A stretch of DNA of 64,000 nt from IMG/VR virus record IMGVR_UViG_3300025606_000003, positions 32,001 through 96,000 of that record; one strand, given 5' to 3'. Shown piece after piece: positions 1-64,000 of this stretch. Below the pieces are notes generated by a model. The model did not search any database. It saw only the letters and a list, made by a program, of their open reading frames with translations, and was not told where the DNA came from. The number at the start of each line of letters is the position of its first letter. The stretch's first letter is position 1. Made by a program: the position numbers and the translations under genes. Origin of the DNA: a virus (taxonomy: Duplodnaviria; Caudoviricetes).

Positions 1-502
1 GCAAAAACTTAACCACCTCAGTTGCGAGAAACTCGTTTTCTGCGGCGCTGGGCGTCAGACATTGCAACGTGTGGCTGCCAGCCCAAAACCCCGCGTAACT
101 TGACGCACCCGAGTAAATATTGTGCCCGGCCTGATCCCCGATACCAACACGTTGCCACTGCCAGGCGTTTCTTTTGATTAGAATTGCCGGGCGTTTGTCG
201 GCGGTAGCGGGCTGCCAGCGCGTAATACTTTCTATCAAAATGCCGCCCTGGTGCAAACCGTTATCAGACGGTTTCCAGGCACCAAGCGTCTCGAGCTGTC
301 GCCGAATGCGCGGTTCTTCGATATTCTTCGGGTCAGAAAAATGCGTTAAAAGTAGCTGGCGCAGTAAACCCGTCATCACGTGCGGGCGCATGCCGTACGA
401 GCACAGGCTGCTGACGGTGTTTAGTCGGTTCTCTGGCTTGGCGCCGTCTGGAAACAGCGCCTCGACTTCGGGCGGGTTTTGCTGATTGTTACAGTCGCTC
501 AC
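1..502 (-). CDS. Partial gene (runs off window): probable tail completion/terminator-type virion protein
   Basis: Not in the ORF track. Open from GTG at 502 to the edge: MSDCNNQQNPPEVEALF...GILIESITRWQPATADKRPAILIKRNAWQW...GSHTLQCL. Function inferred from position after the neck genes and the RPAILIKR segment. Confidence 0.45.
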   Translation of the reverse strand, partial: MSDCNNQQNPPEVEALFPDGAKPENRLNTVSSLCSYGMRPHVMTGLLRQLLLTHFSDPKNIEEPRIRRQLETLGAWKPSDNGLHQGGILIESITRWQPATADKRPAILIKRNAWQWQRVGIGDQAGHNIYSGASSYAGFWAGSHTLQCLTPSAAENEFLATEVVKFL

Positions 503-528
503 GGCCGGCCTCTTTTCAGATTACCAGG

Positions 529-1809
529 CTAAAAGTTCCAGAAGTCGTCGGGCGGGGAAGCGGGGCCGGGAAACTGCTGCTCGGTTTCCACGCCTTCGCT
601 GCGCTCGGTAAGCACGGCCTCGCTGCTGTCTCCCAGGATTTCCGTTTCCCAGAAGACCGTCAGCTGGCCCGCGGCGACAACCGTGATAAATTGCGTATTC
701 GGGCCGTACTCGCCGGGCTTCTCAAAAAGCACGGCGTAATTGCCAGGATCTAATAACAGCGCGTCTGCCCAGCGCCCGTTCGCGCCAGTTGTAGTACTGG
801 CTACAGCGTTAGCTCTGGCTGGGTAGTCTGGTTGCGCGGCATCGTAGATATCTTTTGGAAACACATACACACGCGCACCCTCGACCGGATAGCCCGTCGC
901 GTCAGCGTACGCTAAATAATCCGGCGCGTTGAAGTTATGGTCTACCGGAACGATGCCGCAGCCAATTTGCGGCGGCACGGGCCCGGGACGCGAGGCTGGT
1001 TCGCCGCCAATCTCGATAGCGTAAATAGAGCTTGAGAACGGAATCAACCCCATTTGAATGTTGTAGACAAGCGGCACGCCACGCATAGCCGCCGCAACCT
1101 GAATGCTGTGTACCAACCAGCGCTCGTCGCTGGTGCCGTTTACCCAGATGTCGTTGCGGTTAATGCTCGGAAACCCAATTACGCGGGCGGTGACTTCGGC
1201 GTTCTCGCGGGTTGTGCCCTTAAGCTGACCGTCTTGCTGCTCTGTAATAGTCTGGGTTGACAAGTCCCAGCATTGCATAGCCAGCGGCGGGTGATAACCA
1301 ACCTCGAAGCTGGTGCCGTTACAGATCGGGCAATTCGAGTCCAGCACCTCGCCAGACAGCTCGTCGCGACAGCGCTTGCACGGCCGCCCGAATCGGTAGG
1401 GCTTGAGCAAAAACCCCGAAACACTAACGTACTTGTGCCGGAGCTGCTCTTTCCGGATAACTTCACGCGATAGCACCCAATCGCGCTCAGCCAGCTCCCC
1501 GAAACAGCTGACAGCTTGGCTGACATAGATATCTTTGTCGGTTGTCAGCGTAACCCGGTAATGCGTTAACAGGTCGCTGGCAGAGTTGCGCCACGCATCG
1601 TCATACGCAACGTAGCCGTCAACAATCGGGTTTCCGACGTTATGCCAGTCAGGAGAATCGCGCAGCCCGGTGTTCCCGAACTGCAGCTGAAAAATGCGCG
1701 GGCCGGGGTCGTTAAACGCTGGCTCTAGCTGCCACCAGACCCGCGTAACGCCGCGGATCATGTTGTCCACAGCGACCTGACGAAACGGAAATAAACGCGG
1801 TTGCGACAT
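529..1809 (-). CDS. Probable neck/head-closure protein with Zn-ribbon insert and C-terminal beta-sandwich
   Basis: 426 aa; CKRC...CPICNGTSFEVGY Cys cluster; DIWV..ERWLVHSI segment; lies downstream of the capsid and adaptor genes. Confidence 0.5.
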   Translation of the reverse strand: MSQPRLFPFRQVAVDNMIRGVTRVWWQLEPAFNDPGPRIFQLQFGNTGLRDSPDWHNVGNPIVDGYVAYDDAWRNSASDLLTHYRVTLTTDKDIYVSQAVSCFGELAERDWVLSREVIRKEQLRHKYVSVSGFLLKPYRFGRPCKRCRDELSGEVLDSNCPICNGTSFEVGYHPPLAMQCWDLSTQTITEQQDGQLKGTTRENAEVTARVIGFPSINRNDIWVNGTSDERWLVHSIQVAAAMRGVPLVYNIQMGLIPFSSSIYAIEIGGEPASRPGPVPPQIGCGIVPVDHNFNAPDYLAYADATGYPVEGARVYVFPKDIYDAAQPDYPARANAVASTTTGANGRWADALLLDPGNYAVLFEKPGEYGPNTQFITVVAAGQLTVFWETEILGDSSEAVLTERSEGVETEQQFPGPASPPDDFWNF

Positions 1810-1815
1810 GTTTTG

Positions 1816-1821
1816 ATTATA
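1816..1821 (-). promoter_or_regulatory. Possible -10 box (TATAAT) for a leaderless transcript
   Basis: Minus strand gcagcTATAATcaaaacATG: TATAAT 6 nt before the ATG at 1809, no SD. Confidence 0.3.
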
Positions 1822-1831
1822 GCTGCAGAGC

Positions 1832-1877
1832 GCTGATAGCTAAGAAAAAGACGCAACGAGCAGTCAGAGACTGCTCG
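1832..1877 (-). terminator. Hairpin + T-rich tract + TTAGCTATCAGC box
   Basis: 9-bp stem cgagcagtc/gactgctcg (1857-1877), then minus-strand ttgcgtctttttc-TTAGCTATCAGC. The same box ends units at 62568 and 63296 and recurs at 63985. Confidence 0.6.
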
Positions 1878-2447
1878 CTCTCGGCGCGCGTCCGCCGCAG
1901 AATGTCGTACTACAGGGCCGCCCGCCGGGGCGACGGTCTCGTATTGACTCAAACCCAATCTGGTGGGTTCCAACCTGCCGCAGACCTTGGCATGAGGTTG
2001 GCTCACGTGTTTGTTGGCACACGCTGAAGCCTGGACTGCGATGTTGCCGCCACGGTCGGGCGCTCCCCGACGCGTCCGTCGGATTGGGTTTGCGACGTGC
2101 TAGCGTTTCGCAAAACCACAACTTTCTGCCGAGGGGTACGCCCCAAGGCGAGGCTGTCGCAACAACCTCCGGTGTGCGGGTGGCAGAGCACTGTATCCCA
2201 CAGTGTTGACTTCGCTGCAGTCTTGCTGCAGCTGGCTTGGACCCTTTTTGGCTTCGACGCACTGACCAAGCAGAAGTGCGTAGGTTCCGCGACGACCTCT
2301 CGGTCGCCGGTACTTCACCGGGCGCCGGAACAGCGCTTTCGGGAAGGCCGATTTATCGGCGTCAGCAGCGACTCGGGTGCTGCCGCAGCAGCGTCGATGG
2401 CGGCGGAGTCGTTGCTATCGCCAGCCATCCAAGATAGCTATTACCCT
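1843..2447 (-). ncRNA. Candidate large structured non-coding RNA (about 600 nt)
   Basis: Intergenic tract without a credible ORF; at least 10 helices, including an 11-bp long-range helix 1950-1960/2082-2092; GAGA tetraloop on the minus strand; bounded by the conserved promoter and the terminator box. Confidence 0.65.
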
Positions 2448-2454
2448 ATCAATC

Positions 2455-2483
2455 TATATGCCCGGTTTTTGCCCAATATTTAG
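2455..2483 (-). promoter_or_regulatory. Bipartite promoter CTAAATA-N14-GGCATATA (copy 1)
   Basis: Identical boxes and 14-nt spacer length at 63253-63281 and 63929-63957. Confidence 0.7.
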
Positions 2484-3499
2484 TACCGGAGCCGGAGGCC
2501 GCTGGCGTAGGCGCTGTACTTGTAATTGCTCGTTACTTCGCCGTAGCAACCCTCAAGATTCAGGCTAGCTTTGGTAGCGCGCACCCACTCGCGGTACGCC
2601 TGCCAGCGCATTTGCCCGGCCTGCTCGTACATGGGCGCCTTGTTCTGGTCGTTGATCTGCATGCCCGCGGCGGCATACTGAAAATCATTCCGGCGGTACT
2701 GCTCGGCCACCATGAAGAACAGGTTGGCCACAATTCCTTCCAGCCAGTGATAGCGGAACGGAAAGTTTTGCGTGTTGTAGACGGCGTCAATCGGCGGCGG
2801 GATCTCGTTCCAGTACATAACCGGCCGCGCGATCGCCAGCGCAATCTCGGCGTCATCAAACATGAGGTTATCGAGCAGGTAGCTTTCGCCGGGACTTGAG
2901 TCGCGCAAATGCAGCCGGATTTCTGCGATGCTGGGCGGCCCACCGTTTTCATTGTCTGGACCGAACAGGCTGCGCGTTATGACCAGCGAGAACGTGTTAG
3001 AGAACACGACGCACGGCAGGTCTTGGCTTTCTGCGACTGTGCTAACCAGCGCCATCTCAGCGTAGTAAATACCTGGCAACTTCGTCATCTCGGCGGTCAA
3101 CTCCGCCTCAACGCGCCCTTCAGCCGCGTTTACGACCGCGGCCTCGACTTCAAATGGCGGGCGTGCATTGCCCCACGACAGTTGCTCTTTCAACCGAAGC
3201 ACGACGCGATAGTCGATTACCGTAGACGAGCTTTCTAAGTCTTCTGGAAAGCCGCACGCTTGCAGACTTACTGGGCGCCCCTCTTTGTCGTGCAGTTGCC
3301 AGGCGACTGTCGCGCACTGGCCCTGGTTCACAGCAATAGACCGCATACGCCCAAGAACAGGCGCGCCGTTTACTGTGCTGACCGAAGCGCTGAGAATGTT
3401 CTGCCCAGCGCACGACACCGGAAAAAGACCGCCGACGGTTGTAATCGGCGCGGGTGTCGGGATTACGGGCTGAGAAGCTGGCGTAGCAATCACAACCAT
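2480..3499 (-). CDS. Probable head-tail adaptor with N-terminal BppU-like Ig domain
   Basis: 339 aa; N-terminal NAAEGRVEAELT...PGIYYAEM; C-terminal EIRLHLRD...FDDAEIALAI...YWNEIPP helical domain; downstream of the capsid gene. Confidence 0.5.
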   Translation of the reverse strand: MVVIATPASQPVIPTPAPITTVGGLFPVSCAGQNILSASVSTVNGAPVLGRMRSIAVNQGQCATVAWQLHDKEGRPVSLQACGFPEDLESSSTVIDYRVVLRLKEQLSWGNARPPFEVEAAVVNAAEGRVEAELTAEMTKLPGIYYAEMALVSTVAESQDLPCVVFSNTFSLVITRSLFGPDNENGGPPSIAEIRLHLRDSSPGESYLLDNLMFDDAEIALAIARPVMYWNEIPPPIDAVYNTQNFPFRYHWLEGIVANLFFMVAEQYRRNDFQYAAAGMQINDQNKAPMYEQAGQMRWQAYREWVRATKASLNLEGCYGEVTSNYKYSAYASGLRLRY

Positions 3500-3578
3500 A
3501 TCGTCACCTCGCGCAGAAGAGCGTAGATATCACGACAACAAAAGTGATAAAGATGGCGCGCATGGCGAATACCTACGA

Positions 3579-3612
3579 GAAAAGGCTGGCCGCTTGCGCA
3601 GCCAGCCTTTTC
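3579..3612 (-). terminator. Intrinsic (bidirectional-type) terminator after the capsid operon
   Basis: Inverted repeat gaaaaggctggc/gccagccttttc with A/T tails. Confidence 0.75.
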
Positions 3613-3639
3613 AGTGGTCACGTTAGCCGGCAACAAAAC

Positions 3640-4005
3640 TCAGTCGTCGTTCTGTACCCAGTCGGACGTGCCGGTCCCAGCCGGATCCCAGCCGGGATCG
3701 ACCGTGCCGAGCACGCGACCGTGCAGCGCCAGGGCCGCCGTCGTGTCGTCTGTCGTGCTCTTGAGGTAGACGGCCGGGGAGCTGACAATCTTGAGGCTGC
3801 CGCCCACCAGCGCGGCCTCGAGGGCCTTGAACTGACGCAAGCTGCGCTTCGCGCCGAGCTTCGTTACAAGGTCGCCCGGGACCGTGTACGTCTCGTTCGC
3901 CTCAAGACGCTTGCCGTGCGTGCCAAGAAAACCGAACACCGCGGTGGCGCCCGACGTGTTCTCAACCGTGGTGTATAAACCTGTGGTAACCGGAACGTAT
4001 GTCAT
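3640..4005 (-). CDS. Hypothetical virion protein
   Basis: 121 aa, SD acggag upstream, in the capsid operon. Confidence 0.6.
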   Translation of the reverse strand: MTYVPVTTGLYTTVENTSGATAVFGFLGTHGKRLEANETYTVPGDLVTKLGAKRSLRQFKALEAALVGGSLKIVSSPAVYLKSTTDDTTAALALHGRVLGTVDPGWDPAGTGTSDWVQNDD

Positions 4006-4021
4006 GAATTTCTCCGTTTCT

Positions 4022-4405
4022 TTACTCGGCGTTGCTCGCGGCGAGCGCGGCAGCCGATTGCAGGGTCAGCACAGCCGACGCGATGTCAGCCTGATTCGCC
4101 GCGGCGCGGGCAACGTCGTCCCACGCGGCAGCCTTTTCTGTTACGGCAGCGCCTGGAACACCTAACAGGGCGTCCAGCTGATTGCTCGCAACAGTTAACG
4201 CCGAAACGTTAGCAGCCGCGGCTTTCTCTTGCTCAACCGCGTAGAGCACGTGGAGCTTTTGCGCCACGGACCACATTTCCGCGGCTTCCTTTTCAGAGCG
4301 CGGCGCGACGCCGTTCGCGGCGAGCTTCTCGAAAAAGTATGGCGCTGCAAGCTTCGCCACAATTGTGTTGTATGCTTGCTCGGCCGCGGCCTTCACATTG
4401 TCCAT
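4022..4405 (-). CDS. Ala-rich head protein with K-x-A motifs
   Basis: 127 aa, SD aaggagg; VKAAA, EKLAA, EKAAA x2. Confidence 0.65.
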   Translation of the reverse strand: MDNVKAAAEQAYNTIVAKLAAPYFFEKLAANGVAPRSEKEAAEMWSVAQKLHVLYAVEQEKAAAANVSALTVASNQLDALLGVPGAAVTEKAAAWDDVARAAANQADIASAVLTLQSAAALAASNAE

Positions 4406-4428
4406 GGTGCCCTCCTTGGCACAGGGTT

Positions 4429-4461
4429 GGGAGGCGGGCGTTTACAACGCGCCCGCCTCCC
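4429..4461 (-). other. Strong stem-loop after the major capsid gene (mRNA stabiliser/attenuator)
   Basis: 12-bp IR gggaggcgggcg/cgcccgcctccc with no U-tract. Confidence 0.55.
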
Positions 4462-4479
4462 GTCCTCAGTTTAGAAACT

Positions 4480-5406
4480 TCACTTGAAGTCCACGCGGGC
4501 CAGACCGTTCGTGTGACCGAACGAGCCACCCTGCGTGTTATAGGCAAAGTACTCGAGCATGTAAGCCTCACGACGGATGTACATCGTGGTGGGCTCGAGC
4601 TCGTAATTCTTGCCAATGAACTTGGGTGACGCAAACATGAACAAGGAATCGTCGGGCACGAGCGAGCGTTTGATTGTCACAATCCAACGGGTGTTGAGAA
4701 AGTTAGTTTCCGCCCAGCCGTTCTTGATGATGTCCTGCGAGAAGTCACCGCCCATTTCGTCGCGACCGAACTTGAGGAGTTCCTTGATGGTGATGTTATT
4801 CACCAAGCAGGTCTCAACCTCGAAGTGCGAGGGCGTACGGGGCATGATCTTCAGGGCATCGACGAGCGTTTCGCGCGTGATACCGCCGTGGATCTCCTCG
4901 TACTGCACCGCGCCAGACGCCACGTTCTCAACACCCGGGGTCGGGAGTACGGCGTTGAACGCCGCGATGAACTTGGAGTCTTCTTCCGCCAACATGTCTT
5001 TGATCATGTTGTCAGAAAGCACCTGCCGGATGTCGATCACGTAAGTCCGAAGCTCGTCGACGTCCTTCTGCGCGCGGGGCGACACGATCCGGTCAAACAT
5101 GACGCGGTAACGCGGGCCACGGATGTAGAAGTTAATCGGGAGCGTCGCAAACGGGAGCGACACAGCCGCCGGAGAATCGGGCTCCTTGTCGACCACCTTC
5201 ACCGGCTTGTCCGTGTCGACCTGGCGGTCGAGCTCGTCATTGGTGATGGTGAGCGGCGGCATAATCCGCCGGTAGAACCCGTCTTCACGCATCTTGGTGC
5301 GCGTGAAGTCGTTAACTGCATCAACGGCCTGCTTCTGCATGCCGGGGGTATCGAGCTGCTCGAAAAGAGTCTCGTTGAGCAGCTGGATTTCTTGCTGAGT
5401 GGGCAT
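4480..5406 (-). CDS. Probable major capsid protein (HK97-type fold)
   Basis: 308 aa; SD ggaggt; strong C/G-ending codon bias; FTRTKMREDGFYRRIMP and DELRTYVIDIRQVL...DMLAEEDSKF pattern; canonical order protease-scaffold-decoration-MCP-adaptor. Confidence 0.7.
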   Translation of the reverse strand: MPTQQEIQLLNETLFEQLDTPGMQKQAVDAVNDFTRTKMREDGFYRRIMPPLTITNDELDRQVDTDKPVKVVDKEPDSPAAVSLPFATLPINFYIRGPRYRVMFDRIVSPRAQKDVDELRTYVIDIRQVLSDNMIKDMLAEEDSKFIAAFNAVLPTPGVENVASGAVQYEEIHGGITRETLVDALKIMPRTPSHFEVETCLVNNITIKELLKFGRDEMGGDFSQDIIKNGWAETNFLNTRWIVTIKRSLVPDDSLFMFASPKFIGKNYELEPTTMYIRREAYMLEYFAYNTQGGSFGHTNGLARVDFK

Positions 5407-5445
5407 TATGGAACCTCCATGTTCCGTGGGTGATTAGGGGTGGAC

Positions 5446-5994
5446 TCAGGCGGCCGCGCCGGGGAGCCACACAGTCCAGAAGGACAGCGCGAAAACCCCA
5501 TTGTGGTTCTTGGCCTTGCCGCTCGACACCACGCCGACCACCGGCGTGACATACTGCGTAACGGACGCATTGGTGATCCGACCGCCGGTCGTGGCATTCG
5601 AATCCGAAGCCACAGCGGTGAGCAGATCGCCCGGGGTGTAAGTCCGACTCGTGTCGAACTCACTCGACGCAATTTCGTAACCGCCCGTCGCCACGAGACC
5701 AGACATCTTGCCGGTCGGGGCGATGGCCCGGTGCATGAAGTTGCCAGAGGCAGTCGTGCCGGGGTTGCTGACGTCGGCGTCGGTCGAGCCGTTCAGCAGG
5801 AAGATCGCTACGCCGGTACGATGCGCGCCGGGACGGAAGTCGCCCGCCGAGTCAACGTACACGACGCGGCCGCGGGGCACGTCAAACGAGACACTGGCCG
5901 ACAGCTTGGCGTCGTAATCGAGCGCCGCCATGTCGAACCAGCCCTTTTTGACATCCAACCCCTTTTCGGTGATCAGATTCGGAGCAGTAGCCAT
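5446..5994 (-). CDS. Probable capsid decoration/cement protein
   Basis: 182 aa, beta-rich (YTPGDLLTA...VVGVVS), SD ggaggt, directly upstream of the MCP gene. Confidence 0.55.
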   Translation of the reverse strand: MATAPNLITEKGLDVKKGWFDMAALDYDAKLSASVSFDVPRGRVVYVDSAGDFRPGAHRTGVAIFLLNGSTDADVSNPGTTASGNFMHRAIAPTGKMSGLVATGGYEIASSEFDTSRTYTPGDLLTAVASDSNATTGGRITNASVTQYVTPVVGVVSSGKAKNHNGVFALSFWTVWLPGAAA

Positions 5995-6058
5995 ATCAAG
6001 ACCTCCATGTCTTTCTTTGGTTTGAGGAACATCCTGTTCCTCGAGGACGAGTTGTAGC

Positions 6059-6487
6059 TCAGGTAGTGGGCGGATTCAGTCCAAGACCCTGGAACAACTT
6101 AATGTCCGAAGCCTTGAGGCGACCGTCGCGGGCACCCACATACCCGCTCGTCAAACTATTCGAAGGGTCGTAACCGGCGGTTTTAACAGCGGCTACCGGC
6201 GTACCTAAACGCGACAGCTCAGCCGCGTTGCGATGAGTCGCGAGCTTGATCACAAGCTCCATTGCCTGTACCGGGTTGCTAAGCGCGCGCGCAAGGGCTT
6301 CTTTCTGTTGCGGTTCAATGCGCTCATTCTCGACGCACGCCTTTACGGCGGCGGGAATCAAGCCGGCGAGCTTTTCAGCCTGCTCGTCGCGCTCTTTGAG
6401 AACAGTCGCTGCCTTGGTCAGCGCGGCGTCAGAGTAACCGATGTAATCGATTACTTTCTGCACGAGCGCGTTGTTGTTATCAGCCAT
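6059..6487 (-). CDS. Head assembly protein, hypothetical
   Basis: 142 aa helical, SD ggaggt; TKAAT, EKLAG, VKTAG. Confidence 0.55.
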   Translation of the reverse strand: MADNNNALVQKVIDYIGYSDAALTKAATVLKERDEQAEKLAGLIPAAVKACVENERIEPQQKEALARALSNPVQAMELVIKLATHRNAAELSRLGTPVAAVKTAGYDPSNSLTSGYVGARDGRLKASDIKLFQGLGLNPPTT

Positions 6488-6508
6488 GGTTAAAAACCTC
6501 CAGTGAAA

Positions 6509-7861
6509 TTATCGGTTGACGAGTTCCAGAACGTGCTGCTTCATGATGTCCCGCAGTTCGCGCGAACGCTTGGTGCGGGCTTCCTTGACCTGGAACTTGC
6601 CGCTCCGCTTGAAGTTGACAACAGCAGCGCCAATGGCGTGCAGATCGTTCGCGGCAGCCATCTTCGGGGCCATTTCGGGGCCGCCCATGCCAGCAGCAGC
6701 ACCGCCGGCCATTTCAGCGCCGCCCATGCCGGCCGCGCCGCCACCGGCCGCAGCGCCCCCATGCGAGTGCAGGGCTTGGAGCAGCGCCTCGGGCGGAATG
6801 CCGAGCTCTTCCAGCGCCATCGCAAGCTCCTGTACAGCCTCGTCAGGCGACGGCGACCCGCCACCCATGCCGCCCATGTCGCCACCCATGCCGCCGCCCA
6901 TGCCGCCGCCCATGGCTTCCGGGCCGGCGCCGGTCGCAGCCAGCTCTTCGCCGCCCGTGCCGCCGTCGGGGCTGGCGCCAGACTCGTCGTCGCCGGGGGC
7001 GCTGTGATCTTCACCCTCGGCCGCCTCATCCGACGGGTCAGACGCCGCGGTCTTGGCCGTCACGAAACCGATGAACAGGTCCGCCATCTCGTCGGCCTCG
7101 CGGAGCGTATTCGCGCAAACGTCGCGAACACCGGCTTCGGCCGCGGCCTTATCCATACCAATCGCAGCCGCAAGCTCGTAGCCGGCGCTAAAAGCTGCTT
7201 TTTTGTCGTTGCGCAGCGCGGCAAGATCAGAGCCTTCAATCTTGCCGTCACCGTCTACATCAAGCTTGTGCTGGCCGCCCTTAAGTTCGCCCTTAGACGA
7301 ATCTTTCTTTTTCGTCAAAAACTCAGGCGGAAGTCCAGCAATTTTTTCACCGTTGGAAACCGCGGCTGCGTTAAGCAGGTCGGCAAGAATCTCGTTACCA
7401 AGATTGTTGCATTTGGCGTGCGCCTGCTTGAACGTCACCGAGCTGTACTTCTCGCCATCGTTGGCCTTGGCGGGATGCGACGTGCCGGGGTCGTCCTTGG
7501 TGCCCTTGTAATCTTTCTCGGCGGCCGGATCCTCGCCAGTAGCGGCCACGTTGGCGCCAATGTTAAGTTGCACCTCGTCTTGCCGACCTTCTTGCGACAT
7601 CTCAGGCGTGTTGTCGACAGCAAGCGCGCCCTGCTGCTTCTTGATGTCGGCTTCATACTCACGCGCACGCTCGCCGGTCTCGGCCGACTGTACGCTGTTA
7701 TCGACATGCGCAGTCGGATGCGAGGAAGCGCCGACATACGTGCCGGGGTCCGCCGGAGTCGGCCCGGCCGACTTGGTCGACGCGGTCTTTACAGAGCCCT
7801 GCGAAATTTCCGCGGCGAGGGCGTTTAACTGCGCAAACAGAGAGCCTTGCATCCGTGCCAT
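6509..7861 (-). CDS. Probable scaffold/internal core protein
   Basis: Start moved to ATG 7861 (SD aaggag). Acidic, Gly/Met-rich, many K-x-A sites, EF-hand-like KLDVDGDGKIEGSD; lies between protease and MCP. Confidence 0.55.
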   Translation of the reverse strand: MARMQGSLFAQLNALAAEISQGSVKTASTKSAGPTPADPGTYVGASSHPTAHVDNSVQSAETGERAREYEADIKKQQGALAVDNTPEMSQEGRQDEVQLNIGANVAATGEDPAAEKDYKGTKDDPGTSHPAKANDGEKYSSVTFKQAHAKCNNLGNEILADLLNAAAVSNGEKIAGLPPEFLTKKKDSSKGELKGGQHKLDVDGDGKIEGSDLAALRNDKKAAFSAGYELAAAIGMDKAAAEAGVRDVCANTLREADEMADLFIGFVTAKTAASDPSDEAAEGEDHSAPGDDESGASPDGGTGGEELAATGAGPEAMGGGMGGGMGGDMGGMGGGSPSPDEAVQELAMALEELGIPPEALLQALHSHGGAAAGGGAAGMGGAEMAGGAAAGMGGPEMAPKMAAANDLHAIGAAVVNFKRSGKFQVKEARTKRSRELRDIMKQHVLELVNR

Positions 7862-7903
7862 GATCGTCTCCTTGAGGCCCGCGCGGCAGCGCGCGGATTT
7901 CAT

Positions 7904-9364
7904 TCACGTGACATAATTTTGCAGAACACAATGGTTTGCTGTCAACAAGCAATTTCCATATTTCTTTGTAAAAGCGGCAAAAGCAGCAAGTTTATACAAA
8001 GCGTACTGTTGCGCAAGGGCCGCAGCCGCAGTATTTGAAGCCGTCTTTTCTTTTACCAATTCGGTGATCGGCGCGTTACGAAGAGCCGCGAGATAAGCTC
8101 GCGTCTCAACATCGTTCGGGCGTGCGCTATGTGTATGTGCTACTTTTTCGGCCCACACGCGCGTTTTAGGCGCGGCCGCAGCGGCCGGAAAATACGCGTT
8201 ACCATCAAGTGTAGCAATTATGTCTGGGTCACTGGAAAGTTTTGTAAAAATTCCGTCCAAATTTGTGGCCACCGCTCGCGTCATTTCGGTGTTAGCGGCT
8301 TTCAGGGTAAGAGCCAAAAATTCACGGACCGGCAAAATGACCCCGGCATCAGCAAGCGCGCAGCACACCTCAGCCAGTTTGACGGTATCGCAGAAGTTGA
8401 AATCAATCGCCGGCTGTACAACTGGTGACGCCGCCAGCGCTGTCTGTGTCCAGCCGGATGAGTTGTGCGCAGCCGCGGCTTCAGCAGTGGCCAGCAATTC
8501 AAGCGCTGCCAGCTGCGCGGCGACTTTACGCGAAATGCCGTCTTCGATATCAAACCCAACCGGCGCTGTGACGCCTAATTGCTCAGCCAGTGCAGCGCCA
8601 GAAAGAAGTCCTGCGGATGCGGCTTTCTCGAGCCGGCCAGAGATATAGGCGATTCTGTCGGCCGGCCGAAATACGTGCGAAATATCGAAAAACGTCGGGT
8701 CTGGATTGTCTGCGTGCAGGATGTGGCCGTCTTCAAGCACGCGACCCAGGTTTCGTTTCAAGCCGCCAGCCTTGCAGTGTCCGCCGTTCTCTGACGCGTC
8801 GCAATACTCAGCGCGAGTTCGGGCTTTGTTGCCGCAAGAGCTGCACTTATCAAACGGGATTTTGCAGGCCATCGATACGCCAATGTCGTCGCCCTTAGCC
8901 AGCTTTTCCATCTCTTTGTCGGCGAGCAGCCCGCCGTTGCGCGCGGCAACTTCTTTGCTGCCGTTCAGCGCGCACACAAGCTCGATACGCTTCATCGGCT
9001 CGTTGTAAGCAGCGACTTTGACGACGCCGTAGCTTTTGGCCGGATTCTTGTTGAGATGGTCGCGGTAGAACTTGGCGAACTTCTCGAACGTGTGGTTGTA
9101 CTTCTGGCAGCACGCGCGGGTAAACCCGTCGGCGTTGCGGTTGGGGCCGTAATCTTCTGTAGCGCCGATAGCAATCAAGTGCACAGGGATTTCGTCCGCT
9201 GCAAATTTTACGCGCGTGAGCTTGTCGGCAAACTCGTGGCCGGCGCGCTTCACGAACGCTTCTTTGTCGGCGCCCAACAGGCCGCGCGAAGAAATCTTGA
9301 TCAGCGCGGCGACAGGCTCGCTGAAATCTTGCGCGTTCGGCTGAATGACTTTGATCATGCTCAT
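7904..9364 (-). CDS. Prohead maturation protease (HK97/assemblin-like) with Zn-ribbon insert
   Basis: 486 aa; NRNADGF, YRDH (His), GVSMAC (Ser), CSSCG..YC..HC insert, FFDISHVFRPAD. Confidence 0.7.
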   Translation of the reverse strand: MSMIKVIQPNAQDFSEPVAALIKISSRGLLGADKEAFVKRAGHEFADKLTRVKFAADEIPVHLIAIGATEDYGPNRNADGFTRACCQKYNHTFEKFAKFYRDHLNKNPAKSYGVVKVAAYNEPMKRIELVCALNGSKEVAARNGGLLADKEMEKLAKGDDIGVSMACKIPFDKCSSCGNKARTRAEYCDASENGGHCKAGGLKRNLGRVLEDGHILHADNPDPTFFDISHVFRPADRIAYISGRLEKAASAGLLSGAALAEQLGVTAPVGFDIEDGISRKVAAQLAALELLATAEAAAAHNSSGWTQTALAASPVVQPAIDFNFCDTVKLAEVCCALADAGVILPVREFLALTLKAANTEMTRAVATNLDGIFTKLSSDPDIIATLDGNAYFPAAAAAPKTRVWAEKVAHTHSARPNDVETRAYLAALRNAPITELVKEKTASNTAAAALAQQYALYKLAAFAAFTKKYGNCLLTANHCVLQNYVT

Positions 9365-9375
9365 GGTATAGGTAC

Positions 9376-10455
9376 TCAGCGGCCCGTCCCGCCCGTAGGC
9401 GGTCGCCAGGTATTGCCGGCCGGCCTTTTTGCCGGAGTTTCGAAAAACGACCCTGCGGCGTTGATCTGATCAGCAAAGCGTGTGCCGATACGGTTGCCGA
9501 GATTGCGCGAGGCTTGAAATACCGGCCGCGTGTATGGCGTGTGCCGGCGCTCAGCGTTCCACGTAGCTTTGGCCGCGTCTGAAATTACACCAGGCGCTTT
9601 TTCAACTGCGCTGTTAAGCGCATCCACACCCGCTAAAGCGCCGTCTGCCGTGTTTTTTGCGACAATGCCGGCGAGCTGCCCCGCAGTGCGGCCGGCGGTA
9701 AGCGTATTTTTTACACCAGTACTTGTAGCGTTAACGTACGGTGCAACTGCTGTGCCCACCGCGTCACCAATTTGTTTTACAGGCTCCGTGCTGTTTCGAT
9801 CAGCATTGATAATCGCTTTCAGCACGTCAGACCGCCCGTCCGGGGTTGAAAGCCCTCGTACCACTTCACCCGCCGGTGTTTTATCAAGCCCCTGCCAAGT
9901 GTAAGGATCTTGCACAGCCTCATACATACGCCGCGCGCTTTCAATCGGGTGATTCATCGCGACCATCACCTTGCGCCCGTAATCTGCGGTGCCCGCCGGG
10001 AGCCAGCCGGACTGGTTGCTATCGGGGTTCTTCGGCATGGACGGCCCAAACGTTTCTACAAATGCCGGATTATCCTCGCCGACCCGTTTTCCAAGACGCG
10101 ATAATTGATCTTGAACCATGCCGAGGACGCCACGGTTGTCGTCACCGGAGTCTTTTTTGTCGTGATTTTCTTGCATCCAATTAATCATTGGCGTCAGGCC
10201 CGCGCCACCGAGACCGCCCACCATGCCGTATGTCAGCGCATTGCGCAGCTTGTTGCGCCGTTGGACTAAACCAACAAGACCGCCGGCACCCGCGCCAATA
10301 AGCGCATTACGCGCGTACGGGTCGGCTAAATACTGCTGCAAGCGAGCGCCCAGTTGCGCTGTATCCAGTGCGCTTTTTTCGCTACCGGGTTGTTGACCGG
10401 TGACAGCGAAAACAGCCAGCGCGTGAGCAACTTTTTCCATTTCTTGCTTAGTCAT
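9376..10455 (-). CDS. Putative internal virion protein with glycine-zipper hairpin
   Basis: 359 aa; MEKVA, EKSA; ALIGAGAGGLVG-RRNKLRNAL-YGMVGGLGG. Confidence 0.55.
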   Translation of the reverse strand: MTKQEMEKVAHALAVFAVTGQQPGSEKSALDTAQLGARLQQYLADPYARNALIGAGAGGLVGLVQRRNKLRNALTYGMVGGLGGAGLTPMINWMQENHDKKDSGDDNRGVLGMVQDQLSRLGKRVGEDNPAFVETFGPSMPKNPDSNQSGWLPAGTADYGRKVMVAMNHPIESARRMYEAVQDPYTWQGLDKTPAGEVVRGLSTPDGRSDVLKAIINADRNSTEPVKQIGDAVGTAVAPYVNATSTGVKNTLTAGRTAGQLAGIVAKNTADGALAGVDALNSAVEKAPGVISDAAKATWNAERRHTPYTRPVFQASRNLGNRIGTRFADQINAAGSFFETPAKRPAGNTWRPPTGGTGR

Positions 10456-10464
10456 GGCGCGCCC

Positions 10465-11901
10465 TTACAGCAAATCTCGTTCGGTCTTCATCGTGTCCAT
10501 GCGGGCTTTCTCAGTCTCAGCTTTGGCCTTTTCCATATCAACGAGCTGTTTGATATCAAAGTCAGCCAGCTGCCCCGACTCAAGCCGCTTGCGCAGAAGT
10601 GCCTGCATTGTACCGGGAGACGAAACAAAATGCGGCGCTACGTCTGACAGATCGTTAAACGCGCTCGCAATTTCGTGCGGGTCGTAACCAGAGATTACCT
10701 GATCATTGAGCATCAGATCGTGCAGCACGCCCTGCGCCCGAATGTTGCGTAGTTCTGTTTCGTGGCTGGGGTCTGTCAGCTTGCCGTACGACTTGTTTAC
10801 CAGTTCTTTTGGCGACTGGCTCTCAGCCATACGTTTTGCAACGTTTGTAGCTGTGCCGAGGCCGCTAAGACCAAAAAGATTACCGGACGGCGGCGGCGGC
10901 GCAGGAGGGCGGTTTTTCCCGCCGCCACCTGAACGCCCGGCGCCGGACGGCGGCGGCGGCGCAGGAGGGCGGTTTTTCCCGCCGCCACCTGAACGCCCGG
11001 CGCCGGCTGGCGCAGCTGTCTTCAATGTCAGCGGCTCGTTAGCGGGGTTATACAGAATGGATTCTGTAAGAATTTCTGGTGCTTCTTTCTTAATCGCCGC
11101 TTGCTTGACGGGCACCTTGGCCTGCGCCTCGTTGTAAGCCTCCAGCGCGTTGAGCACGTTGGCCGCCAGCTTGCAGGGCTCGCAGTCGCCAATAAACACT
11201 TCTTTGGTGGCAGCCTGCTTGGTCAGATGCGGGTACACGTTGGCCAGCTTGTTGAGCACAGCGGCCCCCTCGTCGCCCAGACGGAGCTCCGTCTCGCGTA
11301 CGGCGTCCTTGAAGCTCATGTTGCCCGGGCGGCGGAAATACTCGTGCAGCTCCTCCATCGCGGCAGCAGCCTTCGAGTAGGCCACAGTCGCTTGGCGGCG
11401 CAGCTCCTCGGCAGCCAGTTCAGCCGCGCGCTTTTCGCTGGCAGCCCGCCGGACAGCCGCTTCGGGATCCCGGGGCGGCGGAGTCCAGGTTTTTTCGGGC
11501 AAAGATATCTTTGCGGCCGCGGCTTTGGTCAGCGCTGACTGCCGCCGAGCAATCAGATCACGCACCGGAATGGTGTACTCGGCCGAAACCACGTGCTGCT
11601 GCGAGATCTCAGCCGAAGTTTTTACCGCCTTCGGGTACAACCGGTCCATGACGGTATTGGCGTCAGCAATCGGAAAATCAGCGGCCTTGTCGAGCGTATT
11701 CTCGCCCTGCTCGCGCTGTTTGGTTGTTCGGCCCGTGTTATACGCGTGAACCATGAGATTCACGTGCCCGGCCGGAACATTCGACTCAGAGGCGCTTTTT
11801 ACGATTGCGTCGTCGGGCGCCATGCCGTTATTCACGTAGCCAGCCGCGCGCTCGATGGCAGCGATCAGTTTTTGCTCGGCCTCTTTAGTCAGTGGGCGCA
11901 T
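10465..11901 (-). CDS. Putative virion protein, K-x-A rich
   Basis: 478 aa helical; more than 10 K-x-A motifs; internal 20-aa duplication. Confidence 0.6.
   Translation of the reverse strand: MRPLTKEAEQKLIAAIERAAGYVNNGMAPDDAIVKSASESNVPAGHVNLMVHAYNTGRTTKQREQGENTLDKAADFPIADANTVMDRLYPKAVKTSAEISQQHVVSAEYTIPVRDLIARRQSALTKAAAAKISLPEKTWTPPPRDPEAAVRRAASEKRAAELAAEELRRQATVAYSKAAAAMEELHEYFRRPGNMSFKDAVRETELRLGDEGAAVLNKLANVYPHLTKQAATKEVFIGDCEPCKLAANVLNALEAYNEAQAKVPVKQAAIKKEAPEILTESILYNPANEPLTLKTAAPAGAGRSGGGGKNRPPAPPPPSGAGRSGGGGKNRPPAPPPPSGNLFGLSGLGTATNVAKRMAESQSPKELVNKSYGKLTDPSHETELRNIRAQGVLHDLMLNDQVISGYDPHEIASAFNDLSDVAPHFVSSPGTMQALLRKRLESGQLADFDIKQLVDMEKAKAETEKARMDTMKTERDLL
10883..11006. repeat. Exact 60-bp tandem duplication
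   Basis: ccggacggcggcggcggcgcaggagggcggtttttcccgccgccacctgaacgcccggcg x2; encodes GAGRSGGGGKNRPPAPPPPS x2. Confidence 0.95.
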
Positions 11902-11903
11902 TG

Positions 11904-12833
11904 CTATTCTCCGGGAAAACGCAGCTTTTCAATGTCTTGTTGGTTATCTAGTTTACCGCCGGCGGCGAGCAGCATCAGCTCGGCGCTGCTTAATTCTGCT
12001 GCACTGTCATCGTAAGGTAACATTTTCGCGTCTACGGAATCCAGTTTTGTCCCAACTTTGAACGGGAGCGCGGCCATCATGGCGCCGATATTCTCGACAA
12101 TCGTGGAGTGCGCTTTCCCGGCATTTTCACTGTTCTTCTCGATTTCCACATACTTTACAAAGCTCTCGATCAGCGCAATTTGAGTATGCGTGTTGATCGG
12201 GATCGTGAGCGTGGCGATGGCGGCTTTGTGCTTTACTGTGTTGACGGCAAATTCCTGGAAGAACGTACCAACACCGGACGCGTTGGTCGGCTTGTCGATT
12301 GGCGAAAACTTGGAAATCACGGCGTCGAGGACATGGCTGCCGCCGTGGTAGCCAAACAATTTCCAAAGCAGGTCGTACTGCCGTTCTGTTAACCCGCGTG
12401 TGACCGCGTCGGCCATCACCACGTTGACGATGTAGTCGCGGTTGGCCAGCATTTCCCGAACGTTAAAAAACACAGCTTCGTAGGCCTGAACAATTTCTTC
12501 GTCTACGCCCAAACGAGCAGCGATTTGCTTGTCGCTTTCTCCAGCGAGCACGCGGGCTTCGATGGCCCAGCGTGTCGGCGCCTTGTCTTCTAGCCAAAGC
12601 GAGTGCGCCCAAAACAGCGCGCGGTCTTGCTGCAACAGTCGGTACAAAATGTCTGGTCGGTTGTTGGCCTGCTCGAACCGCCGTTTCAGCCGAGACGCGC
12701 GGCGAATCCACGCAAAACCCTCTTCGCCGTCGCGGGCGCGGGACGGCCTGGGTCCGGCGGCGTCGATCTGCACAGCCCGCAGCCAGCGCCAGTTCGGGGC
12801 ACGGCGGGGGCTATCACGTAATTCGTGGAACAT
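11904..12833 (-). CDS. Hypothetical protein
   Basis: About 309 aa from ATG 12833; globular-looking; no family recognised. Confidence 0.6.
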   Translation of the reverse strand: MFHELRDSPRRAPNWRWLRAVQIDAAGPRPSRARDGEEGFAWIRRASRLKRRFEQANNRPDILYRLLQQDRALFWAHSLWLEDKAPTRWAIEARVLAGESDKQIAARLGVDEEIVQAYEAVFFNVREMLANRDYIVNVVMADAVTRGLTERQYDLLWKLFGYHGGSHVLDAVISKFSPIDKPTNASGVGTFFQEFAVNTVKHKAAIATLTIPINTHTQIALIESFVKYVEIEKNSENAGKAHSTIVENIGAMMAALPFKVGTKLDSVDAKMLPYDDSAAELSSAELMLLAAGGKLDNQQDIEKLRFPGE

Positions 12834-12860
12834 GTTTACAGTTTCATTACAGCACAATTA

Positions 12861-13649
12861 TTACGGCACGTTCTGATCAACAAACCCGAAACAGAGCGTG
12901 CAGTAATACTCGGCGGAACCGTAGTTGAACGTCACACTACTCATTGTGCCGTCGATGCGAATGATGTTAAACCCTTCTTCGCCGACAAATTGCGTGTACT
13001 GCGTAGGGCTTACTTGATTTAGATATGTCGTTTGTGTGCCGGAGACAATGCCGTTTGAAGACCAAATTGGTGTAAACGGTTTTGGCGCGCCAACTTCATC
13101 AAGCACTATTACAGGAACCTGCAAGCCCTGCTGGCCGACACTCGCAAATGCGACCAAAGCATCTGTAACGGGCTGGCTAAACACTGCGGTAAATACCCCG
13201 GTTTGCGTATTTGCAATTTGATTACCTGTAGTCGGCACACCGTATTCTGCGGGAAATAGCGCGGCCCCGACCATGCCGGTATGCAAGAACATACCGCCAC
13301 CGCTTTGAGTAATTGCAACCGTGATGTTGTTCTGGCCGATTCCAGCCGCCGTAGTGGAAGCTACGCTAAGCATTCTCATCCACTTAAAACCAGAATCGCC
13401 AGTGCACGAAAAGTCATCGCAAGTTGCTAGCGGATTGTAATTGTCGGCAATGGGGTTTGTGCAGCCATAAACGCATGAAATACACGAGCCGTCGTCGCAC
13501 GTTGCGTTGGGGTTGTAGTTAAGGGCGGTGTTGTTCGTGCAGCCATAAACGCACGGCCACACCAATGTGCTGCCTAGATAAATTTTGCTCGCAGGCTGTG
13601 CGCCAACGGCGGCCGCAGCTAGGTTGAAAGCGCCCCGATAAATACTCAC
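12861..13649 (-). CDS. Tail-fibre-associated protein with YGCTN..A.NYNP.ATCDD.SC repeats
   Basis: 262 aa; KIYLGSTLVW N-terminus; two Cys-rich repeats; GEEG in a beta-rich C-terminus; more AT-rich than its neighbours. Confidence 0.55.
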   Translation of the reverse strand: MSIYRGAFNLAAAAVGAQPASKIYLGSTLVWPCVYGCTNNTALNYNPNATCDDGSCISCVYGCTNPIADNYNPLATCDDFSCTGDSGFKWMRMLSVASTTAAGIGQNNITVAITQSGGGMFLHTGMVGAALFPAEYGVPTTGNQIANTQTGVFTAVFSQPVTDALVAFASVGQQGLQVPVIVLDEVGAPKPFTPIWSSNGIVSGTQTTYLNQVSPTQYTQFVGEEGFNIIRIDGTMSSVTFNYGSAEYYCTLCFGFVDQNVP

Positions 13650-15415
13650 GTAATCACGTACAGTGTGTTGGGGTCTTTCGACGCGATCGCGTCGTAATCG
13701 GTCTGAGAGATCGCCATGCAGTTCGTAATCCGGGTTGCGCCATTGACGCCATCCACGACGCTTGTGATGCCCGCCGAACGCTGGAACGTTTCATCCGTAA
13801 ACGTCACACCGCCGCCAGATATTGCAGTCGTGTCCGCGCCGTCAGATACATGAAACGGTGAGTCACAGTAGATCGGATACGTAATATTGCCGCGCCACGA
13901 CCGCAGCCGACCGCCCTGCCAGTTGAATTCGTATCCAACAGCGCAAATCAAACTGATACCATTTGCGCCGCCAGTGTCATTACCGAACGACCCCATAACG
14001 AGCTGCGTGAAGTTCGGCAGCATCATGCCAATGCCGCTGATTTGAGCTGTGCCGCCACCCGCGACAACAGCGAACCCGCCGCCGTAGTTGGGCAGAAAAT
14101 CCGCTCCGTTGCTGCCGCTACCTTCGTTGCCGTTTGGGGCTGACGCACTTACCGGCACCCAACCCGTTGTAGGAAATACGTACGGGTTGCTGGAAGGATT
14201 CGTGAAGTATGTTCGCGGCCAATCCGCGCCGGAGCAGAGACGCCAATAATTCACTGGCGGGTCTGTCGCGCCATCGTCGTCCGGGTCAGTGCCCCATCCA
14301 GTGCGATTACCCGGAGCGAGGAAAAAAGCCACGCCGTTCAACAACGCGTCGTTTTGTACTAAATAGTAGTTGTGAGTACCGGGTTCAGGCGTGTGCATTC
14401 CGTCGTTCGCCCAACCGGTTGGCCGGACGGCAACAGCGGTTCGCACATAGGTGCCATTCATGTCTGACCACTGAGTTCCGCCGGGGCCGCCCCACGCCGG
14501 AACTGGACTGATATAACCCTCGCCAGCATTGGTGATGCCGCTTACGACCACTGACGAAGTAAGCGTGACGTTGTTGAATGTCACGTTGTCGTGCGTATTC
14601 AGGTCTTGGTCAAACGGGTTGCCCCCACTACCACCGCCGCCGCTACTGACCTCTACCGCGCTCGTGTCTGCAAGTCCGGCGTACAGTTTGTTTTCTTCTT
14701 CGTCGTACAGCATCTCGCCCGGCTGCACGTTGATCGGCGTCGGGTTTTCGGCGCTGACGATTTCACGGCGGCGGTGCGGGAAGTGCAACGCACGGAAAAC
14801 GCGCGTACCGGTCTCAACCGGGCCTTCGCTGATTTGAAGATATGTGAAATAAGATTTCTCGCCGCCTACAACGTCTGTATCAAGGTCGGCGTGGAAACCA
14901 ATACGGTACGCGCCAGCAGAGAGCCGCTCGTTGGTAAGCGTAAGCGTGTCGACCGGAGAGCCGGTTGCGCTAGCGCCATCAAACAATTCGTGCGTAATGG
15001 TTTCCGCAACCGGGTTATAAGTCACGCGCGCTGTGTACGTATCGCCAGTGGTAAGTTCATATTGCGAATTAACATTGTTTTCTTCTTGCCCGTTAATTTC
15101 TGGGTCGCCGCAATTGTACTGAACTGCAATACGTGAAGTGTTATCGCCCCAACTCCAGTACGGTTCAACGTCGGCTTTGAAAAAACAAATGCCCTGATCG
15201 GGGCAGCCGTCGTCTACGTCAGCGTGCACAAAGGTGTAAATAATTACGACAGTCGTTTCGCCGTCGATGTCGTAGTTAGTGCGTACCGGGTACGGCGCCA
15301 ACGACGCGTTGCCCGAGAACCACATGCCGGTGCTATCAAACCCAAATAATACGTCCGCGTCGGGGAACGTATCGAGCCAGAACGGCTGTGTGCGCAGATT
15401 GCTAGAAACACTCAT
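13646..15415 (-). CDS. Tail fibre/receptor-binding-like protein
   Basis: 589 aa; lectin-like N-domain, GGNPFDQDLNT, C-terminal ISQTDYDAIASKDPNTLYVI motif seen in fibre proteins. Confidence 0.6.
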   Translation of the reverse strand: MSVSSNLRTQPFWLDTFPDADVLFGFDSTGMWFSGNASLAPYPVRTNYDIDGETTVVIIYTFVHADVDDGCPDQGICFFKADVEPYWSWGDNTSRIAVQYNCGDPEINGQEENNVNSQYELTTGDTYTARVTYNPVAETITHELFDGASATGSPVDTLTLTNERLSAGAYRIGFHADLDTDVVGGEKSYFTYLQISEGPVETGTRVFRALHFPHRRREIVSAENPTPINVQPGEMLYDEEENKLYAGLADTSAVEVSSGGGGSGGNPFDQDLNTHDNVTFNNVTLTSSVVVSGITNAGEGYISPVPAWGGPGGTQWSDMNGTYVRTAVAVRPTGWANDGMHTPEPGTHNYYLVQNDALLNGVAFFLAPGNRTGWGTDPDDDGATDPPVNYWRLCSGADWPRTYFTNPSSNPYVFPTTGWVPVSASAPNGNEGSGSNGADFLPNYGGGFAVVAGGGTAQISGIGMMLPNFTQLVMGSFGNDTGGANGISLICAVGYEFNWQGGRLRSWRGNITYPIYCDSPFHVSDGADTTAISGGGVTFTDETFQRSAGITSVVDGVNGATRITNCMAISQTDYDAIASKDPNTLYVIT

Positions 15416-15439
15416 GCCGGTACTCCCTGTGTAAGCGGT

Positions 15440-15859
15440 TCAGCGCAGCATCGGCGTCTCAACGGTCACGGTCAGCGCGAAGTCTTTGCTGCCCGTGCCA
15501 GACGGTTTGATCCACAGGTAAAGATATCTTTGGGGATTCGTCGGCGAGCCGTCACGGTTGATGTACGCCACATTGATATTGCTGTTTTCAGCGATATCTA
15601 CAACGTCCGGGTCTTCTACAACGTCGGCAAAATCAGACAAGCTCAACACGTGAAAAGACTCGGCCGGCAAAGACGCGTTGGGCTCTGTTTCCTGGTTGCT
15701 GGCATACAGATCGGCCTCGAAACCCGCCTTGGCGCCGGTGCGCTGCACGAGCTGATAGCCGCGCAGCACGCCACGGTGCGGCATCGAGATCGGGACGATT
15801 GTCTCCGCACCGCTCGCCGCCGAAAAAGCCTTCGTACCGGACCAGATAGTGCTAGCCAT
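15440..15859 (-). CDS. Hypothetical beta-rich virion protein
   Basis: 139 aa, SD aagggtg. Confidence 0.55.
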   Translation of the reverse strand: MASTIWSGTKAFSAASGAETIVPISMPHRGVLRGYQLVQRTGAKAGFEADLYASNQETEPNASLPAESFHVLSLSDFADVVEDPDVVDIAENSNINVAYINRDGSPTNPQRYLYLWIKPSGTGSKDFALTVTVETPMLR

Positions 15860-15868
15860 TGCTCACCC

Positions 15869-18280
15869 TTAGTTGTTAGCGACACTGGACAGGTCAACGT
15901 CGGAACCAGCCTCTTCCGGATACGGCTCGATGGTTTTCTGCTTGAGAAAGAGGATAACGTCACCGAGCATCTCAAAGGCGTTGCGTAGCGAGTCTTCCAG
16001 TTCCGGCATGTCAGACTTGCCGTAACGCTCGGCAAACTTGTCGCCGTGCCAGTAAAACATGAACAGAATGCGGCCAATCTTATCGAGACCTTTGGTCAAC
16101 TCACCCATGTACCGGTCGACCAGCGAGTCGTCGCGCACGGCGCGCAGCATGCTGCCGATCATCGCCGTATCAAACACTTCTTTCTGCCCGGACTGCGCAG
16201 CCTGCAGCACGTTGTTAATGTCATGCTTGTCAAGCTTGGTGTTGGGGTTGTAGATCTGCCGATCGGTCTTGGCAGCAGACACGCTCGGCACCGGCACGCC
16301 AACATCGATGCCCATCTGCGTAGGAATGTCCGCGCCCATGATGGTCTCGCCACCCATGATCGGGCCTGGGTCGCTCGGCGCGTTGGGCGCGTCGTTGACC
16401 ATCATCGGGGCGCCGTACGGATCGGCGTACTTCACGCGGCACTCAAATTTGCGCTTAGCGGCCGCCGCCTTGAGAATTTCGCGGGCTGCGCCTTCGCGAA
16501 GACCGTGCCGACCTACAAGCGAAATAAGCGCCTGCTTCTCCGACAGTTCTTTTTCAATTAAGCCAATATGTCCTGGCTGGTGCGAGCACATTTCAACTGC
16601 CGTACCGTTGTGATACACAGTCAGCGCCGCGGTCTTCTGCATCAGCGCCAATTGTGCGTCCACGATGTTGCCTGGCATCAGCGGCGGATCTTTGCTCTCA
16701 CCGCAGCCGCACACACCCTGATCGTCAGCGTCAGCCTCCGTTTTGTCGTCCTCGCCGGGCGCGCACTTGAGAGCTTTGAAGCTCTCCGGCACGAAGATGT
16801 CGCCCATCGAGCTGCGAAGGCTAGAGCCCTTCTTGCCGCCCAGATGAACGCGCACACCGTCGCGGTACTTGTCGTAGTTCAGTGGATCCGCGTAGCAGCA
16901 CGCCGAAATATGCCCCTTCGGCGGATACTTGGAGTAATCTTCAAGATGAACCTCGTAGCTAGTCGTACCGAATTCATCTTCGCCGAGCTCGCGCAGTACG
17001 CGCACCGGGCATGTCGCGTCGCCGTTCTTGCCAATCAGCATGGTGCGGGTGCGGCCGGTCGGAAGGCTGGTCGCGTCTTTCAGGCCGTTGAACCAGCTGT
17101 CAAACTCCTCGCCTTCGACCTGCGCAATGGCGAAAACCTGGTCGGCGCGGGTGTTCACCCAATCGGGTGTGCCCTCGGTGCGCACCACGGTGACAAAGTC
17201 CGCGCGCTTGGCGGCGCCCATCGGAAACACGGCGACATAGCAGCGCTCGATGTTGCCCGGCTTGACCAGAATGTCGTACAGACCAGAACAGGCCGGCGTG
17301 AAAAGTTTCTTCTCGACCTGAATCTGGTAGGGAATCGAGACGTTGTCGCGATCCCGCTGGTCGAGAATCAGCACGCCGTCGCGCAACAGCTTTTCCTGGT
17401 CTTCCTCGCTGTAACCGGCCGGCAGCTTTGTCTGCAGCGTGACGTCGAGCGTCACAATCTTGAGGCCGGCAACAGACGCCGGCTCTTTGGGCGCCTCCGA
17501 CAGCACACTGGCAATCTTCAGCTGCGCATCACGGGCCTTCGCCGCCGCAATCGCTTCCTTGATTACGCCCAGGCCGTGAAAGTTATCAAACGCCCTGGCG
17601 AGCGCCGGGGCGTCCTGGAACGTCTTCACGAGCATTTCGACCGTGGTCAGGCGGGCTTCCTTGAGAAACTGCGCCAGGTTGAGTTTCTGGCCCAGCTCAG
17701 CCAGCGTGGCGCCTGTGTTCAGCGTGGCGCACTTGGCCAGGGTCGGCATCACGGCCGTCATCATTTCCCGAAGCGTGGGCTTGGCCGAGCCGAACTTGGC
17801 CGGGCTGCGCGAAAGCTGTGTAAAGTCGGGCTGCCGCTGACCGAGCCCGGACAGATTCCGGTCAACGCTCGAGCCGAGAATATTTGGCTTCCGGTTGATC
17901 AGGTAATTGATCCAGTTTTCCTTGAGCGGCACGAACATGTCCTGGTTTTTGATGTACAGGAGCTCGTGACCTTTGAGGTCGCCGTTCAGGAAGAAAACAG
18001 GCGCGTACAGCCAGTTCGAGCCGACCTTGAAGGCAAAAACACCGACCGCCTTCGTGTTTTCACGGTTCCGGTCCAACAGCTGGAAGCCGACTTCATGATC
18101 CAGCAATTTCGGCGCCGAATCGCGGAGATACGCGTGCGCAAGATTGCTGAAAGCCTGCTCGAACGACGCGGAGTCGCCTTTGCCGCCAAAATCGGCCACC
18201 TTTGTCTGGGTCCGGTCGTGCGAACGGACCACAGTCAGCAGGTTCTTTAAGGACGATTCGGTATTCTTGCGGTTGTACAC
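15869..18280 (-). CDS. Large putative virion protein adjacent to the RNAP genes
   Basis: Start moved to GTG 18280 (SD ggaggt); about 803 aa; TKVAD, KIAS, KTAA, KYAD. Confidence 0.6.
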   Translation of the reverse strand: MYNRKNTESSLKNLLTVVRSHDRTQTKVADFGGKGDSASFEQAFSNLAHAYLRDSAPKLLDHEVGFQLLDRNRENTKAVGVFAFKVGSNWLYAPVFFLNGDLKGHELLYIKNQDMFVPLKENWINYLINRKPNILGSSVDRNLSGLGQRQPDFTQLSRSPAKFGSAKPTLREMMTAVMPTLAKCATLNTGATLAELGQKLNLAQFLKEARLTTVEMLVKTFQDAPALARAFDNFHGLGVIKEAIAAAKARDAQLKIASVLSEAPKEPASVAGLKIVTLDVTLQTKLPAGYSEEDQEKLLRDGVLILDQRDRDNVSIPYQIQVEKKLFTPACSGLYDILVKPGNIERCYVAVFPMGAAKRADFVTVVRTEGTPDWVNTRADQVFAIAQVEGEEFDSWFNGLKDATSLPTGRTRTMLIGKNGDATCPVRVLRELGEDEFGTTSYEVHLEDYSKYPPKGHISACCYADPLNYDKYRDGVRVHLGGKKGSSLRSSMGDIFVPESFKALKCAPGEDDKTEADADDQGVCGCGESKDPPLMPGNIVDAQLALMQKTAALTVYHNGTAVEMCSHQPGHIGLIEKELSEKQALISLVGRHGLREGAAREILKAAAAKRKFECRVKYADPYGAPMMVNDAPNAPSDPGPIMGGETIMGADIPTQMGIDVGVPVPSVSAAKTDRQIYNPNTKLDKHDINNVLQAAQSGQKEVFDTAMIGSMLRAVRDDSLVDRYMGELTKGLDKIGRILFMFYWHGDKFAERYGKSDMPELEDSLRNAFEMLGDVILFLKQKTIEPYPEEAGSDVDLSSVANN

Positions 18281-18367
18281 AGCCACCTCCGTGCGGCGTA
18301 GCGACAAATGACACTGATAACTCAACAATTTACCGTGTCTAAGCTCTTACATCCTACCGAAATGCGA

Positions 18368-20242
18368 TTATGGGCGCCATCCGCTTGTGGCGCCCGTTAC
18401 GCCAAACTGTTCGCCGCGAGCCAGCGCCGGCACAAAACTGCTGCCAGATGTGTCGCTAACTCCGCCGTGGTGTACGCTGTCGAGCAGGCCCTTTTGCTGG
18501 TAAGACCCGAGCATCCGCGTCATCCAGTCCTGGTCGTTTGAAATGTTACTCATGCCGCGAACCATTTCCGGCTGAAACGGCGGCGGCGTCCGGTGCGCTT
18601 CGATGTTATTGATTCCGTACTTCTGCAACGTATCGGTCACATTTTTGCCGATTTTTGTTCCAACAGAATAGTGCAGCACTGGGCGCTCTAAGTAATGCCC
18701 CGCCAGACTTTTTGGCGCGCCGGTCACGCTACCCGGCCGCGGCTGCCAATTTCGTTCAACCATCGAATACGGCACGATATCGTCGGGGTTGTAATCACCG
18801 TACTCGTCGGTCATTCGCACGTGGTTTACAAGCCCGCGCGCCAGCAGCTCGATATTGCGCCGCTGCGGCGTAATTCCTGAGTTCTGCATAACCTGCCGCA
18901 TAGCTGACACAAAATAGCGGCGCCCTTCGCCAACGCCCTTGTGCCGCACTATTTCGGCCGGACTGGGCATACCGTCTGACAGCACGTCGCCGGCTTCCAG
19001 CGAATCGCCTTTCTTCACGATGACTTGCCGGTCGGCCGGCACGTAATGGTCTTGGCTGTTGACCTGCACGTAAAACCCGCCCTGGGGCGCTGGTCGGATT
19101 TCTTGTACGTGCCCGTCAAACTGCGCATGTGTCGCGCCGTCCGGATATGTTTTCGGTACCTGCACAAGCGCATTGATCGCCTTAAAACCGGCGATTGAAC
19201 CGGCGCCGCCGACGCCGCCGGAGTGCTTAGAGCTAATCTGCGCCTGCGTCACGGGCTCACCTAACGCCTGCGCGGCCGCGATACCAACGTAATCGCCGAC
19301 AGGTGGTAATTTTCCTTTTTCCCGATAACCAACGTCACGCGCAAATACGCCGCCATCATCCGGGCCGCCCACCGTCGGACTGCGCACGAGAATATCTTTC
19401 ATGCCCATTTCTTTGATGTCGCGAAGAATCTTCGGCGTCAGCATCGTGTTGCGCTTGTACGGGCCGACCGGGCGCGCTAGCAGCGCGCCCTCGTTGTCAG
19501 AGTCGTCGACATCGGTCGGAAAGCCTCGGTCAACAGCGCCAGCTGCGCGCTCTTCGTCGTCATCGTCATCAGATGTAACTAGCAGCCGGTGCGTCATCTG
19601 TGAAAGCTGCTTGCTGAAAAACCCAGCGTCGGCGGTCGCTGTTTTTAGATCCATGACACCTTTACGCGTGCCGAAGGCGCCGGCGAAATATTCAACGGGC
19701 CGGAGCCCCTGACCGTAGCCGTGCAGCACCGGAATCGGAATCGGGTCGTTCTTGTGGTCGACATACTGCATGTCGGCCCCAATCAGCGAATTCAGGCTGA
19801 ACTTGTTGCCCTTGCCAACGCCGATGACCTGGTGCGCCAACGGGTTATCAAAACCTTTTGCTTCGTCGTAAACTTCGTTGACGAGCGAGCGCTGCGTGTC
19901 GCCGGCCAGCTTTAAAATTTTCAGTGTGCGCGCTTTTTCATCCAAGCTGCTGTCTGACAGAATTCCGCGCAGCTGCTGGTTAACTCTGTGTCGCGCGTTC
20001 TGGACCGCCACGGTGGCTTTGATATCTTTGAGACCGAACGACAAGCCGTTGGTGGTATAGCTGGCTTCGCGCCCCACGTCGTGCAACCGCTTCATCACGT
20101 CGCGGTATTTCTCGGGATATTTTTCAGCCAGCGTTGTCGCGAGCTGGGCCATATCTTTTTTTGTCAGCACGCGCTCGTAGTTGCGTAAGTCTTCTGGCAA
20201 CGCGGCGTTAATGAGTACTTGGCCGAGCGTAGTTTTCAGCAT
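18368..20242 (-). CDS. rpoC: DNA-directed RNA polymerase beta' subunit, C-terminal half
   Basis: TTLGQ start; GLRPVEYF..AFGTRKG...TADAGFFSKQL (bridge helix); GDYVGIAAAQALGEPVTQ..SKHSGG (trigger loop); RNIELLAR. Confidence 0.9.
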   Translation of the reverse strand: MLKTTLGQVLINAALPEDLRNYERVLTKKDMAQLATTLAEKYPEKYRDVMKRLHDVGREASYTTNGLSFGLKDIKATVAVQNARHRVNQQLRGILSDSSLDEKARTLKILKLAGDTQRSLVNEVYDEAKGFDNPLAHQVIGVGKGNKFSLNSLIGADMQYVDHKNDPIPIPVLHGYGQGLRPVEYFAGAFGTRKGVMDLKTATADAGFFSKQLSQMTHRLLVTSDDDDDEERAAGAVDRGFPTDVDDSDNEGALLARPVGPYKRNTMLTPKILRDIKEMGMKDILVRSPTVGGPDDGGVFARDVGYREKGKLPPVGDYVGIAAAQALGEPVTQAQISSKHSGGVGGAGSIAGFKAINALVQVPKTYPDGATHAQFDGHVQEIRPAPQGGFYVQVNSQDHYVPADRQVIVKKGDSLEAGDVLSDGMPSPAEIVRHKGVGEGRRYFVSAMRQVMQNSGITPQRRNIELLARGLVNHVRMTDEYGDYNPDDIVPYSMVERNWQPRPGSVTGAPKSLAGHYLERPVLHYSVGTKIGKNVTDTLQKYGINNIEAHRTPPPFQPEMVRGMSNISNDQDWMTRMLGSYQQKGLLDSVHHGGVSDTSGSSFVPALARGEQFGVTGATSGWRP

Positions 20243-20243
20243 G

Positions 20244-20483
20244 TTACGGCGTCCAAATCAGATTTTGCATCGGCTTTGGCTGTACTTCTGTAACTGCTAC
20301 GGTTTTGTTGACGCCCGCGGCCCGCAACAGCGCATGAAAGTCTTTTTCTCGGGCGTCGGCATACACGATCGATTCGTCAAGCTGCAGCGCTACAAAAATA
20401 GGGTTGCCCAGCGCGTCCTCGATGACGACGCTGTGCGCTGACTGTTCATGCGGCTGTAGGTTGTGCTGCAGTTTAACGCGCAC
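20244..20483 (-). CDS. Small hypothetical protein between the RNAP genes
   Basis: 79 aa, SD aggag, abuts rpoC-C. Confidence 0.55.
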   Translation of the reverse strand: MRVKLQHNLQPHEQSAHSVVIEDALGNPIFVALQLDESIVYADAREKDFHALLRAAGVNKTVAVTEVQPKPMQNLIWTP

Positions 20484-21156
20484 GCCCCAAGCTCCTGCGC
20501 AAAACAGACAACGCCGCAGCCTTCAACTGCAGCTCAGACGGCGCATCAGGATCGGGCAGCTCGGCGGTAACTTGCTCCCACCACGCCTGCTTGCCAGCGT
20601 TCGGGTCCATTGGCATTTGACTCGGATCCTGGGGGCCACCCGGCGGCATTGGGCCGCCCGGCGGCTGCGGACCGCCAGCGGCATTCGGGTCTTGTGGGGG
20701 CGGCGGCGCCATAGGGCCACCAGGCAGCGCCGACTCGGCCGGCGGTGCGCCGTTAGAGCCTGGCGGCAGCACTAACGTAGCAGGGTCTACCTGCACGCCC
20801 ATCGCGTTCATGATCGCCGTGAGTTGCTGTTGCATGTTATACAGCCGGAAATCGATCATCTGCATCATTTGCTCGGGCTTCATCTTCTGCCCTTGCGCGG
20901 CGCCGGGCGGCGCAGCGGGCGCCGGAGCCGGCATCGGAGCGGGAGCCGGCGGCATCGCAGCAGCGCCGGCGCCGGTCGGATCTTGAGCAGCTGGCGGCGG
21001 TGCGGCACCCATAGCAGCTTGCGCCGGATCGACCGGCGGCGCAGCGCCCATTTGGGATGGATCCGGCTGCATGCCCATCATCGCAGCTTCAGACGGCACC
21101 ACAGCCGACTTTTCGAACGTGGCGCGGGCCATCTTCATCAATTCACGATTGACCAT
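20473..21156 (-). CDS. Pro/Met/Gln-rich low-complexity protein
   Basis: 227 aa, SD ggaggt; MKMAR, EKSAV, GKQAW, LKAAA. Confidence 0.6.
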   Translation of the reverse strand: MVNRELMKMARATFEKSAVVPSEAAMMGMQPDPSQMGAAPPVDPAQAAMGAAPPPAAQDPTGAGAAAMPPAPAPMPAPAPAAPPGAAQGQKMKPEQMMQMIDFRLYNMQQQLTAIMNAMGVQVDPATLVLPPGSNGAPPAESALPGGPMAPPPPQDPNAAGGPQPPGGPMPPGGPQDPSQMPMDPNAGKQAWWEQVTAELPDPDAPSELQLKAAALSVLRRSLGRAR

Positions 21157-21174
21157 GGACGTAAACCTCCGTGT

Positions 21175-24100
21175 TTAACTTTCGACGATGTGCACCGGGG
21201 AGTCGACGTCAAGTTCGCCCCGGCGGTAAGCGTTAATTGCGTCCTGCGTGCTGCGATATACCCTGGGCTTAGCTTTTTTATCGATGCGGCTCGAGGCAAG
21301 ATACACACCGGTCTGATAGTCCGCGTTCGGCACGTAATGCGCCTTGAAGTTGGATGTTGCAAAAAGGTTTTTGCTGGGAAGCATCTTTTCGACTGCTTCT
21401 TTTGCAGCGTCTTCTGTGCTGGGAACGTGATATTGCATCGCGTCTCCGTCAAAGTCGGCACCAAAACCTTTTGTAATGACCGGATTAACCTCCATGACCT
21501 TGTTTTTTGTAAGCTTTGGATAGAACGCCATCATACCGTATCGGTGCAGAACCGGCGCACGGTTGATAACGATAGGCCGAGACGACATCTGGGTCTCCAG
21601 CTCTGCCATCGCCTGTTTATTGCGGTCTTCGACAGCCTGCAGCGCCTGCATGCGCGGTAACCCGCGGCGCACTAGCCCGCGCACAACAAACGGCTTGTAA
21701 ACGGCCCAGGCCTTGTCTTCGGGCAGCGCGACCTCGTCCATGTTCAGGTCTGGGTTCGGCGTGATCACCGCCCGGCCCACAAGGTCAACCGTGGTGCTGA
21801 GCAACTTACGCTGCACGGTGCCGTATTTGGGCGAAGAGCCAAAAATATGGGACAAGAAGCCTTTCACGCGGCGTTCCTGGTTTTTTGGCTGCGTCGGATC
21901 GCCGAGCCCGGTCACGGCTTTCATAGTGTCGTACAGCGCCAGCCGTTCGTCGCCATAGCTTTCAAGCGCACCAGATGCCTCTTTCAAAGTGCTGTTGGCG
22001 TCCAGCAGTTCTTTGTAGAGATAGTTCGCATCGGCAACCAGGGGCAGTTTTTTATTACCCATTGTGCTGACCGGCCGGAAGAGCGGCGGCAGGACGGGCA
22101 TTTTTGTCAGCATCCAATCTTTGGGATGCACGCCGGTCTGCTCTGCGTTCTTCAAGTATCCCAACTTGCGCACCGCAGCGTCGCGCAGGGTCTTCCGGCC
22201 GGACTTGATATCTTCGCGCACCTGCTCGAGCATTTTTGGCAGGTTAATCCGAGATAGCGCGTTTTGAATCGCTTTGGGCCCAGTCTCGTCGTGGATCTTG
22301 GCTTCGCCTGCGAGCACGTTCCGGTACTCTTTTTCAGTCAGCCCAAGCACGCGACGAATAGGCTCTTCCATGACCGGATTCGGCATCGGTTCGTGCAAAG
22401 ATATCTTTGCCCACCGGTTGCCGCCGTGGCCGCCCGTAAGTTTTTCGTCGAAGAGGCCGCCAGCAATCGGCTTCAATCGGCCCTTCCAGTCGACGGTTTC
22501 AGAATTCTCGATTTCGCGACCGCCCGCCATGTCATCGACGTCTTTGTCGGTCAACGCCATGATGTGCGTCTGGCTGCCAGTGCGCACGGTGTTAATACCG
22601 GCGCCCTTCAGCTGGTTAACGAACTTTTCGTAGACGTGTGGCACCTTGGGCAACGGCGGAGTGTATCCGGCCATAAATTGCGACCAGTACTCTGGGTTTG
22701 CTTGGCCGCGCACCATCTTGGCGTCCCGGATTACTTTTCCAGCGCCGTGCGACAGTAACGCGCCAAGATCCAACATTCCGACGCGTTTAGCACCTTCGCT
22801 GCCGCCCTTGGCCGGAGTGCCTTCGGCTGTGTAACTACCCATCGCGCGGCCTTGCCCTTTGCCTTCGGCCGTGTGGTGCAGCTTCATAAAGAACCGGGAA
22901 CCGGTCAGCACGCCTTTGATCTTACGACCGGTTTCCGGATCAACTACGTCCTCGGTATCAGAGAGGCCGTGCTTCCCAAGCTCTTTTTGAGCGAAATCAA
23001 CAAGATCAACACTGCCGTCAAAGTCTTTGAGTTTGAACGGCTGACCCGTTTTGGCTGCAACTTTTCCAAGCGCGGCCTCGATCACCTGCGCGGGATTCAC
23101 GCGGCTGATAAGTCCAAGCGGGCTGACCAGCACTTCATACGGACTGCCGTCTTTATCGTGCGGCATCTGATGGTCAGGCACAATATCGGCAACAACGCCT
23201 TTGTCGCCGTATCGCCCGGTCAGCTTATCGCCAACCTGCATTTCCGCCTGTGTTTTTACGACGACCTGCACACCCTTGTTGGTATGCGCAACGTCGGTCA
23301 CGATACCGGGCGAATGATGATCCCAGGTTTCCGACTCGTTTGAGAAGTTGCCGGCACGCCCGCGGTGCACTTTGCCGTACGTTGTTTCTTTGGCCTTGGC
23401 GTGCAGGATTAGCGGATCACCGAACTGCACAACGGCGCCCTTCTTGATCGCGCCTTTGTCGTCAAAGTTATCAAGCTGCTTTTTGTCGTACTCGCCGGGA
23501 AACAACGCAATAAATGCTTTCTTGCCAGCGTGGCTCGAGTCTGTCCATTCGGCGGCATGCTGATACATGTGCTCGCTGGTCAGCTTGCGCGCTGTGCTTT
23601 GACTGATCACAACCGCGTCTTCGTAGTTCTTGCCGTGATACGGCAAATACGCCACGCGCAAATTTTTACCCAGCGCTGCAGAACCGGCCGGATCTGTAAA
23701 GTTTGAGTGCGCCAGCAGCTGCCCCGGTTGAATAACGTCGCCAGGCTGCACCGTCGGTGTTTGATGCCAAAACGTTTTCCGATTGAACGGGTGCTCGTTA
23801 TACAGATCAATATCGTGTTTGTTGCCGTCGCGATCGCGCAGCACCATTTTGCCAGGTTCAGTTGAAACAACTTGCCCGTGAAATTGCGCGCGTACAGCGC
23901 CCAGCTGCTCGCCCATTTCATCTTCGTGCGACGTGCCGTCTTTGCCGATAATAGCTGACTGCACGTGTGGCGCTTCAGGTCCAACCAGCGGCAGCGCTTG
24001 CGTGAACATGCGGCTCGCCATGATCACGCGGTGGCCCTTCATGTAAGACTTCATCGGCACCATGTTAGACAGCGCCGAAAACGTGTTGTCCATGTGCGGC

Positions 24101-26583
24101 AGGCTGTACTGTACTTGCTCGCGCGGCATGTACTTCATCTTGCCGTTGACCATCGCGGCAATCATGGGCAGCGTGCTTTTTTCTTCGCCCGGAAACGCCA
24201 GCGGCAATTCAGCCAGCTCGCCGGGTGTTTTGTACGTTGTCTCGCCTGTGCGCGTGTCAATTACGGGTGTGTAGATTTTGCCATCAGCGCCTTTGCGCGC
24301 GCCACGAGCAAAGCGCATGTCGACACCGACTTTTCCGCTGTTGCCGCACCAAAAACCGCAGCCGCCTTTTCGGCGCACGTAAAGCAGGCCGCCGGGCACG
24401 GTCGCGCAATACACCAGGCCGTCGTACTGTTGCCGGAAATAATGGCATTCGCCCTTGGGCGTATTCGGCAGCACTTGATGGCTAGTCTGTTTGTGTACGT
24501 GCACGACCCAGCAGCCGCCGACCGCTGCGTGAGGGCGCTTGTCGCGCTCGAACACGACTTTGCATGAATAACCCAGCCCAAAAGCCAGCCGCTCAAAATC
24601 AAGCGCGAGCTGGTGGCTGGCAGTGCAAAAACAAGTTCTTTCGCCGCGCTTGTTCTTGCGCCCTTCACTTTTCATCAGCGCGTCAAACAACCGAAAGCGG
24701 GCAGAAACCGGCGCATCCAAGAACTCTTCTGGGATCCAGCGGCCCGGGCTGCCGTGGAATTGCTTGAAATACGCCGCAACTTGTTTTGTCGCGATCGAAA
24801 ACGCCTTGCCGTGATAACCCCACTTAAACGGCAAGCGGCTCAACAACGCGCGGATTTGGTCGCAGTTTTCCGGATTGTGCTTTTGGCACTGCGTGATCTT
24901 AATCTGAAATTGCGACTTCTCCGGGCGATACACGCAGCTGCCCTCGCCCAAATACCAGCCGAGCAGTTCTGCCCAATCGTCCAACAAAACGTTGCCGACG
25001 ACAACCCGGTTATTGCTCTCGTAAACCGGCGCCGGAATGCTAAACACGGCGGCAGAAACGCCGCTGTACGGGTCAAAACCGGCAGAAAGAACACCGCGAA
25101 ACTTCAAGTGTGTCGTTTCGGCGGATTCGATTTTGTACGGCGCGCCTTCGTAAAGCGAGCGCACATACATCCGGTGATTCGGCGTCACAAGATAGTTAAT
25201 CTTGCCGGTAGCAGCGCCGTACATTTCGCCGACGTAGCGCGATTCGTGCAACTTTTCTGCCTTGTGGAACTCGAGCTGCCCGGCGACCAGGCAGGCAAAC
25301 TCGTCTCGCTCGGTGACGTCTGGCCACTTTTTCCAGCCACCGCGCGTCATAACCTCGGTTTGACTGTCGTAGCACTCGGGCGTGCGCAAGAAATCCACAA
25401 AACCAAGATGACTCGGCTGTACGCTGCGCGATTCTTGCGGCACGGCGTCAAGCGACCCGATGCCGCCTTCGCCCATGCGGGTCACGCGGGATTGATGATC
25501 GAAAATCTCGGCCGGATTGATTTCTTCAAGCGAGCTGCCCAACCCAGAGCCAATCAACGCAGCGCTGATGCCCTTGTTGAACACGCCAGTCGGAAGCCGA
25601 TCAAGATTTTTCTTGGCGGTTGCTTTCCAGAGAATCTGCCGCAACGTCTGCCGATCTTTTGTAAACCGCTCGGCGATCAAATCTTCCGGACCCACAACAG
25701 ATTGGTACGCCATGGCGTCGCGATCGTCCGGGTCGGCTTCTTTGCGATTGAGCGCGATGAGCTTCTTAGTGATCGCCAGAATTGCGTCCGGCGTAAGATT
25801 TTTGTATTCAGCGCCGAGCGTGCGCCGCGTGACATCTGGATCCATTTCCATGCGCGCAAATTCGTCGGCGATGGCTTTTTGTTTGCCGGCCGCGTCAATG
25901 CCCGGCACTGGTTTGTACACAAGTCGCTGGTACAGTTTGTCTAACGTGCCCGCGTCGCCTTTCTGCATATTGACGGCTGTAATGTCGTTGCCCCACGCAG
26001 CACGAATATCCTGATCGTGCGCGCCCATGGCTTTCAACAATGGCAACAGCGGAATTTTGGCCTGCCCAATATTGATGTTGAGCACGCCGGTTTTTGGATC
26101 CAAAAAGTAACGGTGCATGCGTCCTTTGCCAGGAAGCACATTGACGTGGGCTTCCAGCTCGCCGTTATCTTTTTCACGGGTGTAGACGCCGGGCTTCAGC
26201 CGCATCTGGTGTGCCAGCGTGTATTCAACACCGCGGTTCACAAACGTGCCAGAATCCGTGAGATACGGCACATGCGCCAGTGTTGTTTGCCGGCGGGCGA
26301 TTGGCTGGCCCGTCACATTGTCGGTAAGCGACCACGTGCCGGTCATACGCCGGTGCATAGAGTTACCGGTCAAAATAGCCGTCTTTTGATCAGCCTTGGT
26401 AAAACGCTCCGGCCCCGTGTACTTCACATCATGAAGCTGGAGCGTATAGAGATCGTTTTTAACCGGCTCAAGCGACGACGCACTGCGGAGCGCGCTGTCA
26501 AAGATGTTGTTACGCAGCGAACTGATGTCGCCAAACGCGCGCATTTGCGGCGCCGGAGAACCTGGAAGCATCGAGTCTGGCAT
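21175..26583 (-). CDS. rpoB: RNA polymerase beta subunit fused to the catalytic beta' N-terminal half, intein-containing
   Basis: Beta motifs GTFVNRGVE, RTPE/SGKVG, GKNYEDA, GDKLTGRYGDKG, MKLHH, PHVYEKFVNQLKGAGIN; then beta' motifs GGLFD, PKDWMLTKMPVLPP, NRAPVLH, GADFDGD (DFDGD at 21442-21456). Confidence 0.92.
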   Translation of the reverse strand: MPDSMLPGSPAPQMRAFGDISSLRNNIFDSALRSASSLEPVKNDLYTLQLHDVKYTGPERFTKADQKTAILTGNSMHRRMTGTWSLTDNVTGQPIARRQTTLAHVPYLTDSGTFVNRGVEYTLAHQMRLKPGVYTREKDNGELEAHVNVLPGKGRMHRYFLDPKTGVLNINIGQAKIPLLPLLKAMGAHDQDIRAAWGNDITAVNMQKGDAGTLDKLYQRLVYKPVPGIDAAGKQKAIADEFARMEMDPDVTRRTLGAEYKNLTPDAILAITKKLIALNRKEADPDDRDAMAYQSVVGPEDLIAERFTKDRQTLRQILWKATAKKNLDRLPTGVFNKGISAALIGSGLGSSLEEINPAEIFDHQSRVTRMGEGGIGSLDAVPQESRSVQPSHLGFVDFLRTPECYDSQTEVMTRGGWKKWPDVTERDEFACLVAGQLEFHKAEKLHESRYVGEMYGAATGKINYLVTPNHRMYVRSLYEGAPYKIESAETTHLKFRGVLSAGFDPYSGVSAAVFSIPAPVYESNNRVVVGNVLLDDWAELLGWYLGEGSCVYRPEKSQFQIKITQCQKHNPENCDQIRALLSRLPFKWGYHGKAFSIATKQVAAYFKQFHGSPGRWIPEEFLDAPVSARFRLFDALMKSEGRKNKRGERTCFCTASHQLALDFERLAFGLGYSCKVVFERDKRPHAAVGGCWVVHVHKQTSHQVLPNTPKGECHYFRQQYDGLVYCATVPGGLLYVRRKGGCGFWCGNSGKVGVDMRFARGARKGADGKIYTPVIDTRTGETTYKTPGELAELPLAFPGEEKSTLPMIAAMVNGKMKYMPREQVQYSLPHMDNTFSALSNMVPMKSYMKGHRVIMASRMFTQALPLVGPEAPHVQSAIIGKDGTSHEDEMGEQLGAVRAQFHGQVVSTEPGKMVLRDRDGNKHDIDLYNEHPFNRKTFWHQTPTVQPGDVIQPGQLLAHSNFTDPAGSAALGKNLRVAYLPYHGKNYEDAVVISQSTARKLTSEHMYQHAAEWTDSSHAGKKAFIALFPGEYDKKQLDNFDDKGAIKKGAVVQFGDPLILHAKAKETTYGKVHRGRAGNFSNESETWDHHSPGIVTDVAHTNKGVQVVVKTQAEMQVGDKLTGRYGDKGVVADIVPDHQMPHDKDGSPYEVLVSPLGLISRVNPAQVIEAALGKVAAKTGQPFKLKDFDGSVDLVDFAQKELGKHGLSDTEDVVDPETGRKIKGVLTGSRFFMKLHHTAEGKGQGRAMGSYTAEGTPAKGGSEGAKRVGMLDLGALLSHGAGKVIRDAKMVRGQANPEYWSQFMAGYTPPLPKVPHVYEKFVNQLKGAGINTVRTGSQTHIMALTDKDVDDMAGGREIENSETVDWKGRLKPIAGGLFDEKLTGGHGGNRWAKISLHEPMPNPVMEEPIRRVLGLTEKEYRNVLAGEAKIHDETGPKAIQNALSRINLPKMLEQVREDIKSGRKTLRDAAVRKLGYLKNAEQTGVHPKDWMLTKMPVLPPLFRPVSTMGNKKLPLVADANYLYKELLDANSTLKEASGALESYGDERLALYDTMKAVTGLGDPTQPKNQERRVKGFLSHIFGSSPKYGTVQRKLLSTTVDLVGRAVITPNPDLNMDEVALPEDKAWAVYKPFVVRGLVRRGLPRMQALQAVEDRNKQAMAELETQMSSRPIVINRAPVLHRYGMMAFYPKLTKNKVMEVNPVITKGFGADFDGDAMQYHVPSTEDAAKEAVEKMLPSKNLFATSNFKAHYVPNADYQTGVYLASSRIDKKAKPRVYRSTQDAINAYRRGELDVDSPVHIVES
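24340..25374 (-). mobile_element. Intein with LAGLIDADG-type homing endonuclease (345 aa)
   Basis: Starts CYDSQTEV after RTPE; TPNHRM block B; LLGWYLGEG and LFDALMKSEG; VYCATVP block F; ends WCGN|S. Removal restores TPESGKVG. Confidence 0.9.
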
Positions 26584-26588
26584 GTCGA

Positions 26589-27422
26589 TTACTCATGTGT
26601 CGGCTGCGTGGCCATCTGCTTAATCTGCGCCAGCTGATCGGGATCAACGTACACGTCAGGCAATCCGCGCATCCGCGCTCGGCTAGCCCGCGCCTTCGCA
26701 ACGTTTTCGCCGCGCGTGCGCTCTGCTGTGCGATCGTACATGTACTTTCCGCCAACACCGGCAGCGGCAAGAGACGCCAGTACTTGCGTCGTCGCGACGC
26801 CGTGCGGCACGGTGTTGGTCAAAAAGTTCCACGGCACGCTGAGCACGTCTGTAATGCTCGGCGCGGCCCACTTTTCATATACGGCGTCAAGCGCGGCCGC
26901 AGACTTGTCTTGTCCGCTGAGAATGGCGTAATAGCGCTGGCGTTCTTTTTCAACCTCATCCTTGGCTTCTTGCTTGTCTTTGTGCTTCACAATGGAATTG
27001 ACCAGCGCCCCACCACCTAAAACGCCGCCGCCCAAAGCGCCAAAATTCATCGCCGTACCGAAAGCGTCCCGATACAGGTTGGGCATATACGAGCCAAGTT
27101 CGTCGCCCGACCGCAACCCAACCGGGCTAAAGATCGTGTCGGAAATACGCCCCGGAACAGAGCCAATCAAACTGGCGATATTGTTGTAAACGTTTTCAGT
27201 AGTTGAGCTAGCCGTCTTGACGTCTGGGGCCGCAAGCGTGGGTGCACCCGGGGCAAAATCCTGATAGCTAGTTTCTTTCTTGTTGGCCGGCTTCAACGCT
27301 CGAATAAGCTGCCACAGCGCCATACCGCCGACGCCGACACCAGCGCCGGTCGCCAGGTTTGTCAAAACCTGTTTGCCTAATGCGGCCTCGTCAAACGCAG
27401 CTGTTTTGTTTGCTGTAGTCAT
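26589..27422 (-). CDS. Putative internal virion protein with glycine-zipper hydrophobic segments
   Basis: About 277 aa from ATG 27422; NKTAA, VKTAS, DKSAA, EKWAA; GAGVGVGG and GALGGGVLGGG. Confidence 0.6.
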   Translation of the reverse strand: MTTANKTAAFDEAALGKQVLTNLATGAGVGVGGMALWQLIRALKPANKKETSYQDFAPGAPTLAAPDVKTASSTTENVYNNIASLIGSVPGRISDTIFSPVGLRSGDELGSYMPNLYRDAFGTAMNFGALGGGVLGGGALVNSIVKHKDKQEAKDEVEKERQRYYAILSGQDKSAAALDAVYEKWAAPSITDVLSVPWNFLTNTVPHGVATTQVLASLAAAGVGGKYMYDRTAERTRGENVAKARASRARMRGLPDVYVDPDQLAQIKQMATQPTHE

Positions 27423-27427
27423 AGTTG

Positions 27428-27775
27428 TCACTTTGGCGGCAGCATTCCGTACACCTGAAACCATTCCAGCCAGGCGCGGTAATGTTTTTTTTCTTCATCC
27501 CAGTTGTCATTACGACGCACAAGCCTGTACCAGCCATTGACTATTTTATCATTCACGTCGTCAAACTCGGCTTTTTGGGCGTCGTCCCAAAGCTCAAACA
27601 TTTTTGACTTAAAGTCCAGCCGAAGATCGAGATTATCAAGCTCGGCCTGCTTGAGATCGGGCTGGGGGCCCGGGCGTTTCAGCACAGGGAAGCCGTCTGG
27701 CGTACCGGGCCAATTCAACTGCGCGCCGCCGTGCGCCGGGCCGCCTAATTCACCGTAGTACTTGTGCATGCTCAT
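27428..27775 (-). CDS. Hypothetical protein
   Basis: 115 aa, globular-looking. Confidence 0.6.
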   Translation of the reverse strand: MSMHKYYGELGGPAHGGAQLNWPGTPDGFPVLKRPGPQPDLKQAELDNLDLRLDFKSKMFELWDDAQKAEFDDVNDKIVNGWYRLVRRNDNWDEEKKHYRAWLEWFQVYGMLPPK

Positions 27776-27785
27776 AATTTACGCC

Positions 27786-28160
27786 TTACATGGCAGATCG
27801 GTACTGCTTCGACTTCCTGTGCGCTTGCAGCCGGTCGGCGTAAACGCGGTACGTGTGCGCCAGCTCTTGAGCTTTCACCTGATCTTCGTCAATTTTTGGC
27901 TCGAGCATCTTTGCCGCACCCCAACCCCCCGCGGCGCCGGCAGTTAAACCTCCAGCGACGGGCAACCAGTACAGCGCGTTCATTGCGGACGGCGCAAATT
28001 TACTGGTAGTACTCATCGCAGCCCGTAGTGTTGCCAACGCCGTAAGCGGATTGACAGCGACTTTTTCAAGCCGGGCTGTTAACTGGTCGCCTGTAAGGCG
28101 CTCTTCCGCACACCGAGTCAAAAAACCTAACTTGAAAGCTTCTTTAGCGGCGTCAGACAT
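27786..28160 (-). CDS. Putative virion protein with hydrophobic Gly-rich segment
   Basis: 124 aa; AFKLGF, LEKVA, GGLTAGAAGGWG. Confidence 0.6.
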   Translation of the reverse strand: MSDAAKEAFKLGFLTRCAEERLTGDQLTARLEKVAVNPLTALATLRAAMSTTSKFAPSAMNALYWLPVAGGLTAGAAGGWGAAKMLEPKIDEDQVKAQELAHTYRVYADRLQAHRKSKQYRSAM

Positions 28161-28648
28161 CAGAAATCTCCCGGCAAAATGAGTTTTTTAGGCTGCGCGC
28201 CCAGCGTGAAATCAGGCATGACGTGTTTGCCGGTATTTTGCCCCAGCGGCAGCGCACCAGGCGCGGCGGTCTTAAAGTTGGCTGCCGCGGCCAAAGACAC
28301 GCGGCTCCGACTGTGCGGGCGGTGTCGCGCAAACCAGGCTGCGACCTCGGGGTCGTCGCGATCGCCTTGTTCTTTAGCCTCTTTGCAGCACGCCACCATG
28401 TTCTCAATTGCCTGCTGTAACTCCAAACGGTCGGAAACAATCCAAGCGCGCCCAGGATTGCTAATTGCCTGCTGCCGCAGCCTTCCCGCTTCGTCGGAAA
28501 TGGCTTTTGCTCGCAAAAGAAACTCTTTTCGCGTCAAAACGAAAAAAGAGCCGTCGTCTTCGTCGTGCAAGCAGACAAAACCGTTGCGGGCGTAAAACTT
28601 CAGGCCGCGAAACGTGTAACATTTTCCCGTGACATCAGCGACAGGCAT
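28160..28648 (-). CDS. Hypothetical protein
   Basis: 162 aa, coupled to the downstream gene. Confidence 0.55.
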   Translation of the reverse strand: MPVADVTGKCYTFRGLKFYARNGFVCLHDEDDGSFFVLTRKEFLLRAKAISDEAGRLRQQAISNPGRAWIVSDRLELQQAIENMVACCKEAKEQGDRDDPEVAAWFARHRPHSRSRVSLAAAANFKTAAPGALPLGQNTGKHVMPDFTLGAQPKKLILPGDF

Positions 28649-28657
28649 AAAACACCT

Positions 28658-29050
28658 TTAGTTGCCAAGTTTTCCGGGCGGGCACTTACCGTCCGGGCAA
28701 TTTGCGGGCAACGTAGTAGCCGGCACGCTTTGCACGGGAGCAGCGCGGAAGAGCGCAGGGGCCGGCGGCATTTCGCGCAGGGGAAGCGTCGTAACTGGCA
28801 GCACGCGCCCAGTCCCTTTACACGGTTTACATGTGTTCATGACAATCCCGTCGCCGACTTTTCCGACTCCGTTGCAGTTGGGGCAGATGTCGCCGGGCTG
28901 CGGGATTGTTTTGTCGGGCGTACTAGGAAGCAGAGTAGCATAAGCAGCCTCTGCAGCGACCACGGCGACATAATCTTTCGCGGGCGCTTGTGCATTGGCT
29001 GTACCCGCGGCAGCTGGCGCTGAAAACAACAAAAAAAGCCATTCAAACAT
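28658..29050 (-). CDS. Exported protein with DnaJ-type zinc-finger repeats
   Basis: Signal-like N-terminus; CPNCNGVG and CKPCKGTG; C-terminal CPDGKCP. Confidence 0.6.
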   Translation of the reverse strand: MFEWLFLLFSAPAAAGTANAQAPAKDYVAVVAAEAAYATLLPSTPDKTIPQPGDICPNCNGVGKVGDGIVMNTCKPCKGTGRVLPVTTLPLREMPPAPALFRAAPVQSVPATTLPANCPDGKCPPGKLGN

Positions 29051-29061
29051 GGGCCTGCTCC

Positions 29062-30087
29062 TTAAATGTTACCAAGTGCGCCATAACTCTTGAGCTTCTT
29101 CCGGGGCCAGCCGTTTACGCCGGAAAACGCAATCATGTCTCGGTTTTTGATGTCCGACCATTTCACCCAAAATGCGCCAGTTGGAATGTCGATAAACGTG
29201 CCAAAAATGCGTTTACCACCCTCGTTCCAATCGCCCCAACTTTGCTGCAACATTACAAGCGGCCCGCCGTACAGCTTGTGAATCTCCGGCCGGTCGTCAC
29301 AGGCCAGGTAGGCCATGGCGTGTCCCCAAGAGCCTTTGCGCGAGCTGACGCCGTTTGCGTCACGCTGGTCAGAAAAGCCCTCGCTGCCACACGAGCTTAC
29401 GGCATAACCGTTCGCCAGCATGTCGCGCAGCTCTTCAAAGCTGTTCAGCACGGTGGCTGTGCGCAGCAGATGGTTCTTGCCAATCTCGAGCCAGCTGGCG
29501 GGCGGAGCACTCCCGCCGTACCTGCCCGCGTTCCGGGAGCTGTACTCTGTGAGATCCAGGCCAATCTCGGGATAGTCCTTGCGCAGCCACAGGCCGGATT
29601 TCTTAATCGCGACCTGCGCCGCGTCAGAACAAAACCAGCCGTCGCCGGAGTGCCCGCGGAAGTTGTAAAACGCCTCGGTACTGAGCACGCCGCTGGCGAT
29701 GCCCCTAGCGCTAACCTCGGGCGCGCCTTCCAGCTTGCCGGTCACTTCGTCGGGCTTGGCGCTGGTGATCTCCGCGCACATGGTGCCTAAGCACGCATTG
29801 CGGGTCGACCAGCTGACGCAGTCGCCGCGACCCTGTGCGCCGCCCGGCAGGCAGCCCGGATAGAGCGCGTAGATCTCTCGAAAGAGCAGCGTGAGCTTGT
29901 TTTTGCCGGTTTCTTCCAGGCCGAACTGCGAGCAGGCTATCGCCCCCTCGGGCACGCCGCCGTCCGCTGCGATCATGGCCTTCAGCGCGGCGATACGCTC
30001 GGGATCGCAAGAAGCACCGATGAAGCCGTCTTCATACGCCTTGCGAATATCGACGACAGAGTTGAAAAACACCGGTTCGTTGGCCAT
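29062..30087 (-). CDS. Papain-like (C1) cysteine peptidase
   Basis: 341 aa; Q-GRGDCVSW (Cys), WGHAM (His), QQSWG (Asn site variant). Confidence 0.7.
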   Translation of the reverse strand: MANEPVFFNSVVDIRKAYEDGFIGASCDPERIAALKAMIAADGGVPEGAIACSQFGLEETGKNKLTLLFREIYALYPGCLPGGAQGRGDCVSWSTRNACLGTMCAEITSAKPDEVTGKLEGAPEVSARGIASGVLSTEAFYNFRGHSGDGWFCSDAAQVAIKKSGLWLRKDYPEIGLDLTEYSSRNAGRYGGSAPPASWLEIGKNHLLRTATVLNSFEELRDMLANGYAVSSCGSEGFSDQRDANGVSSRKGSWGHAMAYLACDDRPEIHKLYGGPLVMLQQSWGDWNEGGKRIFGTFIDIPTGAFWVKWSDIKNRDMIAFSGVNGWPRKKLKSYGALGNI

Positions 30088-30111
30088 GACTCCCTCCGTG
30101 GAGCGGCAGAA

Positions 30112-30142
30112 AGGCCGGCGCAGGGGTTACCTGCGCCGGCCT
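30112..30142 (-). terminator. Hairpin/weak terminator
   Basis: 13-bp IR aggccggcgcagg/cctgcgccggcct. Confidence 0.55.
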
Positions 30143-30152
30143 CTCATAGATA

Positions 30153-30590
30153 TCAAACCTCGTCGGACGGGCGCTCGGACACCAGCGTCACGCTAAACGA
30201 GCCCGGCGTCGAGGGCCGGAGCGTGTCGGACGCCACGAACTCGACCACCGCCGGCTCCGAGTAGTTCCCGGCGTCGTCCACGTCGACCAGCGACAGCACG
30301 ACGTTCGAGTTCTGCGCAACCTCGATCGTGCCCAGATCCGTCGCCGCGCCCTCGTACGACTTCGAGCCCTCGGAAACCCCGTCTACGGTCACCGTCAGCT
30401 GCCGGGAAACCACGTCATGGTCGACCGGAGCGCCCACCGTCACCTGATACGTCAAAACATCAGCCATAGGACTTTTTCCTTTCTGGGAAACCATCAACAA
30501 CACAGGCCGCGAAACAGTTGGTCGTTTGTTGAGCCACGCGAAGCAGATAAGCAACAGCAGCGCGGCAAGAACTGTAAATAACTTAAGCAT
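30153..30590 (-). CDS. Ig/FN3-like domain protein, possibly membrane anchored
   Basis: Hydrophobic N-terminus; VDDAGNYSEP motif; possible internal start MADVL. Confidence 0.5.
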   Translation of the reverse strand: MLKLFTVLAALLLLICFAWLNKRPTVSRPVLLMVSQKGKSPMADVLTYQVTVGAPVDHDVVSRQLTVTVDGVSEGSKSYEGAATDLGTIEVAQNSNVVLSLVDVDDAGNYSEPAVVEFVASDTLRPSTPGSFSVTLVSERPSDEV

Positions 30591-30602
30591 GCTAACATAA
30601 CC

Positions 30603-31085
30603 TCACTGCGCAGAAGCCGCCACAATGTCGCACGCCTCAATGATCAGCGCTTTCGTCTTCTCGTCAGCTGGCACGACTTCTTTGTCTTTACCGAGCTTGG
30701 ACTCAAACACAGCCTCGATCGCTGTGTCCAGATCTTCGTATTTACCCTGAAGCGCCGTGTCGCCGATGGCAAGATTCAGGTGGTTCGCGTGCAACAGCTC
30801 CCACTGCTCGGTGGTCTTGATCAGCTTTTCTTTGTCTCGGCGCACAATGTCCGCGAGCGCCCGGTACAGCCCGTTGATGTGCGCCTTGTCAGCCGCGGGG
30901 GCCTTCGCCAAGATCTCGACGATCTTGGGATCCGCCGGCACAGTTGGCGCTGGCGCGGGCGCGGGGGCCGGCGTCACAGGCTTCGCCGGACGCGCAAACT
31001 GCGGCCCGTGCGGAAACACAATCGATACCGCCAGCAGCAGCCCGGCGAGCCAGACCAGCGGCGCAGCAGAGTTCTTCTTGATCAT
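30603..31085 (-). CDS. Membrane-anchored hypothetical protein
   Basis: 160 aa; N-terminal TM plus Pro-rich linker. Confidence 0.6.
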   Translation of the reverse strand: MIKKNSAAPLVWLAGLLLAVSIVFPHGPQFARPAKPVTPAPAPAPAPTVPADPKIVEILAKAPAADKAHINGLYRALADIVRRDKEKLIKTTEQWELLHANHLNLAIGDTALQGKYEDLDTAIEAVFESKLGKDKEVVPADEKTKALIIEACDIVAASAQ

Positions 31086-31375
31086 ACAACACCCTTCGAC
31101 GGTTGCTGGTACTCCACGATCACGCGCAGCAGCACGGTGCAGGCTTCTACGCCTTCCTTGCAGCCTTCCGCCGACAGGCGGTCTCGCAGGTTCGTCACCG
31201 ACACGATGTCGTTCACCAGATTCACGGCGATCGACGGCTGCACCACCGGCACATCACCGACAGACACGGCAGTCTTGCCAAACAGCGACCGCGCAACGGC
31301 GACAAGCTGCTGGCGGTACACAAGCCCGGCGACGAGCGCAAACAGCCCGGCGCACAGCGATTGAAACTCAGTCAT
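31082..31375 (-). CDS. Small membrane protein
   Basis: Start ATG 31375; N-terminal TM. Confidence 0.55.
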   Translation of the reverse strand: MTEFQSLCAGLFALVAGLVYRQQLVAVARSLFGKTAVSVGDVPVVQPSIAVNLVNDIVSVTNLRDRLSAEGCKEGVEACTVLLRVIVEYQQPSKGVV

Positions 31376-31416
31376 AAAGCACTCCAGTCTTAAAATACAG
31401 GGTTTACACCAGTGTA

Positions 31417-32229
31417 TCACGTTTTAGGAACGAGAATGTACGGCTTGCCATTGATAACGATTGTGCCGCCCAAATGCACTGACGCGTCGCTAGTCATCGG
31501 CAACGGGTTTTTACGCTTGCCATACAGCTCCACGATTTCCCGCACATCGCCAGCCTGCGGCTCAGTGACATTCGGGTCGTAATACGGCGCCATCAGGTTG
31601 CCCTTCGCTAAATGCGGCAGGCCCAACGCGTGACCCAGCTCGTGGCAAATCACAGCCACGGCCATGTTGAAGCTCCAGTCCTCGGCTTCATCAAACATTT
31701 GATCAAGCTGGATGCGCTCGTGCACGTCGCAAGGCAGCTCGCTCCACGCCAGCGTGCCGCCACGGTCATCCAGGCCGGCTTTTCGGCCTTTACCTGACCT
31801 GGCCAGAATATTGGCCTGCTCAGCCACGTCAGCGCGTTTGGGCTCGATGTCGCACACCGCCGCCCACTGCGAGAACGCAATGTCGTAGGCTTGCCGGGCC
31901 TGTTCTACTGAAATGCCCGGCAGCTGGATGTTCGGGAAGTACGTGATGTTCTTGTGCGGCCACCGACACGTCGAGTCGGCCGCCGAAAAATTGAAATCTG
32001 GCAGACCGCAGCGGCGCCTAGCCATCACGCTGGCGGTTGTCACGCCAACGGTACCGTCCGGCTCAATGCCGTGAAAGCGCTGATATTCGCGAATTGCGCG
32101 AGTCAGTTCAGCGCCTTTGATCCCTTTAACCTGGTTCCAGGTCTTTGCGCCGAAATAGCCGAAACCGTAAAGTTTCTGCAGAATTTCGCGGGTGGGGATG
32201 ACGTGTGAATTAGATGGCATCCTTGCCAT
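31417..32229 (-). CDS. Matrixin (M10) metalloprotease with PG-binding-like prodomain and cysteine switch
   Basis: AIREYQRFHGIEPDG; RRCGLPD; HELGHALGLPH; Met-turn LMAPYY. Confidence 0.85.
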   Translation of the reverse strand: MARMPSNSHVIPTREILQKLYGFGYFGAKTWNQVKGIKGAELTRAIREYQRFHGIEPDGTVGVTTASVMARRRCGLPDFNFSAADSTCRWPHKNITYFPNIQLPGISVEQARQAYDIAFSQWAAVCDIEPKRADVAEQANILARSGKGRKAGLDDRGGTLAWSELPCDVHERIQLDQMFDEAEDWSFNMAVAVICHELGHALGLPHLAKGNLMAPYYDPNVTEPQAGDVREIVELYGKRKNPLPMTSDASVHLGGTIVINGKPYILVPKT

Positions 32230-32266
32230 AATTTCGCATCCTTGCGAGTAATGCGGTTGTGAGCAA

Positions 32267-32683
32267 TCAGCCGTCGAGCGGTTTGTTGCGCTCGGCCAGC
32301 CACAGCAGCTCGTCAATTGCAGCGTCGTCCGCGCTGTCACTGAGCTCGTAAACGGCTTCCAGCAGCGGGTTGCGCGCAGCAAAAAGAGTATCGTCCGCGC
32401 ACGTATTGCGCCAGAGGTCTTTCAATTTTCTGCGCAGCCGAATCAGCTTGCGCGCTGGCAGTGCCCGCAGCTCGCGCATGTCTAGCCGCAACTCGTCAGT
32501 GTTGCGGTGCTCGCGGCAGTACGTGAGTACCTGAATCAGCACAGAAATCAACGAGATAATCAGCAGCGGACTGAACTGAATAGATTTGTCCATGCGAAAA
32601 CTCACCTCGGACTGCAGCTGGTTTTGCAGCTGCGCGAGCGCTGGTGAATTCTCGAGCCGCTCTTTCAGTTCTGCTTCAGTCAT
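32267..32683 (-). CDS. Membrane protein, hypothetical
   Basis: Start ATG 32683; single TM FSPLLIISLISVLIQVL. Confidence 0.55.
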   Translation of the reverse strand: MTEAELKERLENSPALAQLQNQLQSEVSFRMDKSIQFSPLLIISLISVLIQVLTYCREHRNTDELRLDMRELRALPARKLIRLRRKLKDLWRNTCADDTLFAARNPLLEAVYELSDSADDAAIDELLWLAERNKPLDG

Positions 32684-33054
32684 GCGCCGCCCCCTTGCTG
32701 CCGCAAACGCTGCAGCTCCATCGCAGCGGTCATGTACTGATACTTCGCCGTAAGCGCGGCTTCTTTCACCTGAGTGCGCGCCGAAATGAACTTCCACACA
32801 AGCGCCGAGTTGAGCAGGATAACCTGCGCGGCTCCAAGCAGCGCCGACAGCGCTTTCGTGAGCGTCGCCGCGTCTGTGCTGCTGAGCCAACCTAACACGA
32901 CGCCGACAGTCACAAGATTTGTCGCGGCAGACACAACCATGGCCCAAAACTCGGGCGTGAACCAGTCATTCGTGTTCACGGCGCCAACAGATTCTTCGGC
33001 AACTTCACCCAAAACGCGCATTTCCTCACGAATCGACGGCGGGTATACAGACAT
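32680..33054 (-). CDS. Holin-like two-TM protein
   Basis: WFTPEFW then two hydrophobic helices; within the envelope cassette. Confidence 0.45.
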   Translation of the reverse strand: MSVYPPSIREEMRVLGEVAEESVGAVNTNDWFTPEFWAMVVSAATNLVTVGVVLGWLSSTDAATLTKALSALLGAAQVILLNSALVWKFISARTQVKEAALTAKYQYMTAAMELQRLRQQGGGA

Positions 33055-33123
33055 AGCGGCAGCTCCTGTAAATACGTGTTTGACTGGTATTATTTTGGCA
33101 GGTTGCGGTAATTCGCGCAACGG

Positions 33124-34164
33124 CTAGCGCCCGCCAAAAAGCGGCGGAACAATGGCGTGCATCATGCCGGCCCACAGCCCCATGTCCTGAAGCTTGTTTT
33201 GCGCTGCAGGCGTCAATCCGGCCAGCGCAGACAAAGTACGCCCGGCCAGATTTGCCGTGGCCAGACCTACTCCAGCAGAGACAAATCCACGCACAACGTC
33301 GATCGGCCTGATAATCGGCGACTGCGTACCGGCACTAATGCCGCTGAGCATGCCCGTTGTCACCGCGGCGTACTGCGGCGGCGTGTGCATGCCGTTAGGG
33401 TTGTAATATTGCTTGTTAACGTCGTTCCAAGCCATTTGATTGAACTGCTGCACGGGAATACTCGGCGCATACAAACCCGTATCATTTGACATCGTGGGAT
33501 CCGGTCCAAAGTCGTAACTCTTTTTTTCGCCGGCTGTTTGCAGGTACGGCGGAATCGCGTTGTTGGGTGTGATCAAACCGTGCAGCGTATCTGTGTTCAT
33601 GGCGCGGCCGGCGGCATAGGCGTTATTCAGCGCCAGGCCGGCGCCTGCGAGCCCGCCGGCGGCGGCTAAAGACCGGCGCAGCTTGCCGCGCTGTAAATAA
33701 CGCTCCGGAAACAGCGTCTCAGCCAGCGCGCCAGTTCCGTACCCCAAGCCGCCGAGCAGCAGCCCGGCTACAACGCCGTTCGTCAGCGGCCTCGAGCCGC
33801 CCAGCATGGCGTTGCCGTAGTGCCACACTTTATCTAAGCCGGGAATCAACGAGCTCGCGCGCTTGATCAGAATTTCGCGGGCCCAGTCCGGCTGGCTTGC
33901 CGGTGCTGGAAAAACAATCCGGTCGGCCGGGCGGATGGCAGCTGACACGTACGCCGCCGCTGTTTTTTCAGAGACAAGCTGCGTCAGGTATACCCGCAAA
34001 GTATCTGTGTCGGGAGACCAGGTGGCGGCGCTGAGCGGCAGAATATGCGACGCCAGCGCGGCCTTTTCGTGCGCAACGCGGGCCTTGGCCGCTTCGGGCA
34101 GCAGCTGAGCTACCCGGACCGGAACTTCCTGCCACACATTGATATCTAAGTCGTTTGTTTTCAT
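33124..34164 (-). CDS. Putative internal virion protein with glycine-zipper hairpins
   Basis: Start ATG 34164; EKAAL, EKTAA, IKRAS; GLLLGGLGYGTG...KLRRSLAAAGGLAG. Confidence 0.6.
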   Translation of the reverse strand: MKTNDLDINVWQEVPVRVAQLLPEAAKARVAHEKAALASHILPLSAATWSPDTDTLRVYLTQLVSEKTAAAYVSAAIRPADRIVFPAPASQPDWAREILIKRASSLIPGLDKVWHYGNAMLGGSRPLTNGVVAGLLLGGLGYGTGALAETLFPERYLQRGKLRRSLAAAGGLAGAGLALNNAYAAGRAMNTDTLHGLITPNNAIPPYLQTAGEKKSYDFGPDPTMSNDTGLYAPSIPVQQFNQMAWNDVNKQYYNPNGMHTPPQYAAVTTGMLSGISAGTQSPIIRPIDVVRGFVSAGVGLATANLAGRTLSALAGLTPAAQNKLQDMGLWAGMMHAIVPPLFGGR

Positions 34165-34216
34165 GGGTTTACGCGATTCGCGAATTACGATTTTCCATTT
34201 TCTAGAAAAAGATAAA

Positions 34217-34483
34217 TCAGCTAAACAACGCACGCGTAAAACGCACAACACCGCGCAAAAACAACCACACCCACAGCACGATACCGCTGACAGCTAAAAA
34301 AACCATCACCGGCACTGTAAACACAGCGGCCCCGAGCTTTTTCTTGTCCAGCTGCCGCAGCAGCAGCCACGCTTTCAACCACGCTGCCCGGGCCGGGTTC
34401 GGCTCGTCGGGGGGCGGGGTTGGTACAGGCACCGGAGTTGGCGCCGGCGGGGCGTCAGGTCGAATCCACGGAAACAGCGGCAT
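34217..34483 (-). CDS. Small membrane protein with Pro-rich N-terminus
   Basis: Start ATG 34483 (SD ggagg); long C-terminal hydrophobic segment. Confidence 0.5.
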   Translation of the reverse strand: MPLFPWIRPDAPPAPTPVPVPTPPPDEPNPARAAWLKAWLLLRQLDKKKLGAAVFTVPVMVFLAVSGIVLWVWLFLRGVVRFTRALFS

Positions 34484-34484
34484 A

Positions 34485-35858
34485 TTAGCGCCTCCATCGT
34501 GGCAACGACGCGAGCGCGCCGTCACCGTAACGTTCGAACAACTGGTCTTGCAAACTCGGCTGCGGTAGCTCTCCGCGGAAAGCTTTCAGCGCCATTTGAT
34601 AACGGTAATTTGGATCCAGCTGCGCGCGCCAAATGTCATGATTGCGGCGTGTTTGCAGCATGAAATCGCCGCGGCGTTTGACCTCAGCCAGCTGGTTTTG
34701 AATATTCTCAAACACAGGCTTAGCGTGATCATACGGAATGATGTTGTTCACAGCCGCCGGGTTGAACATCTGCATCGCCTGATTGAGATAAACGCTGCCA
34801 GCTTTTTTGACGCCGGGCGGAATCGCAGTCGGGTGCACATGAAACCGAAACTTTGTTGGGCTGTGCGTAACGCCCTTGTACTTTGGCGTGTCGTCGTCGA
34901 TCTGCCAATCGTCCGGTTTTTCTGTCATCAACTGCCGCAAAATATTGTTCTTGTGCTCGTAGCGTTTGTTGTCGGAATGCTTTTTAGCCTCGTGCAGTCG
35001 CGACAACGTAGCAGCGGCAGCAAACTTTTCTACGGTTTCGATTTTTTGGTAGTCGCGCGGGTCTTCGGACAGGTGATCCTTGGCAATTTCTTTGGCGATT
35101 TGGTCATTGGCGGTGTGTTCGCACTCATGCTGTTGTCCTTCGGTCGTCGTCTTCGGGGGAAACTTGCTGTCCAATACGTGGTCTGCCGCAACGCCGGGCA
35201 AAATATCTTTGACGGCTGCCGCTTTTAGCTCGCCGCGAGTACTACCTTGCACGGGCATTGCATCTTCTTCTTCGGCGTGCGTCACCCGGCTCACCGAGTT
35301 ATTGCGCAGCACATTGCGGCGGCGGACTGCCACTGTAATGTGAAACTGGTGGTCCTCATTAGGCAGCGGCGACAGGCCGTAACTTTTGCGCAGCGCCGCA
35401 AGCTCAGGACTGGCCGCCTGGATCGCCCAAACGCGGTTCAGACCATTACTGTCAGGCGTGAACTCGCGAACTTGGCCCAGCGCATAATGAAAATGGTGCC
35501 CGCGCTCGCTAATCTTGTCCGGCCCGATTTTTTCAACCTCGTCGCCGGTCATGACCGTAATGTGCGCGTTGAGCACGTCTTTGTCGCCCGGCTCGCCTTG
35601 AAATGCGCTTAACGTTGGCAGCTCTGCGCCAGGCGCTGTCATGGCGTCAAATACGCCGCGCACAAGCGCATTGGGCACGGATAACAACAACCAGCCGCTT
35701 TTTGACAAGTACAGCCGGCCAGACAGATAGTGGTTTACGCCCACGGCAGCCCCGGTTTTGGACAACCAGGCCGCGGCGTTCCCGATCGTATACGCCGGGT
35801 GTAACTTCAGGCTGGCCGGATCCCAAGCCAGCGAATCAAGAATAGAAAGCCCATCCAT
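34485..35858 (-). CDS. Modular protein: 2H phosphoesterase domain + DUF5661-like domain + others
   Basis: Start ATG 35858; two H-x-T motifs (AHITV, FHITV); ECEHT..IAKEIAKDHLSEDPRDY; domains separated by KTGAA, LKAAA, EKFAA, KKAG. Confidence 0.7.
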   Translation of the reverse strand: MDGLSILDSLAWDPASLKLHPAYTIGNAAAWLSKTGAAVGVNHYLSGRLYLSKSGWLLLSVPNALVRGVFDAMTAPGAELPTLSAFQGEPGDKDVLNAHITVMTGDEVEKIGPDKISERGHHFHYALGQVREFTPDSNGLNRVWAIQAASPELAALRKSYGLSPLPNEDHQFHITVAVRRRNVLRNNSVSRVTHAEEEDAMPVQGSTRGELKAAAVKDILPGVAADHVLDSKFPPKTTTEGQQHECEHTANDQIAKEIAKDHLSEDPRDYQKIETVEKFAAAATLSRLHEAKKHSDNKRYEHKNNILRQLMTEKPDDWQIDDDTPKYKGVTHSPTKFRFHVHPTAIPPGVKKAGSVYLNQAMQMFNPAAVNNIIPYDHAKPVFENIQNQLAEVKRRGDFMLQTRRNHDIWRAQLDPNYRYQMALKAFRGELPQPSLQDQLFERYGDGALASLPRWRR

Positions 35859-35875
35859 GCCGTTGCCTTTCTGGC

Positions 35876-36028
35876 TTACGGCGCTTGATGCAGCTCGCCA
35901 GCTGCGGCAGCGTGCACCCGGGCCGAGGTCGCCACCGATGCGGCAGACGAAAAGAGCGCCAAACCGCTCATAAACGCCGCCACCCACGCCACCGCGCTCA
36001 ACGTATAACGAAGTTTACGCTCAATCAT
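35876..36028 (-). CDS. Small TM protein following the holin
   Basis: 50 aa from ATG 36028 (SD aaggag); MIERKLRY plus a hydrophobic helix. Confidence 0.5.
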   Translation of the reverse strand: MIERKLRYTLSAVAWVAAFMSGLALFSSAASVATSARVHAAAAGELHQAP

Positions 36029-36380
36029 GCGTTTTCTCCTTGTCGGCGTCTTCAAATGTCGGGTTGCGCTCATGAGTGATTATGACCTTCACCCCCGCTC
36101 CGCTCAAAATCGACCAAAAAATGTCCGAGAGCGTAGAGCCGCCCATACCAGCCAGCGCGCAAATGCCGATCAGACCGGAAATGTTCTCTTCTTTACAGAA
36201 ATGCCGGTACCAAATCAGCCCGATCGCCAGGCCCATGAAGCCGGCGTTCAGCATCGCACTTAACACTGATAACCAGTTGATTTTACGCGCAAAACGCAAA
36301 AACGTGGCCAGTCCCGCAAAGGCTGCCACGCCGAAAGCGCTCAAAAAAACAAAAAGCGCGTCCAGGTTGTCTGTGTTCAT
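36021..36380 (-). CDS. Phage holin (three TM)
   Basis: 119 aa from ATG 36380; three hydrophobic helices, LAGMGG motif, charged C-terminus. Confidence 0.65.
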   Translation of the reverse strand: MNTDNLDALFVFLSAFGVAAFAGLATFLRFARKINWLSVLSAMLNAGFMGLAIGLIWYRHFCKEENISGLIGICALAGMGGSTLSDIFWSILSGAGVKVIITHERNPTFEDADKEKTHD

Positions 36381-36394
36381 GTGCCGCCCCGCTG

Positions 36395-36645
36395 AACTGG
36401 GATGTCGCAAGGCCCCTGTGATCCCCTCCCACAGGTCCTGCGTCAGCAAGCTGACGCTCCGCGATGACTTACAAGGGTGTTATTACCCCGTGTGGCATTC
36501 ACCGCGCCTCCAACCGTGTTCACGTCGTACTCTGACCACGGATCCTGCTCCCCCTGCGACATCCATGCCGCAAGAAAAGCGCCTAACCGATCGGCCACCA
36601 CGACCAACCTGCGACACTTGCACGGATTAACCGCGCAAGTGTTAA
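36395..36645 (-). ncRNA. Candidate structured RNA/5' leader upstream of the holin
   Basis: 10-bp closing helix 36400-36409/36555-36564 enclosing hairpins 36415-36435 and 36440-36457; extra hairpin 36614-36642. Confidence 0.45.
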
Positions 36646-36705
36646 TTTATCAGTTTTTGCCGGGTCGGCACAAAGCGTGTTGTCAAAGAGCGCGGCGAGC
36701 CAGCC

Positions 36706-37215
36706 TTAGAGATACCGTGAAATCTCATTACTGCATACCCCCGCTGGCTCGCCAGACTCAAGCCAGCCGGGTTCTGCCAGTTCCGGATACACGGCAATCG
36801 CCCGCGGCGGCAGCGCAGTACCGGGCAAACACCACAGATACTGCACGGTTGTTAATGTCACTGCAGCGCCAACCGGCACAACATGCGCCCCCATGTCACA
36901 CAGCGAATTAAGTGTGACCGGGTCAGCCGCCAGAAACCACACCTGCGGATTCGAAAGCATCGCGTACGGCAACCGGCAATATCCGGCTTTTGTCGGCAAC
37001 AGCATCGCGCCGTGTTGCGCCACGACCTCGCAGCACACGCTGTAGCCAATCGCCAGCGCGTTCTGTAAATAGCCCGGTGTGTTTTGCTGATCTTCCTGCA
37101 CGCCAGAGATATTGCCGAGATGCGAAATCAGAATCAAGTTGCCGTGTTTGTGCTTGCGCTGCCCGGTGACCCAGCTGCTGATCAGTTTGCGATTTGAAAC
37201 CTTGTTGCCCTTCAT
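36706..37215 (-). CDS. Degenerate GDPD/PLC-like phosphodiesterase-fold protein
   Basis: ILISHLGN...NTPGYLQNAL.IGYSV..EV resembles the SHRG...EN...GY.VE.DV start of this family, with substitutions. Confidence 0.45.
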   Translation of the reverse strand: MKGNKVSNRKLISSWVTGQRKHKHGNLILISHLGNISGVQEDQQNTPGYLQNALAIGYSVCCEVVAQHGAMLLPTKAGYCRLPYAMLSNPQVWFLAADPVTLNSLCDMGAHVVPVGAAVTLTTVQYLWCLPGTALPPRAIAVYPELAEPGWLESGEPAGVCSNEISRYL

Positions 37216-37229
37216 GGCTGTTTATCCTT

Positions 37230-37865
37230 TTAGCGGCAATATCGCAGGCGCTGCTCGCGCCAATATCTGGCCTGCGACGTGACCGGAATGTTGCTGTCGT
37301 CGTTGCCTTCTTGAAAACAGAGGGCGTATCGTAGCGGCATGCCCAGTGGCTGTCCATTGTGTTTGAGATAGTCGCGAGTCATCAGCACATCACAATGGTT
37401 GTAGCGCGAAATCGCGAGTAAATCCCGGCAGCCGGCTGCAGAAACCAGGTATCCGTGCGCGCCCCAGCCAGCTGAAACAATCCGCACGATGTACTTGGAA
37501 ACCGGCTCCGTGCGGGCGTGCGAACTGTGGAATTGCCAGAAGCGCCACGTTGCCGGTAACTCGGCGGCAGCGCGCGGAAAGATATCTTTGAAGTCAGATG
37601 TGAATACAACGTCATCCTCGAACACGGCAACCGTCTCGTACCCGCGCTCGAGACAGAGTTTCCAGCAATGTCGGTGGCTGTCCAAGGCGCCTGCGTGCTT
37701 GCCATCAATGCCGCCGACTGTTTTAGCCGCGTATGTAATCGCAGACACACGCTCAACTGGCCAGGCCAGCTGCTGAAACCGCGGCAGCACCGATTCCCAG
37801 CGGTCGGCGCGCCGATCCATGTTGACGCAGAGCGCTGGAATGCGCCGATAGTCTACGAGGGCCAT
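37230..37865 (-). CDS. Glycosyltransferase family 25
   Basis: CVNMDRRADRW, SHRHCW, VFEDD, AHGYLVS. Confidence 0.8.
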   Translation of the reverse strand: MALVDYRRIPALCVNMDRRADRWESVLPRFQQLAWPVERVSAITYAAKTVGGIDGKHAGALDSHRHCWKLCLERGYETVAVFEDDVVFTSDFKDIFPRAAAELPATWRFWQFHSSHARTEPVSKYIVRIVSAGWGAHGYLVSAAGCRDLLAISRYNHCDVLMTRDYLKHNGQPLGMPLRYALCFQEGNDDSNIPVTSQARYWREQRLRYCR

Positions 37866-37880
37866 GTTGCTGCCCCGCGA

Positions 37881-38282
37881 TCACAGATTCTTGGCAGCGA
37901 TCAAACAGTCACGCGCTACAGCACGCAGCCAAAACCATGTGCGGCGACAAAAAGAAGCTTTACCAGCAATCACGGCCGAGTAAGCATCGAACATGAGCCG
38001 CCGCCGGGCCTCGACCGAAACGGGATCTTGAAGGCGCGCCACTGCGCGCGCCGCGGACGCAAAAATGTACCGCGCAAACGTAGATTCAAAATCGCGCGCA
38101 GTAATAGTGCCGCCGGCATTGATGCCATCAAAAACGATAGGCACATTTTGAGGGTCAAAATCTTTTTGCCAACCCGCGCCGCGCGGCCAGTGCGTCGAGT
38201 CAGGCCGCCACTCAGCGCGCGAAACCAATCGGGGCGGGATAATCGCGGAGTCATCTCGCCAAAATTTGCTTTCTGTAATCAC
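37881..38282 (-). CDS. Hypothetical protein
   Basis: 133 aa, SD aaggag. Confidence 0.5.
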   Translation of the reverse strand: MITESKFWRDDSAIIPPRLVSRAEWRPDSTHWPRGAGWQKDFDPQNVPIVFDGINAGGTITARDFESTFARYIFASAARAVARLQDPVSVEARRRLMFDAYSAVIAGKASFCRRTWFWLRAVARDCLIAAKNL

Positions 38283-38285
38283 AGT

Positions 38286-38651
38286 TCAGCTCCTTGTTAC
38301 AGAATTTTCGTTGTCCGGTTTTTGTGCTGCTGCTTCTTCTTCGATCAAGCGCCGCAACACAACAACAGCCGCCTGCAAATCCACAGAAACACCGCTTTTG
38401 CCATCTTTGTCGCGTACTTGAATTGACGCGCCGCCGTCCGGTTGCGCAATAATTGCCCAGTTGTAAACGCCATTTTTACACTTGCGACTGCGCGCCGCAA
38501 CATACACTGAATCGTGTTCAAAGCCTACGGTTACGTTCTCAACGGCGTTATCAATGGTGTTATCAACGGCCGGATTGCTAATCCACAAAAACGCCCTGGC
38601 TTTGTCCACCATAGACGCCAACATTGAAAAATGAAACGGGGGCATATTCAT
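38286..38651 (-). CDS. Hypothetical protein
   Basis: 121 aa, SD aaggag. Confidence 0.55.
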   Translation of the reverse strand: MNMPPFHFSMLASMVDKARAFLWISNPAVDNTIDNAVENVTVGFEHDSVYVAARSRKCKNGVYNWAIIAQPDGGASIQVRDKDGKSGVSVDLQAAVVVLRRLIEEEAAAQKPDNENSVTRS

Positions 38652-38676
38652 TGTTTAGCTCCTTGTAGCTTTTTAG

Positions 38677-39708
38677 TTAAAGAATCTTTGCCGCAATCAG
38701 GCACCCGCGGGCAACCGCGTGCAGCGGATCCCGAGCGTGCCGCACTTCTTTGACGGGCAGCGGAAAACCGCTGGCCGCCAATTTCTTCTCAAATACCGGC
38801 ACAAAACCTTTGGCCTGGCTGGTGCCGCCCGCAATCACCACCGGCAGCGGCTGTTTGAACTTCGGCAGCAGCTTGTGCCCGGTCATGGCTGCGGCAAGCT
38901 GTTTGGTGGTGTAGTCAATCAGGCGCACGTAATAGCTTGAAACAGCCGCCAGAATATGATTCTCGTTTGGCTGGCCGATCGTGAATTCGCCTTGTTCTTT
39001 CTCGGCTTGAACTACCGAGTCAGCCTCGGTAGTTGCCACAGCTGTCATCCGGTCGATCCAGTCGCCGGACTTAGTCGTGCTGAACATCACGGTCGGCTCG
39101 CCGTTGAGCATTACGCAGCAATTCACCATGCCCGCCCCGCAAGACAGCGCTACGCCTGTGTAATCATCTTGCTCGAGTTCGGAGTAGCACAGCGCCTCAG
39201 CTTCGTTGATTGCGCGGGCTTCGTAGCCACATTCGGCCAAAATGCCCTTTACAACGTCTTCGTGATACCCCACGTCAAAGTCGTCGTCTTCCTGGTCAAC
39301 AGGCTGCGCTGGAATACAAAACACCAGCTTTTCGTTGGGCTGGCTGGCCTTGCCGCAGACCTGCTGCAGAATGAATGCCAGCACGCGCCGGGCGTCTTTT
39401 TCTTTCACAGACACAACGCCGCGGTGCATCGGCCGTTTCGCAGAGTCATTGCGCTCGATGGCTTTTTCGATGGCGTCTTTGCCCAACAGAATAAAGCTCC
39501 CGTCGGCATCTTTTACGAACACCCGCCCGGCCAGGCCCTTCTCGATCATCTTGGTAGCCACCGGCGTCGCGGGCTTGATCACGTAGAACGCGTCCCGAAA
39601 ATCCGTGTAGTCCACGTTGCCGACGCGCACCTGGCTGGTGGTAGTGTTCGCAGCCGCGTCCTGCGCAAGCACAATAAAACTGGTACCGACGTCGAGTCCC
39701 TTGGCCAT
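38677..39708 (-). CDS. Actin-like ATPase (MreB/MamK superfamily, Mad28-like)
   Basis: GLDVGTS (phosphate 1), INEAEA (connect 1), SCGAGMVN (phosphate 2), IAGGTS (adenosine), DPLHAVARG (connect 2). Confidence 0.85.
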   Translation of the reverse strand: MAKGLDVGTSFIVLAQDAAANTTTSQVRVGNVDYTDFRDAFYVIKPATPVATKMIEKGLAGRVFVKDADGSFILLGKDAIEKAIERNDSAKRPMHRGVVSVKEKDARRVLAFILQQVCGKASQPNEKLVFCIPAQPVDQEDDDFDVGYHEDVVKGILAECGYEARAINEAEALCYSELEQDDYTGVALSCGAGMVNCCVMLNGEPTVMFSTTKSGDWIDRMTAVATTEADSVVQAEKEQGEFTIGQPNENHILAAVSSYYVRLIDYTTKQLAAAMTGHKLLPKFKQPLPVVIAGGTSQAKGFVPVFEKKLAASGFPLPVKEVRHARDPLHAVARGCLIAAKIL

Positions 39709-39711
39709 TTG

Positions 39712-40044
39712 TCAGCTCCTTTTGAGTTGGGCCAACCTGTTGGCGGCCGAATCAATATCATCCTGCACGGTTTGTTTTTCGCCCAGCGCCACGGTCACTG
39801 GTTTTTCGAGGCCGGCTGTATTAACGTCTGTCACGAATTTCCGGTCGTCGATTGTGATCGGCTGCGGCTCGGCTGAACCTTTGACAAGCCACCGGCGCGG
39901 CTTTTCAATGGCGCCGGGCCTGGCCGGGCCGGAGCCTGCCGGTCCGTTTTCCAGGCGGCGCAGTTTCTCGTGCAGAGAATCAACCCGGCCGAGCAGATAG
40001 CCCAGCAGAAACGCGCCCGCCGCCAGTAAGCACCACTGCGTCAT
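39712..40044 (-). CDS. Membrane-anchored protein upstream of the actin gene
   Basis: N-terminal TM (LLAAGAFLLGYLLG); C-terminal helix; ends 3 nt before the actin start, with SD aaggag inside. Confidence 0.6.
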   Translation of the reverse strand: MTQWCLLAAGAFLLGYLLGRVDSLHEKLRRLENGPAGSGPARPGAIEKPRRWLVKGSAEPQPITIDDRKFVTDVNTAGLEKPVTVALGEKQTVQDDIDSAANRLAQLKRS

Positions 40045-40159
40045 GATGTGCGCCCGTTTTTGCCAGTCGGTCATTGATATCTATCCGACGCCAACGGCCG
40101 CCAGATCTACAGCGGTTTTAGCAAAAACAGGTAACGTCTCACAAACTGCGGGAGCATCA

Positions 40160-40417
40160 TTAATTGCCCATGTACCGCACGGCGATGTAGGTGCCGAGAA
40201 ATGCGCCGGCCGCCAGCGGAATCAAATACCACGGGTTGTGAAGGTAGCTCATCGTGCCGTAGGCGCCAAGACTGTACAGCACCGAGCTAATAGCGCTGGC
40301 GGCAAACGCCTGCTTGCGACTGACGCAGAGCACGTACAGCGCATACAACACATCAAAAAACACGTAGACCACAAAAACAAGCAGCGCTGTCAACCAGTTG
40401 AAGTCATTCATGATCAA
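40160..40417 (-). CDS. Small three-TM membrane protein
   Basis: 85 aa hydrophobic; GAFLGTY. Confidence 0.65.
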   Translation of the reverse strand: MIMNDFNWLTALLVFVVYVFFDVLYALYVLCVSRKQAFAASAISSVLYSLGAYGTMSYLHNPWYLIPLAAGAFLGTYIAVRYMGN

Positions 40418-41421
40418 AACTTTGGCTCGTATTCCAAGTGGTCCATGTACCGCTCAATTTGCCGGGCCACGTCATCGACAGTGATCATGCTCATGCAGTA
40501 CGCGATCGCCTGACCGTCTTCCATAAATGTCGGCAGCTCGCACAGGCTGTTGTTTTTTGCGTCGTTGTCAGCAAGCGGGATCACACGGCTTTTCCAACAA
40601 CCGCCCTGTTGGCAACACTTGAGCATGCCGCCAGTGTGCAGAAACTGGTGATCTGGGCCCTGCTCCCAGTGCGATGGCTCGCGGCCGCCCGCGAGCGTAA
40701 TGTTCGCCCGGCTCTTACGGCCAAATCTTGGATGCGCGGGCACGGCGTAGGCCAGGTGCATTGGAAAACTCACGCCGGAGATCACGCCAAACGAGTTGTA
40801 AACCAGGCGGATCATCTGCCGGATATCAGTGCGGCCCACAAAGTTCAGCACATTGTCGCCATGGAGCAGCGGGTGCGTGTGCTCCTTGGCGCCGACTTGG
40901 ACGAACCAAACATTGGGAAACCGCGAGACTAGCTCCTGATAGCGCGTGAAGCTCCAGGCTTTGGCGGTGTAGTCACTCTTGTGCCCGGCGTTGAGAATCC
41001 AGTACGGCACGTCTTTGCCGATCATTTCGTGCACGCCGGAAAACCACGCATGCTCTTCGGGCAGAATCTTGATCGCCCCGGCAAACTTGGCGGCTTTGAT
41101 AGCCACGCCCAGCTTTTCACCGAGATACTCGTTGAAGCTTTCGATGAAGCGCACCGGGTGCGAGTTTGAGCGATGAATGCTGGGATACTCTGCCTGAATG
41201 ACCGTGACGTCCGGGTCAGATTTGTCTAGCCGCGTGATGAGCGGGTTGCCGTGAAAGATCTCTTTGGCCGGGCAGTCCACGTCGGTAATGAACTTGCCCG
41301 GATGACTTTCGTGCAGGCTGGTCACAGCGTAGAGCAACATCACGATGTCGCCCGGGCTTTGCCAGTTCCGGAAGATAATCTTGCGCGGCACGGCGGCAGT
41401 AATCGACATAAAATGGTTCAA
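40414..41421 (-). CDS. GT9-like (heptosyltransferase-like) glycosyltransferase
   Basis: SPGDIVML, KAWS, FVQVG, NFVGRTDIRQ, SFPMHLA. Confidence 0.75.
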   Translation of the reverse strand: MNHFMSITAAVPRKIIFRNWQSPGDIVMLLYAVTSLHESHPGKFITDVDCPAKEIFHGNPLITRLDKSDPDVTVIQAEYPSIHRSNSHPVRFIESFNEYLGEKLGVAIKAAKFAGAIKILPEEHAWFSGVHEMIGKDVPYWILNAGHKSDYTAKAWSFTRYQELVSRFPNVWFVQVGAKEHTHPLLHGDNVLNFVGRTDIRQMIRLVYNSFGVISGVSFPMHLAYAVPAHPRFGRKSRANITLAGGREPSHWEQGPDHQFLHTGGMLKCCQQGGCWKSRVIPLADNDAKNNSLCELPTFMEDGQAIAYCMSMITVDDVARQIERYMDHLEYEPKF

Positions 41422-43343
41422 CCGTTGGCGGCCAGATATTCACGCATCTGCTGCAGCTTGTCGCCGCGGCCGGTGAAATGCACAAAGCGCGGCGGCGAGT
41501 CGAGGCCGACGGCAGCGTGGGAAAAATAGGTCGGCAGATAATTCCAAGTCAGCGGTAACAATTGCGTGCGTGTCGCCAGCTGCGTAACCGTTGTTTGCCT
41601 GACCGGCTCGACGGTGGTGGGCGGGTATCCAAGCTCCACCATCAGCGCCGCCTGCTCCCACCACGGGTGATCAATAAACTCGCGGGCGATCCAGATTTTT
41701 TCCAGCACTGGCAGCAATGCGCGAGTTAGGATCCACACGCCACAATTTGGCACGGGGCCAATATCAATGTCGTGCCGCGTCATGGCTTGCCAACTAGAAC
41801 CGTCAAACTCAGCGAAAATGTCTTTGTCGTCGCGCATGATCAGCACGTCAGCATCGAGCCACAACACGCGCGCGTACTGCTGCAGCGCCTGAAACAGCGC
41901 TGGAATCTTGTACCACGCCGGCGGTCGAGAGCCTACGAGATCGCAGGTCGCAAAATCGTAGCCGTATTTGCGCGCGTACGCGCGCATACGGGGCAATATT
42001 TCTTCGCTCATATTTGTAAAGGCGGGCCCGAAGTATCCGGTGAGCACCAAAGTATCCGACGCTTTGTTCTCACCTGCCGGCGCAGGCAGCACGTTGTGCA
42101 ATCGCGGCTTTCGTAACTCGACCATTTCGGTTTCAAGCTCTGCGGCCTTGTTCGCCGGCAGCATCACGATCGGCATTTTTTCATACATCATCCACTGGCC
42201 GTGCAGCATGCCGTTTTTGTAGGCCAGATCGGCCAAAATCGCGCCGTTGTGCCAGAACGCCACGCGCGGATCAGACTCGGTGCCAATCATCGACCACGTG
42301 TGCTCGACGGCTTTTTCACCGGCAGCAATCCGGCCGTGCTCCAACATCTCAATCCGCCGAAAATCGTGGCCGACGCGACAATACTGGTAATACCGCTGCG
42401 CCACGATTTGATTGGCGATTTCTTGGAATTTCAAGTTTGGCGCAGTCTTGGGCGCTTTTGACCAGATCGAGCGCAAATCCTCGAGATAGACCAGGCACTC
42501 GTTTTCCAGCTCGAAGCCGGGAATATGCTCATTGTGGCCCTGCAGCTGCCACTTACGAAGATTCCGGTGCTGGAACACCCGGCTGCCGTCGAAGTCGTGC
42601 TGACACATGGTTCCCGTGAGTGCATGAATACCCCGCCGCGGCATCGAGTATTCCTGCCCCAGCTTGCGCCACGCCATGTGAAACGTTTCTTTATCGCCGT
42701 GAATGTGCCGGTAGTAAAAACTGCTCCACTCGTTGAAGTGCATCGCGACGTTGAGCGCCTTCCAGCAGCGCCGCTTGTCAACTATGATCTGCCCGGATTC
42801 AAACTCGGGCTCGTCGCGATACGGCACGTTCACAATGCGCCAAATAGCCCGGTCAGCGGCAAGCCGGCCGTAGTCAGGCCAGAAAATCGCGCCGGTGTTT
42901 TGATACTCCTGAGTATCAAACAAGTATTCCGGGTTCCGCACCGCTACGTTGTCGGCGTCCAGAAAGAGCACTTCCTCGAACGGGCAGTGCAGCAGCGCAA
43001 ACGACTTGAGCTCCCAGCCGTGGAGCGTGCGCACCGGATATTGCTTCCGAACTTCATAGCCGTCGACGCATTCCACGTTGTACGGCTTTACAATAGCGCG
43101 CATTTCATCGTCGATCTCGTCGGGGCCGAGATGCCAGAATTGCGCCGGCAAATTGCAGCCGTGCCGACGCAGCATCCGAATCGCCACGTATGCGTTCGTG
43201 AAATACCGCGGACCGCCCGCGCAAATCACAATGCCGCGCCCAGCAAACCGGTCCTGGGGATACTCCTGCGGCGTCGCGACGTACGCCTCGAGCAGCTGCG
43301 TGTAGTCTGCGTCACTTCTGGGCGTGGGTTGTTCAGCTGTCAT
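41418..43343 (-). CDS. Fusion of GT71 (MNN1/MNN2-type) and GT34 (MNN10-type) glycosyltransferase domains
   Basis: Start ATG 43343. N-domain: RGIVICAGG, PFEEVLFLDADN, GAIFWPD, ESGQIIVDK, GDKETF. C-domain: PAWYKI, LWLDAD, NCGVW, WEQAAL. Confidence 0.8.
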   Translation of the reverse strand: MTAEQPTPRSDADYTQLLEAYVATPQEYPQDRFAGRGIVICAGGPRYFTNAYVAIRMLRRHGCNLPAQFWHLGPDEIDDEMRAIVKPYNVECVDGYEVRKQYPVRTLHGWELKSFALLHCPFEEVLFLDADNVAVRNPEYLFDTQEYQNTGAIFWPDYGRLAADRAIWRIVNVPYRDEPEFESGQIIVDKRRCWKALNVAMHFNEWSSFYYRHIHGDKETFHMAWRKLGQEYSMPRRGIHALTGTMCQHDFDGSRVFQHRNLRKWQLQGHNEHIPGFELENECLVYLEDLRSIWSKAPKTAPNLKFQEIANQIVAQRYYQYCRVGHDFRRIEMLEHGRIAAGEKAVEHTWSMIGTESDPRVAFWHNGAILADLAYKNGMLHGQWMMYEKMPIVMLPANKAAELETEMVELRKPRLHNVLPAPAGENKASDTLVLTGYFGPAFTNMSEEILPRMRAYARKYGYDFATCDLVGSRPPAWYKIPALFQALQQYARVLWLDADVLIMRDDKDIFAEFDGSSWQAMTRHDIDIGPVPNCGVWILTRALLPVLEKIWIAREFIDHPWWEQAALMVELGYPPTTVEPVRQTTVTQLATRTQLLPLTWNYLPTYFSHAAVGLDSPPRFVHFTGRGDKLQQMREYLAANG

Positions 43344-43365
43344 GGCTTTCACTGCGGGTGCGGCG

Positions 43366-43884
43366 TTAGTTCTTCCAAAAAAAGCCCACGCCACGGCCGA
43401 GAATGTCGTACGTGACGCTGTAGATCGGCGTGCCAAGGTGCTGCAAAAAGCGCGGAATGTCGAATTCGTTGACGTCGTGCACGATGAGCAGGCCGTCGTC
43501 ATCGAGCTTTTCGCGCCAGTACCGGATCAATTCTGGTACGACTGTCTCGCCGTGAAAAGAGTCGTGAAACACCACTGCGTAACGCCGCGGCAGCTGCAGC
43601 TCCGCCTCGCCTGTAATCAGCGCAAACTCTGCGTCCGGAGCCGCGGCCTGCCGGCGGGGCAGCGAGCCGGGATCTGGATCGCACGATTTCACGCACAGGC
43701 CAGCGCGGCTCAACGCCGCCGTGCCGTGCCCCCAGAACGACCCCACTTCAACTGCTGCGCGGCCGGCGTACGGTTTGACTGTCTGGTAAATCTGCAGAAT
43801 GTGATTTACGTCTGTGACAAACTCGTGCGAGTAGTTCATCGCCCGCAAGGCCGCGATGTTCGCGTGATCTTTGAAATTCGCCAT
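43366..43884 (-). CDS. Class I SAM-dependent methyltransferase (Methyltransf_24-like)
   Basis: VEVGSFWG, FHDSFH, GLLIVHD. Confidence 0.75.
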   Translation of the reverse strand: MANFKDHANIAALRAMNYSHEFVTDVNHILQIYQTVKPYAGRAAVEVGSFWGHGTAALSRAGLCVKSCDPDPGSLPRRQAAAPDAEFALITGEAELQLPRRYAVVFHDSFHGETVVPELIRYWREKLDDDGLLIVHDVNEFDIPRFLQHLGTPIYSVTYDILGRGVGFFWKN

Positions 43885-43912
43885 GGTCGCGCTGGAATCT
43901 CTCGAGACTTGT

Positions 43913-44350
43913 TTACAGGCCCGCCAAAAGCTGGCGAATCCGCTCGCCGTCTTCGTAGCTGTCTTGGAGCTGGGCTTCGTAGAACACTTTCATGTACGCT
44001 GCCGCACTGCGATCACTGTTGGCGTATTCGTCAAGCCACTCCAGCCGCGCGGCGTAATTCTCAACGACCTCGCCCTCGATAGCCGCCGCATACCGCAGAA
44101 TGTCTTCTACATTCTCGAGCCGCTTGAACTCGTTGGCGCCTGGCCAGACGATTCCGCCCAGGCCGTAAATACGGTCCTGGAATGCCAACACATGCTCGAG
44201 CTCGCCCTTGGCCGCCTCGTGCAGAAACTCCCTATACTCGGCGGCGTGCAGCCCGGTTACGGCGCTGGCGTGGTACAGATAAAAATCCAGGTGCATGCGC
44301 TCGTTGCGCAGGTCAGAGTTCAACAAAGATATCAATTCGTCTCGAGTCAT
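43913..44350 (-). CDS. Ferritin-like diiron protein
   Basis: 145 aa; E...Y..H, E..ELEH, IEGEVVENY four-helix-bundle pattern. Confidence 0.7.
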   Translation of the reverse strand: MTRDELISLLNSDLRNERMHLDFYLYHASAVTGLHAAEYREFLHEAAKGELEHVLAFQDRIYGLGGIVWPGANEFKRLENVEDILRYAAAIEGEVVENYAARLEWLDEYANSDRSAAAYMKVFYEAQLQDSYEDGERIRQLLAGL

Positions 44351-44829
44351 GCGGGCAGCTCCTGTAGAGTAACCGGAACATTCGGTGTCATCAATACGTG
44401 CCAGGCGTTTTCGTAGGGCGCGAGCTGGGAGTAGTACAGCCAGTCTTTGGTGAAATCAATTTCGCTAGCCGGCACAATAAAGATCTTGTCGTGTTTCATC
44501 GTGACGCAAATCATAACGTCAATCATATTGGCTGTGTATTGTTTGTCGCGGTTTTCGCGCACGTTCTGGCCCGAAAATTTAGTCTTCCTGCGGCGCATGT
44601 TAAACCGGATTTGCGGCAGCGCCTGGCGGGCTGCAGTGCCGTCCAACATGGCTTTCACCTGGCAGCGCTTGAGTACGCCGCCTGCATCTGTGACAAGGTC
44701 ATAGCCGGTATCTACCGTTGGGTGGGCTGTCGCGATGCCGACTTTGAATAGCGACATCGCCGCGTAATGCGTTCCCGCCTGGCCCACCATCTGCGCTGTA
44801 CGCTGCGGAAGCCTGAAATTAGCATCCAT
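44347..44829 (-). CDS. PD-(D/E)XK endonuclease (homing-like)
   Basis: Start ATG 44829; GYDLV...RCQVKA; Y...IDV; YENAW C-terminus. Confidence 0.65.
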   Translation of the reverse strand: MDANFRLPQRTAQMVGQAGTHYAAMSLFKVGIATAHPTVDTGYDLVTDAGGVLKRCQVKAMLDGTAARQALPQIRFNMRRRKTKFSGQNVRENRDKQYTANMIDVMICVTMKHDKIFIVPASEIDFTKDWLYYSQLAPYENAWHVLMTPNVPVTLQELPA

Positions 44830-44969
44830 GCTTTTAATTCCAGAAGAACAGTAACAGGCTATAAAACGGGCTGGGCGCTGGCAGCAGAACCGCTCGTGTT
44901 CTGTTTGTGCTCGTGTTGCGTAGGGGCGAAGGAGGCGCTCGGATGGCATTGAAAACCCGGCAACCAGCG

Positions 44970-45149
44970 TTAAGCGCGGAAAGATATCTTTCCGCAGCAT
45001 CCCGGCACCTCGGCTGTCCGATGAGGTGCAATCGCGACCCGGTTCGAGAAGTCGCGCACGCAGGTGATTTTCTTACGTTCGCGCAGCGGCTGGTAGCTGG
45101 ACGCTAGCCGCGGCAAACAGCAAGCCGCCTCCCTGCGACTCTCCCGCAT
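44970..45149 (-). CDS. Possible small ORF (59 aa)
   Basis: SD aaggag before the ATG, downstream of a sigma70-like promoter; composition not diagnostic. Confidence 0.3.
   Translation of the reverse strand: MRESRREAACCLPRLASSYQPLRERKKITCVRDFSNRVAIAPHRTAEVPGCCGKISFRA
44976..44995. repeat. Perfect 20-bp palindrome GCGGAAAGATATCTTTCCGC
   Basis: Self-complementary; longest perfect member of the WWGATATCWW family seen. Confidence 0.9.
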
Positions 45150-45199
45150 GTGCGCTCCTTGTGCGACGCGAACCGGACACAAGTTGTTACCGAAACACG

Positions 45200-45227
45200 A
45201 GTGTAGCCAGCCGGGCTATACCGTCAA
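45200..45227 (-). promoter_or_regulatory. Sigma70-like promoter TTGACG-N16-TACACT
   Basis: Intergenic after phoH, near-consensus boxes. Confidence 0.45.
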
Positions 45228-45242
45228 GGCGCGCTGCAGCGG

Positions 45243-45959
45243 TTACAGCCGGTCCAACATCGTGGCGACAACCGGGTGGCGCACGACGTCTTGCGTGTGA
45301 AACTCTACGCTGGCAATGTCTGGCGCTCCCTGCAGACGCCGGATCACTTCAACCAGCGCCGGCGGCGAGATAGGCAGGTCGGACTGCTTGGGGTCACCCG
45401 TCACGATCATGCGGCTGCCCTCGCCAAACCGGGTTAAGAAAAGCTTCAGCTGGGCTGTCGTGGCGTTCTGAGCCTCGTCAAACACGCAGATCGAGTTCGT
45501 GAACGTACGGCCGCGCATGTAGCACAGCGGCGCCAGGACGATGCTCTTGTTAATCAGCTCGCGCCGGCCGGATTGCTTGCCGACCAGCACGTCCATGGCG
45601 TCGTACAGCGGCTGCATGTACGGGTTCACCTTGTCACCAAATGTGCCAGGCAGAAATCCAAGCTTCTCGCCGGCTTCAACAATCGGCCGGGTCAGCACGA
45701 TTTTTTCGGCCTGGCGGTTCAGCACAGCCTGAATCGCGTAGGCCATCGCCAGGAATGTTTTTCCTGAGCCTGCGGCGCCCAGCAGAAACGTGACAAGGTT
45801 CTCGTTCAGCGTGCGCCAGGCGAGCTTTTGAGACTCGTTCTTGAGCTCGATGACGAGCGGCTGGCGGGCCTGCTGGTCCCGATCGGCGGCGCGTGCCTGT
45901 CGGCGGGCAGCTTTTTCAGAAGACTTCTTGGGAACAGACCGCGGTAATTTCTTGCTCAT
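45243..45959 (-). CDS. phoH: PhoH-family ATPase
   Basis: GAAGSGKT, LTRP.VEAGEKLGFLPG, YMRGRT, DEAQN, TGDPKQSD. Confidence 0.95.
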   Translation of the reverse strand: MSKKLPRSVPKKSSEKAARRQARAADRDQQARQPLVIELKNESQKLAWRTLNENLVTFLLGAAGSGKTFLAMAYAIQAVLNRQAEKIVLTRPIVEAGEKLGFLPGTFGDKVNPYMQPLYDAMDVLVGKQSGRRELINKSIVLAPLCYMRGRTFTNSICVFDEAQNATTAQLKLFLTRFGEGSRMIVTGDPKQSDLPISPPALVEVIRRLQGAPDIASVEFHTQDVVRHPVVATMLDRL

Positions 45960-45991
45960 GCGGCGCGGAATCCTTTCCAGGCGAACAGCGT

Positions 45992-46630
45992 TTACTTCAG
46001 CTTGATGAGCAAACCGCAGTCGATGTAGTCAATCCGTTGCCACCATTCGTAGTCAGCCTGCTTTCCGGCCTCTCCGACGGCGTGAGCGACCTCAGCTGAA
46101 TTGTAATCGTCGACCCAGATGTACTGCGGTTTTGCGGTCAACGCTAGCAGGCAGTCTTCATACGCGTTTGTAAAGTCATGTGCGGCGTCGACGACAACAA
46201 AATCAGCGGCCGGCAGCGTTTTCAATTGTCGAAGATCGGTTTGAAAAAGCTCAAACGTGGCGCCGATATCCTGTAGCAGCGCGTGCGCAACTTTCAGCGG
46301 CTGCCACGGCTCGCCGTCGTATTGCGAAATATTTCCGCTTCCAAACACGTCATACCCGCTGTACCGGGCAGCCGGCGCGCCGTGCAGATACGCGTGCGCA
46401 CCAGACGCTGCGTGCGTGCCGAGCTCTAGCACGTGCTCGGGTTGCAGCACGCGAGTCACAGCCGCAAAAATCCGGTACTTGTGCTGAAAATCTTCTCGGC
46501 GCGGCGCGTAGTAGCTCGGCCCGTCGTACTGCGTGAACACGCTGTACTGATGGTGCGGCTGGTATGTGCTGGTTTGCAGCGCCGCGGCAAACCGCGCGTT
46601 GAACTCAGCCTGCGACAAAATTGTGGCCAT
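45992..46630 (-). CDS. Class I SAM-dependent methyltransferase
   Basis: VLELGTHAA, DFVVVDAAH, IWVDDY. Confidence 0.75.
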   Translation of the reverse strand: MATILSQAEFNARFAAALQTSTYQPHHQYSVFTQYDGPSYYAPRREDFQHKYRIFAAVTRVLQPEHVLELGTHAASGAHAYLHGAPAARYSGYDVFGSGNISQYDGEPWQPLKVAHALLQDIGATFELFQTDLRQLKTLPAADFVVVDAAHDFTNAYEDCLLALTAKPQYIWVDDYNSAEVAHAVGEAGKQADYEWWQRIDYIDCGLLIKLK

Positions 46631-46703
46631 GATTTTTCCCAGCTAGCAGTGCAGCACAGCAATCCGAAGCCAAAGATATCAATGTGCGTGGTGCGTGCGC
46701 CGC

Positions 46704-49106
46704 TCAGCCAGCCGCCGTCGGTCCGTCGGTTGGCTGACCGAGACCGCCCGTCACCACGCTGTTGGAATGTTGCGTGCCGGTTTGCTTAGGCCGCACTTGT
46801 TTCGTGGGTTCGCCGGCCTCGTGCACAGGCAGAATGCTGTTCGTCACGCAAGATTCTTCCGACTTCTTCTGAGTGGCGCCCGGAACCAGCTTGCCCATCG
46901 CGCTGTTGCCGGCCTGCACTCGGCTCTTGAAGTTCTGCAACCACGAGTTTGGCATAACAATCCCTGCGGCGGGCTTACCAGCCAAAGGCTGTGGCGCGCC
47001 GGCCGTTTTGAGTGGCGTCGGGCCGCCCGGTCGAAGCCGTTGCCGTGAAATAGGCGCAGCGGCCGGGCTGCGGGCCGGGCCAGCTGCCGGGCGCACAGGA
47101 GGGCGAACTGCCGGCATAGCAGCAACCGGAGCAGGTGCGGGCCCGCCAGGAGCCGGAGCGGCCGAGGGGCCGGCGGCAACCGGCGCCTGCGGCTTTCCGG
47201 CAGGCGCTGCAGCAGCCGTGCCGGCACTAAATTGCGGCGGCAGCCCGTTGTACTTGCTACGAAACGCATCAAACTGCGTTGGATTGAACTTGTTATTCCG
47301 ATACATGTGCATCATGCGGTTATACACCTGCTGCGGCGGAGCGGCCGCGCTCATACCCAGCGTTTGCGCCGCGTGGACCGCGTCAAACGGCGTAGAGCTG
47401 CGCGGGCCTGTGTAGGGCTGCGCAGCTGTTTTCTCTTTCGTGCTCTTCTTGTTTTTCTTGGTGCTCTTCGCGCCGGCCGGGCGGCACGAGTCTTCGCTGT
47501 ACGGCGCTTTGCCCGGCACCGGCTCATAGCCAGCCCAGCAGCGCGCGGCCTTCATCATTTCGTTCTGGAGATAGATCTGCTGCGCAATGTTCATAGATGC
47601 ACCCTTGGTGTTTGATGTTTCCGGCGGGCCGTGCCACCAGTTTTTAAACCGCTGCACGTACGGCGAAGCTTTTTCGATTGCTGCGCCGGTAATACCTGAC
47701 TTGTTTGGATCCGCGTACCAGCCGGCATTCTGGAGTTGCTGACTGAGCGGACTGTTCGGATCTCCGTGTTGCTGAACCAGCGAGTTCATGTTCTGCACGG
47801 CTTGTGCGGCCTCAGCCGGCGAGAAACCCATGCTCTGAAATACGCGTGCTTGCGTCTGCGCGTCGCCGATACGGTGGAACAGCTTGAGCTGCGAAAGTTG
47901 CCGCTGAACATCTTCGAGCTGCGCGGCGGTTTGTTCGCGGGTAAGCCCCTGGCCGCCGGCGCTCATCGCTGCCTGTACTGGGTCTTTTGCCGTCAGAATT
48001 GCTTTCTGTGTTGGAGTTAGTTGTTTCGGAATAAACCCTGCTGTTTGGCCCAAACCCGCCAGCGTGTCGGTCATGGTGTTCTTGGCGCCTTGCCCAAAAA
48101 CACCAGCCCCGGTTAAACCCGCGCCAACTGCGCCCAGGCCCAGCAGCCCCAGCAACATACCGCCCATCCCGCCGCCGCCTTCTTCGCCGCCGGACATCGA
48201 CATCATCATGCCGACGAGCGCAGCGCCACCGCCCAGGCCGACAAGCATCTGCCCGTGCGTGCCTAAATTGTGCCAGAAGTCCTGCGCCTGCGCCAAAAAT
48301 CCGCCGTACTGCTCGGGCGTAGGGTTGGGATTTTCGGCGAGATACTTCTGCAGCTGCTCGTTGGTGACTTCGATCTTGGCTTCTTTCAGCCGGGCCGCAA
48401 ACTGCTGCGCTGCCGGCGAGTTTTTCCCGGCCAGCGTGTCGCGCGCGCCGTTGGCAAACTCCTGGTTCATGTTTTGTTTCATGAACGCGGTAAAGTCCTG
48501 CGTGGCTTTTTGTTTTTGCTCCGGTGTTGCGCCGGGCGCAGCTGCGGCCGCGACGCTTGCGTGCACGGCGTCTTGCGCAGTTTGCTGCTCAGCTGGCTGG
48601 GTAACTGGCTGGGCAGCTGGTTGGGCCGCAGCTTCGGGAGGCGCAGTAGTAGCTGGCGCTGGCGCTGGCGCGGGCGCCGGAACAGCCGGAACAGCCGGAA
48701 CAGCCGGAGCAGCCGGAGCAACAGCGGGCGCCGGCGAGGAGCCGGCCGCGGGAGCCGCGGGCGATGCCGCTGGCGCCGGCGGCACTGGAACTGGAGCCGG
48801 CATTGCCGCAGCCGGCGGGACCGTGGCGGCGGGCGAAACGGCCGGGGCGGCTAAAGGAGTCGGCGCGGGTGCCGGTACAGGATCCGCAGCCGGCGTAGGC
48901 GGCGGTTCCGGCGTCGGCGGCTTTAAAGGCTCGATTTCCGGCGGCTTTGGGCCAGCTAGTGCGTCGTTGGCGCCGGGCCCACCTATCTCACCGAGCGCTG
49001 TCTTGACCAGCATGCACGCCAGCGCGTTTCTGTAAACCGCAGCGGCAATGTCACGTGTCGGCGTCCTCATCGTCATCGGTCTCCGTACCATTGCCGAGAG
49101 CGCCAT
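46704..49106 (-). CDS. Large Pro/Ala-rich modular putative virion protein
   Basis: 800 aa (start uncertain, overlaps the cupin end); VKTAL, MKAAR, EKTAA; Gly-zipper hairpin; RCWAGYEPVPGK...SCRP mini-module. Confidence 0.6.
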   Translation of the reverse strand: MALSAMVRRPMTMRTPTRDIAAAVYRNALACMLVKTALGEIGGPGANDALAGPKPPEIEPLKPPTPEPPPTPAADPVPAPAPTPLAAPAVSPAATVPPAAAMPAPVPVPPAPAASPAAPAAGSSPAPAVAPAAPAVPAVPAVPAPAPAPAPATTAPPEAAAQPAAQPVTQPAEQQTAQDAVHASVAAAAAPGATPEQKQKATQDFTAFMKQNMNQEFANGARDTLAGKNSPAAQQFAARLKEAKIEVTNEQLQKYLAENPNPTPEQYGGFLAQAQDFWHNLGTHGQMLVGLGGGAALVGMMMSMSGGEEGGGGMGGMLLGLLGLGAVGAGLTGAGVFGQGAKNTMTDTLAGLGQTAGFIPKQLTPTQKAILTAKDPVQAAMSAGGQGLTREQTAAQLEDVQRQLSQLKLFHRIGDAQTQARVFQSMGFSPAEAAQAVQNMNSLVQQHGDPNSPLSQQLQNAGWYADPNKSGITGAAIEKASPYVQRFKNWWHGPPETSNTKGASMNIAQQIYLQNEMMKAARCWAGYEPVPGKAPYSEDSCRPAGAKSTKKNKKSTKEKTAAQPYTGPRSSTPFDAVHAAQTLGMSAAAPPQQVYNRMMHMYRNNKFNPTQFDAFRSKYNGLPPQFSAGTAAAAPAGKPQAPVAAGPSAAPAPGGPAPAPVAAMPAVRPPVRPAAGPARSPAAAPISRQRLRPGGPTPLKTAGAPQPLAGKPAAGIVMPNSWLQNFKSRVQAGNSAMGKLVPGATQKKSEESCVTNSILPVHEAGEPTKQVRPKQTGTQHSNSVVTGGLGQPTDGPTAAG

Positions 49107-49479
49107 GCTCGCCCGCCCGCACGACGTCCTTGTCGCTGTGGTGCGTGCTGAACTCCGTCATCACCGAATTTTCGAGGCCGTAAAACTTGTGCCACATGCC
49201 AGGCGGAATATGAAACGCCATGTCGGGTGTTAACGCAATCTGCGCTGCCGCGGTGACATCTTCGTCCCAGCCGTACGTGAGAATAATTTTACCAGATTCG
49301 ACGTACATAACCTCGTCCTTCACCCGATGGTGGTGGAACGAGCACTCTTTTCCCTTGGTTACGCCGAGTTTTTTGCCGCAATACCGGCCGTTGTAGATCC
49401 AGTCCTCGTAGCCCCAGGACTTTTCAACCCAAACGCGCTGCTCGGCGTTCATCAAAAACCGCTTGGCGGGTTCAGCCAT
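49051..49479 (-). CDS. Cupin (sugar isomerase/M6PI-like)
   Basis: VEKSWGYE, SFHHHRVKDE, HIPPGMWHKF, EFST. Confidence 0.8.
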   Translation of the reverse strand: MAEPAKRFLMNAEQRVWVEKSWGYEDWIYNGRYCGKKLGVTKGKECSFHHHRVKDEVMYVESGKIILTYGWDEDVTAAAQIALTPDMAFHIPPGMWHKFYGLENSVMTEFSTHHSDKDVVRAGEHGALGNGTETDDDEDADT

Positions 49480-49765
49480 GCTGTTCCTCCTGTGTGTGAG
49501 TCTTTGTCCGTTCCAGCAGGTCGTCGATAACGGCTGCGAGGGCGGCGAAGCCGCCGGCCTTCAAATCGTTACGCGCCTCACGCAGCACCTCTCGCTCTAA
49601 GAGGGTGAGCGCAGGCACCAATTTCACAACGTGGCACGGCCCGTCGCGCTCGGCGCTCTGTTGTCGGGCTTCGGCGTCATTTTGGCTCAAATAAACGGCA
49701 AACGCGCCCGTGTTGAACTGGTCGTCAACGACCGCCCACGCCACCGGTTCTTGCTGCGCACTCAT
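49472..49765 (-). CDS. EPVAW / TL..ERE module protein
   Basis: EPVAWAV...LTLLEREVL...LLER; paralogous to neighbouring genes. Confidence 0.6.
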   Translation of the reverse strand: MSAQQEPVAWAVVDDQFNTGAFAVYLSQNDAEARQQSAERDGPCHVVKLVPALTLLEREVLREARNDLKAGGFAALAAVIDDLLERTKTHTQEEQHG

Positions 49766-50070
49766 TGCGCCACCTCCGCTTCGGGTTTCTTCGTACACGG
49801 GCAGCTGGGATGGTGCATGAATGGCCGCGAGCCGTCCTGCGTGCGCGAAATGACAAACCAGTGCCCGTCATGCGCGACGGTGAACAAATACCAGCTACCA
49901 TCTTGCGGCGCCGGTACAACAATCTGCGCCGGTACGGCTGCCTGCCCGCCAGCTTGGTTGCCGTTTTTGGCGAAGGCTATTTGAACAGCGGGCGCGAGCA
50001 GGCCAATCAGCGTGCCGATGATCGCAATGATCACGAGCACTTCGACCAATGTAATTCCACGTTTTTTCAT
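49762..50070 (-). CDS. Prepilin-type N-terminal cleavage/methylation protein (DUF1559-like N-terminus)
   Basis: MKKRG|ITLVEVLVIIAIIGTLIGLLAPAVQ; SD ggagg. Confidence 0.75.
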   Translation of the reverse strand: MKKRGITLVEVLVIIAIIGTLIGLLAPAVQIAFAKNGNQAGGQAAVPAQIVVPAPQDGSWYLFTVAHDGHWFVISRTQDGSRPFMHHPSCPCTKKPEAEVAQ

Positions 50071-50624
50071 GTGTCCTCCTGTTTGTTATCTAACCGGGCA
50101 AGCAAATCGCGTAAAATAGCTAGCGCGGTTATCGTATTTTGATACAGAATAGCGTCGGACAGGCACATTGGTGCGCGTTTATACGATTGCTCGCGCAAAA
50201 CTGCGATTGAAAATTGTTCTGCTGCAAAATTGATCGCCAACCGCTCCTCGTCGGTGAGCGTGACCGTTTGTTTGGCCGGTTCCTGTGCGTCGCAAGCGGG
50301 CGTATTTTCAGGCGCAGACTGGCTTTGCCCGCGAGAATCTTGGCCGCTTGTTTGGCCGCTTGCCCGCGCGAGCAGGCCGGTCAGCAAGTCGGCATAGTCA
50401 TGCGAGCCCAGCTGGCGGTTCAGCGCGTCGCGGCCCTCCTGAATAGCCCCCCGCTCCGCGTCGGTGAGCGTGGGCGGTGGCGGGTCGCGGTACAGAGGGA
50501 AGATCAGCCCATTGCAGTCGTTGGCGTCTTCCACCGCAGCGGTTTTGTACCGATGGACACTGAATGGCTCCAGCTTCCCGTCCAAAACAAGCCACGCCAC
50601 AGGCTCCCGCGTTGTGTCGCTCAT
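50067..50624 (-). CDS. EPVAW / TLTDxER module protein
   Basis: EPVAWLV; TLTDAERGAI and TLTDEERLAI; ILRDLLARL. Confidence 0.6.
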   Translation of the reverse strand: MSDTTREPVAWLVLDGKLEPFSVHRYKTAAVEDANDCNGLIFPLYRDPPPPTLTDAERGAIQEGRDALNRQLGSHDYADLLTGLLARASGQTSGQDSRGQSQSAPENTPACDAQEPAKQTVTLTDEERLAINFAAEQFSIAVLREQSYKRAPMCLSDAILYQNTITALAILRDLLARLDNKQEDT

Positions 50625-51178
50625 CGCCCGCCTCCCAGCCGGGCGAGGAGGTCGCGCAGGATGGCGGCGGCGATTCTGGAGCCTCGGGCTTCCGCGTCAA
50701 ACAACGCCCCTTCAATCGCCTCCCGCTCCTCGTCGGTGAGCGTCGCGTCCATCGTCACCGTCACGGCGTCATTACGCACCGATAACGTAGCGTCTTGTTC
50801 TGCGAGGCGCCGAATGGCTTCACGTAGATAAGAGTTCGTGCCGCATTTCACGATCTCTTCCCGGGCTGCGTCCACGTCAAACATCGTCACAGCCGTGTGG
50901 TCGGCCAATTTGTCAACAATATCAACAGCGGACATGGTGTTTCCTTTTTGATGCGTTGGCAATTCTTCAACTGATGTTTCAGGCCCCCGCCCACTCGTCG
51001 CCAAGCCGTTGTCGGGCTGCGTTACGTCTGGGGGCGCGTCAGGGCGGCACGAACTCTTATCTGCGTGTGGCACGCAGGCCGCGCCTGACGGTGTTTGTGT
51101 GCTGGCGTTTTTGTTCAGCGCATCCATACCAAAACTCCCAGATAAATGACCCATGTGGCGAGAATCGGGATCAGCCAC
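50621..51178 (-). CDS. TLTDxER module protein (start may be 50935 or 51127)
   Basis: TLTDEEREAI...ILRDLLARL; SD aaagga before MSAVD at 50935. Confidence 0.55.
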   Translation of the reverse strand: MADPDSRHMGHLSGSFGMDALNKNASTQTPSGAACVPHADKSSCRPDAPPDVTQPDNGLATSGRGPETSVEELPTHQKGNTMSAVDIVDKLADHTAVTMFDVDAAREEIVKCGTNSYLREAIRRLAEQDATLSVRNDAVTVTMDATLTDEEREAIEGALFDAEARGSRIAAAILRDLLARLGGGR

Positions 51179-51300
51179 AGCAGGCGAAAAAGGGGGCCGA
51201 AGTCATATGGGCTGGACGGGCTATACGGTCGCAGCATCATCAGCAGCATGACGACAGTCATGGCCGCCGGAATGACCCACGCCGGAAACGAAATTGTCAT
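51115..51300 (-). CDS. Small two-TM protein
   Basis: 61 aa hydrophobic, SD aagga. Confidence 0.55.
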   Translation of the reverse strand: MTISFPAWVIPAAMTVVMLLMMLRPYSPSSPYDFGPLFRLLWLIPILATWVIYLGVLVWMR

Positions 51301-51485
51301 GGTGCATCCTTACGTGATGGCTCGTTCAAAACCTTCGGGCGCGTCTGCCGCATTCGGAAAAAGCCGTCGAAGCTGCTGGCAGCCAAAACAATGCCGCCAA
51401 CAACAACGCCGCCGATCGCTGCGCCCGCAAGCAACCACGGCCAAAACATGAGCCCGATAAACAACATCATTCCGAGATAATCCAT
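51297..51485 (-). CDS. Small membrane protein
   Basis: 62 aa hydrophobic, coupled to neighbours. Confidence 0.5.
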   Translation of the reverse strand: MDYLGMMLFIGLMFWPWLLAGAAIGGVVVGGIVLAASSFDGFFRMRQTRPKVLNEPSRKDAP

Positions 51486-51988
51486 TATTCTTCGCCTTTC
51501 CCAGTTGGCCCCGGCGACCGCTTTGCCCAGAACAAGTTACTCAGCTGCACCCGTGTATATGACTCTGTGAGATTTCCGGCGCTGTCTACCGGCAGGCGCG
51601 GATCTTCGCGGTGCCCAACAGGCGCCAGCCATTCGCCGCATCCGCAGGGCTCGCCTGACGGCGACAGACAGTCACGCGACGCTTCTTCAAACAGGGCGCC
51701 GCAAGCATCGCACTCAAACACCCGCCAGCCGGGAATCGGTTTACGCATAATTAGGCGTCCTTGCGAAGCTTGCTCGCCGGGCTCTTTGTCGTCCGGCTCA
51801 AAGATATCAGGCGCCTTTTTTCCCGCAAGACTGATCTCGTAGTCTGCTGGGTAGTGGCGCAAGAGCCGCGCAGCGCGTTGCCGGAGCGCGCGAAAACTGC
51901 GAAAGTCGGCAGCTTTACCGGTCAGAATGCTCACCAGAAACTCGCGGGTGTTCTTCACCGCGCGCGTCCGTTCGTGAGGCAGCGTCAT
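51485..51988 (-). CDS. BPSL0761-like protein with C-terminal Zn ribbon
   Basis: MTLPHERTRAV...REFL...LRHYP; then FECDACG...PCGCG. Confidence 0.6.
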   Translation of the reverse strand: MTLPHERTRAVKNTREFLVSILTGKAADFRSFRALRQRAARLLRHYPADYEISLAGKKAPDIFEPDDKEPGEQASQGRLIMRKPIPGWRVFECDACGALFEEASRDCLSPSGEPCGCGEWLAPVGHREDPRLPVDSAGNLTESYTRVQLSNLFWAKRSPGPTGKGEE

Positions 51989-52148
51989 GGTTGAGGCGCG
52001 GCTCCGGAGCGTACTGGCACAACCCGCCTTCGCAGCAAGTTTCCAGAATAAGATGGCAAAACGGGCAGACTTGCTTGCCGCGAATTTCGACCGGCTGAGC
52101 TTCGCAGACTGGGCAGACAAGCATATGCCACCTTTGCTGGTTCTGCAA
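51915..52148 (-). CDS. Small Zn-ribbon protein
   Basis: CPVC...CPFC....TCCEG; overlaps the next gene. Confidence 0.45.
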   Translation of the reverse strand: MQNQQRWHMLVCPVCEAQPVEIRGKQVCPFCHLILETCCEGGLCQYAPEPRLNHDAASRTDARGEEHPRVSGEHSDR

Positions 52149-52173
52149 GTCAGATCAATCCGCCGCCAGTTGG

Positions 52174-52527
52174 CTAGATTCTGTCCGAGTCAGGAATGAA
52201 TTTTTGCTCAAACGCCGCGTATACCTCAGCGTAGGCTACACCCCAGGCAGCATCGTGCGACAGCCGGTTAAACGTGATGGCGTCAGCTGTGTCTAACAGA
52301 TGATTCCAGGCCCGCGCGTGTGCCCATTCGTGCAGCAAGACTTCAATAGCGCGGGCTTCATCTAGATTTTTATCGATCTCGATTACAAACTTTTTGCCTT
52401 CCTTCCAGCAACGGCCGTCAAGTTGCCGGGGCATAACAATTCGTCTGACAGAGATCGGATACGCCGGCGCGCAGTGCTGTCTTAGTATTGTCACAAGCTG
52501 TCTGTACCGGCTGTAGCGCGCAGCCAT
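52174..52527 (-). CDS. Small HExxH metallopeptidase-like protein
   Basis: Start ATG 52527 (SD ggagg); LLHEWAH...HDAAWG. Confidence 0.7.
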   Translation of the reverse strand: MAARYSRYRQLVTILRQHCAPAYPISVRRIVMPRQLDGRCWKEGKKFVIEIDKNLDEARAIEVLLHEWAHARAWNHLLDTADAITFNRLSHDAAWGVAYAEVYAAFEQKFIPDSDRI

Positions 52528-52651
52528 GCGTAATCCTCCGTGACATGTGACAAATACGCCCAGGTTGCCCAGCAAACCCGGCTGCGCGACACCAACGTCC
52601 AGTGTTAGTGCGGCCCTGATTATACAGCAGCTGGAAAACCAAACTGCAGGC

Positions 52652-55600
52652 CTAAATTCGCGATTTGTTAGCGGCTAGATATGCAGCCGCCGCGCCTAAA
52701 CCGCCGCCGCCTAGAACGCTGCTCCAGTACAGCAGCGGATTTGTGTCTTTTTTGTTGCGGGTCAGATAGTGCCCCAAAGCTGCGCCGGCCGCGGTGCCGC
52801 CGGTGGTATATCCGATATGCTTGAGTTTGTCCCGGAAATTGATCAGCGCCTCAGCCTTGGGCAGGTAATTCCCGGTTTGATCTGCGTAACCGGGGCCCGG
52901 ATTCTCCGCCTCGAGCCGGAATTGCTGCTGGTCAGTCGGCAAAGACTTGTAAAAGTCTTCCATGAGCTTGACCTGCTCTTCATGCGGCATGAACCGGGTA
53001 GTAACCTCAAACGGATTGATCCGCTGGCCGGCGCGCTGAGCCACGAAATCCTCTAGCTTGCGGCCCATCCAGTCGCTGTAACGCGTGCCCGGCGGCGCCA
53101 GCGTTTCCGGTACAGCCCTGTCAGAGAGCCGCGCCTTGAGCTGGTGCATGTAAGCTGCTACCGGGCCGCGCGAGAACATTTCGTAATGCGCCATACCGCC
53201 TACGCCCCGCTGCTCGGCAGGCGTTTTCAGCAAATACGGCTCTGTGCCAAGCCGTTTCATCAAAGTCGGCGAGCTGCGCAGCTTGACCAGTAACTCGCCG
53301 ACAGGGATACCAAACGGCTTGAGCTGCGCGCCGGGGCTGAGCGTTTTCTGGTAATAGGTCAAGCCAGTGTAGTTCGGCGGCGGCGTGTTGTTTCGAAACA
53401 CGTTCGGGTCGTAGTTTTTGACAGCGGCGCGCACCCGGGCAACCTGCTCGTCGCTCGCAATACCGTAAGCACCGCCAACGCCAAGTTTGCCGGCCAATCC
53501 CAACGCCGGAATCATCCACGGAAGCTTCGCAGGTAACTTCGCAGGTAACTTCGCCGGGGTTTTCTTGTCGTCTGGCGAAGTCGCGTCGGACTTAGTTTTG
53601 GGCTTATGCTCAGGCTTGTCTGTGATTTTTGCCGTTTTTTGCTGCGTGCCAATCTCGCGCAGCAGCTGCCGAAACTGCTCGTTGAGATGTTCTTTTGTGC
53701 TGGCCAGATGCTGGATTACCTCATCGCCGGTGCGCTGCCGCCGCTGGCCAGTGAGCTTGCCGAGTAGCCCGGGCTCTTCGCTGCGAGATAGATATCTTTG
53801 CACGGCGACGTTCTTGAGCTCTTCCGGTAAACCATCGTGCGAATCAAATCTGAGGCCGCGACCCTGGGCTTGTTGCAGTCTGGCTTCGTTCCAGTACGGG
53901 TCGAGCAGCTGGATCAGGCTTGTACCCTTGGTACTCAAACCCTCGGCGCCAGCCGGGCCGATCAGCAGCGCCCGGAGTTTGCCCGCGTTATAGTCAGCCA
54001 AGGCCTGCTGACGTTGCTTGGTCGAGATACCGCCGTGGAAAATACCGTACGGAATTTTGTTCTCGGCCAGCCCAGCAGCATACGGACTCAAACCGGCGTC
54101 TACGAAGTTCGAGTAAATAATGGCCTTCTTGCGCTCGTCTGAGTTTAACGTCTCGCGCAGCCGCTTGAAGGCCTCCTGCAGCTTCGCAGATTGCTGGAAG
54201 GCCTTTAGCGGGCTCTTGTCGGCCCGGAACGGCTGCGTAGACAGAGATACCTGCCGCATGCCGGTCATGAAGCTGTTCAGCTTGGCCAGTTCTTCGCGGC
54301 TGAGGGGGAACTCTTGATCTAGCTTCCAGAGAAACCCAGGCGGTATCTTGGTCCGGATAGCTTTCTGAATACGCTGTTGCTCGGCGCTCAGCGGCACAGA
54401 CACAGTCTCTTCGTTGATATTCACGCCGGTGGGCGCTTTGCTGGGCTGGTAATCAATATGGCCCTCGAGCAGCTTGCGCAGTTTGGGGCCGTTCTTCATG
54501 ATCGGCGTCACACCGGTGCCGGCGCCGTGCAGAAAGCCCCAGAAGCTCGGCCAAACCTTCTTTTCGCCGATGAAGTCTTTGTCGAACTGCGCAGGGTCAT
54601 ACTTCTCGTTCCGAACAATAGATATCAAACTGGCCAGGTCTTTTGGCTCGTTCGTAATCGGCGTGCCAGTGAGCAGCATCACTCGTTTGGCGAGGCCGGC
54701 GTTTTGCAGGGCGGCTCTGCTCATGGCCGCGTCTGGATTGCGCAGCCGCGCGGCCTCGTCCATGATGAGCGTGTCAGGCTGCTTCTGGAATTTCTTGCCC
54801 ATTCCGAGCCCGGTGTAGCTCATGACTTCCGGATGACTATCAGTGAACTTCTTGATTTCTTTCTGAAAGTTCCCGCGCAGGCTGGCCGGCGCAACAATGC
54901 CGTAGCTGCTGCCGTCGAGCTTTTTGGCGGCTTCTGCTGCAGCAATCGCCGAGAGAGATTTTCCTGAACCTAGACCGTGATACACGATCATCCGGGGATC
55001 TTCGCCAGAAACCCGGTCAGCAATACGTTGCTGGTGTTCTTGTAGCTGGATTTCGGGCAGCAAAGCAGCTTGTTTACCCAGGCCCTGCACGTACTTCTGC
55101 ATGGCTTTGCGCTGGTGCTCGTCCAGCATCTCTACTACACCGTTTTGCGCCTCGTTAGGGACCATTTTTGCAGGGTCGATCGCCCAGTTGCGCAGCGCCC
55201 AGCCCCGCCGTGGCGTTGGGTTCTTGGCAAACGAACTGCCGTGCCGGGCTTTGAAGCTCAGCCAGCGCTTGATCTGCCGCGCGTCTTCATCTGGAATTCT
55301 GCGCCCAGAAGCATAGCGCTTGTACCACTGCGCCCAGCCTTTGGGATCATGCTCAGAGATCCACTCGGGCTTCCACTCGCCTAGACTGGCCAGTCTGGGA
55401 CCCTGCCCTCGGTACAGCGCGTCATACACGCCTAGGTTTTCAAGCTGCTCTGGCGTGTAGTCTGGCGTAAAGTCGGCAGCAAGCTTCGCCCACGCCCGGC
55501 CAGCTGCAACAGCTGCGCTATTTTTTTGCCGCGGCGGGAGGTTGTTGTAATACCCCTCCGATCCCGGCAGCGCTTCACCCGTAAAACCGTGATCATACAC

Positions 55601-57010
55601 GTACCGCTTACTGTGGTTGTACGTGCCTTTGAGCATAGACTGCAAAAAATTATCTTTCGAGCCCGTCTCGGGTTGCGTAGGTCCGATATCATACGCGGGC
55701 GCCGACCAACCGGACCGCCCGGGTCCAAGGCCGCGCCACGATTCGTTCCGTCTAAAAGCATTTTGCGGCCCCCAATGCTGGCCGTCCTCATTGTGGCCGT
55801 AGATGTGCGGGTCAACGGGGCCATCAGTTATAGGCATACCGTCAACAGTGCCTATTACTTCTGCATTGTCTTTTGGAAAAGTTATGCCAGTTGTTTTTGT
55901 GATACGCTTTTGTAACTCCGCCATGGACAGCCCAGCAGTCTGGTCTTGTGTGTCCTGCGGCGGCGCAGCAGCGTAGCTTTTGGGATTCCCGGCGGCGTTG
56001 TATTGCTGCATTTGCATACGCAGCCACGCCTGACCAGCGGGCGCGTTAAGCAGCTGCGTCATGTTCTTATCGCCACCGAGCGGCGCGTACCCATGTTGCT
56101 GTGCTTGTTGCCGCATCCAGTCAATCTTAGGCGCATAACCCGGGGCTAACGACACGCGAGCTTGCACCGGAGCGCCAGTGGCTGTGCGCGCAGCGTCGGC
56201 AGCATTTACAAACTCACCCATGACAGCGCCGGGCTCGTGAAAATGAGCGGAAGGATGTGCCTCGAAAGCGCCCGACATGGGCGTGACTTCCATGCCTGTA
56301 TCTTGAATCTGCTTCAATGCCGGCGGCGCTTGCGGCACATGTTCAAGTTCATGCAACCCAATAAGTGACCGGGGCAACGCTTTGCCCCACGTGTTGGCAT
56401 CTTGAAAGTAGTTTTTATCGCCCTCGTATTTCGTACCCATCCAATTGTTTTGCCCGGCGTACTGCTGTTTTGGATTGTTGGGCAAATTCAACGTAGGCGG
56501 TGCGGCGCCATGTGGCGTAACGTTTGAGCCCATGAGCTTGCCGGCGGGGTCTTCAACAAGCTCAAAAGGTGTCCGTTTCTGGACGTTCGCGATTTGGTCT
56601 TGAAATTTTTTATCTAGAACGCCGGTGTACCGTTGCATGCTATCAGGCTGCGCAACGCCCGATTGCGAAGCTGCCGGCGCATTATGTTGCTGCAAATGAT
56701 CTTGCACGGAGCGATAAAAATTTTGCCTGTTTTGGCCAAAATCGTGGTCATCCCCCGAGTAGTTATTTCTCATCCACGCGGTCGACGCGGCGGCCGTGGC
56801 CTGCGGCGTATTCAAAAACGGCAGTTTTGGCACGACCGTATTTGGCGGTGCAACGGGCGCCGCCGCTGAAGGCGCCGGTTTAGGAGTTGCTGGCGCGGGC
56901 GGCAGCGGCGTGGCAGCCTGCTTTGCCCACGCTTTGCCGGCAGCCTGCGCACCGGTCTCGTCGCCTGGCTCAGCGCCGGTTCTATCCAGACTGGGAGCGT
57001 TCTCGGGCAT
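52652..57010 (-). CDS. Polyvalent protein: HExxH domain + DPxGWxQWY domain + SNF2-like SF2 helicase + C-terminal membrane hairpin
   Basis: LHELEH; DPKGWAQWYKRY..GRR.PDED.RQIKRW; YHGLGSGKS, PASL, DEAA, LTGTP, WN..R..QAQGRGLRFDSH; boundaries WAKQAA, WAKLAA, GKQAA, QKTAK. Confidence 0.8.
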   Translation of the reverse strand: MPENAPSLDRTGAEPGDETGAQAAGKAWAKQAATPLPPAPATPKPAPSAAAPVAPPNTVVPKLPFLNTPQATAAASTAWMRNNYSGDDHDFGQNRQNFYRSVQDHLQQHNAPAASQSGVAQPDSMQRYTGVLDKKFQDQIANVQKRTPFELVEDPAGKLMGSNVTPHGAAPPTLNLPNNPKQQYAGQNNWMGTKYEGDKNYFQDANTWGKALPRSLIGLHELEHVPQAPPALKQIQDTGMEVTPMSGAFEAHPSAHFHEPGAVMGEFVNAADAARTATGAPVQARVSLAPGYAPKIDWMRQQAQQHGYAPLGGDKNMTQLLNAPAGQAWLRMQMQQYNAAGNPKSYAAAPPQDTQDQTAGLSMAELQKRITKTTGITFPKDNAEVIGTVDGMPITDGPVDPHIYGHNEDGQHWGPQNAFRRNESWRGLGPGRSGWSAPAYDIGPTQPETGSKDNFLQSMLKGTYNHSKRYVYDHGFTGEALPGSEGYYNNLPPRQKNSAAVAAGRAWAKLAADFTPDYTPEQLENLGVYDALYRGQGPRLASLGEWKPEWISEHDPKGWAQWYKRYASGRRIPDEDARQIKRWLSFKARHGSSFAKNPTPRRGWALRNWAIDPAKMVPNEAQNGVVEMLDEHQRKAMQKYVQGLGKQAALLPEIQLQEHQQRIADRVSGEDPRMIVYHGLGSGKSLSAIAAAEAAKKLDGSSYGIVAPASLRGNFQKEIKKFTDSHPEVMSYTGLGMGKKFQKQPDTLIMDEAARLRNPDAAMSRAALQNAGLAKRVMLLTGTPITNEPKDLASLISIVRNEKYDPAQFDKDFIGEKKVWPSFWGFLHGAGTGVTPIMKNGPKLRKLLEGHIDYQPSKAPTGVNINEETVSVPLSAEQQRIQKAIRTKIPPGFLWKLDQEFPLSREELAKLNSFMTGMRQVSLSTQPFRADKSPLKAFQQSAKLQEAFKRLRETLNSDERKKAIIYSNFVDAGLSPYAAGLAENKIPYGIFHGGISTKQRQQALADYNAGKLRALLIGPAGAEGLSTKGTSLIQLLDPYWNEARLQQAQGRGLRFDSHDGLPEELKNVAVQRYLSRSEEPGLLGKLTGQRRQRTGDEVIQHLASTKEHLNEQFRQLLREIGTQQKTAKITDKPEHKPKTKSDATSPDDKKTPAKLPAKLPAKLPWMIPALGLAGKLGVGGAYGIASDEQVARVRAAVKNYDPNVFRNNTPPPNYTGLTYYQKTLSPGAQLKPFGIPVGELLVKLRSSPTLMKRLGTEPYLLKTPAEQRGVGGMAHYEMFSRGPVAAYMHQLKARLSDRAVPETLAPPGTRYSDWMGRKLEDFVAQRAGQRINPFEVTTRFMPHEEQVKLMEDFYKSLPTDQQQFRLEAENPGPGYADQTGNYLPKAEALINFRDKLKHIGYTTGGTAAGAALGHYLTRNKKDTNPLLYWSSVLGGGGLGAAAAYLAANKSRI

Positions 57011-57076
57011 ACGGGCATCCTTGCCGAGAGCCAATAGATATCTTTGCGCGCAGCTCAGCGCGCAAGAGCTCTGTTA

Positions 57077-57535
57077 TTACCGCTTCAGCGCACCCATGCC
57101 TGTGCCGCGAGGCGGTGTGGGTGTGGCGGGGCCAGGCCGGCGATCGCCGTACTGCATCGGCTGCCGCGGCGCGCCGGTACTAAACGTGGATCCATATCCG
57201 TCATTGACCCGGTACGCGTGCCCAGGTGTGACAGAGCGCCTGATATCGGTGTTACCCACGCCGCCAATCCCGCTTAGCCGTGGCTCCGTGTAATCAGCCT
57301 GCATCATGTCTTCGCCGGCGTTCGTCGTCTGTATTGAATTCGACACGTCTCCGGGGCCGGATTGTAAGTATTTGTGCCAACTTGGAGCCGTGTCGAGATA
57401 GTTTGGCGGCACTTTTTCGGCGTAACCGGCGTGTTGCTTGGGGTATTGATTGGCGACCGCCGTGGCGATTCCGTTCATGTCGATCGACAACTTGACCATT
57501 CTTCCAAACTGAAACGCGTTCATGTGTGCACTCAC
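57077..57535 (-). CDS. Putative internal virion protein
   Basis: MNAFQFGRMVKLS N-terminal motif, low-complexity remainder. Confidence 0.55.
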   Translation of the reverse strand: MSAHMNAFQFGRMVKLSIDMNGIATAVANQYPKQHAGYAEKVPPNYLDTAPSWHKYLQSGPGDVSNSIQTTNAGEDMMQADYTEPRLSGIGGVGNTDIRRSVTPGHAYRVNDGYGSTFSTGAPRQPMQYGDRRPGPATPTPPRGTGMGALKR

Positions 57536-57593
57536 TTTTGGGTTTACTGCAAGTTTACCGGCACTGTTTTAACTTACGGCGTGATCAGATCTG

Positions 57594-59027
57594 TCACTGT
57601 TGGGGCGCAGGCGGGCGACGGCTCATCACCTCAGCCATGCCAACGTCGCCACCGGCAGACGGATACTTGCGCAACAGCTCGCGCTCACCGCCTAACCGAT
57701 GCTGTTTGATATCAGCTTCGCTAGGCGGCCCAGCCTGCGTGTTCGGCTCGAGACCGATATTGTCCGTCAGCTCCCGAAGACGGCCGGCTTCTTGAAACAG
57801 CGCCCGTTGCTGCGCGCTAGGCGGCCCAGCCTGCGTGTTCGGCTCGAGACCGATGTTGTCCTTCAGCTCTTGCAGCCGACCGGCTTCCTGAAACAGCGCC
57901 CGTTGCTGCGCGAGTTGTTCCGGCAGCACGAGGTTATTCGGGTCATCTCCGGCCGGTTCTTGGTCGCCGGCAGCCAACAGCGCAGCGTGATCTTCAGGGG
58001 CTGCGCCACCGCCCGCCGAAAGCTGCGCCATTTGCCGCTCGTGCGCCTTTAGCGCCTCAGACTTGGGCGCCTCTGGAGTTACAGGCGGCTTGCTCCCGCC
58101 GAGCTGCGGCAACTTGTCCTTGAGCGAACCAAACATTTTCTGCAGCTTGGCGATCTGGTTCGGCGCAAAGCCGCCGACACCAGCGCCAACGCCACCGCCG
58201 ACAAGACCACCACCGAGCGCACCACGCAACGCAGCGCCAAGGCGGCCTTTGCGCTGTTTAACAATATTTCCGGCGTCGTCAACAGTCTCTTCTTCGCCCG
58301 GATTGAACGCGCCGTACAGGCCGCCAGCCAACGCACCCAGACCCGCGCCGCCGAGACCGCCCGCCATCATGGCCGGCGCCCGACTGGGGTTGTGGGGATC
58401 AGGCAGCGTGAGCTCGCCCTCGCCCTCGGCCCGCTTTTCGGCGACGGCCCGTTTGACATAAGCGCCAAACGCGCGCATGTTGGCAGCCTTCTGTTGCTGC
58501 TGTTGGCGCTTGTTTTTCCGTGCCGAGTACTTGAATTCCATGGAAGAATCTCCTTGAAGGAAAGTAATATCCTGAGCCGTGTTTTTTTTCTCGAGATCGC
58601 CGTAAACCAGTTGGCCGCCCGGCAAGTCAGACTGCCGACGCATGCTGTATTCCATAAGCTCGGGTATACGATTGATCTTGCGGGCCATATCTTCGCCCCA
58701 AGTATCTTGCTTACCGGTGATCGCGTTATGAAGGGCATGCCCAATATCTTCGGTTTTGTACTTGAGCCCTAGGCCAACCCCAGGCAGCCCATACTCAGCA
58801 GCGCCACCCAGCGCGCCACCAGCGGCGCCTCCGATGAGCGCTCCGCGCAGCCGTTTACCCTTACCGGCTGCCAGAGCGCCAACGCCGGTGCCAAGTCCGG
58901 CGGCCATCAACGGCGCAATAAACGCCGGGTCAATGGCAGAGCTAGCTCCAGCTTTCACAGCGGAGAGCGCGCCGGCTCGGTATTGAAGCTTCTGTGCCAT
59001 ATACTGCGGCCCACACAACAGCATCAA
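57594..59027 (-). CDS. Putative internal virion protein with two glycine-zipper hairpins and an internal repeat
   Basis: KGKRLRGALIGG; RKGRLGAALRGALGG; KAAN, KRAV, EKRA; internal SD+ATG at 58541. Confidence 0.6.
   Translation of the reverse strand: MMLLCGPQYMAQKLQYRAGALSAVKAGASSAIDPAFIAPLMAAGLGTGVGALAAGKGKRLRGALIGGAAGGALGGAAEYGLPGVGLGLKYKTEDIGHALHNAITGKQDTWGEDMARKINRIPELMEYSMRRQSDLPGGQLVYGDLEKKNTAQDITFLQGDSSMEFKYSARKNKRQQQQQKAANMRAFGAYVKRAVAEKRAEGEGELTLPDPHNPSRAPAMMAGGLGGAGLGALAGGLYGAFNPGEEETVDDAGNIVKQRKGRLGAALRGALGGGLVGGGVGAGVGGFAPNQIAKLQKMFGSLKDKLPQLGGSKPPVTPEAPKSEALKAHERQMAQLSAGGGAAPEDHAALLAAGDQEPAGDDPNNLVLPEQLAQQRALFQEAGRLQELKDNIGLEPNTQAGPPSAQQRALFQEAGRLRELTDNIGLEPNTQAGPPSEADIKQHRLGGERELLRKYPSAGGDVGMAEVMSRRPPAPQQ
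57721..57912. repeat. Diverged 96-bp tandem duplication
   Basis: Encodes AQQRALFQEAGRL.EL.DNIGLEPNTQAGPPS twice. Confidence 0.9.
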
Positions 59028-59081
59028 AACAACACGGAATTACGCAAAACTACGCAAGAATATGGCAGTATACCAACTAAC

Positions 59082-60611
59082 CTACCCGATAGTTAGCAAC
59101 TCGTAGCGGATATGCCTGCCAAACTCACGCGGGGTGATTGCGGCAGCTTTGCGCAGCGGTTTTTTATCTTTTTGCTCAGGTTTTTTTGTGCTTGTGTTTT
59201 TTTTATCGTCACGGTCGGGCATTTTGATCGTAGCGGGCGAAGTATCTTTGTCTTTTTCGCTGTGCGACTTGGCGGGTTTTTGAGGCTCGTTGACGTACTT
59301 TCCGCCACGGCGGCGCGACTCCATCAGGCCAAACCGTTTACCCTGCAGCATGCCGTAAAGCGGCAGCATGGCCGCAAACGGCCCTGCAAACGGCGCTGCG
59401 GCAGCCCCCATGTAGCTGCCATACCCAGCCGGCAGCATTTTTTGCCGGTCGTCTAGAATCTTGTTCAGTTTGGCCGGGTTGTCTTTGTACGTACGCCGCA
59501 GATTCTTTTCGCTCAGTCTGTTGGCTTGCGCTTCTTGATACAGCGCGTGAAACATGCCGACCGTAGGCACCATGCGGCCAGCACCGTAAACATCGTGCAG
59601 TAAACCTTTACCCTGCCGCTTGAGCCATGTTTTTACTTTGTTTTCGTTGTCGGAATATTCCGGAACTTTGTTGCTGTTGAAATCAAGCGCGTGCCCAATT
59701 TCGTGCGTCAGTACCGCCGGCTTGTCGCCCATCAAATACGTGCTATTTGTAGCCGGGTTAAACAATGAGCCACGCAGTAACGCGGCATACAACTGCGTCG
59801 CGGGATGCTGCGCCAAGCCGAGTAGCTTTCCAGCAACCGATGTTCGCGGGTTCTTGAAGATACGCGGAATCTCGCGAAAGAAATCACCGCCGCCCAGGTA
59901 CACACGGTGATCTTTGAGCGCTTCCGGATCCGCGCGCTCCATGTCTTTGGCTAACTGCGTAAGTTTCTGTGCGCGCGCGTCGTCAGGGCTGATCTCTGGC
60001 GTGAGATAACCGCCGTTCGCGCCTTGCCACTGTGTCGGATTCACGTGACTGCGCAGCGACATGATTGTGCCGCCTGGAAATGCGCCAAGATGCCCAACCG
60101 TTGAGGCCAATGCGCGCGCACCCAGACCGCCCCGCATGACCTCGAGCGCCGCAGATTTGTCCTGCAAACTGGTTACGGCGCTGGTTGTTGGGCTGGGTAC
60201 AGCTGCCTGTTTTGGCTGCTGCCCGTAAATTTCATCGTAGGCTGCGTATACGGGCAGTTTACTGTGATCGCTGTACAACTCGCTGATTTTGTGCTTTGGC
60301 GTAATACCCGGAGGCGCCGCCAGCGAAAAAAAGTGCGGAAACACTTCGTCATTGAGTCCGGTTAACGGCCGTTTTTGCAGCAAATCCGCGTATGCCTCGG
60401 CCGGCACAGGATCGCCATACCGCACGTTTGTAAATCCAAGTTTGTAGCCGGCTTTGTTCGCATGCGCAGCGGCTGCGCGCAAGTACTCTGGAAATTTCTT
60501 GTAATCCGTTTTGTCGTCAAACAACCACGGCGTACGGTCAGAGAGCCCGTAATCGTCCGCGGCGCCGTATGCCCGCTTTATGTTGTTAGCAACAGATGTT
60601 TCAGGCGGCAT
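59082..60611 (-). CDS. Modular protein with a zinc metallopeptidase domain
   Basis: LTHEIGHALD...LYQEAQAN; IKRAY, PKQAA, DKSAA, RKAAA. Confidence 0.7.
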   Translation of the reverse strand: MPPETSVANNIKRAYGAADDYGLSDRTPWLFDDKTDYKKFPEYLRAAAAHANKAGYKLGFTNVRYGDPVPAEAYADLLQKRPLTGLNDEVFPHFFSLAAPPGITPKHKISELYSDHSKLPVYAAYDEIYGQQPKQAAVPSPTTSAVTSLQDKSAALEVMRGGLGARALASTVGHLGAFPGGTIMSLRSHVNPTQWQGANGGYLTPEISPDDARAQKLTQLAKDMERADPEALKDHRVYLGGGDFFREIPRIFKNPRTSVAGKLLGLAQHPATQLYAALLRGSLFNPATNSTYLMGDKPAVLTHEIGHALDFNSNKVPEYSDNENKVKTWLKRQGKGLLHDVYGAGRMVPTVGMFHALYQEAQANRLSEKNLRRTYKDNPAKLNKILDDRQKMLPAGYGSYMGAAAAPFAGPFAAMLPLYGMLQGKRFGLMESRRRGGKYVNEPQKPAKSHSEKDKDTSPATIKMPDRDDKKNTSTKKPEQKDKKPLRKAAAITPREFGRHIRYELLTIG

Positions 60612-60636
60612 GCGACAGCTTTTCTAAAAATGGCCT

Positions 60637-60671
60637 GGTTAGATATCCCGGTTAGATATCAATTAGATATC
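60637..60671. repeat. Three tandem TTAGATATC sites
   Basis: ggTTAGATATCccggTTAGATATCaaTTAGATATC in the intergenic gap. Confidence 0.9.
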
Positions 60672-62514
60672 AGTGTTCGATCTCAGCGCCGTGGGCCGTT
60701 GAACCTAACCCGGCGCCAAAGCCGTTACTGTGCGCCATCGCGTGCTCAAGGCCGTGCAACACCGGGTGCGCAACGGTGTGCGCGGCTTCATATGGCAGCG
60801 CGAGACTGTGCGGCAGTAAATTAGTTGGGTTGCCGGTGTTCGCAAAATTAGTCGGGCCGTTCAACGGGTGGCCGATAGCATCTGCGCCAAGATTGCGCGC
60901 CGCCTGCTCAATCGGCGCGCCAATGTTATGCTCATAGGCGCGCCATAGATTCTGCGCAGTTTCTGGGACTGCTCGCTGGATCTGTTTGCCAAGCTGGGTT
61001 TTCATGTCGCCAAACCGAGCAGCCGTGTTAAGCTGCGCGTCGCTAAGCCGCAGCGCTGTTTGATGGCCGAACTGTGACAGGTTTCCTGCATACCGGGAAA
61101 ACGTCGGGAGCATTTGTTGCACGCGCGGGTTTGCAGCTGCCGCGCCCAGTGCGCCGGCAGCCGTTGTGCCGGCTTGCGCAGCTGTGGTGCCGCCAGCAGC
61201 AGCAACAGCCGGAGCAGCCGCAGCTGCGCCGGCCACAGCCGGAATTGCTGCAGCAGCTCCGGCGCCCACACCCAGGGCGCCCTGCCCAATCCGCATGTTT
61301 TGGGCTTCTCGCGGATCTGTTACTTGCTGGCTTGTATTTGGGTTGTACCAGCGACTCAGCGTGTCTTGATAGCCGGCCCGGCCGAACAACCCGCCGATTT
61401 GCTTTGGCATCAGCGCGTCTGTGCCAGCAGCCGAGCGGTTTGGAGTTAGGCCTGTCGGTGCAGCCTGCTGTGGGGCCGCGCCAGTAGTTACCAGCGGCGA
61501 TTGGGCTGGCTGCAAAGCTGGCGGTGAGCTTGGCGGCGAGCTCAGCGGTTGCGGTTTAGGCGGCGCCAGCGACGTGGCCGACGTGACAGGCGTAAACTGC
61601 CCAGGAGCTTTGCCGGCTGCCGGGCCGGGCCTATTCAGCGACAGCGTGCCAGACGTTGAAGTTTGGTTTCCTGGTTGTGAATACGGCGCGAACTCTTGGG
61701 CCAACTTTAACCGCACAAGTTTGCCGAACTGATATGGCTGCATATCGTCAGCTGTCTTTACAGCCCCGGCAATCTTCGAGCTATCCGGCGAGTTCTTTGC
61801 GCCGAATGCAGCGTTGCCGTTGAGCTGGCCCTTGTTGCCCAGGGCGCCGAAAGCCTGAATCGGATTGTGCTGCGGATTGGAGCCCCCACCGACAGGCCCG
61901 GCAGGCTGTGTGTTTGCGGGATGCTGCGCAGCCGGTTGAGCAGCAGCATTTCCAGCGGGGGGCGCCATCCCCATCGGCAGCGGAATCATCGGCGCCGGCA
62001 TGGACATGCGCTTTAAAAGCATGTTTTGCGGCACGAAACGCGGGTCGCGGCCTTCCTGTCCAGCATGATGCGCCTCCATCATTTCGCGCAACGGCTTCGC
62101 AAGAACTACGGCTAATTTACCGAAAATGGCTTCGACAGAGTTGGAGCTGTGATTTTTGCCGTCTGGGCTCGAGTTATGTGTTTCGTCCTGTTTTGGCTGG
62201 ATTTCTGTACTGTCCTGGCCTGCGTAAGTCGGTTTGTCGTTCTGTGGCATCTTGACTTGCACCATCCCAGAGTTGGCTTGCTTTATCTCGTTGCCCAGTA
62301 TAGAGTTACGCTCAGTTTTTTTGGCGTTAGCAAAAACTGATAAAACGTTATCAAGTACGGCCAGCGCGGCGGCCTTCTCTTTGGATTCTGGTTCTTGCTT
62401 ATTTGCGTACATAGGCAGCTTCTTTTGGTTCGGGTATTCGTGCGCCCAGCGTTTGGCAATATCCGGATGTGCCGCCCAAAGAAAACGGCGCTGTTTTTCG
62501 GATTTAAACGGCAT
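60670..62514 (-). CDS. Low-complexity modular putative virion protein with MPFKS..QRR N-domain
   Basis: MPFKSEKQRRFLWAAHPDIAKRW; EKAAA, IKQAN, SKIAG, VKTAD, YQFGKLVRLKLA. Confidence 0.65.
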   Translation of the reverse strand: MPFKSEKQRRFLWAAHPDIAKRWAHEYPNQKKLPMYANKQEPESKEKAAALAVLDNVLSVFANAKKTERNSILGNEIKQANSGMVQVKMPQNDKPTYAGQDSTEIQPKQDETHNSSPDGKNHSSNSVEAIFGKLAVVLAKPLREMMEAHHAGQEGRDPRFVPQNMLLKRMSMPAPMIPLPMGMAPPAGNAAAQPAAQHPANTQPAGPVGGGSNPQHNPIQAFGALGNKGQLNGNAAFGAKNSPDSSKIAGAVKTADDMQPYQFGKLVRLKLAQEFAPYSQPGNQTSTSGTLSLNRPGPAAGKAPGQFTPVTSATSLAPPKPQPLSSPPSSPPALQPAQSPLVTTGAAPQQAAPTGLTPNRSAAGTDALMPKQIGGLFGRAGYQDTLSRWYNPNTSQQVTDPREAQNMRIGQGALGVGAGAAAAIPAVAGAAAAAPAVAAAGGTTAAQAGTTAAGALGAAAANPRVQQMLPTFSRYAGNLSQFGHQTALRLSDAQLNTAARFGDMKTQLGKQIQRAVPETAQNLWRAYEHNIGAPIEQAARNLGADAIGHPLNGPTNFANTGNPTNLLPHSLALPYEAAHTVAHPVLHGLEHAMAHSNGFGAGLGSTAHGAEIEH

Positions 62515-62567
62515 GGCGCGATTCCCTATCAGAATAGCGTTATCTTAGCAAACTGATATGGAAAGCA

Positions 62568-62630
62568 CTGATAGCTAAAAAAAGGCCGCAAAGGCCTTCG
62601 TGGTGAGTTGACGGCGTCGCCAACTCACCA
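62568..62630 (-). terminator. Tandem hairpins, U-tract and TTAGCTATCAG box
   Basis: tggtgagttg/caactcacca stem; aaggcc-tttgc-ggcctt-ttttt merging into the box on the minus strand. Confidence 0.75.
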
Positions 62631-62634
62631 CTAA

Positions 62635-62793
62635 TCAGGTCACGTCCCAGCTGTTCAGCCGGACGTGCCGGCCGTCGAGGCTCTTGGCCACCAGGCGGTT
62701 CAGCCGGTGGTTGTGCCGCTTGAGGGCGCGGCGGATCTTGGCGGCGCCCCGCGTCTTGGGGCAGTGCCGCCAAGCCCGTTGCCAGTCGGTCAT
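62635..62793 (-). CDS. Small basic protein (52 aa)
   Basis: SD ggaggt; MTDWQRAWRHCPKTRGAAKIRRALKRHNHRLNR... Confidence 0.6.
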   Translation of the reverse strand: MTDWQRAWRHCPKTRGAAKIRRALKRHNHRLNRLVAKSLDGRHVRLNSWDVT

Positions 62794-63246
62794 GGTGACC
62801 TCCGGTGTTAGGCTGCAGGATTTACAAACGCATCCTGCTCGCGTTTCGCGGTGGCGGCTCGCTACGCCCAGCTGCACTTCCCAGCTGTATTACACCGGAG
62901 TTATCCGGCTTCACCAGAATTATCTGGGTCAGACTTCGTTGTACACCCGCCAGTCACGGCATGGGGGAGCGCCACTTCCCCTTCGCCAAGAGAGTTGCTA
63001 GCTCTTCTTGGCGCCATCACGAGCCGGGCGCTGGCGACGAGCGCCAACGGGGTTCGTGATGGGGCGGGCGACGACGGCAGCAACCTGCCACGACTTCGTC
63101 ACCAGCCGGCACCGACCACGACGGTAAGCCATAAAGCTATACCTCCGCGGGACGCATCTCGCTGCGTCCTAGCGTTCAGCTCGCGCCTACATAGGGCTTT
63201 ACGGGGGAGCTGAAGTCTCCCCGTACACAGATACGAATATCCGTGT
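62794..63246 (-). ncRNA. Candidate large structured RNA/leader (about 450 nt)
   Basis: At least 12 hairpins in series between promoter copy 2 and the 52-aa gene; no credible ORF. Confidence 0.6.
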
Positions 63247-63252
63247 ACATTT

Positions 63253-63281
63253 TATATGCCGTGTTTTTGGCCTGTATTTAG
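63253..63281 (-). promoter_or_regulatory. Bipartite promoter CTAAATA-N14-GGCATATA (copy 2)
   Basis: Exact boxes and spacer length shared with copies 1 and 3. Confidence 0.7.
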
Positions 63282-63295
63282 CTTGCAGCAAAACA

Positions 63296-63345
63296 GCTGA
63301 TAGCTAAGAGAAACCGAGCACGCGGAGCCCGTAGGCCCCGCTGCT
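63296..63345 (-). terminator. Hairpin + tttctc + TTAGCTATCAGC box
   Basis: gcggggcc-tacg-ggctccgc stem extended by agca/tgct, then the box. Confidence 0.6.
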
Positions 63346-63367
63346 GGTTTCCCCTGGCGCCGGTGGC

Positions 63368-63835
63368 TCAGACTGCCGAGCCGCAGCCGGTTGCGCAGGG
63401 CGCGCCCGGCGCGGCGACCTGCTGGTGGCCGCACCAGGTGCAGTTCACCAGCCGCTCGGTCTGGCTCTTCCGCGCGGCATCCAGCTGCTTGCGCAGCTTG
63501 AGGATCTCCGCGTCCCTTGCTCGAACTGTTCGCCACAGCGCAGCGGTCTCCGTCACCGGCGCGCTGTGATCGAATTGCCGCCACTCGCGGAGCTGGCGGG
63601 CCGCGTAGTCAACCGCTGTGACTACGCTGACAAACATTACGCCGCTGGCGAGCGCGGCCGTCGTCGCCAGGGCGGCGACAACCGGCCAGTGGGGCAGGTC
63701 GAGCACCGTCACTTTGGCGGCGGCCAGCACCGCGTCGAACGCGGTGAACGTGGCGGCGCCGGCGACCACGGTTGTGGCCGCCATGAGGACCAACCCGGCG
63801 GCCAGCCAAAACACGAACTTGACGAAATCGACCAT
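63368..63835 (-). CDS. Membrane protein with coiled coil and C-terminal Zn ribbon
   Basis: 155 aa, SD aaggagg; two hydrophobic segments; CTWCG...CATGC. Confidence 0.65.
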   Translation of the reverse strand: MVDFVKFVFWLAAGLVLMAATTVVAGAATFTAFDAVLAAAKVTVLDLPHWPVVAALATTAALASGVMFVSVVTAVDYAARQLREWRQFDHSAPVTETAALWRTVRARDAEILKLRKQLDAARKSQTERLVNCTWCGHQQVAAPGAPCATGCGSAV

Positions 63836-63928
63836 GATTGCCTCCTTTGGGCAACCCAGGAGTCTGCCTGAGACAGGAGTTCACCGGCGGCCAACGTACA
63901 TACGCCGACACTTACGGATTCCTCAATA

Positions 63929-63957
63929 TATATGCCCGCGAAACACCCGGTATTTAG
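63929..63957 (-). promoter_or_regulatory. Bipartite promoter CTAAATA-N14-GGCATATA (copy 3)
   Basis: Exact boxes and spacer length shared with copies 1 and 2. Confidence 0.7.
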
Positions 63958-63961
63958 CCTT

Positions 63962-64000
63962 CGGGTTTGATATCTAACCCGGGCGCTGATAGCTAAGAGA
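63962..64000. promoter_or_regulatory. Palindrome CGGGTT-t-GATATC-t-AACCCG and TTAGCTATCAGC box just upstream of promoter copy 3
   Basis: Read directly: palindrome 63962-63981, box 63985-64000. Confidence 0.6.

Follow-up and report, generated by a model that had tools for sequence, protein, structure and literature searches.

An uncultured tailed phage from freshwater, with a genome of about 200 kb, was found to encode a bacterial-type RNA polymerase whose subunit boundaries are re-partitioned: beta and the front half of beta' are fused in one chain, and the back half of beta' is a separate protein (ORF calls and Pfam). The genome record consists of one metagenomic contig (completeness about 52%), and the window, the whole stretch of it analysed here, comprises 64,000 nucleotides; all features given with coordinates below are encoded on its minus strand. 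The first polymerase gene (21175..26583) is a single ORF of 1802 aa containing beta, an intein and the N-half of beta' through the GADFDGD motif, with Pfam domains in the order Rpb2_2/_3/_6 (beta; Rpb2_6 E 3.6e-50) and then Rpb1_1/Rpb1_2 (beta' N-half). The second (18368..20242) encodes the C-half of beta' (beta'C; 624 aa, no Cys), as judged from its ORF, a match to Rpb1_5 and alignment with E. coli RpoC. Both assignments agree with a preliminary description of the same DNA, according to which one ORF runs from beta into beta' past DFDGD and the bridge helix and trigger loop lie in a second gene starting at TTLGQ. The two genes are situated within the structural module, which is marked by the major capsid protein (4480..5406; 308 aa), identified by tblastn to gp226 of Salmonella phage Arash (27% identity over 309 aa, E 5e-26; Arash annotation) and without any Pfam match, PF07068 included. 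Gene order follows that of the Arash structural module, with homologues of gp218, gp222 and the capsid protein gp226 (tblastn).

The landmarks of the fusion chain were placed by residue-level alignment to E. coli RpoB and RpoC. The N-extein (25375..26583; beta residues 1-403) has the fork motif LRTPE at its end (E565 of E. coli beta), and the barrel motifs GRYGDKGVV (RHGNKGV in E. coli) and NYEDAVV (NFEDS) could be aligned, so that the Lys and ED motifs are present; the beta insertions SI1 and SI2 are missing from the phage enzyme. The C-terminus of beta, GAGINTV, lies at 22585-22605, close to the position of about 22580 given previously, and is joined to beta' by a 7-aa linker, RTGSQTH (22564..22584), which takes the place of ~4 residues at the end of beta and ~15 at the start of beta'. 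Beta' begins with IMALTDKDV (22537-22563; about residue 16 of E. coli beta'). Its N-terminal zinc-binding domain is replaced by a short loop, LTGGHGGNRWAKISL (22396..22440), and the residues corresponding to C70, C72, C85 and C88 of E. coli beta' are all missing from the alignment. The clamp helices of beta' (coiled coil; 21901..22029, aligned with about 262-309 of E. coli beta'), on which sigma region 2 docks, are kept. The catalytic GADFDGD, the counterpart of NADFDGD in the double-psi barrel of beta', is located at 21442..21462, and the beta' portion of this chain ends about 90 residues past it. The statement that both catalytic barrels reside in one chain is correct for the clade of the window and for Arash; it does not extend to the wider family, in which beta is cut at many other sites.

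The beta'C chain starts with MLKTTLGQ, which corresponds to TTVGR (572-576) of E. coli, and contains the rim helices, the bridge helix (19574-19708), the trigger loop (19151-19288; His kept, no SI3) and the clamp's C-terminal part (alignment and Pfam Rpb1_5). All four positions of the second beta' zinc site (19550-19573 and 19328-19372) are occupied by residues other than Cys, so that, with the N-terminal domain deleted, both zinc sites of beta' are lost. The mature enzyme of 2081 residues contains no cysteine (intein excluded), while most other genes have 1-5%. Cysteine is also absent from several large neighbours and from an SNF2-type helicase (52652..57034; 1460 aa), and a sigma-like protein encoded elsewhere in the genome has a single one. 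The core of the helicase is homologous to Arash gp217, whose gene adjoins the beta'C gene and whose product was found in the virion proteome (PMC10585845); in one relative (P0239) the SNF2 module is fused to beta'C.

Mature chain and long ORF are not colinear, because precursor residues 404-748 constitute a 345-aa LAGLIDADG intein (24340..25374), recognised as an in-frame insertion relative to intein-less alleles and from its homologues and fold; the mature chain is thus predicted to be 1457 aa long. The intein is inserted in beta between RTPE and S (E. coli E565 and G566), and the flanking RTPE and SGKVG agree exactly with 9 intein-less sequences. It has Cys1, a block B TPNH, the motifs LLGWYLGEGS and LFDALMKSEGR, a block F VYCATVPGG, a C-terminal Gly-Asn, in which Gly takes the place of the usual penultimate His, and Ser at +1. 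Across 20 homologues C1, T64-P-N-H67, N345 and S+1 are invariant, and from these residues the intein is predicted to splice itself out (Cys1, Asn345, Ser+1), leaving the 1457-aa beta-beta'N chain. An alignment-based AF2 model (pLDDT 92.8), used in place of a poor single-sequence model (pLDDT 39.5), gave the TliVMA, PhoVMA, PI-PfuI and PI-SceI inteins as top Foldseek matches (E 9e-16, probability 1.0), supporting a Hint fold into which a LAGLIDADG domain is inserted; look-alikes in the ESM Atlas bear LAGLIDADG_3, Hom_end and Intein_splicing, and a sequence search of the PDB returned no relevant match. Homologues of the intein occur elsewhere in a phage ThyX and a C1 peptidase. About 8 of ~120 close alleles carry the intein, at an identical site in 8 alleles, and this patchy spread, together with the presence of both LAGLIDADG acidic residues (GEG, SEG), would fit an active element. 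In the contigs of four sequencing runs no joint skipping the intein was seen, and as contigs drop rare variants this allows no statement on intein polymorphism. In the wider family inteins recur at catalytic motifs, namely the fork, DFDGD, the bridge helix and the trigger loop. LAGLIDADG inteins at strongly conserved sites near the active centre are described by Goodwin et al. 2006 (PMC1635734) for the second-largest subunit of eukaryotes and giant viruses, and two of those reported there, Bde RPB2-c and Ddi RPC2-a, lie like ours in the 'fork' domain, a comparison made at the level of domains. The inteins treated in that work reside in eukaryote or giant-virus subunits, whereas the host protein here is a phage bacterial-type beta and the intein ends in Gly-Asn. 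The intein reported in a preprint on an S. aureus jumbo phage interrupts gyrase A rather than the polymerase.

The layout is conserved well beyond the window. All 21 IMG/VR relatives encode a fusion of 1457-1483 aa, followed by an ORF of 219-261 aa and a beta'C of ~626 aa, and more than 120 protein clusters, at 78-90% identity, have PF00562 and PF00623 in one protein. The survey of split points called for in the preliminary description gave a constant result for beta', since beta'C begins at the same point in 150 of the 150 best representatives, and in the wider family this split point is retained while beta is cut at many sites. A beta' tree, likewise called for, grouped the clade of the window with Arash and Vibrio phage D181 (100/100 support, in a tree of 11 rows with long branches and a small taxon sample, the outside group being four bacterial beta' and the unsplit beta' of phages Va2 and TM30). 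The window lineage, Arash and D181 agree in the position of the junction, in the split point and in lacking the N-terminal zinc-binding domain, and together with the tree these features point to common descent of the enzymes. An assembly or sequencing artefact, or mis-binned bacterial DNA, might be suspected of a single metagenomic contig that is about half complete, and a sequencing error behind the fusion had been named as one way to refute the reading; this explanation is effectively refuted, and we give it next to no probability. More than 140 independent sequences and four cultured phages show the layout, with the same junction and split in the 21 relatives, the more than 120 clusters, Arash and D181; the intein is conserved and in frame, with canonical bounding residues and the same site in 8 alleles; the contig bears phage capsid and tail genes; and the contigs assembled per run from four freshwater runs, three of which are possibly the source of the window, match the stretch with zero differences. 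It had also been supposed that the layout might already be the documented norm for such phages. Within the lineage it is indeed the rule and to that extent less rare, but we found no description of a beta-beta'N/beta'C layout in the literature.

Among cultured phages, Arash (OQ632216) has the same domain split, with gp206 (1525 aa) as beta-beta'N and gp216 (606 aa) as beta'C, both encoded in its structural module and 25-33% identical to the window polymerase. The two differ in that Arash has nine genes between its polymerase genes and no intein, against two genes and an intein here, and in that the second zinc site, stripped of its four Cys in the window lineage, keeps them in Arash as in D181. 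In D181 beta itself is divided once more and a free-standing homing endonuclease gene occupies the gap, whereas beta is whole in the window; the Vibrio phages D69 and D148 count, like Arash and D181, among the closest known systems. The Arash paper labels the chains simply beta and beta' and mentions no fusion or split (PMC10585845). Rhizobium phage RHph_TM30 and Vibrio phage Va2 have an unsplit and unfused beta' and fall outside the split clade. Full rpoB-rpoC fusions are known from Helicobacter and Wolbachia, and a beta' cut after the catalytic barrel from the cyanobacterial and plastid RpoC1/RpoC2; each of these represents one change, whereas in the window the join and the cut occur together, so that chain boundaries have been shifted, not added or removed. 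The mReC phages (PMC7481178) are, like the source of the window, tailed phages with bacterial-type beta and beta', many of them from freshwater. Their beta (~1100-1500 aa) and beta' (~900-2000 aa) genes are separate and far apart and their capsid is of the T4 type (PF07068), in contrast to the fusion, the 624-aa beta'C and the capsid protein of the window, and the lineage was accordingly not assigned to this group, which is defined by separate genes of at least 800 aa each and a T4-type capsid. The metagenome identifiers of six relatives led, in the mReC tables, only to an unrelated contig from a shared sample (3300012000; PMC7481178). The phiKZ/AR9-type polymerases resemble the window enzyme in being phage-encoded, without alpha or omega, and in having beta' cut into a barrel N-part and a C-part, and one form of them is packaged in the virion (PMC7824862). 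They are far more divergent from the bacterial enzymes and come as two paralogous sets (virion and non-virion), with both beta and beta' split, no fusion and no sigma; assignment of the window enzyme to this type was rejected in view of its single set, beta-beta' link and sigma-like gene.

A search for further subunits revealed a sigma-like gene in the same genome, ~15 kb outside the window. Its product passes the Pfam cut-off for region 3 only (Sigma70_r3, 27.7 bits against a cut-off of 25.3), with a weak region 4 (18.7 bits); Sigma70_r2 matched nothing in the window genome, and a region-2-like stretch is readable by eye. The protein is 68-73% identical in the relatives and has homologues in D181 (one gene) and Arash (gp10), the latter detected in virions (PMC10585845). 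When beta'N (1380-1720) and the sigma-like protein were modelled together with ESMFold2, the complex scored 0.50 (best control 0.00), a mark that 58 of 80 solved complexes attained, as did 2 of 110 mismatched pairs, with just 7 of those 80 and both of those mismatches at 0.60 or below. Agreement among runs was at least 26% and partner pLDDT at least 55. As sigma-beta' complexes have already been solved, the pass may reflect memory, and the model weakly suggests that the sigma-like protein docks on beta'N. No match to alpha (PF01193) was obtained in the window genome, in three relatives (82-98% complete) or in Arash. For omega (PF01192) there was one 16-bit match just outside the window, which is missing from the relatives and is regarded as chance. 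A second polymerase set was found neither in near-complete relatives (96-98%) nor in Arash. Pfam misses leave room for divergent alpha or omega analogues or for use of host alpha. The earlier view that alpha, omega and sigma are absent therefore stands for the window as searched with Pfam, and the genome as a whole holds a sigma-like gene; the enzyme is minimal in that no alpha or omega was found, though not in being free of sigma, as it is accompanied by a conserved homologue of Arash gp10.

Taking these data together, we consider it probable that the two chains form a single phage-encoded bacterial-type polymerase that is packaged, spliced and sigma-directed. The 1802-aa precursor would be spliced to the 1457-aa beta-beta'N chain, which would join beta'C in a catalytic core, and the covalent beta-beta' link would do some of the assembly work that otherwise falls to the alpha dimer. 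The sigma-like protein would dock on the kept clamp helices and the flap and set promoter choice, and core, sigma and SNF2 helicase would be packaged in the virion, delivered with the DNA and transcribe the early genes; a make-up free of zinc and cysteine would suit passage through tail and periplasm, although the tie between cysteine content and ejection is a correlation. Packaging of the window polymerase is inferred from the virion proteomics of Arash, the position in the structural module, the Cys-free set of proteins and the beta'C fusions of relatives. In Arash virions no other protein, the capsid protein included, yielded as many spectra as gp206, and gp216 was also present (PMC10585845); the same preparation held enzymes, ribonucleotide reductases among them, which makes carry-over of abundant proteins possible (PMC10585845). 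In some relatives beta'C is C-terminally fused to SNF2 and to 2H-SAK/DUF5661 modules, domain types that occur in injected 'polyvalent proteins' (PMC5512222).

The same locus could instead encode a re-partitioned polymerase that is made after infection for middle and late genes and stays out of the virion, the host polymerase reading the early genes. Phages with sigma-like factors mostly rely on the host's core enzyme, the location of the gene in a structural module of late type makes late expression probable, and the many non-structural enzymes in the Arash preparation weaken the proteomic argument. A packaged enzyme, however, needs late expression anyway, there is one polymerase set per genome, gp206 exceeds even the capsid protein in Arash spectra, the Cys- and zinc-free make-up is common to the helicase and other large proteins, and the beta'C of relatives is fused to modules of injected type; we therefore judge an unpackaged enzyme unlikely. 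Slightly more improbable still is a hybrid of the phage chains with host alpha and perhaps omega. It would account for the failure to find a phage alpha or omega, the alpha-contact regions of beta and beta' are broadly alignable, and bacterial beta-beta' fusions, artificial as well as natural, still use alpha. Against it, a packaged enzyme acting right after injection would first have to find host alpha, and the phiKZ/AR9-type and crAss-type multisubunit polymerases function without alpha (PMC7824862). More tentatively, and with rather less than an even chance, the packaged and spliced enzyme may belong to an ejected early transcription kit common to the whole, abundant family, in which an alpha-less, zinc- and Cys-free two-chain polymerase, sigma and an SNF2 motor are delivered together, the link replaces the alpha-dimer platform, and inteins and homing endonucleases at catalytic motifs keep redrawing the chain boundaries.

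Fixed subunit boundaries, an obligatory alpha-dimer scaffold and structural zinc are commonly regarded as features of multisubunit RNA polymerases. If the inferences above hold, an enzyme closely related to the bacterial one may work with boundaries moved by half a subunit and without recognisable alpha or omega, zinc or any cysteine, and would offer a natural minimal enzyme for assembly studies and a candidate rifampicin-insensitive and redox-insensitive transcription tool. The variable beta cuts, together with the inteins at fork, DFDGD, bridge helix and trigger loop, may be a living record of reshaping by mobile elements. These ideas are directly testable, because Arash is a cultured member with the chains in its virions.

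Two conserved genes, recognised from the loci of relatives, separate the polymerase genes of the window. The larger (20473..21156) encodes a protein of 227 aa, rich in Pro, Ala, Met and Gln and free of Cys, with a conserved helical core (KPEQMMQMIDFRLYNMQQQLTAIMNAMGV; consensus of relatives QKLKPEQMMQMLDYRLYNMQQQL), for which neither a Pfam match nor a usable ESM Atlas match was obtained. The smaller (20244..20483; 79 aa) stops 1 nt ahead of the beta'C start codon and has no Pfam or ESM Atlas match; that its product is a small polymerase-associated subunit is a guess. Among ten large neighbouring ORFs searched against PHROGs the helicase alone was named, and Pfam named few others. No Rfam families were found in the window, and a scan of 18000-27800 for sigma-70 promoter and terminator consensus sequences showed no enrichment relative to shuffles. 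One motif, CAAAGATATCT, was over-represented and is a candidate promoter.

The segment 18368–26583 is filled by four tightly packed genes on the minus strand, which carries nearly all genes. The beta-beta'N ORF (21175–26583, minus strand, 1802 aa) matches the Pfam families Rpb2_2, Rpb2_3 and Rpb2_6, then Rpb1_1 and Rpb1_2, and the beta'C ORF (18368–20242, minus strand, 624 aa) matches Rpb1_5. Between them lie two conserved genes. One (20473–21156, minus strand) codes for a protein of 227 aa that is rich in Pro, Ala, Met and Gln and has a conserved helical core; the other (20244–20483, minus strand) codes for a 79-aa protein, with 1 nt separating its stop from the start codon of beta'C. The source record from IMG/VR, of which the window covers bases 32001–96000, is linear, 107 kb long and ~52% complete according to CheckV, complete genomes of relatives being ~200–210 kb, and the sequencing runs containing the stretch are freshwater metagenomes.

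Landmarks were placed by alignment to E. coli RpoB and RpoC. After the beta C-terminus (GAGINTV), a linker of seven residues (RTGSQTH, 22564–22584, minus strand) leads into beta', which resumes at about residue 16 and includes the lid, clamp helices, rudder, switch 2 and GADFDGD (21442–21462) before the chain ends ~90 residues further on. The second chain starts with MLKTTLGQ, aligned with E. coli LKDTTVGR (569–576), and contains the bridge helix and the trigger loop with its His retained. Relative to E. coli, beta SI1, beta SI2 and beta' SI3 are absent, as is the beta' N-terminal zinc-binding domain, which is replaced by a 15-residue loop, and in the window lineage the second zinc site has lost all four of its Cys. 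Salmonella phage Arash, a cultured relative, and Vibrio phage D181 have likewise lost the first site but, unlike the window lineage, retain the second. The mature enzyme (1457 + 624 aa) contains no Cys, compared with 13 in the intein described below. In the rifampicin pocket, H526 and R529 are conserved; since five aligned positions differ from E. coli (Q513S, D516E, S531T, L533M and I572D), insensitivity of the enzyme to rifampicin is plausible.

The layout recurs in all 21 IMG/VR relatives (beta'C identity 64–82%), each having a fusion of 1457–1483 aa, an ORF of 219–261 aa and a beta'C of ~626 aa, and more than 120 protein clusters (78–90% identity) combine PF00562 and PF00623 in a single chain. 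The same domain split is found in Arash (gp206, 1525 aa, and gp216, 606 aa), and the alignment spans the junction in Vibrio phages D69, D148 and D181. Moreover, positions 21900–25500 were reproduced without differences in per-run contigs of four freshwater runs, three of which are possibly the source of this DNA. The re-partitioned polymerase proposed in the preliminary description is therefore no artefact: the relatives, protein clusters, cultured phages and per-run contigs all speak against a fusion created by sequencing error, and, judged from sequence, fusion plus split is the norm for this lineage. In a beta' tree of 11 rows, a small sample with long branches, the window clade, Arash and D181 formed one group (support 100/100) to the exclusion of four beta' from bacteria and of those from phages Va2 and RHph_TM30, in which the subunit is not split. 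In mReC phages, by contrast, beta and beta' are listed as separate, distant genes. A literature search found no paper describing the beta-beta'N plus beta'C layout, the Arash paper labelling its chains just beta and beta' (PMC10585845); what this window adds is the intein in the fork, together with a map of cuts and intein sites throughout the family.

Among the best 150 representatives of beta'C (50%-identity clusters, 46–57% identical), all 150 start at the identical residue, which makes the beta' cut a family invariant. Proteins bearing beta'N share this cut as their common end and vary in their start, which is beta residue 1 in the window clade and Arash, or position 486, 549, 639, 661, 741, ~795, ~920 or 997 of the fusion numbered without intein. 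The ~795 and ~920 classes comprise many clusters, on contigs of 213–238 kb; the start at 997, a rare form, is the exact beta' N-terminus, so that beta'N is unfused there. The link of the beta end to beta'N is nearly constant across the family. Because beta'N proteins start at so many beta positions, the earlier statement that both barrels reside in one chain holds for the window clade as a clade trait and does not extend to the family. In D181, an extra cut in beta leaves one piece of 515 aa and another, betaC-beta'N, of 1006 aa (3370–8884 of its locus L027), with a free-standing annotated homing endonuclease gene in the gap and a second such gene nearby. About 60% of the beta'C representatives carry a variable, low-complexity, Ala/Pro/Gly/Gln-rich C-terminal extension of 300–1100 residues, some holding SNF2 or 2H-SAK/DUF5661 modules, both of which the window phage encodes separately (52652–57034 and 34485–35987).

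The fusion is interrupted by an intein (residues 404–748; 24340–25374, minus strand), inserted exactly and in frame after RTPE and before SGKVG, at the point of the fork region that corresponds to E565|G566 of E. coli beta. It displays Cys1, TPNH, VYCATVPGG, a terminal Gly-Asn with Ser at +1, and two LAGLIDADG motifs in which the acidic residues are present. Eight of ~120 close alleles carry it at this site. Homologues (25–46% identity over the full length) are found in fragments of split beta from other phages, at this site or at one 16 residues upstream; others are hosted by ThyX and a C1 peptidase. C1, TPxH, VYCATV and GN are invariant among them. An AF2 model built from the homologue alignment (pLDDT 92.8) retrieved the homing-endonuclease-associated inteins TliVMA, PhoVMA, PI-PfuI and PI-SceI with Foldseek (E 9e-16). 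Other inteins, with Hint and LAGLIDADG matches, occur in relatives' beta'C at residues ~199–210 (bridge helix) and ~337 (trigger loop), about 40% of the representatives having one or both, and one relative has an intein adjoining GADFDGD. Insertion at conserved sites is also seen for RPB2-type inteins from eukaryotes and giant viruses, two of which interrupt the fork domain (PMC1635734).

One polymerase set each was found in the window genome, three relatives (82–98% complete) and Arash, and neither alpha (PF01193) nor a credible omega was found in these genomes. The preliminary description, which recognised no alpha, omega or sigma gene in the window, stands, but a sigma-like gene (282 aa) lies ~15 kb outside the window (16480–17328 of the virus record G000:C1, minus strand; 1456–2304 of locus L024). 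Its product matches Sigma70_r3 above the Pfam cut-off and region 4 weakly, with a region-2-like stretch discernible by eye; it shows 68–73% conservation among relatives and has homologues in Arash (gp10, which carries a sigma factor annotation) and in D181. Complex prediction with beta'N (1380–1720) came out as "weak support", scoring 0.50 against 0.00 for the best control (run agreement at least 26%, partner pLDDT at least 55). Of 80 solved complexes, 58 attained this mark, as did 2 of 110 mismatched pairs; just 7 of the 80, but both of those mismatches, scored 0.60 or less. As sigma–beta' complexes have already been solved, the prediction may reflect likeness only.

Taken together, the indirect evidence of Arash virion mass spectrometry, module order, the Cys-free set and injected-type domains makes a packaged, ejected polymerase the best reading for this phage, one we hold with moderate confidence. 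In Arash virions, gp206 tops all proteins in spectra, and gp216, sigma gp10, helicase gp217 and several metabolic enzymes were also detected (PMC10585845). The window gene order follows the Arash structural module, with an 819-aa ORF after beta'C matching gp218 weakly and ORFs at 7904–9364 and 4480–5406 matching gp222 and the capsid protein gp226, respectively. Proteins free of Cys include both mature polymerase chains, the 227-aa protein, the 1460-aa SNF2 helicase protein and proteins of 1199, 614, 552 and 509 aa; the large ones, which may be a set ejected with the DNA, include those encoded at 52652–57034, 59082–60611, 60670–62514, 9376–10455 and 26589–27464 and, outside the window, at 20263–23862 and 17295–18953 of G000:C1. 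The sigma-like protein has one Cys, and Cys content is 1–5% in most other genes of the genome. SNF2 and 2H are domain types characteristic of injected "polyvalent proteins" (PMC5512222).

Other minus-strand genes code for a PG_binding_1 and matrixin (M10) peptidase protein (31417–32382), the 2H-SAK and DUF5661 protein, PhoH (45243–45959) and a protein with glycosyltransferase matches in both halves (Mannosyl_trans3, weaker GT8/GT34; 41418–43502). The 343-aa product of 38677–39708 (minus strand) aligns along its entire length with the actin-like family Volactin (PF25216, E 1e-61) and is an actin-type cytoskeletal protein encoded by a ~200-kb phage. The AT-rich, partly palindromic motif AAAGATATCT, the core of CAAAGATATCTt, includes GATATC and occurs 14 times in the window versus 0.02 expected (e.g. 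at 846, 1527, 11501, 15520, 22397, 37578, 44980, 53790 and 57036). The copies are mostly intragenic, in differing frames and with unrelated flanks, and one precedes the helicase start by ~30 nt; the motif could represent a promoter or other recognition site.

Follow-up and report, generated by a model that had tools for sequence, protein, structure and literature searches.

The window, by which we mean the whole 64,000-nt stretch of DNA analysed here, corresponds to bases 32001–96000 of a 107-kb IMG/VR record with a CheckV completeness of 52%, and its DNA has no similarity to any of 50,697 phage records. All of its long genes are on the minus strand, and the phage encodes an RNA polymerase β′-like protein whose nearest cultured relatives, at ~25% identity, are found in some Vibrio phages and in Salmonella phage Arash, whose virion contains a packaged RNA polymerase and a sigma factor (PMC10585845). 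The locus under study is flanked by a 155-aa gene (63368–63835) and a 614-aa gene (60670–62514), and its features are collected in Table 1. It had been described, in the original prediction, as a hairpin-dense ~450-nt leader RNA that switches translation of a gene for a 52-aa basic protein. The dense hairpins are indeed there, but a single non-coding leader is not, because an intact 44-aa ORF, conserved in four of four copies, lies inside it; the actual layout is a 5′ UTR of 115 nt, then the micropeptide gene, then a spacer of 204 nt.

Table 1. Positions in the window of the genes, RNA elements and boundary motifs at the locus.
Feature	Position	Strand	Remarks
TTAGCTATCAG box, left cassette boundary	63297..63307	-	the upstream 155-aa gene's terminator hairpin is directly 5′ of it
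Clade-specific bipartite promoter motif (CTAAATA, 14 nt, GGCATATAAA)	63251..63281	-	start site inferred at ~63247
5′-terminal hairpin	63223..63248	-	11 bp, UUCG loop; in the MFE fold
Second hairpin, GGGGAG/CUCCCC, then conserved AAAGCCCU	63204..63222	-	GGGG/CCCC core invariant in 4 sequences
Micropeptide SD, GGAGGT	63141..63146	-	8 nt upstream of ATG
44-aa Arg-rich micropeptide gene	62998..63132	-	core RRxRCRL..S.QVA....RPITNP.G.RRQ; intact ORF in 4 sequences
Stop-codon hairpin	62984..63013	-	micropeptide UAG (62998–63000) in an invariant 7-nt CUAGCAA loop
62-nt three-hairpin element	62852..62913	-	CCGGA-UAAC-UCCGG, CAGCUG-GGAAGUG-CAGCUG, GGC-7 nt-GCC
5′ strand of predicted SD-sequestering helix, CUCCGGUGU	62892..62900	-	shares bases with the conserved CCGGA hairpin (3′ arm)
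3′ strand of the helix, ACACCGGAG	62798..62808	-	overlaps GGAGGT SD of the 52-aa gene
52-aa basic protein gene	62635..62793	-	predicted one long helix
Right cassette boundary	62568..62627	-	hairpin 62600–62627, intrinsic terminator 62581–62599 plus T-run, then the next TTAGCTATCAG box

Two small genes for basic proteins

A conserved ORF within the leader was the finding that the original prediction had itself named as speaking against it, and such an ORF, under purifying selection in its four copies, is what we found. The copies come from the window, from a second IMG/VR contig (L021; IMGVR_UViG_3300017788_000069) and from two Logan contigs (L115 and L114), in which the ORF spans 44, 49, 45 and 48 codons respectively. 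The ATGGCT start and the UAG stop are aligned in all of them, the indels in between keep the frame, and a GGAG(G) sequence lies 8–9 nt upstream of the ATG in each of the four. Changes between copies are mostly synonymous, with pairwise pN/pS values of 0.26–0.62, and those at codon position 3 dominate in six of six pairs (e.g. 5/2/14, 9/7/18). Moreover, the BLOSUM62 score is 105 in frame 0 compared to 14–65 in the other five frames. Codon usage alone is ambiguous (score −0.01, with −0.23 for the null and 0.31 for real genes), gene callers are inconsistent, annotating the ORF in two of six identical contigs, and the RPITNP.G.RRQ motif is only partly invariant, R, I, N, P, G and RRQ being constant across the four copies. 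Judged by frame, ribosome-binding site and excess of synonymous change, this is a real conserved gene.

Neither the micropeptide nor its four-sequence profile found relatives in Pfam, PHROGs, NCBIfam or the PDB, an index of 5.8 billion proteins returned only the micropeptide's own sequence, and the profile revealed no further copies in related complete phage genomes or in IMG/VR. A likeness of the NP.G.RR motif to the ribosome-associated protein Sra/S22 was unsupported by searches of Pfam, NCBIfam and the PDB. Recoding by read-through of the UAG was likewise rejected: the frames that follow the stop in the window and in L021 are dissimilar and end within ~23 codons.

The 52-aa gene, which is also real, has a GGAGGT SD at 62798–62803, 5 nt upstream of its ATG at 62793, a codon score of 0.19 and a GC3 of 0.96, and a profile search places it in a family with 17 representatives at 50% identity. 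Its AlphaFold2 model (mean pLDDT 79) has helices at residues 3–8 and 15–39; we found no match to the protein in Pfam or PHROGs or among PDB folds (Foldseek included), and the ESM Atlas yielded unnamed clusters only. Its relatives were read as DNA in L003, L015/L016, L099–L101, L102–L104 and L105–L107, and at these eleven loci, from five branches, the gene follows the preceding one (encoding ~216 aa or 83 aa) after 4–18 nt, a gap that widens to ~80 nt in the L105 branch, and nowhere among them is it preceded by a long structured leader. In six contigs with an identical 52-aa protein the leaders are letter-identical and so provide no covariation. That the leader might be a decayed copy of the ~217-aa partner gene was considered and discarded, since no match to the partner occurs anywhere in the genome. 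In L004, a separate match proved spurious and out of frame.

Cassette boundaries and homologous loci

The promoter copy from which the leader was proposed to start is real as a motif: CTAAATA, 13–14 nt and GGGCATATWA occur together at four places in this genome and at 17 or more in the related contigs of the phage clade (L003, L005, L006, L016, L021, L102 and L105), often directly 5′ of a hairpin. No match to the sigma-70 consensus was found in it. Four exact copies of TTAGCTATCAG are present in the window, each after a terminator-like hairpin and a T-run, and up to one mismatch yields seven matches where 0.36 are expected; related phages contain variants of it. Within 62800–63250 we found no terminator-like site, and a strong one lies at the unit end. 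The unit is thereby bordered by repeated terminators and promoters, and cassette content varies between related phages: the 52-aa gene has other surroundings in L003, L015 and further loci, the neighbours of the micropeptide module differ among L021, L114 and L115, and G002 and G007, two related genomes that are complete, lack this module.

The homologous locus in L021 was recovered by a scan for the promoter pattern, which in its loose form had 72 matching loci, by our estimate about the chance number apart from L021, and nhmmer aligns it to leader positions 2–403 (E 2.7e-19). The loci in L115 and L114 were reached through a neighbouring AAA-ATPase cluster, match with E 2e-19 and 5.9e-10, and are 87% and 71% identical to that of L021 respectively. 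Samples that yielded matches include SRR22077868, SRR33642011 and 3300017788. None of the three has the 52-aa gene. Instead, behind the same promoter there are gene-free gaps of ~1.07–1.25 kb in L021 (11551–12625), L115 and L114, in which the homologous stretch runs on, in place of a second gene, into ~750 further nucleotides that are ORF-poor and partly conserved. This continuation hints that the conserved unit may be mainly RNA.

We weighed the possibility that the unit is mainly a large structured non-coding or dual-function RNA (~1.1 kb in the homologues), in which the micropeptide is embedded and to which the 52-aa gene is a passenger. Two domains of the gene-free stretch in L021 match the window elsewhere, 12102–12233 being similar to window positions 1895–2028 (E 4.6e-14) and 12551–12618 to 2181–2248 (E 7.6e-5), so that the other non-coding region of the window (1843–2470) is homologous to parts of the homologues' long RNA. 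A GUGGG-UUCGAAU-CCCAC hairpin is shared by all three homologues and has a stem next to it in L021 and L115; it would give their transcript a tRNA-like T-arm/acceptor minihelix, and with this region the spacer of the window aligns weakly. (A 'P1-like' closing helix in L021 was dropped, its strand being part of the T-arm/acceptor-like minihelix as seen in L115 and L114.) Also in line with a mainly RNA unit, the 62-nt element behaves as a discrete RNA module that is inserted or deleted, and the promoter and 5′ hairpin also occur in L016, there ahead of an unrelated ORF-poor leader of 730 nt. Against it, the ORF is the best-conserved stretch besides the short elements and evolves in a protein-like manner, a protein gene replaces the long 3′ RNA in the window, and the majority of the predicted hairpins are not conserved. 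Moreover, the Rfam scan that the original prediction had proposed as a check gave zero matches over the whole window (Rfam 15, gathering thresholds), the sole match at E values up to 1 on L001, L015 and L016 was a chance isrG fragment elsewhere, and ARAGORN called no tRNA or tmRNA on the window, L001, L005, L016 or L021. On balance a mainly RNA unit, although unlikely, is the main rival of the cassette reading given below.

Conserved RNA elements and a predicted helix over the second SD

The seven local hairpins listed in the original prediction are all present where it had placed them, and all are in the MFE fold of 62780–63250 (minus strand). This fold has −223.7 kcal/mol, compared to −185.7 ± 6.4 in 100 dinucleotide shuffles (z −5.96), none of which was as good. 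In a 200-nt sliding scan over 27 kb, the most negative z-scores were those of the block 62500–63600, which includes coding parts and terminators, and the fold z-score is thus not specific to the 'leader'. When conservation of the structure was assessed by covariation, it was borne out for the 5′ hairpin, the stop-codon hairpin and the 62-nt element, but not for hairpins located within the 5′ UTR or the ORF, which (GGACGCA, CCAUCACGA and others) are disrupted in L021.

The 5′ hairpin is retained in L021, L115, L114 and L016, with UACG at the loop position, and in the four aligned sequences it has 10–11 pairs, three of them altered on both sides. The second hairpin shows no covariation and is therefore uninformative. 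The stem of the stop-codon hairpin has 10–12 pairs in four of four sequences despite differing C-terminal residues of the micropeptide, and the three pairs adjoining the CUAGCAA loop have all changed on both sides. Taken together, the 5′ hairpin, the second hairpin and the inner stop-codon hairpin have 88% of cells paired and six double-changed pairs, a number reached by 3 of 500 shuffles, and their covariation score is 0.342 compared to 0.188 for shuffles (none of 500 reaching it) and 0.03–0.20 for slid controls; with only four sequences, two of them 87% alike, these statistics are thin. The 62-nt element occurs in the window, in L021 and in L115, whereas L114 lacks it cleanly; between the window and L021 it is ~80% identical, with 52 of 65 aligned positions invariant and three compensatory pairs in its middle stem. 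A covariance model of it found no further true copy, a match in L006 being just a terminator hairpin similar to the third stem. When IMG/VR was scanned with exact patterns of the 62-nt element or of the promoter plus hairpin, the contig of L021 alone was returned, and a pattern scan of genome contigs gave four matches, by estimate about the chance number, with low model scores.

These data bear on the view that the structure, other than the two genes, the 5′ hairpin and the terminator hairpins, is functionless, being a by-product of high GC content and recombination leftovers, with a coincidental complement to the SD. It would account for adjacent coding sequence being equally extreme in fold z-scores, for most hairpins being unconserved, for the weak alignment of the spacer to the homologues' minihelix, as expected of a decayed remnant, and for L114 dispensing with the 62-nt element. 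However, the stop-codon hairpin and the 62-nt element's middle stem have compensatory changes which, together with invariant loops, argue for selection on those structures, and we consider this view improbable.

A further reading, in our view doubtful, is that the promoter, 5′ hairpin, 44–49-aa micropeptide, stop-codon hairpin and 62-nt element together form a peptide–RNA regulatory module in which the peptide binds its own transcript. The idea of a cognate RNA-binding peptide, raised originally for the 52-aa protein, fits the 44-aa peptide better, going by the comparison of loci, since the latter travels with the RNA and the former does not. In such a module, binding would tune downstream output via the phage RNA polymerase or translation, and here a peptide bound at the CCGGA hairpin would leave the 52-aa gene's SD open. 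Identical ACACCGGAGGU in the window's other large RNA (2165–2175) could then compete in trans for the anti-SD strand.

As proposed, CTCCGGTGT (62892–62900) is exactly complementary to the stretch at 62800–62808 within ACACCGGAG that overlaps the SD of the 52-aa gene, and the mutual exclusivity of this 9-bp helix with the local hairpin holds up in the predicted ensemble, with pair probabilities of 0.55–0.76 for the helix and 0.20–0.24 for CCGGA-UAAC-UCCGG (62904–62908/62895–62899). When the upstream 438 nt were shuffled 2000 times, 47 of the shuffles contained a perfect complement, at least 9 nt long, to the 23-nt SD/start region (p ~0.024). The initiation region of the 52-aa gene (−14 to +3), however, has a mean paired probability of 0.61 compared to 0.57 ± 0.12 for 28 ordinary genes of the same phage, so the start is not unusually occluded. 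The sequence at 62892–62900 is kept as part of the hairpin with its UGUAAU flank rather than as a helix partner, and there is no 3′ strand in L021, L115 or L114, where the matching region folds as the T-arm-like hairpin with its adjoining stem; with both the 52-aa gene and the 3′ strand missing from the homologues, the SD switch is left without comparative backing. An 11-mer of the 3′ strand, ACACCGGAGGT, recurs at 2165–2175 (minus strand), inside the other large non-coding region. The helix is thus confined to this phage. From modelling of this one sequence, it could plausibly act as a brake on translation of the 52-aa gene and, if active at all, would be a recently acquired, lineage-specific feature rather than a riboswitch class.

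That the region is a riboswitch-like ~450-nt non-coding leader, in which a ligand or the 52-aa protein toggles the SD, is very unlikely: exclusive structures (0.76 and 0.24), an SD complement uncommon by chance and a helix 5′ strand inside a conserved element are outweighed by the conserved ORF, homologues that have neither the 52-aa gene nor the 3′ strand, ordinary occlusion of the start, the lack of an Rfam match, and relatives of the 52-aa gene that, in the loci read, nowhere share such a structured leader across diverged lineages.

A probable mobile early-gene cassette and its relation to known systems

We consider it probable that the locus is a mobile early-gene cassette with two small basic proteins and three short conserved RNA elements. 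It would be a self-contained unit of an uncultured ~200 kb phage with its own multisubunit RNA polymerase, in which the clade-specific promoter drives a single ~670-nt transcript that ends at the terminator at 62581–62599 and from which both ORFs are presumably translated. The UNCG-capped 5′ hairpin probably protects the transcript's 5′ end. Next would come the micropeptide gene, with its own SD and its stop codon in a hairpin loop, then the 62-nt element, and lastly the 52-aa gene, a phage-specific addition here that elsewhere appears as a resident of ordinary operons. The 9-bp helix over the SD would lower translation of the 52-aa gene in competition with the conserved local hairpin, as far as in silico folding of one sequence indicates. 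The micropeptide itself may, as a guess, bind RNA through its Arg-rich N-terminus, possibly at the conserved hairpins of its own transcript. Small early genes are probably shuffled by way of the terminator, TTAGCTATCAG and promoter modules that recur in the clade, and such shuffling would account for the mosaic distribution.

The hairpin-dense 'leader' thus concealed a real micropeptide gene, and a tempting reading is corrected; no new riboswitch class is revealed. What emerges is a small, undescribed family that combines an Arg-rich micropeptide with RNA hairpins and belongs to uncultured jumbo phages of fresh water that encode an RNA polymerase, along with a clade-wide promoter/terminator boundary motif that is documented here and appears to move small early genes. 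The short conserved elements are cheap, concrete targets for peptide–RNA binding and reporter work.

The closest parallel for the boundaries is in T4-like phages, where composite promoter-terminator motifs (PeSL) shuffle small early genes (Arbiol et al., 2010, PMC2839356; Comeau et al., 2014, PMC4122927). As there, a repeated terminator hairpin and early promoter flank small early genes whose functions are unknown, in a mosaic among related phages. The motif differs, being here TTAGCTATCAG plus CTAAATA-N14-GGCATAT; it is probably the phage polymerase, not host sigma-70, that reads the promoter; and recombination at the motifs is, in our case, inferred. Giant phages offer a second comparison, having conserved early promoters, sRNAs derived from 5′ UTRs and structured 5′ UTRs, such as sRNA005 of 201phi2-1 and the gp182 leader of phiKZ (PMC11512511). 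In both cases jumbo phages that encode an RNA polymerase have highly conserved early promoters ahead of hypothetical genes and a leader with conserved structure; there is no sequence relation, however, and the 'leader' here has a translated-looking ORF and no premature terminator.

Regulators that sequester the SD (riboswitch platforms, RNA thermometers, hok-type fold-back) resemble this locus in the predicted long-range helix over the SD opposed by a local hairpin; they differ in that here no Rfam family matches, the platform is unconserved and occlusion is not above the genome norm. Nor do the peptides resemble type I toxins, in that neither is a small hydrophobic peptide of the hok kind, both being Arg/Lys-rich and hydrophilic in translation.

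Peptides that pair with RNA hairpins are exemplified by lambda N/boxB and Tat/TAR. In the leader of lambda N with nutL, an Arg-rich antiterminator adjoins its boxB hairpin, and in that system, as here, a small Arg-rich protein is encoded close downstream of an early promoter, on a transcript whose conserved hairpins have conserved loops; in both, structure near the ribosome site may affect translation. Of the hallmarks of a nut-type site, an Arg-rich N-terminus and conserved-loop hairpins are present in our locus, and we recognised no boxA or boxB consensus by eye. The 44-aa peptide, moreover, is less than half the size of N and has no sequence or profile similarity to it (Pfam, PHROG, NCBIfam, PDB). 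Finally, dual-function RNAs such as SgrS/SgrT and RNAIII/hld both fold and encode a small peptide, and share with the present locus a structured transcript, conserved hairpins and a conserved micropeptide ORF; what sets this one apart is its setting in a phage early cassette.

Long ORF-poor RNAs with a common 5' start

In the three loci that carry homologous copies of the gene for the 44-aa Arg-rich micropeptide, L021 (IMGVR_UViG_3300017788_000069) and the Logan contigs L115 and L114, the inferred ORF-poor transcript begins with the common promoter, the 5' hairpin and the micropeptide gene. All three RNAs also have a hairpin like the T-arm of a tRNA, with the sequence GUGGG-UUCGAAU-CCCAC or one close to it, and in L021 and L115 an acceptor-like stem is predicted to adjoin this hairpin; ARAGORN, run on L021 alone, did not call the T-arm-bearing RNA as a tRNA. 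The 62-nt three-hairpin element is an all-or-none clean block (L114 ~1085–1110 versus L021:11978–12041) flanked in this comparison by short CCGC repeats, which suggests its gain or loss via microhomology. The leader of the related locus L016, ahead of a gene that we take from its sequence to encode a YiiX-like peptidase, likewise has the common promoter followed by a homologous 5' hairpin, with a UACG loop, and is in part homologous to L005:988–1340 (E 4.2e-14).

Coordinates of the features described
Feature	Position	Strand	Remarks
ORF-poor transcript, ~1.1 kb (inferred)	L021:11551–12625; L115:664–1690; L114:671–1725		
Leader, ~730 ORF-poor nt	L016:1471–2234		
Second large non-coding region	window 1843–2470	(-)	promoter of same type and 5' hairpin
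Third TTAGCTATCAG box and 3' flank	window 62515–62578	(-)	
Small basic ORF, 47 aa	L001:3013–3156 (~window 64072–64215, just past window end)	(-)	SD GGAGGT

Possible pairing in trans

Two segments of the second large non-coding region of the window (1895–2028 and 2181–2248) share homology with the 3' portion of the L021 long RNA (E 4.6e-14 and 7.6e-5). The SD region of the 52-aa gene recurs letter for letter (ACACCGGAGGT) at 2165–2175 of this non-coding region, whose RNA could therefore pair in trans with 62892–62900, the 5' strand of the predicted helix over that SD.

The 614-aa gene and neighbouring small genes

The third TTAGCTATCAG box, a cassette-boundary motif, is followed 3' by CATATCAG and an inverted CTGATAG. 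Since no GGCATAT box follows it within 62515–62578, the 614-aa gene lacks this promoter type and may be expressed by read-through of the 62581–62599 terminator or from another promoter class. GC3 values of 0.96 and 0.86 for the cassette genes 62635–62793(-) and 63368–63835(-), versus 0.60 for this adjacent gene, point to a history for both unlike that of the core genes. The 47-aa ORF of L001, just past the window end, sits in a separate cassette that precedes promoter copy 1, and small basic proteins look typical of the early region.
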